Origin: Eledone cirrhosa
Taxonomy: Eukaryota
Direction: 5' to 3'
NCBI GenBank assembly: GCA_964016885.1
Contig: OZ024740.1
Span: 46,128,001 to 46,192,000, forward strand
DNA length: 64,000 nucleotides
Shown here: positions 1 to 64,000 of the stretch, piece by piece
Layout of the letters: the number at the start of each line of letters is the position of its first letter
Position numbering within the stretch: position 1 is the stretch's first letter
Position numbers and translations under genes: made by a program
The notes under the pieces: generated by a model
What the model was told of the DNA's origin: nothing
What the model saw: the letters and a program-made list of their open reading frames with translations, nothing else
The model's database searches: none

Positions 1-3000
1 GGTGTGTGGTGGTGTGGTGGTATGCTGGTGTCGTGGTGTGCTAGTGTGCTGGTGTGGTGTTTGGTGGTGTGGTGGTGTGGTGTGTGGTGGTGTGGTGGTG
101 TGGTGGTGTGGTGGTATGGTGGTTTGGTGGTATATTGGTGGGGAGGTGTGTGGGTGTGGTGATATAGTGGTGTGGTGGTATGTTGATGTGGTGGTATGGT
201 GATATGGTGGTATGGTGATGTGGCGGTATGGTGTTATAGTGGTGTGGTAGTATGGTAGTATGGTGGTGTGGTGGTATGTTGATGTGGTGTGTGGTGGTAT
301 GGTGGTGTCGTGGTGTGCTGGTGTGGTGTGTGGTGGTGTGGTGGTGTGGTGGTGTGGTGGTGTGGTGTGTGGTGGTATGGTGGTGTCGTGGTGTGCTGGT
401 GTGGTGTTTGGTGGTGTGGTGGTGTGGTGTGTGGTGGTGTGGTGGTGTGGTGTGTGGTGGTGTGCTGGTGTGCTGGTGTGCTGGTGTGGTGTGTGGTGGT
501 GTGATGGGGTGGCGTGTGGTGGTGTGGTGGTGTGGTGGTATGGTGGTGTGGTGGTGTGGTGGTGTGGTGGTGTGGTGGTGTGGTGGTGTGGTGTGTGGTG
601 GTGTGATGGGGTGGTGTGTGATGGGGTGGTGTGTGGTGGTGTGGTGGTGTGGTGGTATGGTGGTGTGGTGGTGTGGTGGTGTGGTGGTGTGGTGTGTGGT
701 GGTATGGTGGTGTCGTGGTGTGCTGGTGTGCTGGTGTGGTGTTTGGTGGTGTGGTGGTGTGGTGTGTGGTGGTGTGGTGCTGTGGTGGTGTGGTGGTGTG
801 GTGGTGTGGTGGTGTCGTGGTGTGGTGTGTGGTGGTATGGTGGTGTCGTGGTGTGGTGGTGTGCTGGTGTGGTGTGTGGTGGTGTGATGGGGTGGTGTGT
901 GGTGGTGTGGTGGTGTGGTGGTGTGGTGGTGTGGTGTGTGGTGGTATGGTGGTGTCGTGGTGTGCTGGTGTGGTGTGTGGTGGTGTGGTGGTGTGGTGTG
1001 TGGTGGTGTGGTGGTGTGGTGGTGTGGTGGTGTGCTGGTGTGCTGGTGTGGTGTGTGGTGGTGTGATGGTGTGGTGTGTGGTGGTGTGGTGGTGTGGTGG
1101 TATGGTGGTGTGGTGGTGTGGTGGTGTGGTGGTGTGGTGGTGTGGTGGTGTGGTGGTATGGTGGTGTGCTGTGTGGTGTTGTGTTGGTGTGGTGGTGTGG
1201 TGGTGTGGTGGTGTGGTGGTGTGGTGGTATGGTGGTGTGGTGGTATGGTGATATGGTGGTATGGTGGTATGGTAGTATGGTGGTGTGGTGGTGTGGTATT
1301 GTGGTGGTGTGGTGGTGTGGTGGTGTGGTGGTATGGTGGTATGGTGGTATGGTGGTGTGGTGGTGTGGTGGTGTGGTGGTGTGGTGGCGTGGTGGTATGG
1401 TGGTCTGGTCGTATGGTGATATGGTGGTGTGGTGGTGTGGTGGTGTGGTGGTGTGGTGGTGTGGTGGTATGGTGGTGTGGTGGTATGGTGGTATGGTGGT
1501 GTGGTGGTGTGGTGGTGTGGTGGTATGGTGGTGTGGTGTTGTGTTGGTGTGGTGGTGTGGTGGTGTGGTGGTGTGGTGGTGTGGTGGTGTGGTGTGTGGT
1601 GGTGTGCTGTTGTGGTGGTGTGTTGGTGTGGTGGTATGGTGGTGTGGTGTGGTGTGTGGTGGTATGGTGGTGTCGTGGTGTGCTGGTGTGATGGTGTGGT
1701 GTGTGGTGGTGTGGTGGTATGCTGGTGTCGTGGTGTGCTGGTGTGCTGGTGTGGTGTTTGGTGGTGTGGTGGTGTGGTGTGTGGTGGTGTGGTGGTGTGG
1801 TGGTGTGGTGGTGTGGTGTGTCGTGGTATGGTGGTGTCGTGGTGTGGTGGTGTGCTGGTGTGGTGTGTGGTGGTGTGGTGGTGTGGTGTGTGGTGGTGTG
1901 GTGTTGTGGTGGTGTGGTGGTGTGGTGGTGTGGTGGTGTGGTGGTGTGGTGGTGTGGTGGTGTGGTGTGTCGTGGTATGGTGGTGTCGTGGTGTGGTGGT
2001 GTGCTGGTGTGGTGTGTGGTGGTGTGGTGGTGTGGTGTGTGGTGGTGTGGTGGTATGGTGGTATAGTGGGGGTATAGTGGTGTGATGGTATAGTGGTGGT
2101 GTGGTGATGTGGGTGTATGGTGGTATGGTGTTGTGGTGGTATGCTGATGTGGTGGTGTGGTGGTATGGTGTTGTGGTGGTATAGTGGTGTTTTAGCATGG
2201 TGGTGTGGTGGTATGATGGTATAGTGGTATAGTTGTGTGGTGGTGTGGTGGTGTGTTGGAGTGGTGGTATAGTGGTGTGGTGGTGTGGTGGTATGGTGGT
2301 ATGGTGGTATGGTGGTGTAGTGGTGTGGTGGTGTGGTGGTGTGGTAGTGTGGCGGTATGTTTGTATGGTGGTGTGGTGGTATAGTGGTGTGGTGGTATGC
2401 TGGTGTGGTGGTATGGTGGTGTTGTGGTGGTGTGGTGGTATAGTGGTATAGTGGTGTGGTGGCGTGGTGGTATGGTGGTATGGTGGTGTGGTGGTATGGT
2501 GGTATGGTGGTATGGGGGTATGGTGGTGTGGGTGTATGGTGGTGTGGTGGTATGATGGTGTGGTGGTATGGTGGTGTGTTGGTATAATGCTGTGGTGATA
2601 TGGTGGTGTGGTGGTATGGTTGTGTGGTGGTATGGTAGTGTGGTGGTGTGGTGGTGTGGTGGTATGGTGGTGTGGTGGTATATTGGTGTGGTTGTATGGT
2701 GGGTATGGTGGTGAGGTGGTGTGGTGGTATGGTGTGTGGTGGTATGGTGGTGTGGTGGTGTGGTGGTATGGTGGTGTGGTGGTGTGGTGGTGTGGTGATA
2801 TAGTGGTGTGGTGGTATGGTGGTGTGGTGGTATGGTGATGTGGTGGTGTGGTGGTATGGTGATGTGGTGGTGTGGTGGTATGGTGGTTTGGTGGTATATT
2901 GGTGGGGAGGTGTGTGGGTGTGGTGATATAGTGGTGTGGTGGTATGTTGATGTGGTGGTATGGTGATATGGTGGTATGGTGATGTGGCGGTATGGTGTTA

Positions 3001-6000
3001 TAGTGGTGTGGTAGTATGGTAGTATGGTGGTGTGGTGGTATGTTGATGTGGTGTGTGGTGGTATGGTGGTGTCGTGGTGTGCTGGTGTGGTGTGTGGTGG
3101 TGTGGTGGTGTGGTGGTGTGGTGGTGTGGTGTGTGGTGGTATGGTGGTGTCGTGGTGTGCTGGTGTGGTGTTTGGTGGTGTGGTGGTGTGGTGTGTGGTG
3201 GTGTGGTGGTGTGGTGTGTGGTGGTGTGCTGGTGTGCTGGTGTGCTGGTGTGGTGTGTGGTGGTGTGATGGGGTGGCGTGTGGTGGTGTGGTGGTGTGGT
3301 GGTATGGTGGTGTGGTGGTGTGGTGGTGTGGTGGTGTGGTGGTGTGGTGGTGTGGTGTGTGGTGGTGTGATGGGGTGGTGTGTGATGGGGTGGTGTGTGG
3401 TGGTGTGGTGGTGTGGTGGTATGGTGGTGTGGTGGTGTGGTGGTGTGGTGGTGTGGTGTGTGGTGGTATGGTGGTGTCGTGGTGTGCTGGTGTGCTGGTG
3501 TGGTGTTTGGTGGTGTGGTGGTGTGGTGTGTGGTGGTGTGGTGCTGTGGTGGTGTGGTGGTGTGGTGGTGTGGTGGTGTCGTGGTGTGGTGTGTGGTGGT
3601 ATGGTGGTGTCGTGGTGTGGTGGTGTGCTGGTGTGGTGTGTGGTGGTGTGATGGGGTGGTGTGTGGTGGTGTGGTGGTGTGGTGGTGTGGTGGTGTGGTG
3701 TGTGGTGGTATGGTGGTGTCGTGGTGTGCTGGTGTGGTGTGTGGTGGTGTGGTGGTGTGGTGTGTGGTGGTGTGGTGGTGTGGTGGTGTGGTGGTGTGCT
3801 GGTGTGCTGGTGTGGTGTGTGGTGGTGTGATGGTGTGGTGTGTGGTGGTGTGGTGGTGTGGTGGTATGGTGGTGTGGTGGTGTGGTGGTGTGGTGGTGTG
3901 GTGGTGTGGTGGTGTGGTGGTATGGTGGTGTGCTGTGTGGTGTTGTGTTGGTGTGGTGGTGTGGTGGTGTGGTGGTGTGGTGGTGTGGTGGTGTGGTGTT
4001 GTGGTGGTGCAGTGGTGTGGTGGTGTGCTGGTGTGCTGGTGTGGTGTGTGTGGTGTGATGGTGTGGTGTGTGGTGGTGTGGTGGTGTGGTGGTATGGTGG
4101 TGTGGTGGTGTGGTGGTGTGGTGGTGTGGTGGTGTTGTGGTGGTGCAGTGGTGTGGTGGTGTGGTGTGTGGTGGTGTGATGGTGTGGTGGTGTGGTGGTA
4201 TAGTGGTGTGGTGGTGAGGTGGTGTGGTGGTGTGGTGGTGTGGTGGTATGGTGGTGTGGTGGTGTGGTGGTATGGTGGTGTAGTGGTATAATGGTGTGGT
4301 GGTATGGTGGAGTGGTGGTATGGTTGTGTGGTGGTGAGGTGGTGTGGTGGTGTGGTGGTATGGTAATATGGTCGTGTGGTGCTGTGGTGGTGTGTTGGTG
4401 GGGTGGTAGTATGGTGGTGTGGTGGTATGGTCGTGTGGTTGTATGGTGGTGTGGTGGTATAATGTTGTGGTTGTGTGGTAGTATTGTGGTGTGGTGGCAT
4501 GGGGCTATGGTGGTGAGGTGGTATAGTGGTGTGGTGGTATGGTGGTATGGTAGTATGGTGGTGTGGTGCTATGGTGGTGTGTTGGTGGGGTGGTAAAATG
4601 GTGTGGTATTATGGTGGTGTGGTGGTATGGTGGTGTGGTTGTATGGTGGTGTGTTAGTATGGTGGTGTGGTGGTATAATGGTGTGGTGGTGTGGTAGTAT
4701 GGTGGTGTGGTGGTATGGTGGTATGGTGGTGAGGTGGAATAGTGGTGTGGTGGAATGGTGTTGTGGTGGTGTTGTGGTATGTTGGTCTGGTGGTGTGGTG
4801 GTATGGTGCTGAGTTGGTATAGCGGTGTGGTGGTATGGTATTGTGGTGGTATGATGGTGTGGTAGTATGGTGGTGTGGTAGTATGGTGGTGTGGTAGTAT
4901 GGTGGTGTGGTGGTATGGTGGTATAGTGGTGTGGTGGTACGGTGGTGAGGTGATATGGTGTTATTGTGGTTTAGTGGTGTGGTGGTGTGGTGGTATGGTG
5001 GTATGGTGGTATAGTGGGGGTATAGTGGTGTGATGGTATAGTGGTGGTGTGGTGATGTGGGTGTATGGTGGTATGGTGTTGTGGTGGTATGCTGATGTGG
5101 TGGTGTGGTGGTATGGTGTTGTGGTGGTATAGTGGTGTTTTAGCATGGTGGTGTGGTGGTATGATGGTATAGTGGTATAGTTGTGTGGTGGTGTGGTGGT
5201 GTGTTGGAGTGGTGGTATAGTGGTGTAGCTGTGTGGGGGCATGGTGGTATGGTGGTATGGTGGTGTAGTGGTGTGGTGGTGTGGTGGTGTGGTAGTGTGG
5301 CGGTATGTTTGTATGGTGGTGTGGTGGTATAGTGGTGTGGTGGTATGCTGGTGTGGTGGTATGGTGGTGTTGTGGTGGTGTGGTGGTATAGTGGTATAGT
5401 GGTGTGGTGGTGTGGTGGTATGGTGGTATGGTGGTGTGGTGGTATGGTGGTATGGTGGTATGGGCGTATGGTGTTGTGGGTGTATGGTTGTGTGGTGGTA
5501 TGATGGTGTGGTGGTATGGTGGTGTGGTGGTATAATGCTGTGGTGATATGGTGGTGTGGTGGTATGGTGGTGTGGTGGTATGGTAGTGTGGTGGTGTGGT
5601 GGTGTGGTGGTATGGTGGTGTGGTGGTATGGTGGTGTGGTTGTATGGTGGGTATGGTGGTGAGGTGGTGTGGTGGTATGGTGTGTGGTGGTATGGTGGTG
5701 TGGTGGTGTGGTGGTATGGTGGTGTGGTGGTGTGGTGGTGTGGTGATATAGTGGTGTGGTGGTATGGTGGTGTGGTGGTATGGTGATGTGGTGGTGTGGT
5801 GGTATGGTGATGTGGTGGTGTGGTGGTATGGTGGTTTGGTGGTATATTGGTGGGGAGGTGTGTGGGTGCGGTGATATAGTGGTGTGGTGGTATGTTGATG
5901 TGGTGGTATGGTGATATGGTGGTATGGTGATGTGGTGGTATGGTGTTATAGTGGTGTGGTAGTATGGTAGTATGGTGGTGTGGTGGTATGTTGATGTGGT

Positions 6001-8905
6001 GTGTGGTGGTATGGTGGTGTCGTGGTGTGCTGGTGTGCTGGTGTGGTGTTTGGTGGTGTGGTGGTGTGGTGTGTGGTGGTGTGCTGTTGTGGTGGTGTGT
6101 TGGTGTGGTGGTATGGTGGTGTGGTGTGGTGTGTGGTGGTATGGTGGTGTCGTGGTGTGCTGGTGTGATGGTGTGGTGTGTGGTGGTGTGGTGGTATGCT
6201 GGTGTCGTGGTGTGCTGGTGTGCTGGTGTGGTGTTTGGTGGTGTGGTGGTGTGGTGTGTGGTGGTGTGGTGGTGTGGTGGTGTGGTGGTGTGGTGTGTCG
6301 TGGTATGGTGGTGTCGTGGTGTGGTGGTGTGCTGGTGTGGTGTGTGGTGGTGTGGTGGTGTGGTGTGTGGTGGTGTCGTGTTGTGGTGGTGTGGTGGTGT
6401 GGTGGTGTGGTGGTGTGGTGGTGTGGTGGTGTGCTGGTGTGCTGGTGTGGTGTGTGGTGGTGTGGTGGTATGGTGGTATAGTGGGGGTATAGTGGTGTGA
6501 TGGTATAGTGGTGGTGTGGTGATGTGGGTGTATGGTGGTATGGTGTTGTGGTGGTATGCTGATGTGGTGGTGTGGTGGTATGGTGTTGTGGTGGTATAGT
6601 GGTGTTTTAGCATGGTGGTGTGGTGGTATGATGGTATAGTGGTATAGTTGTGTGGTGGTGTGGTGGTGTGTTGGAGTGGTGGTATAGTGGTGTGGTGGTG
6701 TGGTGGTATGGTGGTATGGTGGTATGGTGGTGTAGTGGTGTGGTGGTGTGGTGGTGTGGTAGTGTGGCGGTATGTTTGTATGGTGGTGTGGTGGTATAGT
6801 GGTGTGGTGGTATGCTGGTGTGGTGGTATGGTGGTGTTGTGGTGGTGTGGTGGTATAGTGGTATAGTGGTGTGGTGGCGTGGTGGTATGGTGGTATGGTG
6901 GTGTGGTGGTATGGTGGTATGGTGGTATGGGGGTATGGTGGTGTGGGTGTATGGTGGTGTGGTGGTATGATGGTGTGGTGGTATGGTGGTGTGTTGGTAT
7001 AATGCTGTGGTGATATGGTGGTGTGGTGGTATGGTGGTGTGGTGGTATGGTAGTGTGGTGGTGTGGTGGTGTGGTGGTATGGTGGTGTGGTGGTATGGTG
7101 GTGTGGTTGTATGGTGGGTATGGTGGTGAGGTGGTGTGGTGGTATGGTGTGTGGTGGTATGGTGGTGTGGTGGTGTGGTGGTATGGTGGTGTGGTGGGGT
7201 GGTGGTGTGGTGATATAGTGGTGTGGTGGTATGGTGGTGTGGTGGTATGGTGATGTGGTGGTGTGGTGGTATGGTGATGTGGTGGTGTGGTGGTATGGTG
7301 GTCTGGTGGTATATTGGTGGGGAGGTGTGTGGGTGTGGTGATATAGTGGTGTGGTGGTATGTTGATGTGGTGGTATGGTGATATGGTGGTATGGTGATGT
7401 GGCGGTATGGTGTTATAGTGGTGTGGTAGTATGGTAGTATGGTGGTGTGGTGGTATGTTGATGTGGTGTGTGGTGGTATGGTGGTGTCGTGGTGTGCTGG
7501 TGTGGTGTGTGGTGGTGTGGTGGTGTGGTGGTGTGGTGGTGTGGTGTGTGGTGGTATGGTGGTGTCGTGGTGTGCTGGTGTGGTGTTTGGTGGTGTGGTG
7601 GTGTGGTGTGTGGTGGTGTGGTGGTGTGGTGTGTGGTGGTGTGCTGGTGTGCTGGTGTGCTGGTGTGCTGGTGTGGTGTGTGGTGGTGTGATGGGGTGGC
7701 GTGTGGTGGTGTGGTGGTGTGGTGGTATGGTGGTGTGGTGGTGTGGTGGTGTGGTGGTGTGGTGGTGTGGTGGTGTGGTGTGTGGTGGTGTGATGGGGTG
7801 GTGTGTGATGGGGTGGTGTGTGGTGGTGTGGTGGTGTGGTGGTATGGTGGTGTGGTGGTGTGGTGGTGTGGTGGTGTGGTGTGTGGTGGTATGGTGGTGT
7901 CGTGGTGTGCTGGTGTGCTGGTGTGGTGTTTGGTGGTGTGGTGGTGTGGTGTGTGGTGGTGTGGTGCTGTGGTGGTGTGGTGGTGTGGTGGTGTGGTGGT
8001 GTGGTGGTGTGGTGTGTGGTGGTATGGTGGTGTCGTGGTGTGGTGGTGTGCTGGTGTGGTGTGTGGTGGTGTGATGGGGTGGTGTGTGGTGGTGTGGTGG
8101 TGTGGTGGTGTGGTGGTGTGGTGTGTGGTGGTATGGTGGTGTCGTGGTGTGCTGGTGTGGTGTGTGGTGGTGTGGTGGTGTGGTGTGTGGTGGTGTGGTG
8201 GTGTGGTGGTGTGGTGGTGTGCTGGTGTGCTGGTGTGGTGTGTGGTGGTGTGATGGTGTGGTGTGTGGTGGTGTGGTGGTGTGGTGGTATGGTGGTGTGG
8301 TGGTGTGGTGGTGTGGTGGTGTGGTGGTGTGGTGGTGTGGTGGTATGGTGGTGTGCTGTGTGGTGTTGTGTTGGTGTGGTGGTGTGGTGGTGTGGTGGTG
8401 TGGTGGTGTGGTGGTATGGTGGTGTGGTGGTATGGTGATATGGTGGTATGGTGGTATGGTAGTATGGTGGTGTGGTGGTGTGGTATTGTGGTGGTGTGGT
8501 GGTGTGGTGGTGTGGTGGTATGGTGGTATGGTGGTATGGTGGTGTGGTGGTGTGGTGGTGTGGTGGTGTGGTGGCGTGGTGGTATGGTGGTGTGGTCGTA
8601 TGGTGATATGGTGGTGTGGTGGTGTGGTGGTGTGGTGGTGTGGTGGTGTGGTGGTATGGTGGTGTGGTGGTATGGTGGTATGGTGGTGTGGTGGTGTGGT
8701 GGTGTGGTGGTATGGTGGTGTGGTGTTGTGTTGGTGTGGTGGTGTGGTGGTGTGGTGGTGTGGTGGTGTGGTGGTGTGGTGTGTGGTGGTGTGGTGGTGT
8801 GGTGGTGTGCTGGTATGGTGGTGTGGTGGTATGGTGATATGGTGGTATGGTGGTATGGTGGTATGGTGGTATGGTGGTATGGTGGTATAGTGGTGTAGTG
8901 GTATA
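1..8905. repeat. G/T-rich satellite built from GGTGTGGT/GGTATGGT 8-mers and GGTGT 5-mers, with kb-scale block duplications
   Basis: Almost pure G/T on the + strand. Rare marker ggggaggtgtgtgggtg recurs at ~140, 2904, 5852 and 7319, and ttttagcatgg at ~2190, 5138 and 6606. All ORFs here are low-complexity artefacts. Confidence 0.97.
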
Positions 8906-8909
8906 CAGC

Positions 8910-9750
8910 TAGCACCTTCTTTCCTCCCCTAAATCCACAAACCTAACAACTTTCACCCCATCGTTTGCCTGAAATTCAACCCCAATTACCTAGACCAACA
9001 AACCCAACACCCCATGGACTCCATAATTTCCACCTGCAACCTCCCTACAGAACTTAATTCCAAGTACCTGATTGTATCTCTTTTATCTCACTTCCACCAT
9101 ACCTATCAATTCCTCCCTCTTTTCGCCATCTTCCTTCACCTCCTCTCCCACCTCCTTACCTCTGTTGACAATAAGTTCCTTTACAATGCCCTCGCCCTAC
9201 CCTACCGCCACGATGGTCTCCCAGACCCCAAATATTACCTCAACCCTCGCACGTATCAGGAGCCCGTCACTTCTATTTTCTTCCATCTCCCTGAATTAAT
9301 TCTCACCTTAAACTGTTTCACTTTTTCAAAGGAATTCTATCAACTGTGACCCTCAACTATACCATCTTGTTCGTTGGTTAAGTTGTGGCCCAAATCATCA
9401 CCCAGTTAACCGTACACAACCCTGCAGCTACACCATCATTATGTTAGTGGTTATATCGGTATCACCTCAAATAGTTCAAATCCTTCATCACTTTTATCAA
9501 CTCCTTACATCCTGTCTTAAAACTCACATCCATCGTACCCTCCACGTTTGTCAACTTTCTAAATATATCCGTTTCCACCGATCACTCCAGCCTCCCTGTT
9601 TCTCCATCTATCTTTTACAAATCCATTGATTGACACGTCTACCTCGGATTTCACCTCCTTCCAACCCTATTTACACCAAATGTATCATCAATTCATTCGT
9701 CTCTGTCGCGTCTGAAGCCTTAACATCGACTTCAAAGTAGCAATATTATT
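8910..9750 (+). mobile_element. Degenerate Penelope-like RT fragment
   Basis: ORF 9014-9349 ends ELILTLNCFTFSKEFYQL, resembling the PLE RT segment upstream of the QxxGxxMG motif. Heavily decayed. Confidence 0.5.
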
Positions 9751-9901
9751 TGCAGAAGAAAAATGTGGCGGTTGAGAGTTTGGTAATTGTATCTGTGTGC
9801 ATGTTTATATATATTGTTATACTTTGGGAGAATTATGCTCCAATAAAACACATGCGCCGGTTGATTGTTTGGTTCGATAACCGGATGGTTGTTTATATAT
9901 T

Positions 9902-9944
9902 GTCAAAGCTCTTTCGTCATACATTCTGTGACCTCCTCAGTAAC
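9902..9944 (-). ncRNA. Minimal type I hammerhead ribozyme-like motif (PLE pLTR)
   Basis: Reverse complement reads gtta-CTGAGGA-g-gtcaca..tatgac-GAAA-gagc-TT-tgac. Confidence 0.6.
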
Positions 9945-11213
9945 TGGGTTTTTATTTTGTATCTTTCCTTTGTTCTATCCTACACCATCTTGTTTTTGTG
10001 TTGTGTGATGTGTGCTTGGTTTGCGCATGCGTTACATCCATGTGTGTGTGTTTTTTTAATTTATTTATTCATGTGTTTATTTACTTGTCACTAGTTGGTG
10101 GTTTGTTCTATCTGTGAGTGTTTGGTTTGTTTTATTAGCTTGGTTTTTGTGTGTCTTTGTATCTCTTCACTTTGTCTTTAATTACTAGTTGTGATGTTGT
10201 TGCTATTCCACTCATGTTTTCTGGTTAATTTTGGTTGGAGTTTATGTTTGTCGCCTCTGTAATTTGTCGGAACATTACGTCCTTTTTTGTGTGGATATAT
10301 TTTTTTATCTCTATGTTCTCTAATCTGCCCCAATGTTCTATTTTGGCCTGTTGGTGGAGTACTGATGATTTTTTACCATCTTGGAGTTCTAGCCAGTGTT
10401 CACTCATCGTTTCTCCTATGCTACAGGCTGTTTCACCAATATATGTTGTGTTCTTAATCCTACACTATCCCTCAGTACATCTTATGCTATATACTACGTT
10501 TCTAATTTTGCAGTTAGTTTGTGGGCTTAACTTGTCTTTCCTATCAGTGCAGAGGGTTCTTTGAAACGGATATGTTCTACTAATTAGGGTTTGTATGGGA
10601 ATACCTAGTCTTTCGACTATCTTAATATTTGATTTTAGTTTGCTTAGATCCTTTCTAAATATGTAAGCTAGTTCGCCTCTGGGGATTGCACTTTGGTATT
10701 TATTGCTATCATTCAATGAGTTGATTTTATCTGCCTTTTTCTTAGTCCTTTCTATTTCATTCCCAAATTTGCTCCTATACATGGGGCAAATCCCATTTGC
10801 ATAATTTTCTTCAATCTTTGCCTTGACTTTTATAACCCTGACTATGTACTCCCGCTACGTAGATGACATAAACATCGTAGTGAAAACACCCCCACAGGAA
10901 AACAGTCAGGAATTAGAGAAGAACACCGTCGAAAGCATCCAGCAAATAGCTAACTCCATCCACTTGAGTATTAAAGTTACCATAGGCTACCCAACTAAAC
11001 ACACCAACCATAGATTACCCGTACTAGACTCAGAACTCTGGTTAGAAACTATTAATCATAAAACACAAATCCCCATTCGCATTATGCGAAACCCATGACC
11101 TCCAAGTACCTGATCCACCGGATGTAACGCATGCGCAAACCAAGCACACAACACACAACACAAAAACAAAATGGTGTAGGATAGAAAAAAGGAGAGACAC
11201 AAAATAGAATCCA

Positions 11214-11256
11214 GTCACTGAGGAGGTCACAGAATGTGTGATGAAAGAGCTTTGAC
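11214..11256 (+). ncRNA. Minimal type I hammerhead ribozyme-like motif (PLE pLTR)
   Basis: gtca-CTGAGGA-g-gtcaca-gaatg-tgtgat-GAAA-gagc-TT-tgac. Stem I is gtca/tgac and stem II is gtcaca/tgtgat. Confidence 0.65.
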
Positions 11257-11437
11257 AATATATAAACAACCATCTGGTTATTGAACCAACCAACGAACCG
11301 GAATTTTATAATAAATTGAAGTGAAAACCAACAGGAGCGTGTGTTTTTATTGGCAGCATGGCCCTCCCAAAGTATAAAAGTATCGGTTTCAACACACGTT
11401 TTCAGATAAGAAATCTTGCAAAACAAATTCAAAAACG

Positions 11438-11439
<2 letters not shown>

Positions 11440-11501
<62 letters not shown>

Positions 11502-11502
11502 C

Positions 11503-11601
<99 letters not shown>

Positions 11602-11603
11602 GT
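11440..11603. repeat. (TG)n microsatellite
   Basis: Direct read. Confidence 0.98.
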
Positions 11604-11809
11604 TTATTCAAACAAATTAAGACTTTTATGTCTTAAACTCACACCTGAATTAAAACGAGGCTTCTACAATAGTTTGTTTCCGGGCAGACAGATAGAATGT
11701 CGGGCTGGTTTTTCTTTTCGTTACAAAAAAGTTGCTAAAACCTGAAAATTTATTGTATGTCTACAATAGCCAGAACCACCCACACTGGAAACTTCTACCA
11801 TTATTTAAT

Positions 11810-11940
11810 GGCAGTAGGGTGGTGGATAAACAGTATCGGTAGAGTATCGGTCAACATGTTTTGTGGCATAGAGTTATGTCCTTTTACATTCTTAGTTCAA
11901 ATCCTGCTGAGGTTAGCTTTTCCTTTCATCCTTACAGTTG
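11810..11940 (+). mobile_element. tRNA-derived SINE, family A (partial)
   Basis: cagtatcggtagag...agttcaaatcc...ttcatcctta, shared with copies at 18468, 21165-21778, 22155, 24764 and 26420. Confidence 0.75.
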
Positions 11941-11989
11941 GTGACATGGCTGAATTACAGGTACAGTGCATCCGACGGGATTTCAAACA

Positions 11990-13490
11990 ATTTTGAAAGC
12001 AGGTCCGATTTGCGAGACACATTTCCTAGACATCTTACTGAAATTTCTCCTCAAACAGATTCGGAGTTTCTTACGAGACGATCTAGATATACTCCACCAT
12101 GTACCAAATAAGGCAAACGAAAACATTGTTTCGTTAGATATTGTAAACCTATATAGCAACATTCCACGTGAGTACGGAATCGTGGTTATTAAATACAGGC
12201 TAGACTCATTCTTTATATAGCTACCATTGATAGAAAATTGATAGAAAATTCTTTATAGGTGGTCTTCAATTTATGCTAAAAAACAATTTTTCATATTCGT
12301 CGAAATAGCCTACCGACAAAAATCAGGAACAACCATGGGTACATAACATTCACCAACATATACCAACCTAGTCATGGGATACCATGAATTAAAAATCTAC
12401 GAATACACCTCACAAATTCATGAGGATGAATTCAGCTGTTATATAAAACAAAACTGGAAAAGTTACCTGAATGATTGCTTTACTTTATGGGGGGAAATAT
12501 TGACAAACTAAAAGTTTTTCAAAACCTCATCAATGATATAAGCCGTAACATCCAATTTACTATGGACTTCAGTAACGAAAGACTTCCATCTTTTACAGAT
12601 ACTAATAACAAAATAATCACAAAACTAGAAACTAACATATATTTCAAACCTACGGTCCCCTGACAATACCTCCTTTTTACATATTCTCATCCAACACACA
12701 CTCATCCCAATATTCCACTTAACCTAGTTAAGCACATCAGCGCAATAGCTTCAAACCCAACAAGAGACCACAGACTAGAAGAAATGAGAAAATACTTACC
12801 AAGAGAAAATACCTTCAAAAGTTAACCAAAGAAAACAAATTAATATCCTCGAAGTCCGAAAAACAACATGAAAAAAGGTTATACCTTATACATTAACTTT
12901 CAATCCAAAATAACATCGAGATCTACACACACATACAACTAAACCTACCTATTCTAATAAATGACAAAAAAATAACGAAAAATCTCTTACAGAAATATTT
13001 AATTATAAAAAGTAAAAAAAAGCCAAACTTGCTAAAAAATGATACTGACGAATGCAAAGCTGTAAACCATGATTAAAAATCCAGAAGATAGAAAATGCAA
13101 CCAACCTAACTGTGAAGTATGCACCTATTTCAAATTTCACTTCAAAGAGTGGCCTATTTTCAAGAGTAAAAACGACTTCTCTTGTAATTCATACAATTTA
13201 ATATATATTATAACATGTAAAGGTAGCTATGAACATTACATTGGTCAAACAGGTCTGACACTCCGACAAAAATGACAGAACACCGTCAAAGAATTAGAGA
13301 ATCATATACTAGAAAGATTCCTCTTAGTCAACATATAGAGGATTGCGGACGACGAACCTTGCAAAATTTCGATGTTTTCCTATTCTATCAATGTTGCTAT
13401 TCCACATCGGAATAAAAAAAACGCGTCAGCAAGGAAACATATTTTATAAACAAATACCAACCGAAATTTAACTCAATGTACATCTAATTC
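11990..13490 (+). mobile_element. Degenerate Penelope-like element (RT + GIY-YIG)
   Basis: Fragments IVSLDIVNLYSNIP, QKSGTTMG and NIQFTMDFSNERLPSF (RT), then CNQPNCEVC...FSCNSYNLIYIITCKGSYEHYIGQTGLTLRQK (GIY-YIG). Many stops and frameshifts. Confidence 0.88.
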
Positions 13491-13699
13491 ATTGTCAAAC
13501 CAGAATTACGTCCTTGTCATGGGTTGTATTTTTTCGACATAAGCGACCCTTGTTTTAGAAAAACCGTAAGCGACAAGCAACAAAACATGGAAGACATATT
13601 TGAACACAGCATATAGCAATATGTGAGAAAAAATATATCCAACTCAAATCTAAATGAAACTTCAAAAGGCAACCCAGAGCGAAATGGGAATTTCCTCAG

Positions 13700-14610
13700 T
13701 TACAAAGCGGATTATATAGAGACAATGCTTTGTTTAACTATAAAAACTATTGTAACAATGAGCTCGAAATAACTAGGAAATACCTATATAGATTCTTTGA
13801 AAATTATAACGTATATGTAACTAAAGATAAGAATGCGAAAGTTGATAAATTTCTCGATGTCACTTTTAAATTAGATATTGGTTTATATAGACCAGGTGAA
13901 TTCTTGTTTTGTGTACATAGGCATTCCAGCCACCCAAGGTTTATTATTAAATCCATAGTAATGTATCTAGAAGAATTTATCGATTGTCAGTCAGCGAGAA
14001 AATTTTGCTTTGCCAAAAAGCTGATTACAATAACGAAGCATTACCTAGATCAGGATATAAAGAGAAAAATATTTTACCTCTATTAATTATAATGATTCTA
14101 AAAATCCTTCTAAGAATATAGTTACCATCAAAAATATGTCTAAACTTAATAGTAATAATAGTTATAATACGTATATTAGTAATATTATTGATAGTAATAT
14201 AAATAATAAAAATAAGGGTATTCTAAGCTTGGAAAATAATAGGCAATTTTTTTAGTGGAGTCAATTATAAATATAGGAGTAATTATGCAGGAAACATTAA
14301 AATTGTCAACCTACGTAATCCTTATTATAGGAAACTAAATGAACCAAATCAATCAACAACCAACACAAATAATTGTAGATCTCACGCGAACAACAATAAG
14401 ATGAATAAAATCAATACTTCTAACCATGAACTGAATACATGGGGATAGATATGTCCATTGATTGGGAAATACTATAATTCAGCCTTCTATGAGGAAAAAG
14501 AATCACTGTCGAAAAAATACAGAGTTCAAGTCACTTCCAATATACCTACGTTTTTCTTTAATATTTCAGATAAAGAATTTTTCCAGAGTATACATAGTAA
14601 ACGACTAGGG
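13700..14610 (+). mobile_element. Degenerate PLE of a second family (RT thumb and Asn-rich linker)
   Basis: DKFLDVTFKLDIGLYRP...VHRHSSHPRFIIKSI. TSNIPTFFFNISDKEF resembles ASNIPKLFFDIVDRNF at ~31950 on the minus strand. Confidence 0.65.
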
Positions 14611-14829
14611 AAGATGGAGCAATGGGTGACACCTGTAGCTCACAAGAAAACTCTCCAGTGACGCAGCTATGATGAGACTAATACAAGTCGCCTCTAAAAA
14701 AACCTAGTCTTCTTGGGATTGACAAAGTACCAGATAGGTGACTGGGGCGAATAATATAATATATATATATATATAATTGACATCCATCCGTCTACGAGAG
14801 ACGATGATGTAGTGTCAAGAGATGTATTC

Positions 14830-15100
14830 ATCGCGTGGCTTAGTGGCTAGAGCGTCGAATTCACAATCGTGAGGTTGTGAGTTCGATTCCCGGACCGGGC
14901 GATGCATTGTGTTCTTAAGAAAGATACTTTATTTCACGTTGCACCAGTTTACTCAGCTGTCGGCCTTTACCTTCTTGGTCAACATCGGTGGCGTGGAGGC
15001 AGGAGACTGGTATGCATGGGTGACAGCTCGTCTTCCACAAAAACATCTTGCCCGGACTTGTGTCACGGAAGGGAAACTTTCTAGGTGACCGAAGGGAGTC
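14830..15100 (+). mobile_element. tRNA-derived SINE, family B
   Basis: Head gcgtggcttagtggctagagc (A box) and gttcgattccc (B box), followed by the central block tgtgttcttaagaaagatactttatttcacg and a tail. Confidence 0.8.
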
Positions 15101-15324
15101 TTTACCCTTATCCATATATATATCGTTGACGGGCGTGAGAAAAAGTACTCAAAACTGAAATAGAGTTTAAAAATTCATTTAATATGACTATGTGGTGAGT
15201 CTTGTTATCCTGGAGTTTTACGTGCCCACTTGCAGGATCATCAGACAAAACTCTTCTAACCATTCATATATCCTATATAACTGTTACAAGGTCTTTCGTT
15301 GTTGTTGTTTTTTTTGTTTTTTTT

Positions 15325-16152
15325 GTTTTTTTTTTAACATTTAAGTATCAGATGAAAGAATGGTATTTAACTAATGTATTGGTACGCGATGGGGCCCACC
15401 CACAGCCCCGGCAGACAGAATGGAGAAGGCGTGTCCCCGGAGAACGACAAGGGAGACGCGCTGGAAAAGCCACTACAACTCGCGGGGCTCACACCTGCGG
15501 CTGGCCAGCTCAGCGCCTATGGTGGTGAGTAAGGAGGTAGCCCTGGGGCCGAGGACACCAGAAGTCTCTACTGCCAGGGGAACGACCGCAAACCTGTCGG
15601 AGAGCGACCGGTATTTGAGGAGTTTGGCCCCTTCAGCCCGACGTGCAGCAGAACCTGGGTCAGTCGCAGACTGCACCAGATTGCGGCTGCAAAAAGTGTC
15701 GGTGCAAGTGGTATCCCAGACGAGGGGTTTGCCACCGTGGAACGGGAAGATGGTCATGCCATCTGGCCTTTTGCCGTCCCCTCGATCCAGCCCCACCGGC
15801 TCGAGCTGGGAAGGGAAGCCTGCAGCGTCCAAGCCATGCTTAATGACCTCGTTGAGGGGAGCAAAGCGTGGAATGCGGCCGGCACTGTGGCGATAGGAAA
15901 GCGGGTGGAGGCCGAAAGAGTCCACGGTGGAACCGCAGCGACATTGGTGTGGCTGGCAGATCCGGAGGCCGAGCCTCAGGGAAACGCCGATTCGCAGGCT
16001 ATCGTTGTCTAGCTACGTGCCAGTGGAGAAGGAGGGCAGGGAATGGATACAGGAACCACTGTGGGGTTTGGAGGCCCCACGAAAATAAGCAAGGCAGTGC
16101 TGGTTGAGCTGGCGCGTGAGCCTGTCTGAAGTCAGGCTGCACTGGATGGCAA
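15325..16152 (-). mobile_element. 5'-truncated CRE-like non-LTR retrotransposon (RLE endonuclease end and poly-A tail)
   Basis: ORF 15473-15925 has EPVGLDRGDGKRPDGMT...LVWDTTCTDT...KLLKY...PLAVETSG (PD-(D/E)xK RLE). It closely matches ~47500-48310, and a poly-T run lies at ~15310-15337. Confidence 0.88.
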
Positions 16153-16159
16153 ATATTGG

Positions 16160-17330
16160 TCTCTCTCTCCACTGAACTGGAGGTAAAACTACAATTATAG
16201 CATTACTAATAATGATTATAATTATTTATTTATTAAATGTATACCGTTTCATTAATACCTATAATAATATATCTATATAGTTGTACAAATATCTTTATCT
16301 AGTGTAATAAGATACTCGTAGTTACATTTATAAATACACTCAAATGACACTCTATATTGTTATAAGTGTTTGATATTTCCTGGAAGTTCGAATTTATATA
16401 ATGATTTTTACTTAATATAATATAATTTAATTTAACTTATTTTATTTTAATTAAATTTAGATTACCTTCGGCTTTTTCAAATACTTAGCTCCTCTTTCTA
16501 TCACATTCGCTAAAATATTTTAGATGTATCTTTTGTCTACTATATTAAAACCCTATTACATTTATAATATATTTTTAATATTGGGCATATTTAAGTTTCG
16601 CAAACAATTCATTATCTTTTATTTGTATATTTACTTTGGATCTAGCCCCTATCATTAGGACTCATGTAGTTTTGACTTATATGTTTATAGTGTATATCAA
16701 CTAAATGAAAATAATTGATCTAAAACATTAATTTTTTAACAATATTTTTTAACAATATTTTGTGAACAATATTTTCAGTAACTTATTTACTATATTGTAT
16801 TATTGTATTATATTATATATATTTGAAAGGTTTCACCTCAATTATAAACAAATAATAGACTATAATCCTTGTATATTTTTTGATCAACACATATATATAT
16901 AATTAAAAATTCAGACTTCTTTAAGTTTAGTTATAAGGCCGGTTGATCCTTTAAGCACTCAAACTATTTAACAATAAATTCTTTAATAATTATAACTAGA
17001 ATTATTTTATGAATTGTATTATATAAACTGTTGTCAATATTATAAATAATTTTGGTACAGATTACCTTCGTGAGGGTATAAAAGCATTATATATTTTCTT
17101 TCTCGTGTTTCGTAAATCCTTTAAATTTGTTTTCATAAAATTTGAATTTTAAAAATTAAACATAATTATAATATTAATACAAATACCTATTAACTTTTAA
17201 AACCTAAAATATTATTCATTACTCTGAAATAACTTAGATTAAATATTTTGAATACTAACGGCCAAATATATTAATTTGGGTATATGGAAAATTGTATATA
17301 AACTTGAACATAAATTACTCCCCTTTGTCT
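16160..17330 (-). mobile_element. Possible ancient PLE remnant (AT-rich)
   Basis: The minus strand gives an ITLD..LY/CTTI-like RT motif near 16270-16310, and a hammerhead-like motif lies at 17656. The signal is weak. Confidence 0.3.
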
Positions 17331-17648
17331 CTCTCTCTTTAATCATTTTTCATTTGTTTTTTCGAGCCACCTATTAAATATATTATCACATCAGCTGTTT
17401 CTTCCTCTATGCTTTCCTTTCCCTCCTCTTTCTTCGGTATTTTTTTTTTTTTAGAAATTTTTTTATAACTGTTATATTGATGCCATGTATTTTTTAAGTT
17501 GTATTACACGCACCCTCTCTATTGTTTGTATTATGTTATCTCATGTTCTCAATATTAGGGTATAAATACTGAGTTTTGTCATATGTTAATCACTACCATG
17601 GCTGAATCTTAACCATCTATTATGTCAGGGTATGTCATGCATCATCCT

Positions 17649-17712
17649 TTTTTATCTGATGAGGACGTACTGTTAAACTTAACTCGGTACCTCTGAAATA
17701 TGTATAATAAAA
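17649..17712 (+). ncRNA. Degenerate hammerhead-like motif
   Basis: CTGATGA-ggacgtac...gtacctct-GAAA-tatg-TA. Stems I and II are imperfect. Confidence 0.4.
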
Positions 17713-17829
17713 TATAATTGATCACAAGAATATCTATTTTGTTAATATTTTGAATTAATATATATATATATAGATATAGATATATATACATGTGTGTGTG
17801 CGCGCATTTATGACCCGTAACTTAGAGCT

Positions 17830-17945
17830 TCGACAAAACGAGATCAATAAAATAAATACTGATACTGTTGACTTTACGATCGACTAAATCTCTTAAAGCG
17901 GTGCCCCAGCATTGCCGCAGTGCAATGGCTGAAACCCAGTCAAGG
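17830..17945 (+). mobile_element. SINE 3' fragment
   Basis: aataaatactg...cgatcgactaaatctcttaaagcggtgccccagcattgccgcag, continuing the aataaagtaccag block seen in other SINE copies. Confidence 0.5.
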
Positions 17946-18279
17946 AATGAAGGAGTAAAACAATAAATAGAAGCATTGTTTAAGGATAATTCTGATATAA
18001 TCATAAAAATAGTCAATGTTTTGATCTTACACTGAATATTTTTATATTATTTAACCAAAATAAAAAAAAAACATTGTAAAGAAAAAAATTAAAACAAAAT
18101 TATAGACGTTATAATTTGTACCAAATGTTTTATTGATGCATTTTAAATGTGTCCAAATTTTATGGACGTTAAACCAAATATTAAATTAATTTACAATAAA
18201 CAGTAGGTTTTCAGAAGTGGTCTAATTTATTTGGTTTTAATATTGATTTCTGAATAAGATACTAGGACAGAAAATTCAG

Positions 18280-18445
18280 ACAAAGGGCTAAGTTGATTAA
18301 ATCAACCCAAGTACTTGACTGGTTCTTTATTTTATCCACCCTGGAGTTGGCGTTGGTAGGATTTGAACTCAGAAGGTAAAGTGCCAGAAAAATACTACAA
18401 TGGCATTTTATCCGACGCTCTAATAATTCTGCTGGCCCGCCATGC
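18280..18445 (-). mobile_element. tRNA-derived SINE related to family A
   Basis: ggatttgaactcag (B box, reverse complement) and tttattttatc. Confidence 0.7.
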
Positions 18446-18467
18446 TAATGCGTGATTATTATATTGG

Positions 18468-18642
18468 TGGCAGTATCGGTAGAGGGTTGGACGCCATGCT
18501 TTCTAGCATAGTTACGTCCCTTTACGGTCTGAGTTCAAATCCAGCCGCGGTTAACTTTGCCTTTCATCCTTACGAGGTCGATAAAATAAAGTACCAGTAA
18601 TGTACTAGGTAATTGCTGGCCTTGTGCCAAAAGTAGAAACAA
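18468..18642 (+). mobile_element. tRNA-derived SINE, family A, with attatatt TSD
   Basis: ggcagtatcggtagag...gagttcaaatcc...gtgccaaaagtagaaacaat. The sequence attatatt is present on both sides. Confidence 0.85.
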
Positions 18643-18649
18643 TTATATT

Positions 18650-19262
18650 AAAAGCTGTGCAAATTAATCCTGCCGCCATTGATGTCCAACTAGTAGTAGG
18701 ACATATCAAAATATTTTTCAGGGCAGTCGTTGAACCTTTTCCCCCAGCTATATTTAGAGTGGGGGTAATAGTTGGAGTAGTTGTTGCACTTAGATTGATT
18801 TTTATGTGGGGGAACATAATAGTTATGCAAATTCATGAGTGACTCGACATTGGAGCGATTACGATCAAAGAACCAAGTAAGGTAAGGACAGCAGTCGAAT
18901 ATAAAGTGTTGTCCTTGGCTGTCTGTACACTTGCTATTCATGTCCGACTGATATCCAGACATATCCATAAACCTCTCGGGAAATTCCATGAAGTAACGAT
19001 AACCTGGACAGTTATTAACATCATAATGACCGAAACGGTGATACTTAGGTCTACCATTGTATCTATCGTTATCAGAATATCTGCCGTGGAATTCATAGTA
19101 TCTAGGATCCACCATTCTTCTTCCACAAGAATCCATGTATCTGCCTTGGAAGTCCATAGTCCTTTTGCTCATTGGTTCCATGTTGCCGTGATATCTAAAG
19201 CTGTGTATATTGAAATAGGAGAATTGGTCACCAAAACTGTAGGTTTGTTGGTTTGATTCAAA
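18650..19262 (-). pseudogene. reflectin: Reflectin-family sequence, degenerate with a premature stop (probable pseudogene or truncated paralogue)
   Basis: ORF 18690-19334 contains the N-terminal reflectin motif MEPMSKRTMDFQGRYMDSCGRRMVDPRYY (ATG at 19181), the repeat motif FPERFMDMSGYQSDMNSKCTDSQG, and a third motif CPEKYFDMSYY*LDINGGRINLHS in which TAG replaces Q. A candidate splice acceptor (tttcag) lies just upstream of 19262. Confidence 0.92.
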
Positions 19263-19398
19263 CTGAAATTTAAAGATGAATGCAGTAATTAACGAAAAAC
19301 TCAGTACAGTATTTGCAGGGTTTCTATGTGTCATATATACATATTACTATAAATGTTTCCAGACATCTATACAGACAAATTTACACACAAACAAGTAA

Positions 19399-19499
<101 letters not shown>

Positions 19500-19603
19500 T
19501 GTGTGAGTATGTGTGTGTATGTATACATGTATGTATGTAAGTATATATATATATATGTATGTATGTACGTATATGTGCTCGTGTATGTATGTCGGTATGT
19601 ATG

Positions 19604-19948
19604 TTCTTCTGGTTTTATAATTTCACAAATGTTTGCCAATAGAGAGAGAGAGTCGGTTTCTAACATAGATACAAGACTCTCTCATTGGAATTTACACATC
19701 AACTAGGTATATATGTATGCATGCATGTGTAGATATGGATGTTATTGTATGTGTGGATGTTTTGAGTTGTATGTGTGCATGTGTATATGCAGTTATTAGA
19801 TGCAACATTTTTGGAATATTTTACATACTTTTACTGTTCCATTAATGGATTGTACTTGTAATTTCCTAACTAGTTGTTTTTTTTTCCTGTTCCTGTGAAG
19901 CCCAGCTTCTCAAGAATTGTATTGAAGCAGTTACTAAGGCAGTTACTA
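19604..19948 (-). mobile_element. 5'-truncated 3' end of the R4/Dong-like LINE (same family as 37880-41994), bounded by (TATG)n
   Basis: Reverse complement matches ~41620-41994 (LEKLGFTGT..., 3' UTR ending aaaaccagaagaa followed by CATA repeats). Confidence 0.9.
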
Positions 19949-19994
19949 TGTATGTATGTATGTATGTATGTATGTATGTATGTATGTATGTATG

Positions 19995-20604
19995 TCAGGT
20001 CACCAGTTGGTGCTACTGGTAACATGTATCCCAGTACAACCTGTCTCATGGTCGGGTCGTTGGCGACTAAACTGGCAACCCCACCAAGGTTTCTTGGTGA
20101 GGAGGGTGACTTTGGACATCCTGCAGGACTAAAAACAAAACCTGTCAAAGGGCAAGGGAGCTCTTAAGACTCAATAGCCATCCAAAATCACCGGGAGAGA
20201 TGACCCCTTAGCCTTTGTCAAGGCAGAATTCTAGGAGAAGGAAAACTCTGATATAACACCTGCAACCCTGATGGTATCCAATGATGTTGACTTGTTCTTC
20301 TTTTTGGTAAATATCATCTTGGTTAAGAGAGTGGGACTGGCTTTGTGCAGTGCCTTTGTTCACTATAAAAGCTTCACAGCACAGGCATTGCTTTATATCT
20401 GGAGATCTCTCTGCACTTGTCATCACATGGTACCATGGGCCCTGCACTATGTGTCAATAATGGTCACAAGTGTAGTCTTTGTACCAGAGTTTTCAAGTCG
20501 CTGGCTGGACTAAAAAGTCACATTCGTTCAGCGCATCGGTAGGGGTTCTCCTACATGGATATAAAGTAGTGGCCGTACTCGAAAACGAGTTGGCAGCCAC
20601 CACC
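19995..20604 (+). mobile_element. Internally deleted RTE-like LINE (5' UTR joined to the ORF C-terminus and 3' end), flanked by (TATG)n
   Basis: The 3' part encodes a C2H2 finger, HKCSLCTRVFKSLAGLKSHIRSAHR*. The 5' part has diverged relatives at ~23270-23410 (-) and ~37765-37820 (-). Confidence 0.55.
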
Positions 20605-20907
20605 ATGTATGTATGTATGTATGTATGTATGTATGTATAAGAAACGAAGCTTATCAAATAGAATTAACACACCCTCGGTCGTTTTCTCACCTGCTCAATA
20701 ATTTAATTAAGTTTGTATTATTAAAATACAAACCCAACAACTAGAGTGCTGACTTATGTTAATATTAGTGAGAAAAATGACTTCGTGTGGATAGAAATTT
20801 GAAGTCCCCAGGTTCCCGGACCGATGCATAAGTTTCTGTGTTTGTTTTGCAAGATTCTTGATGTGAAATCGTGTGTTAAAACAGATATTGCGAAACTGAT
20901 ATTATTA

Positions 20908-21086
20908 TAGAGTGTTTCAAAAATAATTTGATACCATTTGAGATATAAATATTCCAGAAACTACAAAGTCTTTGGCAACGTGACCGAACCGGATTAATGT
21001 TGAGCAGCATAAGATTTATTCCTCAAAATTTGAATGAACGATTTCTTGGATATTTACATCTCAAATGATATTTTTGAAACACCCTG
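20908..21086. mobile_element. Tc1/mariner-type MITE
   Basis: TA|tagagtgtttcaaaaat...atttttgaaacaccctg|TA, with extended inverted arms atttgagatataaatattccagaaa / tttcttggatatttacatctcaaat. Confidence 0.75.
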
Positions 21087-21164
21087 TACTTTGGAAAGAT
21101 CATGTTACCAATAAAAAAAAACATGCAGCGGTTGAGTTGCACTTCAATGTTATTTTGTGAATTG

Positions 21165-21778
21165 GCAATATCAGTAGAGGGTTGGACTCCGTGCTTTCTA
21201 GCATAGTTACATCCCTTTATGGTCTGAGTTCAAATCCCGTCGACGTTAACTTTGTCTTTCATCCTTACGGGGTCGATAGAATAAAGTACCAATGTACTGG
21301 GTAATTGCTGGCCTTGTGCCAAAAGTAGAAACAATTATTTTATGTCAGGTAAGGGCGGTGGATTGGCAGTATCGGTAGAGAGTCGGACACCAAGCTTTGC
21401 AGCATAGAGTTACGGTCCTTTACGGTCTGAGTTCAAATCCCGCGGAGGTTAACTTTGTCTTTCATCTTTACGGGGTCAATAAAATAAAGTACCAGTAACG
21501 TACTGTGGTCGATTTAATCGATTTTCCCCTCCCAGGCCTTGTGCCTATACTAGAAATCAATATTTTATGTCAGGGCGGTGGATTGGCAGTATCAGTAGAG
21601 GGTTGGACGCCATGCTTTGACGCATTGAGTTACGGCCCTTGCCATTCTGAGTTAAAATCCCGCCGAGGTTAACTTTGTCTTTCATCCTTACGGGGTCGAT
21701 AAAATAAAGTACCAGTAATACACTGGGGTAATAGCTGGCCTTGTGCCAAAAGTAGAAACAATTATTTTATGTCAGGTA
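21165..21778 (+). mobile_element. Three head-to-tail family A SINE copies
   Basis: Heads ggcagtatc at ~21165, 21365 and 21585. Each copy ends ...agaaacaattattttatgtcagg or a close variant. Confidence 0.88.
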
Positions 21779-22049
21779 ACTAATCTATTCCTTGATTTGT
21801 TTAGTAACCGGATCGTCGTTTTAAATACCATGTTTAATTGTCAAAAACCAACAGAACACACCCACACGTACACAAGAAAAACTTGGAGGAGAAACGAGGT
21901 ATAAAGACACACAAACATACAGAGACACATACAAACACATGCATACACATGCCAAACACGGGAGCTTGTGGAGGTAGCTGCTCATAAAGATACACATACA
22001 GGTACAAACACGCATGCATGTGCAGATCACATACACACAGAGGAACATG

Positions 22050-22430
22050 AATAGTCATTGAGAAGGTCACACGAAAGGGCTATGACAATTAAATATGACA
22101 ATTAAACAACGATCCGGTTATTAAACTAACCTAGAAATGGATCACAGTTAACTAATAATAATTGTTTCTATTTTTGGCACAAGGCGAGCTATTACCCCAG
22201 TGCATTACTGGTACTTTATTTTATTGACACCGTAAGGATGAAATGCAAAGTTAACCTCGGCGGGATTTGAACTCAGACCGTAAAGGGGCGTAACTCTATG
22301 ATGCAAAGCATGGCGTTCGACCCTCTACCGATACTGCCAATCAACCTGATAATAATAAAGCTGGAGTGAAGTTCAACTGGTATATGTGTTTTTATTAGCA
22401 ACGCGACCCTTCCAAAGTATACAAACACAC
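22050..22430 (+). mobile_element. Degenerate pLTR-like repeat, interrupted by a minus-strand family A SINE (~22160-22345)
   Basis: gtca-ttgagaa-ggtcacac-gaaa...tgac is a decayed hammerhead. gtgtttttattagcaacgcgacccttccaaagtat matches 11341-11375. taataataa flanks the SINE on both sides. Confidence 0.65.
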
Positions 22431-22461
22431 ACACATACACACAGATGTGTATATATATGTA

Positions 22462-22507
<46 letters not shown>

Positions 22508-23099
22508 CACACAACTAAAACCGTATACGCCTCAACTAGAATGTAAACAAATTTAAATCAAACCCGTGTTATCCATGAACCAAAGCAAACGTAAACTGCA
22601 ATCCTACAATCAACCCTACCCACAAAACCATACCACATCAACTTGAATTCAAACAAAGCCAAACAACAACCAGCGGAGTCCAATTACTGGGATAAGGCGG
22701 ACGTCATCCGGCTGCAATCGTAGTATTACAGTTTCTATTATACTCTATACAGGATAACTGCCACTTCTTTACAGAAGAGGACCATTTCTTCATGGTTAAC
22801 AGTGCAGTGACGTTAGGATTTAGTCTCGAGCTGCCCACGTGTGTATTTGTGACTATGTGCTTCTAACAGGTCGAGTCTACACACGTTACCACTCCTCCAT
22901 CACTATGGGACTCGAGAAGAAATATTTGCTTATAAAGACGGCAATGCTACGAGCTTGTGCTAAACACATAGCACCCACTCCATCCCCGCAGCTAGGTGTC
23001 CAGTGACAAGCCGAGGCAAGATAACAGGACAGTTCCGAGAATCACATGTGTTATTGTCATGTAGTTTAACCTCTTCAGGGGGTGTAGCCATACTCACCA

Positions 23100-23410
23100 G
23101 GTTTGGCCAATTGCAGGTTGGTGGGGCTATATTACCCATAGTTGGAGTAGATGGCCGTTGACTCTGAGGAGTTCATCCACCCTCTGATAACTATTGTTTT
23201 TGTACTGCTGGGTTTTCACTTACTCTCTTCCCAAGATCAGGGTCTGACGGGGGGGGGGGGGTTAGCCTCAATGGACCACCTGATTATGAAACAGGCTGTA
23301 CTGGGCTACATGGTACCAGTAGTAGGCAGAGACCTGAGTTGGATGGCCAGTCTTGATATGATGTCATGTGACGTCAGGAGTTTTTAACAATCTACTTCCT
23401 AGACCAGACA
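23100..23410 (-). mobile_element. Fragment related to the 5' end of the 19995 element
   Basis: aaacaggctgtactgggctacatggtaccagtag...gacctga is a diverged reverse complement of ~19995-20050. Confidence 0.5.
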
Positions 23411-23429
23411 TCCGTGGATTAAACTAACT

Positions 23430-23635
23430 AAAATGTGAACTTTGAATGTATGTTAGCTTAGAGTAAGCTGCTTCAACGCAGGTTTTTTTTATACTAGGAA
23501 AAGTATTGAAACAAGTTGAGCATATAAAACCTCAAAGTCGTATATATGGGTTTATATGCCCAACTTGTACTATTTTTCATAGTCAGAAATCCTGCATTGA
23601 AGCAGTTAGAAAACATATTCAAAATTCGTAATTTG
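23430..23635. mobile_element. Degenerate MITE-like inverted repeat
   Basis: tttgaatgtatgtt...ctgcttcaacgcagg versus cctgcattgaagcag...aacatattcaaa. Confidence 0.45.
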
Positions 23636-24281
23636 CTCAACGCTTCATGAATACGTTTGATTGACTAAAATATATAATTATTGAACAGGATTTATTTATA
23701 AACTAGTAACTAGAGGTGAAAATAGATTACAATGATGCTTTGCGCCCAAGGGTTAGAGCCCATCACCCCTTTTCCTCCCCATTCTTCTGTGACACTAGAG
23801 CCATTGCCATTCCCATCCTTTTCCGTTTTCATAAACACAAAAGACACTTGAATTTTTTACAATAAAACTGTCAAGTTAAAAAAAAAATGCTAAATAAGGA
23901 GTGTGTTCATTTATACAAAGATATATAAGAGTTCTAGAGATATTTGGAAAGTGTAATAAATATTTTCACGAATCTACTGAAATGTTCTCCAATAAAAACG
24001 TTGTATTTTCATTTTGTCAGAAGTTACATCCTGTTGCTACATTCAGCTTAGGTAGATAACATTAGATGCCAAGACTTGTATACTGTGTGCATATATGAGT
24101 TGTCACGGTATTTGTGCCAACGTCATATATTGTGTATACAGGGTCTATACATAATGTATATGTAGTGCATATATAGTGTATATATATATATATATAGTGT
24201 GTACATGAGTTGCGACGACATTGGTGCCAAGCTATATTGTCCTTTACTGTTCCCCTGGACATGATATATAGTGTATATATA

Positions 24282-24353
<72 letters not shown>

Positions 24354-24403
24354 AAAAAATGAAATTTCATTTCTCACTCTTAGTACGGCTGATACTCAAA
24401 TAC

Positions 24404-25098
24404 AAGTATGTATACGTACATACATATATGTATACAGACGTACAGTAGTATGTACATACATACATGCACACATTTATATATGTACGTATGGGTTTACCGA
24501 ATATTTATTATAATGTTCGGTTTGTTTGTACTATTTCATTTTTTCCATTATCGTTTTCGGTACGCCCGGCCGACTAACTCACTCGATATGCAAATTAGGC
24601 TGCTCAGCCATTAATATGCATAAGGAAAGTATATACTTTCAAACGTTCAACTGAGAGGAAGGTATACGGTGCTGATGACAGCTAATAAGCTAGAAACTAG
24701 TTCATTGTTCCTTTGTCAGCGTTGAACAAAATGGCAACGATAGTTGCCGAACACTGTACGGCTTATAATTGTTTCTACTTTAGGCACAAGGCCAGCAATT
24801 ACATAGCATATTACTGGTACTTTATTTTATCGATCCCGTAAGGATGAAAGGCAAAGTTAACTTCGGTGGGATTTGAACTCAGATCATAAAGGGACGTAAC
24901 TCTATGCTAGAAAGCATGGCGTCCAACCCTCTACCGATACTGCCAAATGTGGGCTGTTTGTTTACAAACAAACCGAGCAATATAATAAATGTTCGGTAAA
25001 CCCATACGTACATATATATATATATATGTGTGCATGTATGTATGTATATACATACTACTGTACGTCTGTATACACATATGTATGTACGTATACATACT

Positions 25099-25099
<1 letters not shown>
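24404..25099. repeat. ~125-135 bp inverted repeats enclosing a hammerhead-like motif and a minus-strand family A SINE (~24764-24946)
   Basis: 24404-24530 is approximately the reverse complement of 24963-25099 (gtatacagacgtacagtagtatgta...gggtttaccgaa...cggtttgtttgta). Confidence 0.8.
24667..24707 (+). ncRNA. Minimal type I hammerhead ribozyme-like motif
   Basis: cggtg-CTGATGA-cagct-aata-agcta-GAAA-ctag-TT-cattg. Stem III is the palindrome ACTAGT and the predicted cleavage triplet is GUU. Confidence 0.65.
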
Positions 25100-25156
<57 letters not shown>

Positions 25157-25173
25157 TATACATAGTATATGTA

Positions 25174-25229
<56 letters not shown>

Positions 25230-25664
25230 CACATGAATCAAAGTTCTGTTCAAACCATTTATTAGCTTACAATTGTTTCGTCCAAACCGAGGTTTGGAGT
25301 TTTCGGAGCAATTTTTCAATGATTGTTTACATACATGACTTCCTTTCCAACACAAGTGACATACAGAAACATATGTATATATCGATGCACAGTGGGGTGA
25401 CACCCATTATAATATTTTAGCATGGCAATTTACATTCAAAAATTAAAATCATATTAAAAGAAAATTTAAACAAAATTAAAGTTAGAATACAACATCGGCA
25501 GTTTACGAAGATAATGCAAGAGGATAGTTTGAAGTAGTTAGTGTATGTAATAGTTACACGTGGGGCATGCACGTGTGTCTTATTTATATAAGATTATTGT
25601 GCGGCAAGGTGTTATATGCAATATATTATATATATATATATAATATAAGTATGTATACGTACAT

Positions 25665-25786
<122 letters not shown>

Positions 25787-26075
25787 TATACATAGTATAT
25801 GTAGTGTATATATATATATATATATAGTATATACATATATATATATATTATATATAGTATATATAGTATATACATATATATATATATATATTATGTATAG
25901 TATATATAGTATATACATATATATATATTATGTATAGTATATATAGTATATACATATAATGCATAGAAATATCCAGGACCCCCAGCAGACAACTGATGAA
26001 GAAAAACTCTCCCGCTCATGCTTTCTTCATATTTTTAAGTATACCTTATCCCGCAACTACACAGCCCCTCTCTTC

Positions 26076-26158
<83 letters not shown>

Positions 26159-26419
26159 GTGTGTGTACTGTATATATGTATTTATCGACTGTATATATGG
26201 TGTATATGAGTTGCGTCGACATTGGTGGTAAGCTGTATCGATCTTTGACTTTCTGTTAGACAACATCGTTGTAGAGGGAAAAGTAACATGCATGGGTGAC
26301 CGTTGGTCTTCCATGAAACAAGTTTGTATTTTGTAAGGGCAGATCTCTTGTCCGTACAAGGTAGGTAACTTCTGATAAATGAAAACACATGAAGATAATT
26401 TATAATAACAATCCATTGG

Positions 26420-26545
26420 ATTGGTAAGAGGCGAATTGGCAGAGTCGTTAGGATGTTAGATAATATTTGTTCCCGCTCTCTGAGTTCAAATCCCGCTGAG
26501 ATCAACTTTATCTTTCATCCTTTCGGGGACGATAAATTTAGTACT
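26420..26545 (+). mobile_element. tRNA-derived SINE related to family A
   Basis: ggcagagtcgttag...ctgagttcaaatcccg...tttcatcctttcgggg. Confidence 0.75.
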
Positions 26546-26884
26546 AATCCAGAGGGTCGATATTTTTCTCTATATCTATTTCTCAGTTGCCATTTCTCTC
26601 TCCTCTCTAGAAGATATCGGCTGTGTTCAGATGAGGAGAAAGGTATGAACTCTGCCAGGTATAAAGATGCCCAAGACATGGATATCTATACCCACCAACC
26701 CAACCCAACCAGGTTAGAAAGAGAGAGGGGCGGTCTCGGCCTTTACTTTTCCTTTGGACAACATTATATAATGTGTACATATCGTGTGTGTATATAATGT
26801 GTATATAGTGTATAAATGAGTTGTGACATCCCTGGTGGCAAGCTGTATCGGAGGCGTGAAGAGGGCAGACAAGTATGCTTGTCT

Positions 26885-27416
26885 TCTATACAAACACCTT
26901 ACCCAGGCCTGTGTCTTGTGTTGGGGTGGAGACTAACCTATGTGTAAACCCCATGGTCATTCTATACAAACACCTTACCCAGGCCTGTGTCTTGTGTTGG
27001 GGTGGAGACTAACCTATGTGTAAACCCCATGGTCATTCTATACAAACACCTTACCCAGGCCTGTGTCTTGTGTTGGGGTGGAGACTAACCTATGTGTAAA
27101 CCCCATGGTCATTCTATACAAACACCTTACCCAGGCCTGTGTCTTGTGTTGGGGTGGAGACTAGCCTATGTGTAAACCCCATGGTCATTCTATACAAACA
27201 CCTTACCCAGGCCTGTGTCTTGTGTTGGGGTGGAGACTAGCCTATATGTAAACCCCATGGTCATTCTATACAAACACCTTACCCAGGCCTGTGTCTTGTG
27301 TTGGGGTGGAGACTAGCCTATGTGTAAACCCCATGGTCATTCTATACAAACACCTTACCCAGGCCTGTGTCTTGTGTTGGGGTGGAGACTAGCCTATATG
27401 TAAACCCCATGGTCAT
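26885..27416. repeat. 76-bp minisatellite, 7 near-identical copies
   Basis: Unit tctatacaaacaccttacccaggcctgtgtcttgtgttggggtggagactaRcctatRtgtaaaccccatggtcat starts at 26885, 26961 and so on to 27341. Confidence 0.97.
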
Positions 27417-27509
27417 TCGTGAGGAAATAAAGAAAGCTCTAGAATATATGCTACACTGATTACCTATTAATAAAAACAGTAATAAAGTGTCTTACTTGAA
27501 TGTCGAAAA

Positions 27510-27745
27510 CGTGGAAGAAGTGAAGCCGTGGAAGTGAAGACGTCGAAGTGAAGACGTCGAAGTGAAGACGTCGAAGTGAAGACGTCAAGAAGTGAAGACG
27601 TGGAAGTGAAGACGTCGAAGAAGTGAAGACGTCGAAGTGAAGACGTCAAGAAGTGAAGACGTCGAAGAAGTGAAGACGTCAAGAAGTGAAGACGTGGAAG
27701 TGAAGACGTCGAAGAAGTGAAGACGTCGAAGTGAAGCCGTGGAGG
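27510..27745. repeat. 14-17 bp minisatellite (GAAGTGAAGACGTC)n
   Basis: Direct read. Confidence 0.95.
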
Positions 27746-27900
27746 AAGTCACAAGAATAGCTGTTGAATAGAATTGGTCAAATTTATATAGTTTTTCATA
27801 GATAGAAAAAAACAAACAAACAAGGCGTGATAATTAGAGCGGTTAAGTACATAACTAATTAACATGCGAATAATTGCATGAAGATGAAAAGAAAATCTCA

Positions 27901-27953
<53 letters not shown>

Positions 27954-28098
27954 ATTATATTTTGTATGATTGATATTTAATATTTCATTTAAAATGTTTT
28001 CTGTTTATTGCTGTAACACGTTTTGTAATTAATGTCCTCAGGTCATTCACATATTTTACATACAACATAAAGAAAACAATATTCTTGTTTTCCACATT

Positions 28099-28478
28099 AC
28101 ATCCACCCACCCACCCATCCACCCATCCATCACCCACCCATCCATCCACCCACCCATCCACCCACCCATCCATCCACCCATCCATCCACCCACCTACCCA
28201 CCCATCCATCCACCCATCCATCCACCCACCCATCCATCACCCACCCATCCAGCCAGCCATACATCCAGCCAGCCAACCACTCATCAATCCCCCCATCCAT
28301 CCACCCACCCACCCATCCATCCACCCATCCACCCATCCACCCACCCACCCATCCATCCACCCATCCATCCACCCACCCATCCATCACCCACCCATCCATC
28401 CAGCCATACAACCAGCCAGCCAACCACTCATCAATCCACCCATCCATCCACCCACCCACCTTCCCATCCATCCACCCA
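28099..28478. repeat. (CCAT/CCAC)n microsatellite with an internal ~147-bp duplication
   Basis: caaccactcatcaatcc occurs at 28274 and 28421. Confidence 0.92.
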
Positions 28479-28932
28479 TGGATGTAGGATGTATCTTTAA
28501 CTCCTGATAGAGTCGATGAGGCACCATGTTGGAGTCTTTTGAAGACGGCCAAGGATAAATATATTTTAAATAAGGTATGGCTGCGTGGTAATTTCGGTTT
28601 CAATGGACAGCAGAATTGATTATATAATCGAGGCTAATAATATGGAGTTTCATAACTGATATCAATTAGTTAATACATCGATAAAATCTTTGTTTATTGT
28701 GCCCTTTGACCATAATAGGTTGAGGAAAATCTGTCAAAACAAGGAACGAGCACCCAGGTGATCTAAGGTCAAAGGAATGCGGTCTCTGTTCAACGATGTG
28801 TGTGTGAAGGATTCGGTCTTATTTGCAAAAGCAAAGAAGGTTTAGTGTCTCACAGAGGACACAAACAGTAAATTGTGAAGTAAAAAGAAAGTAAAATTTG
28901 TTTGTCCTCATGCATCGAACACGACGAGTGTT

Positions 28933-28978
<46 letters not shown>

Positions 28979-29287
28979 GAAAGGAATGACTTCACTTGTA
29001 GTTCTAAACAATAACGACAACAGCCGACCAACTAGAACAACAATCCTGTTTCGGGACTGGTGAAGATAGATAGATACATACACACACATACATTATAAAA
29101 TTAAATCAAATTGCTTAGAACTACAAGTGAAGTCATTCTTTTCCTTTTTTAAATATATCTAACTGTACCAACGATTTCACACATATATCTATATATATAT
29201 ATATATACATATATATATACATATATATACATATATATATACTTATATATACGCACATATATATATATATGTGTGTGTAGTGTGTGT

Positions 29288-29357
<70 letters not shown>

Positions 29358-29892
29358 AAGAAATATCGTCTTTTATAAAAACAATATAAAAAGATTATAA
29401 AGATAGGTGGAGAAGTCAAACACAGCGCAAAATAGAGTAATTTATTATAAAAGCAATACAATAAGCTATGTATCATGCATACCCCATTGAAAGAAGTTTT
29501 CAAAAAGGTATGTATACAAAATCCTATTGTGCTAAAAATAACAATTACACTAGAAGCAAATTCTTTATTAAAATAGACACCAAATACAATTAATACATTA
29601 AATAGTGATTTACGAACGTTTCGTCCCCTTCCTAGGACTTTTCAAAACTAGTTATTTAATAACAAACCATCATTATAATCTCATTTTGTTGTTCAACTAC
29701 AGAAATACAACGTCAAACGACTCTAGCACACTACTATAGAAACTAATTTTTTTAAATGAATTATATGATAAATATAAGAGAAAAATATAAGCTTGATAGA
29801 AATGGCTAAAAAATATTATAAAAGAAAAATAAAGATATAAACGTATAAATACACACACACATACACAAATACAGATATATACATACACGAGG

Positions 29893-29970
<78 letters not shown>

Positions 29971-30036
29971 TATATATATATATACACACATACATTCACC
30001 TCAACCTACATACACACACGCTTATATATATACACG

Positions 30037-30070
<34 letters not shown>

Positions 30071-30483
30071 TATATGTACATAAATAACATACATACACGT
30101 ATATATAGAAATATACACCCACTTATACAGACATAAAAATATAAAAACATACATAATCACATACAAATACATACGCTCATATACATATATGTACAAATCC
30201 GTGTGTATATACATATATATATATATACATATGTATACACATACATATACACACCCACATATAAAAATACAAATATACTTACACACTACTACCCTTACAG
30301 TCATATAAAAAAAATACATATACATATAAATATAAAAAACTATATATATACACACACATACAAATAAAAATATAAATTAAAAAAATACATATATAGAATA
30401 AAAAGTGGTAAGCCCACACATACAAAAATTAACATTCACATAGAAGAAAAAGGTATACATAAATATATATAGACACACACAGA

Positions 30484-30574
<91 letters not shown>

Positions 30575-30580
<6 letters not shown>

Positions 30581-30795
30581 TGGAGTAGGACAGAACAAAG
30601 GAAAGACACACAAAATAAAAATGAGTCACTGAGGAGGTCACAGAATGTGTGACGAAAGCGCTTTGAGAATATATAAACAACCTTCCGGTTATCGAACCAA
30701 CCAGCCAACCGGAAATTTATAATATAATAAATTGAAGTGAAAACCAACGGGTGGTGTCTGTTTTTATTGACAACATGACCCTCCCAAAGTATAGC
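30575..30795 (+). mobile_element. pLTR-like repeat with a hammerhead-like motif (30625-30667)
   Basis: Homologous to 11170-11375. gtca-CTGAGGA-g-gtcaca-gaatg-tgtgac-GAAA-gcgc-TT-tgag has a perfect stem II and palindromic AGCGCT stem III. Confidence 0.75.
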
Positions 30796-30797
30796 AA

Positions 30798-30863
<66 letters not shown>

Positions 30864-30879
30864 TACATAAGGGGGGAGG

Positions 30880-31965
30880 GGGTCCAAAGAGAACATATTT
30901 TTAGTCAGGCTCCTTAATTTTATAATAAAATGAGAAAAGTGTTTTATATTGACAAAAAGGAATAATTCCATTTTTACTATTTAATAAATTTAAATTGAAG
31001 GTTAAAATTTCAATCGCCTCGGTTAAACAAAGATTACACTTGGATCTTTCGCTTATATGGCCTTTCAGTATTAATTAGAGACCATTTAATATTATAATTA
31101 ATCTTATCTTCCTTAAGGGACCAGACTAATTTTGCCAGAGAAGTTGTATTTTTCAGCTTCTTGTTTTTAAAAGAATGAGTATGAGCATAGAATCTAGTTT
31201 TGAATTTAGTGGCAGTAGCACCTATATAATTAAAACAATTATCCCTAGTTGAAACCTCATATCTATAAATAACATTAGTTTAAAGATATTTACCTCCAAA
31301 TGGATAATTATTAGGAATTCTACAATTACATTCAGTCACTAAAGGTTAACTTTACCTTTCATCCTTACGGGGTCAATAAAATAAAGTATCAGTTATGCAC
31401 TGGGATAATTGCTGGCTTTGTGCCAAAAGTAGAAACAATTATTGAATATACCCCTGTTATGATCACTACCAGCAAAGATGTTAGTGGTATACCTAGTTTT
31501 ATCAAGATCACTAAAATCAGTATCGATTCTAGAAGCCCTACTATTGATTTGGGTATTTACATTGTTGTTAACAATATTATCATTGTTCCAAGTATCAATA
31601 CCACTACCATTGAGAATGTAATTATTACCAAGATTAGTGAGTGTTTCATTTGCGATATTAAGAGTAGAAATACATTCATTAAGAGTATTATTGTCAACCA
31701 GGATATTATTGCTATTAGTATTATTAGTGGAACTAATACCTATACTATTTGTAGAGGGTCCAGTTTTAGTTAAAGATCTACCATTTATTCTAAAGGAATT
31801 AAGTTTCTTTTTATTGTTCATTGCTATGTAGTCTGCCAAATTAGGGGTAGTAGGAAAGAATAATTTCACATTATTTTTATTTAATATCTTATAATATCTA
31901 TGGCTGGGAGGAAAATTCCTATCCACTATATCAAAGAATAACTTAGGTATATTAGAAGCGACCAT
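30880..31965 (-). mobile_element. PLE C-terminal remnant (linker + GIY-YIG) interrupted by a SINE fragment (~31340-31442, +)
   Basis: NIPKLFFDIVDRNFPPSHRYYKILNKNNVKL...TPNL, then CNCRIPNNYPFGGKYL*TNVIYRYEV...YIGATATKFKTRFYAHTHSF. Confidence 0.85.
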
Positions 31966-32034
31966 ATATATATATATGTATGTTTGTGTATGTATATATA
32001 TATATATATTTACAATATGTAGAGAAGATAACAC

Positions 32035-32089
<55 letters not shown>

Positions 32090-32284
32090 GGAGAGAGAGA
32101 GAGATAGTGTGCCACCAGTCAAACAGGGAAAAACCACCAGTGTATGGAATCTATAGCCCATGGAAGGCAAAGTAGACATACAATAATTAAAAGTATAAAT
32201 CAAAGTGCAAATACGTACCTTGATAACTATCTAACACACACGTACAAATCAAAATGGCGAGAGTCTATGGCTCCGTTAATTTAT

Positions 32285-32325
<41 letters not shown>

Positions 32326-32327
<2 letters not shown>

Positions 32328-32436
32328 AAACTGTTTAATCGCGACGGCAGAGCTCAAGCCGTTTAGATGGTTATTTCTGGTCCAGAAATAGCCGTCGAAA
32401 CGGCTTGAGCTCTGCCGTCGGGGTTAAACATTTTCC
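32326..32436. mobile_element. 111-bp near-perfect palindrome (hairpin MITE) flanked by TA
   Basis: ggaaactgtttaa..cgacggcagagctcaagccgttt..tatttctgg-t-ccagaaata..aaacggcttgagctctgccgtcg..ttaaacattttcc. Confidence 0.8.
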
Positions 32437-32515
32437 TATTACCCACTCTACTACCCTAAGTATTGAGTACTCTGGTGCGTTATGGTCCATCTGGTTCCTT
32501 ACCACACTTCCTTCG

Positions 32516-32600
<85 letters not shown>

Positions 32601-33198
32601 TAAATATATATATATATATATATATACATATATTTAAAAAAAGGAAAAGAGTTATAATCTTCGTCAACACTGCTTCACACCCAAATATCTCATATATAGA
32701 GTCACACATCACAACACAACCTGATCTCAGTTTGACAATCGCCACCGTCGAATGCAAGAAAGTTCTCCAGGAAAGTTAACCAGGAATATTTTTAAATCTT
32801 CCCAACGAAGTTAACAAAGAACTTACTAGATCTACCAAATCATAATATTATAAAATTAAATCAAATTTTTTAGAACTACAAGTGAAGTCATTCTTTTCCT
32901 TTTTTTAAATATACCTAACTGTACCAAGGATTTCACACATTTTCCAATATATATATATATATATGAATTAAAAAATAGAGCAAGAAGCCAGGACTAACCA
33001 TCATCAGTGATCTTCTGGCCATCATAGGTATTTCTTCGCATTAAAGACCAGATACCTCAGGCCAGCGCGAACAGTAACTAAAATAAGTTATTGGGATAAA
33101 AAGAATTGGGTGGAGAAAGAGAGACATGTAAACAAACAAGAATGGTGAGGCAACGCAAAGAGTGGAAAAATGAGAAAACAAGATATATATACACACAC

Positions 33199-33241
<43 letters not shown>

Positions 33242-33246
<5 letters not shown>

Positions 33247-33824
33247 AGGAAAAGCGAAGTAGTTTCAGATGTTCAAGTCTTTTAATAATAATTGTTTCTA
33301 CTATTGGCACAAGGCCAGAAAATTACCCAGTACATTACTGGTACTTTATTTTATCGACCCCGTAAGGATGAAAGGCAAAGTTAACCTCTTTTAAAGTCTT
33401 TTAATAATAATGCTGTGATATATATTTCAATGGCGACAGTGGTCACACTGTACCGTGCGCCAATGCCGCGACATCGTCAGACAGCTTGTTACATAATAAG
33501 GTTATGTTTCCGAGGCAATTTCGTTGAAATCTGCGGTAGCTAATGGTCAACTTCCTTCGGACCTGCGCCTGCGCAGACCGGTGGGAGTGAATTGGTACTC
33601 ACAAGGGAACGGATGAAGACCCCAAGAGCACACACTTCGTCCGTTCCCATGTCGATTCAATTTGGATTGCCTCGGAAACATAACCTTATTATGTTACAAG
33701 CTTTCTGACGATGTCGCGGCACTGGCGCACGGTACAGTGCGGCCACTGTCGCCATTGAAATATATATCACAGCATTATTATTAAAAGACTTGAACATCTG
33801 AAACTACTTCGCTTTTCCTTATTC
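33242..33824. mobile_element. Foldback/MITE with ~170-bp TIRs; the left TIR is split by a SINE fragment with an 18-bp TSD
   Basis: Left arm (33242-33291 plus 33413-33530) is the reverse complement of ~33653-33824. aagtcttttaataataat is duplicated at 33274 and 33395 around the minus-strand SINE piece. Confidence 0.88.
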
Positions 33825-33900
33825 GATATTTACTCCGTCACTCCTATGTGGAATAAGTACGTTGAGTGCTTGAATTGAATTGCATCAATGTTTACCCTAA

Positions 33901-34055
<155 letters not shown>

Positions 34056-34179
34056 TGAGGACGACGGATTTATACTCACACTCGACTAAATTCCACTCAT
34101 ATACTATTGCTATGTCCAAGATTGCACTCCCCCACTCACAAACGATTGATGCGTCCTAGACTACACATCCCTAACTCAC

Positions 34180-36543
34180 TGTAGTGACCTACATTCCGCG
34201 GGTTCACTTACATTCTCTGTGCGTGATTTGGCTCAGCTTAGCCAATCAGCGCCAGTAGAAGAGGATGTATTCCTACGCGTCCTGAGAGAGAAATTACCCG
34301 CAAAGATTTGAGGGATCTCACTCTTCCAGCTCGACCGTGCCAACTACTTTTCTTTCGCCGTGAAATCACTAGCCAATATGTAACACAACAATTTAACCAC
34401 GCCTGGCAACACCTAACAGCCAGTAGCCCGTGTCTTTCTGAAATCTTAATTCGTTTGTTTTATTTCTCTTGGCATGCCAGCTCAACCTTTGTTAATAAAT
34501 AATGTAAAAACAAGCTAAAGTCGTTGTCAATATTCCTCTCATATCTTTCTACCAAAGATGGTTCCTCGTGGCAACATTACAACTTCTAAATACACTTTCC
34601 TGCTAAACTGGTGACCGACGTAAGAATTTTACGCAGCCTTTTTGTTCAATGCAACTAATGAAAATACAAAATATCCCTTTTAAAATTGTAAAAAAATTAG
34701 CAGTATTTCAAAAACTTTTCGCCACGAGGAAATTTCAAAATGGCTACCGACAAGTCCTGTCTACAATCAACAACGACAACAGCTGCAGCAGCGGCAGCGA
34801 CAACATTGTTTAGCCACTAACCAACAACAGGGAATAGTGAGATGGCAGCTTCATAGCCTTACCGACGCAAACCACCACACATCATATTGTTGACTTCCAC
34901 GCTTTCACCTGTTCTATCGTCTCTACCGTTTAAAAAGAGAAAAAAGTAAAATATGGAAGTAGTTTTTTTTTTTTAAAAAGAACAACACGTGGTTTAACTT
35001 ACCACAAGGACTCGAGAAATTAAGACATTAGTTTTCTCACCATTATGGCGTCAGACGTGGCTGCCATGTTGGTGACTCTGGGTTCTTCAACGCTCGACTT
35101 CGACTCCACGGAAGATTCATTGTGACTTTGCTTTGACAACAACAACTCTGCTAGCTCCCTAGTAAGAGCGATCCCAAAGAAAAAAGAAGCGAACTTTTTG
35201 TTGAGAGAGAAGAAACAATTCTTTCTTCCTTTTTTTTTTCAGGTATTTATTTTGGACATTTATTTTTTTTAAACTGTGTTATATGAAAATTCATTTCTCT
35301 CTATCATTGTATATGTGACCGCACGCACACATTTTCTTTGCTGTATTACATGCCTGCATATATACACACACCAACATGTTGTTGTCTATAGTATGTGATC
35401 TTCGAGCGTCGTAATATTCTGCGAGATCCCTTTTCACCTTCTGGAGGTACCAAAACATGCTGTCGACACTTGCAGCTTAATTCACCTGCACCGCAACACG
35501 AGAATGCTAATTGCAGCTGAACTCAAACAGTTTCGCATCTCGTTGCACATTCATCGTCCATAACAACCTCTATCTTGTTATCTTGCCCAACTCACCGGGA
35601 AAACAACAAATAGAACTGGACTTGTCAGCATTTCCACCACTTCTGTGGATTCGCCCGAATTATGGAACTGCAACCCACCTACAGATTCAGCTTGCTTTTT
35701 TTCTTATCAAAGCAACCAGCCATTTTTTCCTGGCTCCCTAGCACATTCGGCAATACATCTGGGAGGCCAACATTTTCTCGCCTACCCATCATCTTCTTGC
35801 CAGCACTGGTAAACTACCATAATAGCTTCATCCACAGCTACTGGTACAACACTTACCATTAACATTTAATGCAAGAACAGCAACTTCGCCCATGTCAGAC
35901 TTTATCCGTTTTCTGTTGGACCTTTGGTGGTCACGTATAAACTACAAAACAGCTAGTCATTTGACACAGCGGCTCAACACGGCCCCTAGCGCCTCATTTT
36001 TTTCTTGCATGCATCCTTTGCTCAATTATTTTTTCACTGATGTGCTCTTTCAGCATTTGTTCTTGCTGATTCAATAATCTGTATCGACTACCGTCTAGAA
36101 GTGGGGTATTGTAGTGACCTACATTCCGCGGGCTCACATACATTCTCTGTGCGTGATTTGGCTCAGCTTAGCCAATCAGCTAAAGAAGAGGATGTATCCC
36201 TACGCGTCCTGAGAGAGAAATTACCCGCAAAGATTTGAGGGATCTCTCTCTTCCAGCTCGACCGTGCCAAGGAAAACAACTACTTTTCTTTCGCCGTGAA
36301 ATCACTAGCCAATATGTAACACAACAATTTAACCACGCCTGGCAACACCTAACAGCCAGTAGCCCGTGTTTTTCTGAAATCTTAATTCGTTTGTTTTATT
36401 TCTCTTGGCATGCCAGCTCAACCTTTGTTAATAAATAATGTAAAAACAAGCTAAAGTCGTTGTCAATATTCCTATCATATCTTTCTACCAAAGATGGTTC
36501 CTCGTGGCAACATTACAACTTCTAAATACACTTTCCTGCTAAA
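34180..36543 (+). mobile_element. Non-autonomous LTR retrotransposon (probably Ty3/Gypsy-derived), LTRs 34180-34607 and 36110-36543
   Basis: Two ~430-bp direct repeats (TGTAG...CTAAA), a 4-bp TSD TCAC (34176-34179 and 36544-36547), PBS tggtgaccgacgt at 34609 and PPT agaagtgggg before the 3' LTR. No gag/pol ORF is visible. Confidence 0.92.
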
Positions 36544-36924
36544 TCACAAACCATTGATATGTCCAAGACAACATTCCCCACTATTCATAAACCATTGGTG
36601 TGTCCGAAACTACACTCCCCACTCTATGTAGCTTACACTGGAATCGATCGCAGAATCGTGTGGTTACGAAGCAAATATGTACATTTTAAAAATATGGTTT
36701 CTTATTTAATAATTAATAACAATCATATTTGAAGATGATTGTAATTGAACTGTTAGTAAATAATTAAAACTAACCACTTTGTAATTAGATTGCAGTCAAA
36801 CGTTCTTAATGACATTAATAATTGTAAAAAAAATAAAACTGGAAAGCTTGTCACTTGTTAGAAATAGCAATCAAATCTATGTTGAAGCACATCTTTTATA
36901 TGCAAACTCTGTCTGTTCCGACAA

Positions 36925-37190
36925 TTAGTGTTCCAGTTGATTTGGTTAATGCAACAGCTAGCTCATGAAATTAACGTGTAAGTGACAGAACATTCCACAG
37001 ACACGTGTACCTTTAACATTGTTCTCAAGAAGATTCTGAGTGACATTGTTCATGACAAGGCTGGACAATTGAATTAAAGGTACAATTCATTTTTACTAGT
37101 TGAGTGAACTGGAGCAGCGCGAAATAATGTGTCTCTCTCTCAAGGATACAACGCATCGAACACTCTAATCACAAAGCCACATGCCTTCAT
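36925..37190 (-). mobile_element. SINE sharing the family B central block
   Basis: ttgagtgaactggagcagcgcgaaataatgtgtct...caagga is a diverged reverse complement of the 14910-14958 block. Confidence 0.6.
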
Positions 37191-37879
37191 CGAAGCAAAT
37201 AGGATAGAATGGATATTGTAATCTGAAAAAAAGGGTCGAGGGGCATTCATGGTTTAACTGAAACAATACAACAACATTGGCGTTCCTGCCCTCCATATCC
37301 CCTCCTTACGCCCTGTTATCGGGTCGCAGATAACCAACTATAGAAGTCAGCCCTGCCATTTGGAATAGCTATTTCAGCTATATTCCGTGGTATTACTTTC
37401 TTCATTCTGCCTGCTGTAACCTACGTGGCGGCTTGTGCCTGGGTTCTACACGGCAGAGAGCGTTCTCCCACATTGTTTTGGCATGTATCTTTGGAATAGC
37501 GATGGTATAAGGGTGCTGAAATCTACGTCTTAACATGCATATATATAGACATGCATACATACAAGATGGCTGCCCTCTCGTTATCGAGTATGGCCATTGC
37601 ACGATATAACATTATTAATAATTATCAATTAATGCTATCATGCAATGCCTGTGAGTGAAGATTTTAAAGTGAGGAAAGACTGTGCACTGAACCAATTCCA
37701 CTCTCTGAGCGACAGTAGCTATAACCCGAAAAGAAGAAAAGATCAACATCATCGGTAACTACTGAGCCACAGGTTTTATATCGGAGTTGCCTTCTCCTAG
37801 AAGAATGCCCTGACAAAGTGGTTTAACTGCGGGATCGGGTATCCAGCCCGATTATTTCTACATACATACATACATACAT

Positions 37880-40800
37880 TCCATCAGTCAACGCGATCAG
37901 TCGCATATTTTGGCGTGGGAGACTATTTATTAAATTTAAGATGAATACTATCTCCGACAGTAATGCCACAACTACAGCCAGGTTGAATAACTGGTTATTC
38001 TTCTAACTATCCCTTCTGAAGACACCTTTTATTCGAATTCGTAGAGATATCCGACTAAATACATAATTCATTTTACAAGGATGTGCTACAAACAGCATGG
38101 CTGAACACAACATCAACAAGAAAATTAAGGAAGTATCGAAGACAAATAACAAAGAAGGTAATCAAACTTTATTCAGTTGTAGCTACAGAAGAAACCGAAA
38201 TTATAAATCGCATTTCTCTTGGAGTTGCGAACTTAATAATGATTTATTTAATTGTTATAAAATGGCAAAAAACAATCCCCCCATTGGCTATATGAATAGA
38301 ATGAAGCTACACTGGGACGAAATGCACCCAGAGCTAAATTATTTCACAGCGAAACAATTACGCCAACAAGTGACGTTTGTTGAACGTAAAAATAAGATAA
38401 ATATTATTAATTGTAAGTCCCCCCACAACAAACATGGAATCAACAACACGTGCTACAGATCGCCATGCTACTAGACTTCCTAGCAGCCAGGTCGAACAGC
38501 GCCTTGAAACAACTATGCCTGTAAGAAACTTGACACCACCTGTACCATCTAAGTCTACCTCGAATGCTGGGGAAAACACTATCGATAATAATAATAATCG
38601 AAGAAATAATAATAATAATCGAATAAATGTGACACCACGTATACCATCCGAGTCTACCTCGACTGTTGTGGAAAATACTATCGATAATGATAATCAAAAG
38701 TATAAACAATTGAAAATTTCCCTCAACGAAATCTTCCAGAGAGAAATTAACTCATGTATAAATATCTCTGTGTTAAAATGACAATGGTGAATAAAAAAAC
38801 AAATAATGAAATACTACGTGTTATTGACGAAATAGGGGATGAATATTTACGACGGATAAAAACCCCAACATTTTGGCAAATCAACGCCAGTTTATATGCC
38901 TTAGCAATGACAGTGAAGCATTATCTTAGTGATAGCAGAGATATTAACAAGAACAAAACACCACCAAAAATACCATCATATATAACTAAAATAGAAAAAA
39001 AGAGTGCTGACCTACGAAAAAACATAGGACATGTGATAATGCTCCTTACATGCAAACAAACACCAAAAAACGTCACTCCTCACCAACAAAGAGTGAAAAA
39101 TAAAATAGAGACGATGTTTGGTAACAGTAGAATCAGAACTCTCCAATATAAGCTGATCACCCTCAAACAAGAATTGAGAGCTGTTAGCGAAAAACGCCGA
39201 TACCTGAAGAAGGTAGATGAGAGAAAAATGCTTAATAAAAGATTCATACGAAACCAAACATCACTCTATAGAGATATGAAGGGCAAAATAATAAGTGTCA
39301 CTGAGGCCCCATCCCAGAAAGACATAGATTCCTTTTGGAGAAAAATATGGGGTGAAAAGAAGAATTTCAACCAAGATGCAGTGTGGCAAAGAGAAATCCG
39401 AAAGAACTATTGCTCCTACACTACAACAAAAACATACGAAATAAGTGAGGGTACCCTTGAGACTGTGATAGGAAAACTCCAAGATAAGAAAACACCAGGA
39501 AGAGACATGATTGTCGGCTACTGGTACAAAAAACTAATATTCTATCGGAGGTATCTTACTGACCTCTACCAACAAGTTCTTAAGGGAGATACACTTATAC
39601 CAGAATGGTTGACATTAGCACAAACGTTACTGGTCCCAAAGAACAAAGACACCCACTTGGCAAAAAACTACCGACCCATTGCATGCCAGAACCTGATGTA
39701 TAAGATGTATACAGCCTGCCTCAACCTATTCCTCCAAGATCACTGTGAAAATAATAACATCATCACAGATGAACAAGCAGCTGGAAAGAAAAGGGTTTGG
39801 GGATGTGCTGAACAACTCCTAATCAACAAAGCTGCGATGTTGGAGGTGCGACAACTTAGGAGGAATATGACTACAGTCTGGCTGGACTACAAGAAAGCTT
39901 TCTATTCTGTTCCCCACTCTTGGATGATAGAAGCCCTCCAACTTGCTAAAGTCCCAGACATTATCGTCAGAGCCATAGAGAGGCTGTCTTCTTCTTGGGC
40001 TACTATCCTAAGGGAGGACTCTATTTTCACTGATAAAATAAAATATTGCAGGGGTATATTTCAGGGGGCCAGTATCTCTGTGATATTATTCATCTTGTCA
40101 TTAAACCCCTTGTCCTTTCTGCTCAAGAAATGTGAGGGATACATCATTGACTCACAGGAGGACAGAAATACAAACCTAACCCATAATTTCTTTGTGAACG
40201 ATCTGAAACTCTATGCCAAGAACATGGATGGGATGAAGAAAATTCTTGACCTGGTTACAACGTTCTCAAAGGATATAGGAATGGAGTTTGGCCAAGATAA
40301 ATGCTCATACATGACTGTAAAGTGGGGGGAAACAACAACCCAATCTAGCAACATTCTCATCAATGGCCTAACTGTTTCACCGATATCTGATGAGGACTGT
40401 TACAGATACCTGGGGATAGATGAGAACATATCCTATAATGGTATCTGTAATAAAGAACGCGTAACCAGGGAATACTACACCCGTTTAAGAAAGATCTGGT
40501 CATCGGAACTCTCTGCGCAAAACAAAATAGTGGCTCACAATGTGTTTGCTGTGCCTGTCCTAACACCAACGTTTGGAATACTCAATTGGACGATAGACGA
40601 AATCCGAGCAGTTGATGTTGGAACTCGAAAAATACTGAACAACACCGGAAACTTCCACATCAACAGTGACATAGACCGCCTTTACTTGAAACGTAAGCAG
40701 GGAGACAGGGGCCTAACATCAGTCCAGACAACATTTGAATGTCGCATCATATCTCTCCGACAACATCTACGAACCTCGAAGCGTAGGAGCCCGCTTCTCG

Positions 40801-41994
40801 AGCAAGTCTATCTGCATGAAACAGATAAGATCATGAGAGTTGGGAAGGAACTCCTTGAGAGATATTCCCTGTGTGATAATCAAAAACTCACACCCAGGGA
40901 TGTCGCTCAGCAGTATCGTAGTGAATCCATGGATGAAAAACTGCATGCCTATCAGCAAAAAATCATGCATGGATATGTTACCAGGAAGCTCCAGAGTGAG
41001 AGTAATATAGATAAGGAAAGTAGTCTATCTTGGACCAACAACCGCTATATTGGCTCCCACTTTGAAGGATACGCTTTTGCAATCCAGGAACAGGAGATTA
41101 GCACGAAATACCTGATTCACAAAGAGATAGGGATGCAGGCAAAACACCTAGATGTGATAACAAGTGCAGATTCTGCAGAACTAACATCGAGGATATCACC
41201 CATGTCATCAGCAGCTGTCCAAAGATGTCATTGCGGTACTATCTACCTATGAGGCATGATGTAGTGGCCAAAACACTGTACAACGCAGTTCGTAAAAAAG
41301 ATAGCCCCGATAATAAACACATTAAAAGCTACAGCAATGTGGAAGACATCCATGTACATAATATGAAAGAGTACTGGTGGAATGTTCCAGTAAAAACCCC
41401 AATAAAATGCAGGCATAACAGACCAGATATTATGATATGGGACAGGGAGAAGAAAACATGCACAGTAGTGGAAATTAGCTGCCCAACAGATGCCAATATA
41501 ATATCAAAGATTAGTGAAAAGGAGAATATTTATGCAGAACTGATGAGAAATCTGCAAATACTCCACCCTGATTACACCTTCAGATTTATGCCTGTGATTA
41601 TTGGGGCACTGGGATATGTTAGTAACTGCATCAATACAAATCTTGAGAAGCTAGGCTTCACAGGAACAGAAAGAACACAACTAGTTAGGAAATTACAAGT
41701 ACAATCCATTAATGGAAGAGTAAAAATATGTAAAACATTCCAAAAATTTTGCATCTAATAACTGCATATACACATGTACAGATACAAAGCATATACACAT
41801 GCACACATACAACTCAAAACATACACATCCACACATACAATAACATCCATATCTACACATGCATGCATGCAGACATACATACATATCTACCTAGTTGATG
41901 TTGTGTAAATTCCAATGAGAGAGTCTTGTGTCTATGTTAGAAACCCACTCTCTCTCTATTGGTAAAACTTTGTGAAATTATAAAACCAGAAGAA
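37880..41994 (+). mobile_element. Near full-length R4/Dong-like non-LTR retrotransposon (RT + CCHC + RLE), frameshifted, with (CATA)n at both ends
   Basis: ORF pieces at 38097-38474, 38434-38781, 38754-41252 and 41225-41758. RT motifs NYRPIAC, WLDYKKAF, GIFQG, FVNDLKL and YRYLG. CRFC..EDITHVISSC lies in the shifted frame, followed by RHD, RPDI..D, VEISCP and K..Y (RLE). Confidence 0.93.
38754..41252 (+). pseudogene. Reverse transcriptase portion of the LINE ORF (catalytic FVDD changed to FVND)
   Basis: 832-aa ORF with non-LTR RT motifs. The second copy reads tttgtggacgat (FVDD) at 42601. Confidence 0.9.
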
Positions 41995-42027
41995 CATACA
42001 TACATACATACATACATACATACATAC

Positions 42028-42390
42028 AGCTGCCCACTTGATGTAAACGTTGTCAGAAAAATACAGGAGAAGGAGGACATCTACGGACCGTTGATGAGGA
42101 GTTTACAAATCCAGTATCCAAGATACACCTTTAGCTTCATACCCATCATTATTGGAGCTACGGGTTAGATACCAACCCGCTTGGACCAAAGTATGACTGA
42201 ACTTGGATTTGCGGACAAAGGGCGCAGTTCCCTAATTCATAGTCTACAAATGGCTGCGATAGCTGGCACCTTCAAAATTTTCAAAACATTCTTGCGATTC
42301 AAGGGATGACAATTTCTTTTCTTTTACAACCTTGTCACCAGGAAGGTGGCCGGTCAAAAAAATATACTCGAAATTAAGAGAAAGAGATAA
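42028..42390 (+). mobile_element. 3' fragment of a different R4-like family (RLE end), bounded by (CATA)n
   Basis: SCPLDVNVVRKIQEKEDIYGPLMRSLQIQYPRYTFSFIPIIIGATG is homologous to, but diverged from, SCPTDANIISKISEKENIYAELMRNLQ, and the 3' UTR differs. Confidence 0.85.
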
Positions 42391-42447
42391 CATACATACA
42401 TACATACATACATACATACATACATACATACATACATACATACATAC

Positions 42448-44402
42448 ATAAAATATTGCAGTGGTATATTTCAGGGGGACAGTCTCTCTGTGATATTATT
42501 CATCTTGTCATTAAACATCTTGTCCTTTCTGCTCAAGAAATGTGAGGGATACATCATTGGTGCACAGGAGGACAGAAATACGAACCTAACCCATAATTTC
42601 TTTGTGGACGATCTGAAACTATGCCAAGAACATGGATGGGATGAAGAAAAATCTTGACCTGGTTACAACGTTCTCAAAGGATATAGGAATGGAGTTTGGC
42701 CAAGATAAATGCTCTTACATGTCTGTAAAGCGGGGAAAAACAACAACCCAATCTAGCAACATTGTCATCAATGGCCTAACTGTTTCACCAATATCTGATG
42801 AGGACTGCTACAGATACCTGGGGATAGATGAGAACATATCCTATAATGGTATCTGTAATAAAGAACGCGTAACCAGGGAATACTACACCCGATTAAGAAA
42901 GATCTGGTCATCGGAACTCTCTACGCAAAACAAAACAGTGGCTCACAATGTGTTTGCTGTGCCTGTCCTAACACCAACGTTTGGAATACTCAATTGGACG
43001 ATAGACGAAATCCGAGCAGTTGATGTTGGAACTCGAAAAATACTGAACAACACCGGAAACTTCCACATCAACAGTGACATAGACCGCCTTTACTTGAAAC
43101 GTAAGCAGGGAGACAGGGGCCTAACATCAGTCCAGACAACATTTGAATGTCGCATCATATCTCTCCGACAACATCTACGAACCTCGAAGCGTAGGAGCCC
43201 GCTTCTCGAGCAAGTCTATCTGCATGAAACAGATAAGATCATGAGAGTTGGGAAGGAACTCCTTGAGAGATATTCCCTGTGTGATAATCAAAAACTCACA
43301 CCCAGGGATGTCGCTCAGCAGTATCGTAGTGAATCCATGGATGAAAAACTGCATGCCTATCAGCAAAAAATCATGCATGGATATGTTGCCAGGAAGCTCC
43401 AGAGTGAGAGTAATATAGATAAGGAAAGTAGTCTATCTTGGACCAACAACCGCTATATTGGCTCCCACTTTGAAGGATACGCTTTTGCAATCCAGGAACA
43501 GGAGATTAGCACGAAATACCTGATTCACAAAGAGATAGGGATGCAGGCAAAACACCTAGATGTGATAACAAGTGCAGATTCTGCAGAACTAACATCGAGG
43601 ATATCACCCATGTCATCAGCAGCTGTCCAAAGATGTCATTGCGGTACTATCTACCTATGAGGCATGATGTAGTGGCCAAAACACTGTACAACGCAGTTCG
43701 TAAAAAAGATAGCCCCGATAATAAACACATTAAAAGCTACAGCAATGTGGAAGACATCCATGTACATAATATGAAAGAGTACTGGTGGAATGTTCCAGTA
43801 AAAACCCCAATAAAATGTAGGCATAACAGACCAGATATTATGATATGGGACAGGGAGAAGAAATCATGCACAGTAGTGGAAATTAGCTGCCCAGCAGATG
43901 CCAATATAATATCAAAGATTAGTGAAAAGGAAAATATTTATGCAGAACTGATGAGAAATCTATAGATACTCCACCCTGATTACACCTTCAGATTTATGCC
44001 TGTGATTATTGGGGCACTGGGATATGTTAGTAACTGCCTCAATACAAATCTTGAGAAGCTAGGCTTCACAGGAACAGAAAGAACACAACTAGTTAGGAAA
44101 TTACAAGTACAATCCATTAATGGAAGAGTAAAAATATGTAAAACATTCCAAAAGTTTTGCATCTAATAACTGCATATACACATATACAGATGCAAAGCAT
44201 ATACATATGCATACATACAACTCAAAACATCCACATCCACACATACAATAACATCCATATCTACACATGCATGCATGCAGACATACATACATATCTACCT
44301 AGTTAATGTTGTGTAAATTCCAATGAGAGAGTCTTGTGTCTATGTTAGAAACCGACTCTCTCTCTATTGGTAAAACTTTGTGAAATTATAAAACCGGAAG
44401 AA
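42448..44402 (+). mobile_element. 5'-truncated second copy of the R4/Dong-like LINE, followed by (CATA)n
   Basis: Near-identical to ~40038-41994. ORFs at 42632-43660 and 43633-43965. Confidence 0.95.
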
Positions 44403-44448
44403 CATACATACATACATACATACATACATACATACATACATACATACA

Positions 44449-45006
44449 GTAAACCTCTAGTCATTTATGCTGAGGAAATGCAAAATGGATTTTGGCGAGG
44501 ATAAATGCTCCAATATGATTATTACGCGAGGAAAAATTACAAACCAATCTAGCAACATCTCTATCAATGACTCGAATGCTTCACCGGCCTCTGATGATGA
44601 CTGCTACAGGTACTTAATGATAGATGAAATATATCTCGTGATAGAATTAGTAACGGGAAACGAGTAAGCAAGAAATATAATACCCAGATAAAAAAGTATA
44701 TAGTCTCTATGCACAACTAAATGTGGCTCCTAATGTGTTTACTGTACCTGTTCTAAAACTAACATTTTGAATACTTGACTGGCCGCTAGATGAGATCCAA
44801 GCCATTGGTGTTATAAGACAAAAGTTCTAATCGGTACTGGAAATTTCCACATCAACAGTGACATAGACGACCTCTACCTAAAACATAAACAAGTAGACAG
44901 GTTTAACATCAATCCAGACAGCATTTGAATGTCGCATCATATCCCTCTGACAATATCTACGAACCACCAAGTGTAGAAGCCCATTCATAGAACAAGTCTG
45001 TCTACA
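44449..45006 (+). mobile_element. Older, diverged internal RT fragment of the same R4-like family
   Basis: MDFGEDKCS...SDDDCYRYLMIDE. ggaaatttccacatcaacagtgacatagac matches ~40646-40677. Confidence 0.85.
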
Positions 45007-45007
45007 T

Positions 45008-45080
45008 GAGGCCAAGGACACCAGAAGTCTCCACTGCCAAGGGCACGACCGCGAACCTGTCGGAGAGCGACCGGTACTTG
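45008..45080 (-). mobile_element. Short CRE-like fragment
   Basis: Matches ~15546-15616 (ggacaccagaagtctc...aacctgtcggagagcgaccggta). Confidence 0.85.
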
Positions 45081-45120
45081 GAGAAATTTTTATTTTCATT
45101 TGGATTAAAACAAAATAACA

Positions 45121-45439
45121 TCTACATATCTAAAACAGAGAATGTCTGTCTGTCTGGCTCCCTAAAACTCGAGAACCACCCAACCGATTGTTTTCAAACT
45201 TTACACATGTAATACTTATGGTCCTGTGAGTGTTTTGAGCAAAAATATTTCAAATTTTCAATGCCCTAGGGACCGCATTAGGCGATTTAGTGATCTCTCT
45301 CTATAATTCTTAGTCTTTCTTTTTAGATATAACGTTGCGCCCTTATAATATCTGTTTGTATGTCTGACTGTCTGCCTTACGACATTATGACGCTATATAT
45401 GTGTGTATATATGTATATATATTGTGTGTATATATATAT

Positions 45440-45479
<40 letters not shown>

Positions 45480-45767
45480 TGTAACGTTTTTCGAAATATC
45501 TACTTCTGCGTTCACAGATTGATTTTTTAAGTTTCAGAAGATCCTGTTAAGGGTGAAAGCCGCGATTCTTTGCTTAAACTTTAATCTGTTATTTTAATAT
45601 ATATATATATATATATAATTATATATTCGTATACAGATATTTTTGCATACACAATAACAAAATATAAATAAACGTATTTATTTCACGAGGCTCGATAAAG
45701 ATAAATATATATCAAATATATAAGAACCCTAGAGCAAATCCCGAGCAACACCGGGTCATTCTGCTAG
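45121..45767 (+). mobile_element. Non-autonomous Helitron
   Basis: A|TC 5' end (tctacatatctaaaac, then gtctgtctgtctg), subterminal hairpin cccg-agcaacac-cggg at 45740-45755, and a CTAG|T 3' end with no TSD. Confidence 0.85.
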
Positions 45768-46669
45768 TTTTATCTAAAATAATCTTTCTATAGTCAACTA
45801 TACTATGACAGCGACGGCGATGATGACGTCACATTTTGTATGTGAGTGTGTGTGTGTGTTTGTGAGTGTGTGTGTGTTTACGTGTTCGTTACATACGTTA
45901 AGCCTTAGTAAGTTACATATGCATACATCACGTAAATATTTAATCAGATACACAGAGAATTAAACACACACACACACATCTTCACACATGATGACTAACA
46001 AGTATATGTGTCTATGTGTGTGTGAGAGTGTAGGTGTATGTGTGTGTAAGTATACATTTCTGTGACGACTGAGGTTGGGGGAGGGTGAAACTGGGTATGA
46101 ATGTATGTGTGTGTGTGTTTTTTATAAGTTTGTGTGAGTATATGTGTGTCTGTTCGTGGGTGAAACTCTGTGTGTGTTTGTATGAATGTATGTCTGTGTG
46201 TGTGTGTGTTTATAAGTGTATGTTTGTGTGGGTGTATGTGTGTCTGTTTGTGAGTGAAACTATGTGTTTGTATGAATGTATGTCTGTGTGTTTTTTATGT
46301 GTATGTTTGTGTGAGTGTATGTGTGTCTGTTAGTTAAATTAGCAGTTAATACATTTGCTATTTGGTTAATTTGTTTATATTTGGTTAATGTACACTGCAT
46401 ACAAAAATAATAATTAATATATATTTCTTTTGGATGTTGATACTTATTTATTTACAATATTGAAAAAGAATGTCTTTATTCTAAGAATTCCTCTCATACC
46501 TACAACTGTTCCATATGAATTTAACATGCTTCAGTTTCCAGTCAAACTAAGTTTTGTTATTTCAATTAACAAATCTTAGGGTCAACCCCTCAAGGCAATT
46601 GGACTTGATCTCTCTACTACATGTTTGTCCCATGGTCAACTCTATGTTGGTTGCTCAAAAGTCGGACGC

Positions 46670-48342
46670 AGAGGGCGACCCTTTGGGACCCCTCCTGTTC
46701 GCCCTTGGTATTGACCACATCGCCCGGAGTATCACGGCCCCTCTCAACGTTTGGTATCTGGATGATGCTACGTTGGGCGGGCCCGTACGGACGGTCTGCC
46801 AAGACCTTCAATCGGTGATTCCTGCCCTGGCGGGAATCGGCCTCCAGGTCAACTCGGCCAAGTCGGAGGTGGTGAATGTCAGCCTCGATGCTGCGAGCTT
46901 TGCAGCCTCAGTCTTGGACGTGCGGTCCATTCTCTGCCAGGTTCAGGTGACCTCCAAAGAGGATGTCCTCATCCTCGGGTCACCGATCCACCCGCCGGCC
47001 ATCCGCTCCACTATCAGGTCCAGGCTTCAACAGTTCCAAACTCTCACGAGCCGACTGGGCTTGATCGACGGCCACCCAGCTCTCTTTCTGCTGAGGAACT
47101 GCTTCACCATGCCGAAGCTCCTCTATACACTCCGCAGCGCTCCATGCTACACACAGACATCACCCAGACATCGCTGACCTCGATACTTGTATCCGAGCAG
47201 CAGCCGAGGGGAAATGCAACGTCAAGTTTGACGACATAGAGTGGCAACAGGCCACTTTACCGGTCAGGTATGGCGGCCTTGGCCTCCGGTCCCCGATCTC
47301 ACTAGCTTTGCCGGCGTATCTTTCGTCGGTAACCTCGTGCCGCGTCCTCGTCAGCAGGGTTCTTCAAAACACAACAGAACCCTCTGTGTTCAGAGAACGT
47401 GAGGCCGCCTGTGAGACGTGGGACCGGATGGGACTTAGCCCAGTAGACGTCCCTCCTCCGTCTCCCCCTGTTGACGTCAAGTCCCCTCAACGCACTTGGG
47501 ATGCCATCCAGTGCAGCCTGGCCTCAGACAGGCTCACGCGCCAGCTCGACCAGCACCGCCTTGCTTGTTTTCGTGCGGCCTCCAAACCCCACAGTGGTGC
47601 CTGGCTCCATGCCCTGCCCTCCTTCTCCACTGGCACGCAGCTAGACAACCATAGCCTGCGTATCGGCGTTTCCCTGAGGCTCGGCCTCCGGATCTGCTAG
47701 CCACACCAATGTCACTGCGGTTCCATCGTGATCTCTTTCAGCCTCCACCCGCTTTCCTGTCGCCACAGTGCCGGCCGCATTCCACGCCATGCTGCCCTCA
47801 AAGAGGTCATTAAGCATAGCTTGGACGCTGCAGGCTTCCCTTCCCAGCTCGAGCCGGTGGGGCTGGATCGAGGAGACGGCAAAAGTCCAGATGGCATGAC
47901 AATCTTCCGGTTCCGCAGTGGCAAACCCCTCGTCTGGGATGCCACTTGCACCGACACTTTCTACAGCCGCAACCTGGTGCAGTCTGCGACTGACCCAGGT
48001 TCTGCTGCACGTCGGGTTGAGGGGGCCAAACTCCTCAAATACCGGTCGCTCTCCGACAGGTTTGCGGTCGTTCCCCTGGCAATGGAGACTTCTGGTGTCC
48101 TCGGCCCCAGGGTTACCTCCTTACTCACCACTATAGGCGCTGAACTGGCCAGCCGCAGGTGTGAGCCCCGCGAGTTGGAGTGGCTTTTCCAGCGCGTCTC
48201 CCTTGCCGTCTTCCGGGGAAACACCTTCTCCATTATGTCCGCCGGGGCTGTGGGTGGGCCCCACCGCGTGCCAATACATTAGTTAAATACCATTCTTTCA
48301 TCTGATACAACACAATAAAGACTAAAGTGTTAAAAAAAAAAA
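46670..48342 (+). mobile_element. 5'-truncated CRE-like non-LTR retrotransposon (RT C-terminal half + RLE), frameshifted, with poly-A tail
   Basis: GDPLGPLLF...WYLDDATL (RT), LPVRYGGLGLR, SGAWLHALP, and RH...EP...DGKSPDGMT..VWDATC (RLE). Conspicuously GC-rich. Confidence 0.9.
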
Positions 48343-48624
48343 TTATTCATTTGGACACCAACAAAAAATGTCACAATGAATATTGTTCACCCTGAGGTGC
48401 TTCAAGATTAACAGATTTTCAATTCTAAATTCTATTATCATTACAATTTTGATATTTTTAGAATAAAATATAGATATTTTGAAATAATTATGAGAAAAAA
48501 TAATATCTTCATATTGATTATTGCTAGGAACTTTATAAATAATTACACAAAAATATATAATGAAAGCTAGAGATAAAAAAAACAAGCTATGGTGACAGAA
48601 AGCCGGCATTAATATTCCCCTGGG

Positions 48625-48815
48625 GTCCAACAGGGTGACTCTTTGGGCCCTTTTCTATTTGCTCTTGGTATAGACCTCATTGCTCGGAGTATCACAGCCC
48701 CTCTCAACGTTTGGTACCTGGATGATGCTATATTGGGCTCTTCCAGCGCATCTCCCTTACCATCCTCTGGGGATATGTCTTCTCCATTCTGTCCACCTGG
48801 GCAGTGGGGCGGCCA
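48625..48815 (+). mobile_element. Internally deleted CRE-like derivative
   Basis: The VQQGDSLGPFLF...WYLDD segment (like 46670-46780) is joined directly to the ORF-end segment ttccagcgcatctccctt (like 48187-48260). Confidence 0.8.
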
Positions 48816-49154
48816 GCATATGGGACCCCATTTTTGTAGGACATGCTCATAATAGAGAGCGATGGGGAGGGTGAGAGAGATGGGGAGGGTGAGAAAGATG
48901 GAGGCAATGACAGTGGGAGTTCGACTCTTCAGTGTTTAGACCTGGTGAGCGGCATCAGTTGAGCACTTGTTCTCAGCTGTCATGATTAAGACGTTATAAT
49001 AACGTTGGACAATACTCAAAGCAATTTCCTTTCAAGCGAATCATATATTCTTTATTATAACTATATTTTATTAAGGCATAACCATCAACATAATATTACA
49101 AACAAAAAGAGAAAAAAGAAAGACAAGGGAAAGAAAAAAAGAAAGAGAATAAAA

Positions 49155-52100
49155 AACACACGAGAAGGTAATACACACATCTAGGACCATATACAACACA
49201 CGAGCAGGTAATACACACATATAGAACCACATACAACACACGAGCAGGTAATACACACATATAGGACCACATACAACACACGAGCAGGAAATACACGCAT
49301 CTAGGACCACGTACAACACACGAGCAGGTAATACACACATCTAGGACCATATACAACACACGAGAAGGTAATACACACATCTAGGACCATATACAACACA
49401 CGAGAAGATAATACACACATCTAGGACCATATACAACACACGAGATGGTAATACACATATCTAGGACCACATACAACACACGAGAAGTTAAAACACACAT
49501 CTAGGACCACATACAACACACGAGAAGGTAATACACACATCTAGGACGATATACAACAGACGATAAGGTAATACACACATCTAGGACCACATACAACACA
49601 CAAGAAGGTAATACACACATCTAGGACCACATACAACACACGAGAAGATAATACACACATCTAGGACCACATACAACACACGAGAAGGTAATACACACAT
49701 CTAAGACTACATGCAACACACGAGAAGGTAATACACATATCTAGGACCACATACAACACACGAGAAGGTAATACACACATCTAGGACCACATACAATACA
49801 CGATAAGGTAATACACACATCTAGGGCCATATACAACACACGATAAGGTAATACACACATCTAAGACTACATACAACACACGAGAAGGTAATACACACAT
49901 CTAGGACCACATACAACACACGATAAGGTAATACACACATCTAGGACCATATACAACACACAAGAAGGTAATACACAGATCTAGGGCCACATACAACAGA
50001 CGAGAAGGTAATACACACATCTAGGACCACATACAACACACGAGAGGGTAATACACACACCTATGGCCACATAGAACACACGAGAAGGTAATACACACAT
50101 CTAAGACCACATACAACACACGAGAAGGTAATACACACATCTAGAACCATATACAACACACGAGAAGATAATACACACATCTAGGACCACATACAACACA
50201 CGAGAAGGTAATACACACATCTAAGACCATATAAAACACACGAGAAAGTAATACACACATCTAGGACCACATACAACACACGAGAAGGTAATACACACAT
50301 CTAAGACCACATACAACACACGAGAAGGTAATACACACATCTAAGACTACATACAACTCACGAGAGGGTAATACACACATCTAGGATCACATACAACACA
50401 CGAGAAGGTAATACACACATCTAGGACCACATACAACACACGAGAAGGTAATACACACATCTAGGACCACATACAACACACGAGAAGGTAATGCACACAC
50501 CTAGGACCACATACAACACACGAGAGGGTAATACACACATCTAGGACCACATACAACACACGAGAAGATAATACACACATCTAGGACCACATACAACACA
50601 CGAGAAGTTAATACACACATCTAGGACCATATACAACGGACGAGCAGGTAATACACACATCTAGGACCATATACAACACACGAGAAGGTAATACACAGAT
50701 CTAAGACCATATACAACACACGAGAAGGTAATACACACATCTAGGACCACATACAACACACGAGAAGGTAATACACACATCTAGGACCATATACAACACA
50801 CGATAAGGTAATACACACATCTAAGAATACATACAACACACGAGAAGGTAATACACACATCTAGGACAATATACAACACACAAGAAGGTAATACACACAT
50901 CTAGGACCACATACAACACACGAGAAGGTAATACACACATCTAGGACAACATACAACACACCAGAAGGTAATACACACATCCAGGACCACATACAACACA
51001 CGAGAAGATAATACACACATCTAGGACCACATACAACACACGAGAAGATAATACACACATCTAGGACCACATACAACACACGAGAAGGTAATACACACAT
51101 CTAGGACCACATACAACACACGAGAAGATAATACACACATCTAGGACCACATACAACACACGAGAAGGTAATACACACATCTAGGACCACATACAACACA
51201 CGAGAAGATAATACACACATCTAGGACCACATACAACACACGAGAAGGTAATACACACATCTAGGACCACATACAACACACGATAAGGTAATACACACAT
51301 CTAGGACCATATACAACACACAAGAAGGTAATACACACATCTAGGACCACATACAACAGACGAGCAGGTAATACACACATCTAGGACCAAATACAACACA
51401 CGAGAAGGTAATACACACATCTAAGACTACATACAACACACGAGAAGGTAATACACATATCTAGAACCATATACAACACACAAGAAGGTAATGCACACAC
51501 CTAGGATCACATACAACACACGAGAGGGTAATACACACATCTTGGACCACATACAACACACGAGAGGGTAATACACACATCTAGGACCATATGCAACACA
51601 CGAGAAGGAAATACACACATCTAGGACTACATACAACACACGAGAAGGTAATACACACACCTATCGCCACATACAACACACGAGAAGGTAATACACACAT
51701 CTAAGACCACATACAACACACGATAAGGTAATACACACATCTAGAACCATATACAACACACGAGAAGATAATACACACATCTAGGACCACATACAACACA
51801 CGAGAAGGTAATACACACATCTAGGACCACATACAACACACGAGAAGGTAATACACACATCTAAGACCATATACAACACACGAGAAGGTAATACACACAT
51901 CTAGGACCACATACAACACACGAGAAGGTAATATACACATTCTAGGACCACATACAACACACGAGAAGGTAATACACACATCTAGGACTACAAACAACAC
52001 ACGAGAAGGTAATACACACACCTATGGCCACATACAACACACGAGAAGGTAATACACACACCTATGGCCACATACAACACACGAGAAGGTAATACACACA

Positions 52101-55100
52101 TCTAGGACCACATTCAACACACGAGAAGGTAATACACACATCTAGGACCACATACAACACACGAGAAGGTAATACACACATCTTGGACCACATACAACAC
52201 ACGAGAAGGTAATACACACATCTAGGACCACATACAACACACGAGAAGGTAATACACACATCTAAGACTACATACAACTCACGAGAAGGTAATACACACA
52301 TCTAGGATCATATACAACACACGAGAAGGTAATACACACATCTAGGACCACATACAACACACGAGAAGGTAATACACACATCTAGGACCACATACAACAC
52401 ACGAGAAGGTAATACACACATCTTGGACCACATACAACACACGAGAAGGTAATACACACATCTAGGACCACATACAACACACGAGAAGGTAATACACACA
52501 TCTAGGACCATATACAACACACGAGAAGGTAATACACACACCTAGGACCACATACAACAGACGAGCAGGTAATACACACATCTAGGACCATATACAACAC
52601 ACGATAAGGTAATACACACATCTAAGACTACATACAACACACGAGAAAATAATACACACATCTAGGACCATATGCAACACACGAGAAGGTAATACACACA
52701 TCTAGGACCACATACAACACACGAGAAGGTAATACACACATCTAGGACCACATACAACGCACGAGAAGGTAATACACACATCTAGAACCATATACAACAC
52801 ACGAGCAGGTAATACACACATCTAGCACCACATACAACACACGAGAAGGTAATACACACATCTAGGATCACATACAACACAGGAGAAGGTAATACACACA
52901 TCCAGGACCACATACAACACACGAGAAGATAATACACACATCTAGGACCACATACAACACACGAGAAGGTAATACACACATCTAGGACCACATACAACAC
53001 ACGATAAGGTAATACACACATCTAGGACCATATACAACACACAAGAAGGTAATACACACATCTAGGACCACATACAACAGACGAGCAGGTAATACACACA
53101 TCTAGGACAAATATAACACACGAGAAGGTAATACACACATCTAAGATTACATACAACACACGAGAAGGTAATACACATATCTAGGACCATATACAACACA
53201 CGAGAAGGTAATGCACACACCTAGGACCACATACAACACACGAGAGGGTAATACACACATCTAGGACCACATAAAACACACGAGAAGATAATACACACAT
53301 CTAGGACCACATACAACACACGAGAAGTTAATACACACATCTAGGACCATATACAACACACGAGAAGGTAATACACACATCTAGGACCACATACAACACA
53401 CGAGAAGGTAATACACACATCTAGGACCATATACAACGGACGAGCAGGTAATACACACATCTAGGACCATATACAACACACGAGAAGGTAATACACACAT
53501 CTAAGACTACATACAACACACGAGAAGGTAATACACACATCTAGGACCACATACAACACACGAGAAGGTAATGCACACATCTAGGACCATATACAACACA
53601 CGAGAAGGTAATACACACATCTAGGACCATATACAACACACGATAAGGTAATACACACATCTAAGAATACATACAACACACGAGAAGGTAATACACACAT
53701 CTAGGACCATATACAACACACAAGAAGGTAATACACACATCTAGGACCACATACAACAGACGAGCAGGTAATACACACATCTAGGACCACATACAACACA
53801 CGAGAAGGTAATACACACATCTAAGACTACATACAACACACGAGAAGGTAATACACATATCTAGGACCATATACAACACACGAGAAGGTAATACACACAC
53901 CTAGGACCACATACAACACACGAGAGGGTAATACACACATCTAGGACCATATGCAACACACAAGAAGGAAATACACACATCTAGGACTACATACAACACA
54001 CGAGAAGGTAATACACACACCTATGGCCACATACAACACACGAGAAGGTAATGCACACATCTAAGACCACATACAACACACGATAAGGTAATACACACAT
54101 CTAGAACCATATACAACACACGAGAAGATAATACACACATCTAGGACCACATACAACACACGAGAAGGTAATACACACATCTAGGACCACATACAACACA
54201 CGAGAAGGTAATACACACATCTAAGACCATATACAACACACGAGAAGGTAATACACACATCTAGGACCACATACAACACACGAGAAGGTAATACACACAT
54301 CTAGGACCATATACAACACACGAGAAGGTAATACACACACCTAGTACCACATACAACACACGAGAGGGTAATACACACATCTAGGACCATATGCAACACA
54401 CGAGAAGGAAATACACACATCTAGGACTACATACAACACACGAGAAGGTAATATACACACCTATGGCCACATACAACACACGAGAAGGTAATACACACAT
54501 CTAAGACCACATACAACACACGAGAAGGTAATACACACATCTAGAACCATATACAACGCACGAGAAGATAATACACACATCTAGGACCACATACAACACA
54601 CGAGAAGGTAATACACACATCTAGGACCACATACAACACACGAGAAGGTAATACACACATCTAAGACAATATACAACACACGAGAAGGTAATACACACAT
54701 CTAGGACCACATACAACACACGAGAAGGTAATACACACATTCTAGGACCACATACAACACACGAGAAGGTAATACACACATCTAGGACTACAAACAACAC
54801 ACGAGAAGGTAATACACACACCTATGGCCACATACAACACACGAGAAGGTAATACACACACCTATGGCCACATACAACACACGAGAAGGTAATACACACA
54901 TCTAGGACCACATTCACCACACGAGAAGGTGATACACACATTCTAGGACCACATACAACACACGAGAAAGTAATACACACATCTAGGACTACAAACAACA
55001 CACGAGAAGGTAATACACACACCTATGGCCACATACAACACACGAGAAGGTAATACACACATCTAAGACCACATACAACACACGATAAGGTAATACACAC

Positions 55101-58100
55101 ATCTAGAACCATATACAACACACGAGAAGATAATACACACATCTAGGACCACATACAACACACGAGAAGATAATACACACATCTAGGACCACATACAACA
55201 CACGAGAAGGTAATACACACATCTAAGACCATATACAACACACGAGAAGATAATACACACATCTAGGACCACATACAACACACGAGAAGGTAATAGACAC
55301 ATCTAGGACCACATACAACACACGAGAAGGTAATACACACATCTAAGACCACATACAACACACTAGAAGGTAATACACACATCTAAGACTACATACAACT
55401 CACGAGAAGGTAATACACACATCTAGGACCACATACAACACACGAGAAGGTAATACACACATCTAGGACCACATACAACACACGAGAAGGTAATACACAC
55501 ATCTAGGACCACATACAACACACGAGAAGGTAATACACACATCTAGGACCACATACAACACACGAAAAGGTAATACACACATCTAGGACCATATATAACA
55601 CACGAGAAGGTAATACACACACCTAGGACCACATACAACAGACGAGCAGGTAATACACACATCTAGGACCATATACAACACACGATAAGATAATACACAC
55701 ATCTAAGACTACATACAACACACGAGAAAATAATACACACATCTAGGACCATATGCAACACACGAGAAGGTAATACACACATCTAGGACCATATGCAACA
55801 CACGAGAAGGTAATACACACATCTAGGACCGCATACAACACACGAGAAGGTAATACACACATCTAGAACCATATACAACACACGAGCAGGTAATACACAC
55901 ATCTAGCACCACATACAACACACGAGAAGGTAATACACACATCTAGGACCACATACAACACAGGAGAAGGTAATACACACATCCAGGACCACATACAACA
56001 CACGAGAAGATAATACACACATCTAGGACCACATACAACACACGAGCAGTTAATACACACATCTAGGACCATATACAACACACGAGAAGGTAATACACAC
56101 ATCTAGGACCACATACAACACACGAGAAGGTAATACACACATCTAGGACCATATACAACGGACGAGCAGGTAATACACACATCTAGGACCATATACAACA
56201 CACGAGAAGGTAATACACACATCTAAGACTACATACAACACACGAGAAGGTAATACACACATCTAGGACAATATACAACACACGAGCAGTTAATACACAC
56301 ATCTAGGACCATATACAACACACGAGAAGGTAATACACACATCTAGGACCACATACAACACACGATAAGGTAATACACACATCTAGGACCACATACAACA
56401 CACGAGAAGGTAATACACACATCTAGGACCATATACAACACACGATAAGGTAATACACACATCTAAGAATACATACAACACACGAGAAGGTAATACACAC
56501 ATCTAGGACAATATACAACACACAAGAAGGTAATACACACATCTAGGACCACATACAACACACGAGAAGGTAATACACACATCTAGGACAACATACAACA
56601 CACGAGAAGGTAATACACACATCTAGGACCACATACAACACACGAGAAGGTAATACACACATCTAGGACAACATACAACACACGAGAAGGTAATACACAC
56701 ATCTAGGACAACATACAACACACGAGAAGGTAATACACACATCCAGGACCACATACAACACACGAGAAGATAATACACACATCTAGGACCACATACAACA
56801 CACGAGAAGGTAATACACACATCTAGGACCACATACAACACACGATAAGGTAATACACACATCTAGGACCATATACAACACACAAGAAGGTAATACACAC
56901 ATCTAGGACCACATACAACAGACGAGCAGGTAATACACACATCTAAGACTACATACAACACACGAGAAGGTAATACACATATCTAGAACCATATACAACA
57001 CACAAGAAGGTAATGCACACACCTAGGATCACATACAACACACGAGAGGGTAATACACACATCTTGGACCACATACAACACACGAGAGGGTAATACACAC
57101 ATCTAGGACCATATACAACACACGAGAAGGAAATACACACATCTAGGACTACATACAACACACGAGAAGGTAATACACACACCTATCGCCACATACAACA
57201 CACGAGAAGGTAATACACACATCTAAGACCACATACAACACACGATAAGGTAATACACACATCTAGAACCATATACAACACACGAGAAGATAATACACAC
57301 ATCTAGGACCACATACAACACACGAGAAGGTAATACACACATCTAGGACCACATACAACACACGAGAAGGTAATACACACATCTAAGACCATATACAACA
57401 CACGAGAAGGTAATACACACATCTAGGACCACATACAACACACGAGAAGGTAATATACACATTCTAGGACCACATACAACACACGAGAAGGTAATACACA
57501 CATCTAGGACTACAAACAACACACGAGAAGGTAATACACACACCTATGGCCACATACAACACACGAGAAGGTAATACACACACCTATGGCCACATACAAC
57601 ACACGAGAAGGTAATACACACATCTAGGACCACATTCAACACACGAGAAGGTAATACACACATCTAGGACCACATACAACACACGAGAAGGTAATACACA
57701 CATCTTGGACCACATACAACACACGAGAAGGTAATACACACATCTAGGACCACATACAACACACGAGAAGGTAATACACACATCTAAGACTACATACAAC
57801 TCACGAGAAGGTAATACACACATCTAGGATCATATACAACACACGAGAAGGTAATACACACATCTAGGACCACATACAACACACGAGAAGGTAATACACA
57901 CATCTAGGACCACATACAACACACGAGAAGGTAATACACACATCTTGGACCACATACAACACACGAGAAGGTAATACACACATCTAGGACCACATACAAC
58001 ACACGAGAAGGTAATACACACATCTAGGACCATATACAACACACGAGAAGGTAATACACACACCTAGGACCACATACAACAGACGAACAGGTAATACACA

Positions 58101-61100
58101 CATCTAGGACCATATACAACACACGATAAGGTAATACACACATCTAAGACTACATACAACACACGAGAAAATAATACACACATCTAGGACCATATGCAAC
58201 ACACGAGAAGGTAATACACACATCTAGGACCACATACAACACACGAGAAGGTAATACACACATCTAGGACCACATACAACGCACGAGAAGGTAATACACA
58301 CATCTAGAACCATATACAACACACGAGCAGGTAATACACACATCTAGCACCACATACAACACACGAGAAGGTAATACACACATCTAGGATCACATACAAC
58401 ACAGGAGAAGGTAATACACACATCCAGGACCACATACAACACACGAGAAGATAATACACACATCTAGGACCACATACAACACACGAGAAGGTAATACACA
58501 CATCTAGGACCACATACAACACACGATAAGGTAATACACACATCTAGGACCATATACAACACACAAGAAGGTAATACACACATCTAGGACCACATACAAC
58601 AGACGAGCAGGTAATACACACATCTAGGACAAATATAACACACGAGAAGGTAATACACACATCTAAGATTACATACAACACACGAGAAGGTAATACACAT
58701 ATCTAGGACCATATACAACACACGAGAAGGTAATGCACACACCTAGGACCACATACAACACACGAGAGGGTAATACACACATCTAGGACCACATAAAACA
58801 CACGAGAAGATAATACACACATCTAGGACCACATACAACACACGAGAAGTTAATACACACATCTAGGACCATATACAACACACGAGAAGGTAATACACAC
58901 ATCTAGGACCACATACAACACACGAGAAGGTAATACACACATCTAGGACCATATACAACGGACGAGCAGGTAATACACACATCTAGGACCATATACAACA
59001 CACGAGAAGGTAATACACACATCTAAGACTACATACAACACACGAGAAGGTAATACACACATCTAGGACCACATACAACACACGAGAAGGTAATGCACAC
59101 ATCTAGGACCATATACAACACACGAGAAGGTAATACACACATCTAGGACCATATACAACACACGATAAGGTAATACACACATCTAAGAATACATACAACG
59201 CACGAGAAGGTAATACACACATCTAGGACCATATACAACACACAAGAAGGTAATACACACATCTAGGACCACATACAACAGACGAGCAGGTAATACACAC
59301 ATCTAGGACCACATACAACACACGAGAAGGTAATACACACATCTAAGACTACATACAACACACGAGAAGGTAATACACATATCTAGGACCATATACAACA
59401 CACGAGAAGGTAATACACACACCTAGGACCACATACAACACACGAGAGGGTAATACACACATCTAGGACCATATGCAACACACAAGAAGGAAATACACAC
59501 ATCTAGGACTACATACAACACACGAGAAGGTAATACACACACCTATGGCCACATACAACACACGAGAAGGTAATGCACACATCTAAGACCACATACAACA
59601 CACGATAAGGTAATACACACATCTAGAACCATATACAACACACGAGAAGATAATACACACATCTAGGACCACATACAACACACGAGAAGGTAATACACAC
59701 ATCTAGGACCACATACAACACACGAGAAGGTAATACACACATCTAAGACCATATACAACACACGAGAAGGTAATACACACATCTAGGACCACATACAACA
59801 CACGAGAAGGTAATACACACATCTAGGACCATATACAACACACGAGAAGGTAATACACACACCTAGTACCACATACAACACACGAGAGGGTAATACACAC
59901 ATCTAGGACCATATGCAACACACGAGAAGGAAATACACACATCTAGGACTACATACAACACACGAGAAGGTAATATACACACCTATGGCCACATACAACA
60001 CACGAGAAGTTAATACACACATCTAAGACCACATACAACACACGAGAAGGTAATACACACATCTAGAACCATATACAACGCACGAGAAGATAATACACAC
60101 ATCTAGGACCACATACAACACACGAGAAGGTAATACACACATCTAGGACCACATACAACACACGAGAAGGTAATACACACATCTAAGACAATATACAACA
60201 CACGAGAAGGTAATACACACATCTAGGACCACATACAACACACGAGAAGGTAATACACACATTCTAGGACCACATACAACACACGAGAAGGTAATACACA
60301 CATCTAGGACTACAAACAACACACGAGAAGGTAATACACACACCTATGGCCACATACAACACACGAGAAGGTAATACACACACCTATGGCCACATACAAC
60401 ACACGAGAAGGTAATACACACATCTAGGACCACATTCACCACACGAGAAGGTGATACACACATTCTAGGACCACATACAACACACGAGAAAGTAATACAC
60501 ACATCTAGGACTACAAACAACACACGAGAAGGTAATACACACACCTATGGCCACATACAACACACGAGAAGGTAATACACACATCTAAGACCACATACAA
60601 CACACGATAAGGTAATACACACATCTAGAACCATATACAACACACGAGAAGATAATACACACATCTAGGACCACATACAACACACGAGAAGATAATACAC
60701 ACATCTAGGACCACATACAACACACGAGAAGGTAATACACACATCTAAGACCATATACAACACACGAGAAGATAATACACACATCTAGGACCACATACAA
60801 CACACGAGAAGGTAATAGACACATCTAGGACCACATACAACACACGAGAAGGTAATACACACATCTAAGACCACATACAACACACTAGAAGGTAATACAC
60901 ACATCTAAGACTACATACAACTCACGAGAAGGTAATACACACATCTAGGACCACATACAACACACGAGAAGGTAATACACACATCTAGGACCACATACAA
61001 CACACGAGAAGGTAATACACACATCTAGGACCACATACAACACACGAGAAGGTAATACACACATCTAGGACCACATACAACACACGAAAAGGTAATACAC

Positions 61101-64000
61101 ACATCTAGGACCATATATAACACACGAGAAGGTAATACACACACCTAGGACCACATACAACAGACGAGCAGGTAATACACACATCTAGGACCATATACAA
61201 CACACGATAAGATAATACACACATCTAAGACTACATACAACACACGAGAAAATAATACACACATCTAGGACCATATGCAACACACGAGAAGGTAATACAC
61301 ACATCTAGGACCATATGCAACACACGAGAAGGTAATACACACATCTAGGACCGCATACAACACACGAGAAGGTAATACACACATCTAGAACCATATACAA
61401 CACACGAGCAGGTAATACACACATCTAGCACCACATACAACACACGAGAAGGTAATACACACATCTAGGACCACATACAACACAGGAGAAGGTAATACAC
61501 ACATCCAGGACCACATACAACACACGAGAAGATAATACACACATCTAGGACCACATACAACACACGAGCAGTTAATACACACATCTAGGACCATATACAA
61601 CACACGAGAAGGTAATACACACATCTAGGACCACATACAACACACGAGAAGGTAATACACACATCTAGGACCATATACAACGGACGAGCAGGTAATACAC
61701 ACATCTAGGACCATATACAACACACGAGAAGGTAATACACACATCTAAGACTACATACAACACACGAGAAGGTAATACACACATCTAGGACAATATACAA
61801 CACACGAGCAGTTAATACACACATCTAGGACCATATACAACACACGAGAAGGTAATACACACATCTAGGACCACATACAACACACGATAAGGTAATACAC
61901 ACATCTAGGACCACATACAACACACGAGAAGGTAATACACACATCTAGGACCATATACAACACACGATAAGGTAATACACACATCTAAGAATACATACAA
62001 CACACGAGAAGGTAATACACACATCTAGGACAATATACAACACACAAGAAGGTAATACACACATCTAGGACCACATACAACACACGAGAAGGTAATACAC
62101 ACATCTAGGACAACATACAACACACGAGAAGGTAATACACACATCTAGGACCACATACAACACACGAGAAGGTAATACACACATCTAGGACAACATACAA
62201 CACACGAGAAGGTAATACACACATCTAGGACAACATACAACACACGAGAAGGTAATACACACATCCAGGACCACATACAACACACGAGAAGATAATACAC
62301 ACATCTAGGACCACATACAACACACGAGAAGGTAATACACACATCTAGGACCACATACAACACACGATAAGGTAATACACACATCTAGGACCATATACAA
62401 CACACAAGAAGGTAATACACACATCTAGGACCACATACAACAGACGAGCAGGTAATACACACATCTAAGACTACATACAACACACGAGAAGGTAATACAC
62501 ATATCTAGAACCATATACAACACACAAGAAGGTAATGCACACACCTAGGATCACATACAACACACGAGAGGGTAATACACACATCTTGGACCACATACAA
62601 CACACGAGAGGGTAATACACACATCTAGGACCATATACAACACACGAGAAGGAAATACACACATCTAGGACTACATACAACACACGAGAAGGTAATACAC
62701 ACACCTATCGCCACATACAACACACGAGAAGGTAATACACACATCTAAGACCACATACAACACACGATAAGGTAATACACACATCTAGAACCATATACAA
62801 CACACGAGAAGATAATACACACATCTAGGACCACATACAACACACGAGAAGGTAATACACACATCTAGGACCACATACAACACACGAGAAGGTAATACAC
62901 ACATCTAAGACCATATACAACACACGAGAAGGTAATACACACATCTAGGACCACATACAACACACGAGAAGGTAATATACACATTCTAGGACCACATACA
63001 ACACACGAGAAGGTAATACACACATCTAGGACTACAAACAACACACGAGAAGGTAATACACACACCTATGGCCACATACAACACACGAGAAGGTAATACA
63101 CACACCTATGGCCACATACAACACACGAGAAGGTAATACACACATCTAGGACCACATTCAACACACGAGAAGGTAATACACACATCTAGGACCACATACA
63201 ACACACGAGAAGGTAATACACACATCTTGGACCACATACAACACACGAGAAGGTAATACACACATCTAGGACCACATACAACACACGAGAAGGTAATACA
63301 CACATCTAAGACTACATACAACTCACGAGAAGGTAATACACACATCTAGGATCATATACAACACACGAGAAGGTAATACACACATCTAGGACCACATACA
63401 ACACACGAGAAGGTAATACACACATCTAGGACCACATACAACACACGAGAAGGTAATACACACATCTTGGACCACATACAACACACGAGAAGGTAATACA
63501 CACATCTAGGACCACATACAACACACGAGAAGGTAATACACACATCTAGGACCATATACAACACACGAGAAGGTAATACACACACCTAGGACCACATACA
63601 ACAGACGAGCAGGTAATACACACATCTAGGACCATATACAACACACGATAAGGTAATACACACATCTAAGACTACATACAACACACGAGAAAATAATACA
63701 CACATCTAGGACCATATGCAACACACGAGAAGGTAATACACACATCTAGGACCACATACAACACACGAGAAGGTAATACACACATCTAGGACCACATACA
63801 ACGCACGAGAAGGTAATACACACATCTAGAACCATATACAACACACGAGCAGGTAATACACACATCTAGCACCACATACAACACACGAGAAGGTAATACA
63901 CACATCTAGGACCACATACAACACAGGAGAAGGTAATACACACATCCAGGACCACATACAACACACGAGAAGATAATACACACACCTATGACCATATACA
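49155..64000. repeat. 40-bp satellite (ACACACGAGAAGGTAATACACACATCTAGGACCAYATACA)n, ~370 monomers, with a 5522-bp higher-order repeat
   Basis: Exact 40-bp phase. Variant-dependent ORFs recur at +5522 (51427/56949/62471, 51821/57343/62865, 54621/60143, 55863/61385). Confidence 0.98.

Follow-up and report, generated by a model that had tools for sequence, protein, structure and literature searches.

Does the reflectin-derived reading frame in this 64,000-nucleotide stretch of Eledone cirrhosa DNA (here called the window) still encode a protein, or is it what remains of a gene? The earlier note had offered two readings, a pseudogene or a short, Cys-enriched divergent reflectin. Our analysis arrives at the same pair and upholds the reflectin origin of the frame, but it does not bear out the Cys enrichment. 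With a probability of about 0.55, we favor a short, motif-poor reflectin that has been kept as a protein under loose constraint, a reading drawn from the sequence of this locus and its relatives.

The frame lies on the reverse strand and, read from stop to stop, is open for 217 codons (18690 to 19343). Within it, the 163 codons described earlier, from the MEPM start at 19181 to the TAG at 18690-18692, are unbroken and are matched in the genome protein search (18690 to 19181). The MEPM start has an A at -3 and a G at +4, and a sequence scan found no ATG between 19262 and 19182. A second in-frame ATG occurs further upstream, on the intron side at 19334; it is unlikely to be a shared start, since a second species (organism B, sequencing run X4; the source species of the window is A) carries a 7-nt insertion behind 19309. 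In all four paralogues described below, a CAG sits 18-19 nt 5' of the ATG. The copy has lost this ATG and reads CAT at the CAG position (19282-19280), although the former N-terminal coding stretch (19182 to 19257) is still open and is now likely a 5' UTR. Within the splice-acceptor region (19263 to 19282), TTTCAG ending at 19263 is a candidate acceptor. No first exon common to the copy and its paralogues was found in the 12-15 kb upstream, and apparent AATAAA-type words follow the stop at 18331 and beyond. The stop, where the earlier note had asked for raw reads, is covered by a 532-nt contig from runs X1 and X2 (both from a single sample that may be the source), which spans 18625-19156 with 0 differences and rules out an assembly error; in RAD-seq run X5, the gene had 0-2 reads.

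Four reflectin motifs can be traced along the frame, one more than first reported. The N-terminal motif (19101 to 19181) agrees with 23 of the 26 positions of the published consensus (scored against PMC9779258) once an extra Arg codon is skipped, compared to 23-25 in the four paralogues; the extra Arg is a 3-nt insertion absent from the paralogues and from organism B. The first repeat motif (18912 to 18989) keeps an intact first half, FPERFMDMSGYQ, followed by decay as the earlier note had seen, and fails the canonical pattern. The motif that had been missed (18813 to 18851) is heavily decayed, precedes a 15-nt in-frame deletion and aligns with the second repeat of the paralogues. The last (18660 to 18725), of the late-repeat type YSWG..PE.YFDM, is cut by the TAG; its local score of 103-114 exceeds shuffle maxima of 59-62, and every differing codon of the L-D-I-N-G-G-R-I-N-L behind the stop is, as claimed, one base from its counterpart in Q-M-D-M-N-G-R-W-M-D-M. 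No further repeat remnants were found beyond the SINE-like repeat that follows. The smooth gradient of decay toward the C-terminus gave way to a patchy pattern, with 4, 0, 0, 2, 7, 12, 4, 2 and 10 changes specific to the window copy in successive blocks of ten codons (P 0.00025); codons 11-30 hold none, silent or otherwise.

The canonical repeat, [M/F]D-X5-MD-X5-MD-X3/4, as defined together with the N-terminal motif in PMC9779258 and PMC9986269, has 0 matches in the copy and 4-7 in the paralogues. The relaxed domain of three M-Z repeats (10.64898/2026.04.14.718489), matched with our own regular expression of that definition, is present, at 2 matches compared to 7-8. Reflectins are typically rich in M, Y, W and R and poor in K, L, I and A. 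The copy has one MDM word where the paralogues have 8-10, a MYWR content of 28.8% (paralogues 31-44%) and a LIVAK content of 9.8% (paralogues 0.5-4.1%), with no Ala. Its 11 Met equal the number expected from neutral drift of a paralogue. The 7 Cys that had suggested enrichment compare with the 3.7-5.2 +/- 2 that a Tyr-rich paralogue would reach by neutral drift, a weak excess; since both residues lie within about 1-2 SD of neutral drift, an adaptive Cys enrichment is unsupported. A Cys in the N-terminal motif is common to the copy and the paralogue L002. Reflectins are described as disordered. Pfam returned 0 families for the copy, a result that is uninformative because the intact reflectins have no match above cut-off either.

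The window copy descends from reflectin genes and stands at the end of a tandem cluster. Its frame is similar beyond chance to a paralogue (E 1.8e-29) and to an Octopus bimaculoides protein (E 1e-32). Protein and DNA searches of the genome found five reflectin loci, all on the window's contig. Four are intact genes of 335, 368, 420 and 508 aa, at 45.769 (-), 45.749 (+), 46.094 (+) and 46.038 (+) Mb, 51-400 kb from the copy. A profile search confirmed that the 64 kb hold no other reflectin, and the search for neighbors outside the window that the earlier note had proposed yielded these four and a sixth, divergent frame. The gene is not isolated, as had been thought: 51 kb separate it from the nearest intact reflectin, whose end lies about 32 kb to the left of the window. 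The impression of isolation comes from the window edge, as the gene ends the cluster and is cut off from the next reflectin by a GT-rich satellite with an 8-nt unit (4 to 8902, continuing about 28 kb further left, about 37 kb in total). The cluster on the same contig rules out an isolated or transposed gene. Reflectin clusters are already known from octopods and squid (PMC9635652, PMC9068888, PMC6962438).

In a tree of the 15 out of 20 rows that were kept (the other five did not contain the stretch used), the paralogues fall among proteins of Octopus and Argonauta, which places the animal within the octopods, and the copy joins the L002-L004 group with weak support (83/81). It shares its N-terminal motif, first linker and first repeat with the octopod A-type reflectins (L002-L004; XP_014779614.1; Argonauta hians P0021), at 62-68% identity over the first 92 residues, as well as a single coding exon and a place in a tandem cluster. 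It differs from them in its length (163 aa compared to 335-447), its canonical pattern matches, its end branch (0.48, others 0-0.11) and the loss of the old start. Across the first linker and first repeat, L002, L003 and L004 differ from one another by one base at most, while their ends differ, a pattern that makes gene conversion among these paralogues evident; conversion has been reported for argonaut reflectins too (PMC9635652). Two pairs stand tail to tail, L003/L002 at 45.749-45.770 Mb and L004/window copy at 46.094-46.147 Mb, possibly through an old duplication of an inverted pair. In NCBI, the O. bimaculoides reflectin P0012 (XP_014779611.1) goes under the name 'TBC1 domain family member 5 homolog A', probably mis-annotated because of its low complexity.

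The sixth frame (45659529-45660137, reverse strand, about 490 kb from the copy) emerged in a profile search that took in 862 kb around the window. It is a very divergent reflectin-like frame of 202 codons from stop to stop, opens at a likely acceptor without a start, is rich in Pro and Met, contains GMxx words and a single, poorly conserved motif, and occurs once in the genome. It has 35% identity over 108 aa to protein P0011. Its layout resembles that of squid reflectin C when set beside the published description; one preprint calls reflectin C unique to Doryteuthis opalescens. A search of the ESM Atlas gave no usable match for this frame or for the copy.

The surroundings of the gene are rich in repeats. 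To its right, a 40-nt satellite (49155 to 64000) with units that match at 92% continues for about 130 kb beyond the window, about 150 kb in total. A high-copy SINE-like repeat (18470 to 18655, forward strand and thus antisense to the gene) lies 35-40 nt behind the stop, with up to 96 matches in the 862 kb and a sequencing-run depth in the millions. It is unlikely to have caused the TAG, as it lies behind the stop and the organism B contig leaves the alignment at 18673, before the SINE. The window also contains a non-LTR retrotransposon remnant, its family judged by eye, with a reverse-transcriptase-like frame of 833 codons and, in tandem, part of a second copy (38751-43965, forward strand), two pieces of GC-rich retroelement-like sequence (15375-16012 and 46551-48282) and seven copies, 99% identical, of a 76-nt unit (26884-27418). 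Rfam matches were all below the gathering score and on microsatellites.

Two traits of a long-dead pseudogene point in opposite directions here: stops and frameshifts have not accumulated in step with divergence, whereas the ratio of nonsynonymous to synonymous change is close to 1. Before codon 164, the 188 codons of the open stretch hold 0 stops and 0 frameshifts. At the fitted branch length of 0.17-0.22 per site, neutral change would be expected to leave 4.3-5.7 stops in 163-188 codons (probability of none 0.003-0.012, at t 0.19). By a rough repeat-based calibration it would also leave 4.3 frameshifts at the rate of the local repeat remnants (33 frameshifts in 741 substitutions, 0.045 per substitution; probability of none 0.014), or about 10 at the SINE rate (about 0.10 per substitution). 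In a codon-blind DNA alignment, 5 of 5 gaps are multiples of 3 against each of L002, L003 and L004 (24, 15, 6, 12 and 3 nt against L003), although some gaps arose on the paralogue branches and slippage between in-phase repeats favors in-frame gaps; among local repeats, 75-93% of indels are not multiples of 3. Compared with the more distant L005, 2 of 9 gaps are not multiples of 3 (22 and 1, net 21). Because the frame is unbroken as those of dead genes rarely are, a protein is likely still made, or was made until recently.

The amino-acid rate resembles that of a pseudogene. A codon model over 93 core codons gave, on the better topology, a branch dN/dS of 0.83 for the copy compared to a background of 0.125 (P 0.002), which is indistinguishable from 1 (P 0.82); on a topology worse by 4 log units the value was 0.45 (P 0.04 against 1). 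The earlier description of the gene as decaying holds for its amino-acid rate but not for its frame. By region, dN/dS was 0.6-0.7 in the motifs and 1.6-1.9 in the linker (difference P 0.01), with the motif value alone not below 1 (P 0.6-0.7). The patchy change and the difference between motifs and linker fit selection, but they also fit conversion.

For organism B, 18673-19342 is spanned by three contigs that abut end to end; they show 0, 0 and 31 gap letters and 8, 40 and 16 other differing letters. The gap letters comprise a net in-frame loss of 24 in the coding part and the 7-letter insertion on the intron side, and the orthologue has no net frameshift in its coding part. We read the 24 missing letters as the extra Arg and about 7 codons from the core of the N-terminal motif. 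The comparison with an orthologous locus that the earlier note had called for was answered in part: among the differences listed, 27 in 230 sites that lie for the most part within a single contig (with at least 40 differences overall), 10 are synonymous compared to 6.6 expected, a ratio of 0.55 (P 0.08), while the branch value does not differ from 1. Once polarized, the differences listed comprise 9 nonsynonymous and 4 synonymous on A's branch and 7 of each on B's, with 3 unclear. Also among those listed, differences affect 2 of 86 sites on the acceptor side and 27 of 230 in the coding part (P 0.008), and the former N-terminal stretch has 8 differences in 40 nt (19187-19226). Codon 129 of organism B has a C-to-T change that makes a stop as listed; the clipped contig end suggests that the third base also differs, giving either TAG or a Tyr codon. 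With at most 3 unlisted differences in 60 end positions of the contig, organism B likely shares the TAG at 18690. Three database searches and a HMMER search found no orthologous protein. Our literature queries, one of them swamped by 'reflecting', returned no description of the copy or of any reflectin pseudogene, and supplementary sequence sets may hold an orthologue; the argonaut study reports 'one possible ORF' in its reflectin cluster (PMC9635652).

For a function speak the unbroken frame, the in-frame-only gaps, the orthologue in organism B, the uneven constraint and the better-kept acceptor side. Against it stand the dN/dS near 1, the absence of a canonical repeat, the neutral Met count, the loss of the old ATG and acceptor, the searches that turned up neither an orthologous protein nor a shared first exon and, in organism B, the loss in the N-terminal motif core and the possible stop. 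Much of the latter would equally suit a duplicate that spent most of its history as a working gene under relaxed constraint and ceased to function only recently, at about the time of the split from organism B or later, leaving a young pseudogene that has no frameshifts yet, through the birth and death usual in tandem families. Motif decay that continued on both lineages after the split agrees with such a loss, as does the truncated reflectin of 100 aa that the O. bimaculoides annotation already contains (XP_014788524.1). After the split, just about 1.5 frameshifts are expected on A's branch (probability of none 0.22), and the unbroken frame is only moderate evidence over that span. However, the lack of any stop or frameshift on this branch has a rough joint estimate of about 0.04 if the gene was dead throughout, and the acceptor side is nearly unchanged between the species; we consider a recent loss possible, if somewhat doubtful. 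A pseudogene dead since duplication, its well-kept tracts refreshed by conversion from neighbors and its frame open by luck, would account for the conversion among L002-L004, the unchanged codons 11-30 and the overall dN/dS of about 1, but it is fairly well excluded and very improbable, as stops and frameshifts would both be absent with a joint probability of about 1e-4, the most diverged half is also unbroken without sign of conversion and with in-frame deletions only, and the intact half of the first repeat keeps silent states common to L005 rather than to L002-L004.

If the copy is a loosely constrained, motif-poor reflectin, its history would have begun with an ordinary octopod reflectin duplicated at the end of the cluster, after which selection may have preserved the open frame but left most residues free to vary. 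The TAG would be old, with the SINE landing behind it later. The transcript would presumably be spliced at 19263 and translated from MEPM, giving a protein of 163 residues that carries one N-terminal motif and half of a repeat motif. Peptides of the N-terminal motif assemble into Cu(I) trimers, and those of the repeats network through MDM (10.1101/2025.08.12.669908). Such a protein might join full-length reflectins via its N-terminal motif, and its single MDM word would lower the valency of the network. By analogy to squid reflectins B and C, the copy would act as a low-valency modulator of reflectin packing. Both of these proteins have few motifs and move the phase boundary of A1 condensates, and reflectin C raises fluidity (10.64898/2026.03.13.711711).

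The likeness to reflectins B and C of D. opalescens, drawn from their description, lies in their short, motif-poor build: reflectin B is described with the N-terminal motif and without repeats, and reflectin C with one poorly kept repeat (10.64898/2026.03.13.711711). Unlike the copy, both are proven proteins. The copy differs from them in its weakly supported grouping with octopod A-type genes (83/81), and its translation has no visible GMXX Pro-rich region as in reflectin C. The O. bimaculoides gene LOC106882379, which encodes XP_014788524.1, is likewise short with one decaying repeat, but it is only 54% identical, lacks MEPM and resembles L004 by eye. Octopus reflectins have already been reported as the most variable (10.64898/2026.04.14.718489). 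A bolder account, which we hold to be unlikely though conceivable, is that octopods built their own motif-poor modulator from an A-type duplicate in parallel to squid B and C, with the N-terminal motif kept, the linker positively selected (at its dN/dS of 1.6-1.9), the repeats traded for a Cys-bearing tail and the frame kept across species.

The gene family, its clustering and gene conversion were known already, whichever reading holds. A dead copy would be an unremarkable case of gene birth and death within a known cluster. If it is translated, motif-poor reflectins also occur outside loliginid squid, and the copy would be a natural experiment on which parts a reflectin needs, as it retains a single N-terminal motif and a single MDM word in place of 8-10.

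What the first reader, a model, noticed from the sequence alone, without database searches (positions are those of the whole stretch)
37859..45006. Train of RLE retrotransposons stacked in (CATA)n: a candidate new microsatellite-specific R4/Dong lineage
Seen: (CATA)n - near-full LINE - (CATA)n - 3' piece of a second family - (CATA)n - truncated copy - (CATA)n - old fragment, all in one orientation. A fifth piece at 19604-19948 also has CATA on both sides in the same polarity. CATA at the 5' junctions of differently truncated copies cannot be explained by tails alone. Known: RLE-encoding R4-clade Dong targets (TAA)n, while ACAY targeting is known for APE-type Waldo elements of the R1 clade. Inference: two diverged RLE families here share (CATA)n specificity and regenerate their own target, which would be a self-propagating safe-harbour system and a possible sequence-specific integration tool.
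Basis: partly seen in the sequence, partly recalled or inferred. Interest (0 to 1): 0.75.

Follow-up and report, generated by a model that had tools for sequence, protein, structure and literature searches.

The report
Jumping genes that target CATA repeats
In an octopus-like genome, several broken copies of copy-and-paste jumping genes sit stacked inside the simple repeat CATACATA, and distant relatives elsewhere sit in CATA or CTTA repeats at both ends, so this branch likely aims at four-letter repeats instead of the three-letter TAA repeat known for its cousin Dong.

Summary
The layout is real: four pieces of restriction-like-endonuclease (RLE) LINEs in one orientation, separated by (CATA)n, plus a fifth at 19.6-19.9 kb. 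The host is a cephalopod (reflectin-like ORF, Argonauta homologue). The train alone cannot prove targeting, because each inner array is also the tail of the copy upstream. Independent loci give the stronger evidence. Of 13 metagenome loci in the same clade, the 6 that hold the 5' end all start at a (CATA)n or (CTTA)n array, and 4 of these have the same repeat at both ends. RT trees put them, with the window copy, in a clade (100/100) apart from Bombyx Dong/(TAA)n loci and a 28S-inserted R4-like element; grouping with Dong proper is rejected. Dong-R4 LINEs are known in octopus, but I found no paper naming a CATA/CTTA target. Repbase and Dfam could not be checked. Genome-wide junctions could not be tested, the window copies are dead, and the safe-harbour or tool claim is untested. 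Verdict: new target variant of a known kind.

The parts
37859..37879 (+). (CATA)~5 array; 5' flank of A1 and 5' flank of D2 (not a tail of either)
37880..41994 (+). A1, near full-length R4-clade RLE LINE, dead: coding region in four overlapping frames (38067-38474, 38401-38781, 38751-41252, 41102-41758); RT active-site DD reads ND; CCHC knuckle and RPD..E..K..Y endonuclease motif in the last frame
   Evidence: (PF00078 E 1.3e-22)
38220..38402 (+). N-terminal three-helix domain, predicted Myb/SANT-like DNA-binding domain (weak fold match)
   Evidence: best Z 6.0, rmsd 3.4, 62 aligned; no Foldseek match E<=0.001
41995..42026 (+). (CATA)8: tail of A1 and 5' flank of B
42027..42390 (+). B, 3' piece of a second family (end of RLE ORF with one stop, plus 3' UTR)
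42391..42450 (+). (CATA)15: tail of B and 5' flank of A2
42448..44402 (+). A2, 5'-truncated copy of family A, 42 differences from A1, with an 880-bp near-identical tract
44403..44446 (+). (CATA)11: tail of A2 and 5' flank of C
44449..45006 (+). C, old decayed RT fragment, 74% nt to A, no 3' end
19605..19946 (-). fifth piece, 3' end of an A-family copy, same 3' junction as A1 and A2, short duplication at its 5' junction
19947..19994 (-). (CATA)12 on -, 5' flank of the fifth piece and of D1
19995..20604 (+). D1, short non-autonomous element flanked by (TATG)n on both sides; likely an internally deleted RTE-type LINE (C2H2-like remnant; class assignment from recall)
37563..37858 (-). D2, shorter relative of D1 (74% over 186 bp), (TATG)n at both ends on its own strand, head to head with A1

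Best explanation
The train is a stack of separate, now broken insertions of R4-clade RLE retrotransposons from a lineage that likely targets four-letter repeats, (CATA)n here and (CTTA)n in sister families, and each insertion leaves repeat on both sides that would serve as the next target. Shown: the anatomy, the flanks, the clade, the unequal decay of the pieces. Inferred from R2/R4 biology: the protein binds the repeat (predicted Myb-like domain plus RLE), nicks the (TATG)n strand and primes reverse transcription on an RNA that ends at a fixed junction before CATA; pairing of a (CAUA)n RNA tail with the primer probably helps; early stops give 5'-truncated copies. Inferred history: C and D2 first shared one array; A2, B and A1 later entered that array one by one; A1 and A2 were then partly homogenised by gene conversion.
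For: (1) Five of five 5' junctions in the window lie at CATA in sense polarity; such arrays are 0.6% of the non-satellite window. (2) Two of these arrays (A1, fifth piece) are no same-strand tail. (3) 59 metagenome loci were chosen by protein motif alone; 13 fall in this clade. The 6 of 13 that hold the 5' end all have an array 165-284 bp before the ORF: CATA in L004, L007, L009; CTTA in L001, L002, L003. Four of these 6 (L002, L004, L007, L009) also show a 3' array, always the same repeat in the same polarity; L001 and L003 show none in the flank held. These families are 45-64% identical in RT. (4) Control: in the same scan 10 of the 46 loci outside the clade have (TAA)n within 30 bp of the start of the coding match, 5'-truncated copies included, as expected for Dong-like elements. 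(5) Clade support 100/100, stem 0.64; Dong/TAA group 95/94; A1 with Dong rejected, p-AU 3.7e-39. (6) Pieces differ in age: C is 74% and riddled with stops, A2 nearly intact; outside the shared tract A1 and A2 differ at 24 of about 490 and 17 of about 585 bases. No upstream half of C, A2 or B lies before the train. (7) 3' ends of A1, A2 and the fifth piece, and of L002, L006, L007, L009, L010, meet the repeat at C.
Against: No genome was held, so the genome-wide 5'-junction test was not done. In one search, 24 of 4,669 loose-end rows were shown and none has a CATA consensus. No 5'-truncated junction of this clade was caught outside the window; full-length copies might carry a few repeat units on their own RNA. 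5 of 11 clade loci that hold the ORF end show no 3' array in the 189-840 bp held (L001, L003, L008, L014, L016; 3' UTRs reach about 1 kb in L002, L006, L010). Five of the six 5' arrays sit at contig ends. Family D, probably not an RLE element, also sits in this repeat, which suggests tail pairing alone can give the pattern. The Myb-like fold match is weak. No biochemistry.
Confidence: 0.7

Rival explanations
1. The preference is real but set by the RNA, not the protein: a loosely specific nuclease or existing nicks open DNA, and only sites where the (CAUA)n tail pairs with the primer strand go on to insertion.
For: Family D, with a (TGTA)n tail and likely another nuclease type, also has the repeat on both sides in 2 of 2 copies. 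A one-base CATA/CTTA difference between close families is easy to get by a tail change. Microsatellite 3' ends are described for the octopus RTE (PMC9115989 passage).
Against: R4-clade elements are described as mostly target-specific (PMC4640811); L060 of the same group sits at one 28S site with a target duplication. The N-terminal domain is conserved across the clade.
Confidence: 0.2
2. The train arose in one or few events by template jumping: the RT ran from one RNA onto the CATA-tailed 3' end of the next, so inner arrays are tails only.
For: All pieces point one way and each inner array is the tail of the upstream piece. One read joint in run X9 links 41994 via CATACATA to 40720 (111 reads, number of independent molecules not given).
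Against: The pieces differ strongly in decay. It does not explain the 5' arrays of A1, the fifth piece or six full-length loci elsewhere.
Confidence: 0.05
3. A2 is a local duplication of A1 or an assembly artefact, and the stack reflects recombination between CATA arrays.
For: A1 and A2 differ at only 1 site in 40529-41409 (longest identical run 452 bp, P = 0.0006 against even spread) and share a frameshift and four letters that differ from the other letter read in the runs.
Against: Flanking parts differ by 3-5%, and A2 carries the runs' letter at 5 of 5 listed sites in 40038-40528 where A1 does not. B, C and the outside loci are unexplained.
Confidence: 0.05

Closest known systems
Dong (Bombyx mori), DongAg, DongBg; R4 clade
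   Same: Single ORF with RT, CCHC and RLE; microsatellite on both sides in fixed polarity. A1 is 32% identical over 611 aa (E 2e-102) to a member of the cluster of B. mori AAA92147.1 (that this accession is Dong's protein is recalled, one search found no paper naming it).
   Different: Dong targets (TAA)n (PMC3812793; PMC3774820); these sit in (CATA)n or (CTTA)n and form a separate clade. Dong has a 5' HDV-like ribozyme; not established here.
R4 of nematodes (28S rRNA gene)
   Same: L060, inserted in LSU rDNA with a 14-bp duplication (named R4-like from recall), is a homologue (E 6e-56, 28% RT identity).
   Different: rDNA target; lies outside both the Dong/TAA group and the CATA/CTTA clade.
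Octopus 'Dong-R4' LINE families
   Same: Same superfamily label, abundant and recently active: 5 families, 1,129 recent near-full insertions in O. vulgaris (PMC13282606); a full-ORF Dong in O. bimaculoides (PMC9115989). Family A may well be one of these.
   Different: The word searches found no target repeat in these papers: 'CATA' and 'target' 0 hits in PMC13282606 text and its one held supplement; 'target site' 0 in PMC9115989; 'microsatellite' 0 in PMC8967140. Their consensus libraries were not compared.
Waldo (WaldoAg1, WaldoAg2, WaldoFs1; R1 clade)
   Same: Target ACAY repeats, which include (CATA)n.
   Different: APE-type elements; unrelated nuclease and domain order, so the shared target would be convergent.
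Togen ((TG)n) and HERO microsatellite-specific families
   Same: RLE elements that sit in microsatellites (PMC4640811).
   Different: Other clades and other repeats; not included in my trees.

Membership tests
RLE non-LTR retrotransposons | RT followed by CCHC knuckle and PD..D/E..K endonuclease, no N-terminal APE | tested here: met
   PF00078; motifs in A1 and in 7 of 7 CATA/CTTA loci examined; no APE family in Pfam scan
RLE non-LTR retrotransposons | variable 5' truncation, fixed 3' end | tested here: met
   depth rises from 56,709 in the first bin to 765,646 near the 3' end in X4 (summed contig depth, no copy number)
R4 clade | RT groups with R4/Dong rather than R2, NeSL, HERO or CRE | tested here: inconclusive
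   Groups with the Dong cluster and L060 against APE-type and other outgroups (SH-aLRT 99); 28-40% RT identity to these against E 1e-17 to 1e-28 for solved R2 proteins. No R2, NeSL, HERO or CRE sequence was available for the tree.
R4 clade | N-terminal Myb-like domain without N-terminal zinc fingers (recalled) | tested here: inconclusive
   Three-helix model, pLDDT 84-98 in the core; top matches Myb/SANT-like but Z at most 6.0
Dong in the strict sense | (TAA)n target | tested here: not met
   flanks are CATA or CTTA
Dong in the strict sense | monophyly with B. mori Dong | tested here: not met
   p-AU 3.7e-39
Dong in the strict sense | 5' HDV-like ribozyme | tested here: inconclusive
   Rfam gave no ribozyme; my descriptor found nothing in 13 of 13 regions, controls included
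Target-specific microsatellite elements | same repeat, same polarity, at both junctions of independent copies | tested here: met
   fifth piece, A1, L002, L004, L007, L009
Target-specific microsatellite elements | most 5'-truncated copies genome-wide abut the repeat | not testable with these tools
   no genome held; one search shows 24 of 4,669 loose ends
Target-specific microsatellite elements | sequence-specific nicking by the encoded nuclease | not testable with these tools
   needs biochemistry
Already named Repbase/Dfam family | match to a curated consensus with a CATA/CTTA target note | not testable with these tools
   libraries not available

The most novel reading that the evidence does not exclude
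An undescribed R4 sub-lineage has moved from three-letter to four-letter repeats, has switched between CATA and CTTA by one base, and borrows its transcription start from the target: a GGAYG motif like a downstream promoter element lies exactly 27 bases after an A of the upstream repeat in 5 of 6 full-length loci, so the repeat would be target, promoter half and regenerated product at once.
Probability: 0.25. Interest if true: 0.72.

Novelty: new variant of a known kind. Interest (0 to 1): 0.5.

Why it matters
If confirmed, it adds a new target class to RLE retrotransposons and gives a natural near-pair (CATA against CTTA, 52-64% RT identity, intact natural ORFs in L004, L007, L009) for asking whether protein or RNA tail sets microsatellite specificity, which one review calls not well understood (PMC3812793). 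It would also explain part of the link between Dong-R4 expansion and (CATA)n arrays in octopus genomes. As a gene-insertion tool it is doubtful: the target is a dispersed, unstable repeat, not one safe locus.

Tried and rejected
Own genome not held; metagenome records cannot be searched by handle. Viral contigs: 21 pattern hits, 0 relatives. Bacterial/archaeal genome contigs: 5 loci, only L060 informative; L061-L064 used as outgroups. Rfam on 9000-49200: 88 matches, all below gathering score and on simple repeats. Home-made HDV ribozyme descriptor: no hits in 13 of 13 regions including presumed controls, so uninformative. Folding of five short ends: only modest signals (A 3' UTR z -2.2, B 3' UTR z -2.0, D 3' end z -3.4; D 5' and A1 5' not significant). 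Foldseek on the N-terminal model: no match at E<=0.001. A1's RLE frame against AAA92147.1: no match, that record lacks this region. Monophyly of CATA-flanked elements was not rejected (p-AU 0.11), so the number of CATA/CTTA switches is open. The careful 42-row tree did not finish; the quick mixture tree is reported. Earlier-findings look-ups gave nothing relevant. Literature searches for a CATA-specific RLE element; none found. The Fell et al. 2025 survey is not held; Kojima and Fujiwara 2004 was seen only as a citation; their tables and supplements may bear on novelty. Rejected: chance adjacency; A2 as a plain duplication; membership in Dong proper.
Full report
Observation. The sequence, repeat scans and self-comparison confirm the layout: (CATA)5 - A1 (37880-41994) - (CATA)8 - B (42027-42390) - (CATA)15 - A2 (42448-44402) - (CATA)11 - C (to 45006), all on +, and a fifth A-type 3' piece at 19605-19946 on -. 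C has no 3' end. The fifth piece has 12 perfect units at its 5' side and only about 2 at its 3' side. All 6 of 6 perfect ACAT-class arrays of 16 bp or more in the non-satellite 40 kb abut these elements or family D; (AT)n arrays are more abundant (29) and lie at none of the five 5' junctions.

Host. A reflectin-like ORF at 18690-19343 matches Octopus bimaculoides and squid proteins, and the best named RT homologue is from Argonauta hians (47%). The host is a cephalopod, most likely an octopod (inference). No genome was held.

Anatomy. A1 covers the whole coding region of its 1,130-1,200-aa relatives but is split over four frames and its RT active-site motif is altered, so it is dead. It has RT (PF00078), a CCHC knuckle and an RPD..E..K..Y endonuclease motif, and an N-terminal three-helix domain whose best fold matches are Myb/SANT-like but weak (Z 6.0; none by Foldseek). 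B is a second family: 48% aa to A, 59% to L004, 56% to an Argonauta protein. C is 74% nt to A and decayed. Public runs of three species labels hold the family with strong 3' bias.

What the train can and cannot show. Each inner array is both the tail of one copy and the 5' flank of the next, so the train alone does not exclude tails plus template jumping. Three points go against that. The pieces differ in decay. No upstream halves of B, A2 or C lie before the train. And the arrays 5' of A1 and of the fifth piece are shared with the 5' ends of an opposite-strand family D (19995-20604 and 37563-37858), so they are tails of neither. A1 and A2 differ at 42 sites, but at only 1 in 40529-41409, where they share a frameshift: gene conversion after separate insertions, or a polishing artefact.

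Independent loci. A motif-based scan of metagenome contigs gave 59 loci. I put 34 of them in the first tree, leaving out duplicates and short ones; 13 fall in A1's clade. Six of the 13 hold the 5' end, and all 6 begin at an array: (CATA)n in L004, L007, L009 and (CTTA)n in L001, L002, L003. The other 7 start inside the ORF at the contig edge. Eleven hold the ORF end; 6 show a 3' array (L002, L004, L006, L007, L009, L010; L006 and L010 are one family) and 5 do not within 189-840 bp. Where both arrays are seen (4 loci) the repeat and polarity agree. As a control, 10 of the 46 loci outside the clade have (TAA)n within 30 bp of the start of the coding match, as Dong-like elements should; others there lack flank or show no array. 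Against my reading: no truncated junction of this clade was caught outside the window, and the 24 of 4,669 loose ends shown have no CATA consensus. One joint there (41994, CATACATA, 40720; 111 reads) hints at another stack but may be one molecule.

Phylogeny. Three RT trees agree (61 rows quick; 42 rows quick with mixture model in place of an unfinished careful run; 19 rows careful). A1, all CATA and CTTA loci and the Argonauta protein form one clade (100/100, stem 0.64). The B. mori AAA92147.1 cluster (Dong by recall), other insect and crustacean proteins and the (TAA)n loci form another (95/94). L060, inserted in LSU rDNA, lies outside both. A1 with Dong is rejected (p-AU 3.7e-39). A1's nearest rows are CTTA loci (83/82), but CATA monophyly is not rejected (p-AU 0.11). 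No R2, NeSL, HERO, CRE, Rex6 or DongBg sequence was in the trees.

Mechanism. Shown: flanks, fixed 3' junction, variable 5' truncation, domains. Inferred from R2/R4 knowledge: binding and nicking of the repeat, primed reverse transcription, tail pairing, and regeneration of the target on both sides (0.70). The main rival is selection by RNA-tail pairing alone (0.20); family D, likely an RTE derivative (recalled motif, untested), sits in the same repeat in the opposite polarity. A post hoc observation: a GGAYG motif lies 16-21 bases into L002, L003, L004, L007 and L009, exactly 27 bases after an A of the repeat, the Initiator-to-DPE spacing (recalled); L001 and A1 do not fit, and A1 has its own TCAGTC. 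My rough chance estimate is about 1 in 128, uncorrected. It suggests that transcription starts inside the target.

What is known. I saw passages only (word searches in the full text) of PMC13282606 (plus its one held supplement), PMC9115989, PMC8967140, PMC4640811, PMC3774820, PMC3812793, PMC3636483, PMC7650587, PMC3728117, PMC13580325, PMC13708176 and PMC5753468. They list TAA for Dong, DongAg and DongBg, ACAY for Waldo, AC for Mino, TC for Kibi, TTC for Koshi and TG for Togen, and record abundant Dong-R4 LINEs in octopus; the passages seen name no target for them. Nine searches found no CATA- or CTTA-specific RLE element. The library lacks subscription papers, and Repbase and Dfam were not available, so prior curation is quite possible.

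Verdict. Observation confirmed. It works like Dong but is not Dong in the strict sense: a new target variant within, most likely, the R4 clade. The safe-harbour or tool reading is untested and doubtful. Interest 0.5.

Noticed in passing
window 18690-19343 (-): Reflectin-like ORF; matches O. bimaculoides LOC106875838 (60% over 44% of the query) and squid reflectin-like A2.
   Followed up: partly
window 19995-20604 (+) and 37563-37858 (-): Family D, short non-autonomous element with (TATG)n on both sides, head to head with A-family copies in both clusters; likely RTE-derived.
   Followed up: partly
window about 46670-48285 (+); copies 15345-16151 (-), 45007-45080 (-), 48632-48738: Decayed GC-rich LINE of another kind (weak RVT_1, E 5e-4); CRE-like by recall. 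A 74-bp piece of it ends fragment C.
   Followed up: partly
window 40529-41409 and 42937-43817: 880-bp tract with one difference between A1 and A2: gene conversion or polishing artefact.
   Followed up: partly
window 4-8902 and 49155-64000: Two long satellites: (GTGTGGTG)n-like, about 1,120 units, and a 40-bp unit, 371 copies at 92% match.
   Followed up: no
window 18468-18650, 21157-21843, 22083-22346, 24764-24946, 31343-31443, 33279-33388: Many copies of a tRNA-like SINE family; octopus SINE by recall; ARAGORN not run.
   Followed up: no
window 26884-27418, 34180-34607 / 36110-36543: 76-bp minisatellite, 7 copies at 99%; and a 430-bp direct duplication at 95%.
   Followed up: no
L060 1-4250: Intact 1,268-codon R4-like element in eukaryotic LSU rDNA with a 14-bp duplication, inside a genome bin titled cyanobacterium: likely contamination.
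   Followed up: partly
L012 77-170; L012, L013 ends: (TAAA)n-flanked elements in the Dong/TAA group; L012 begins with a tRNA-like stretch before its ORF.
   Followed up: no
L042 904-971, L051 3765-3786: Truncated copies preceded by (TAC)n or (AGT)n arrays, possibly further target variants.
   Followed up: no
P0275, P0276: Fragments of the B. mori RT cluster filed as Pseudomonas aeruginosa proteins on 390-493-bp contigs; likely contamination.
   Followed up: no
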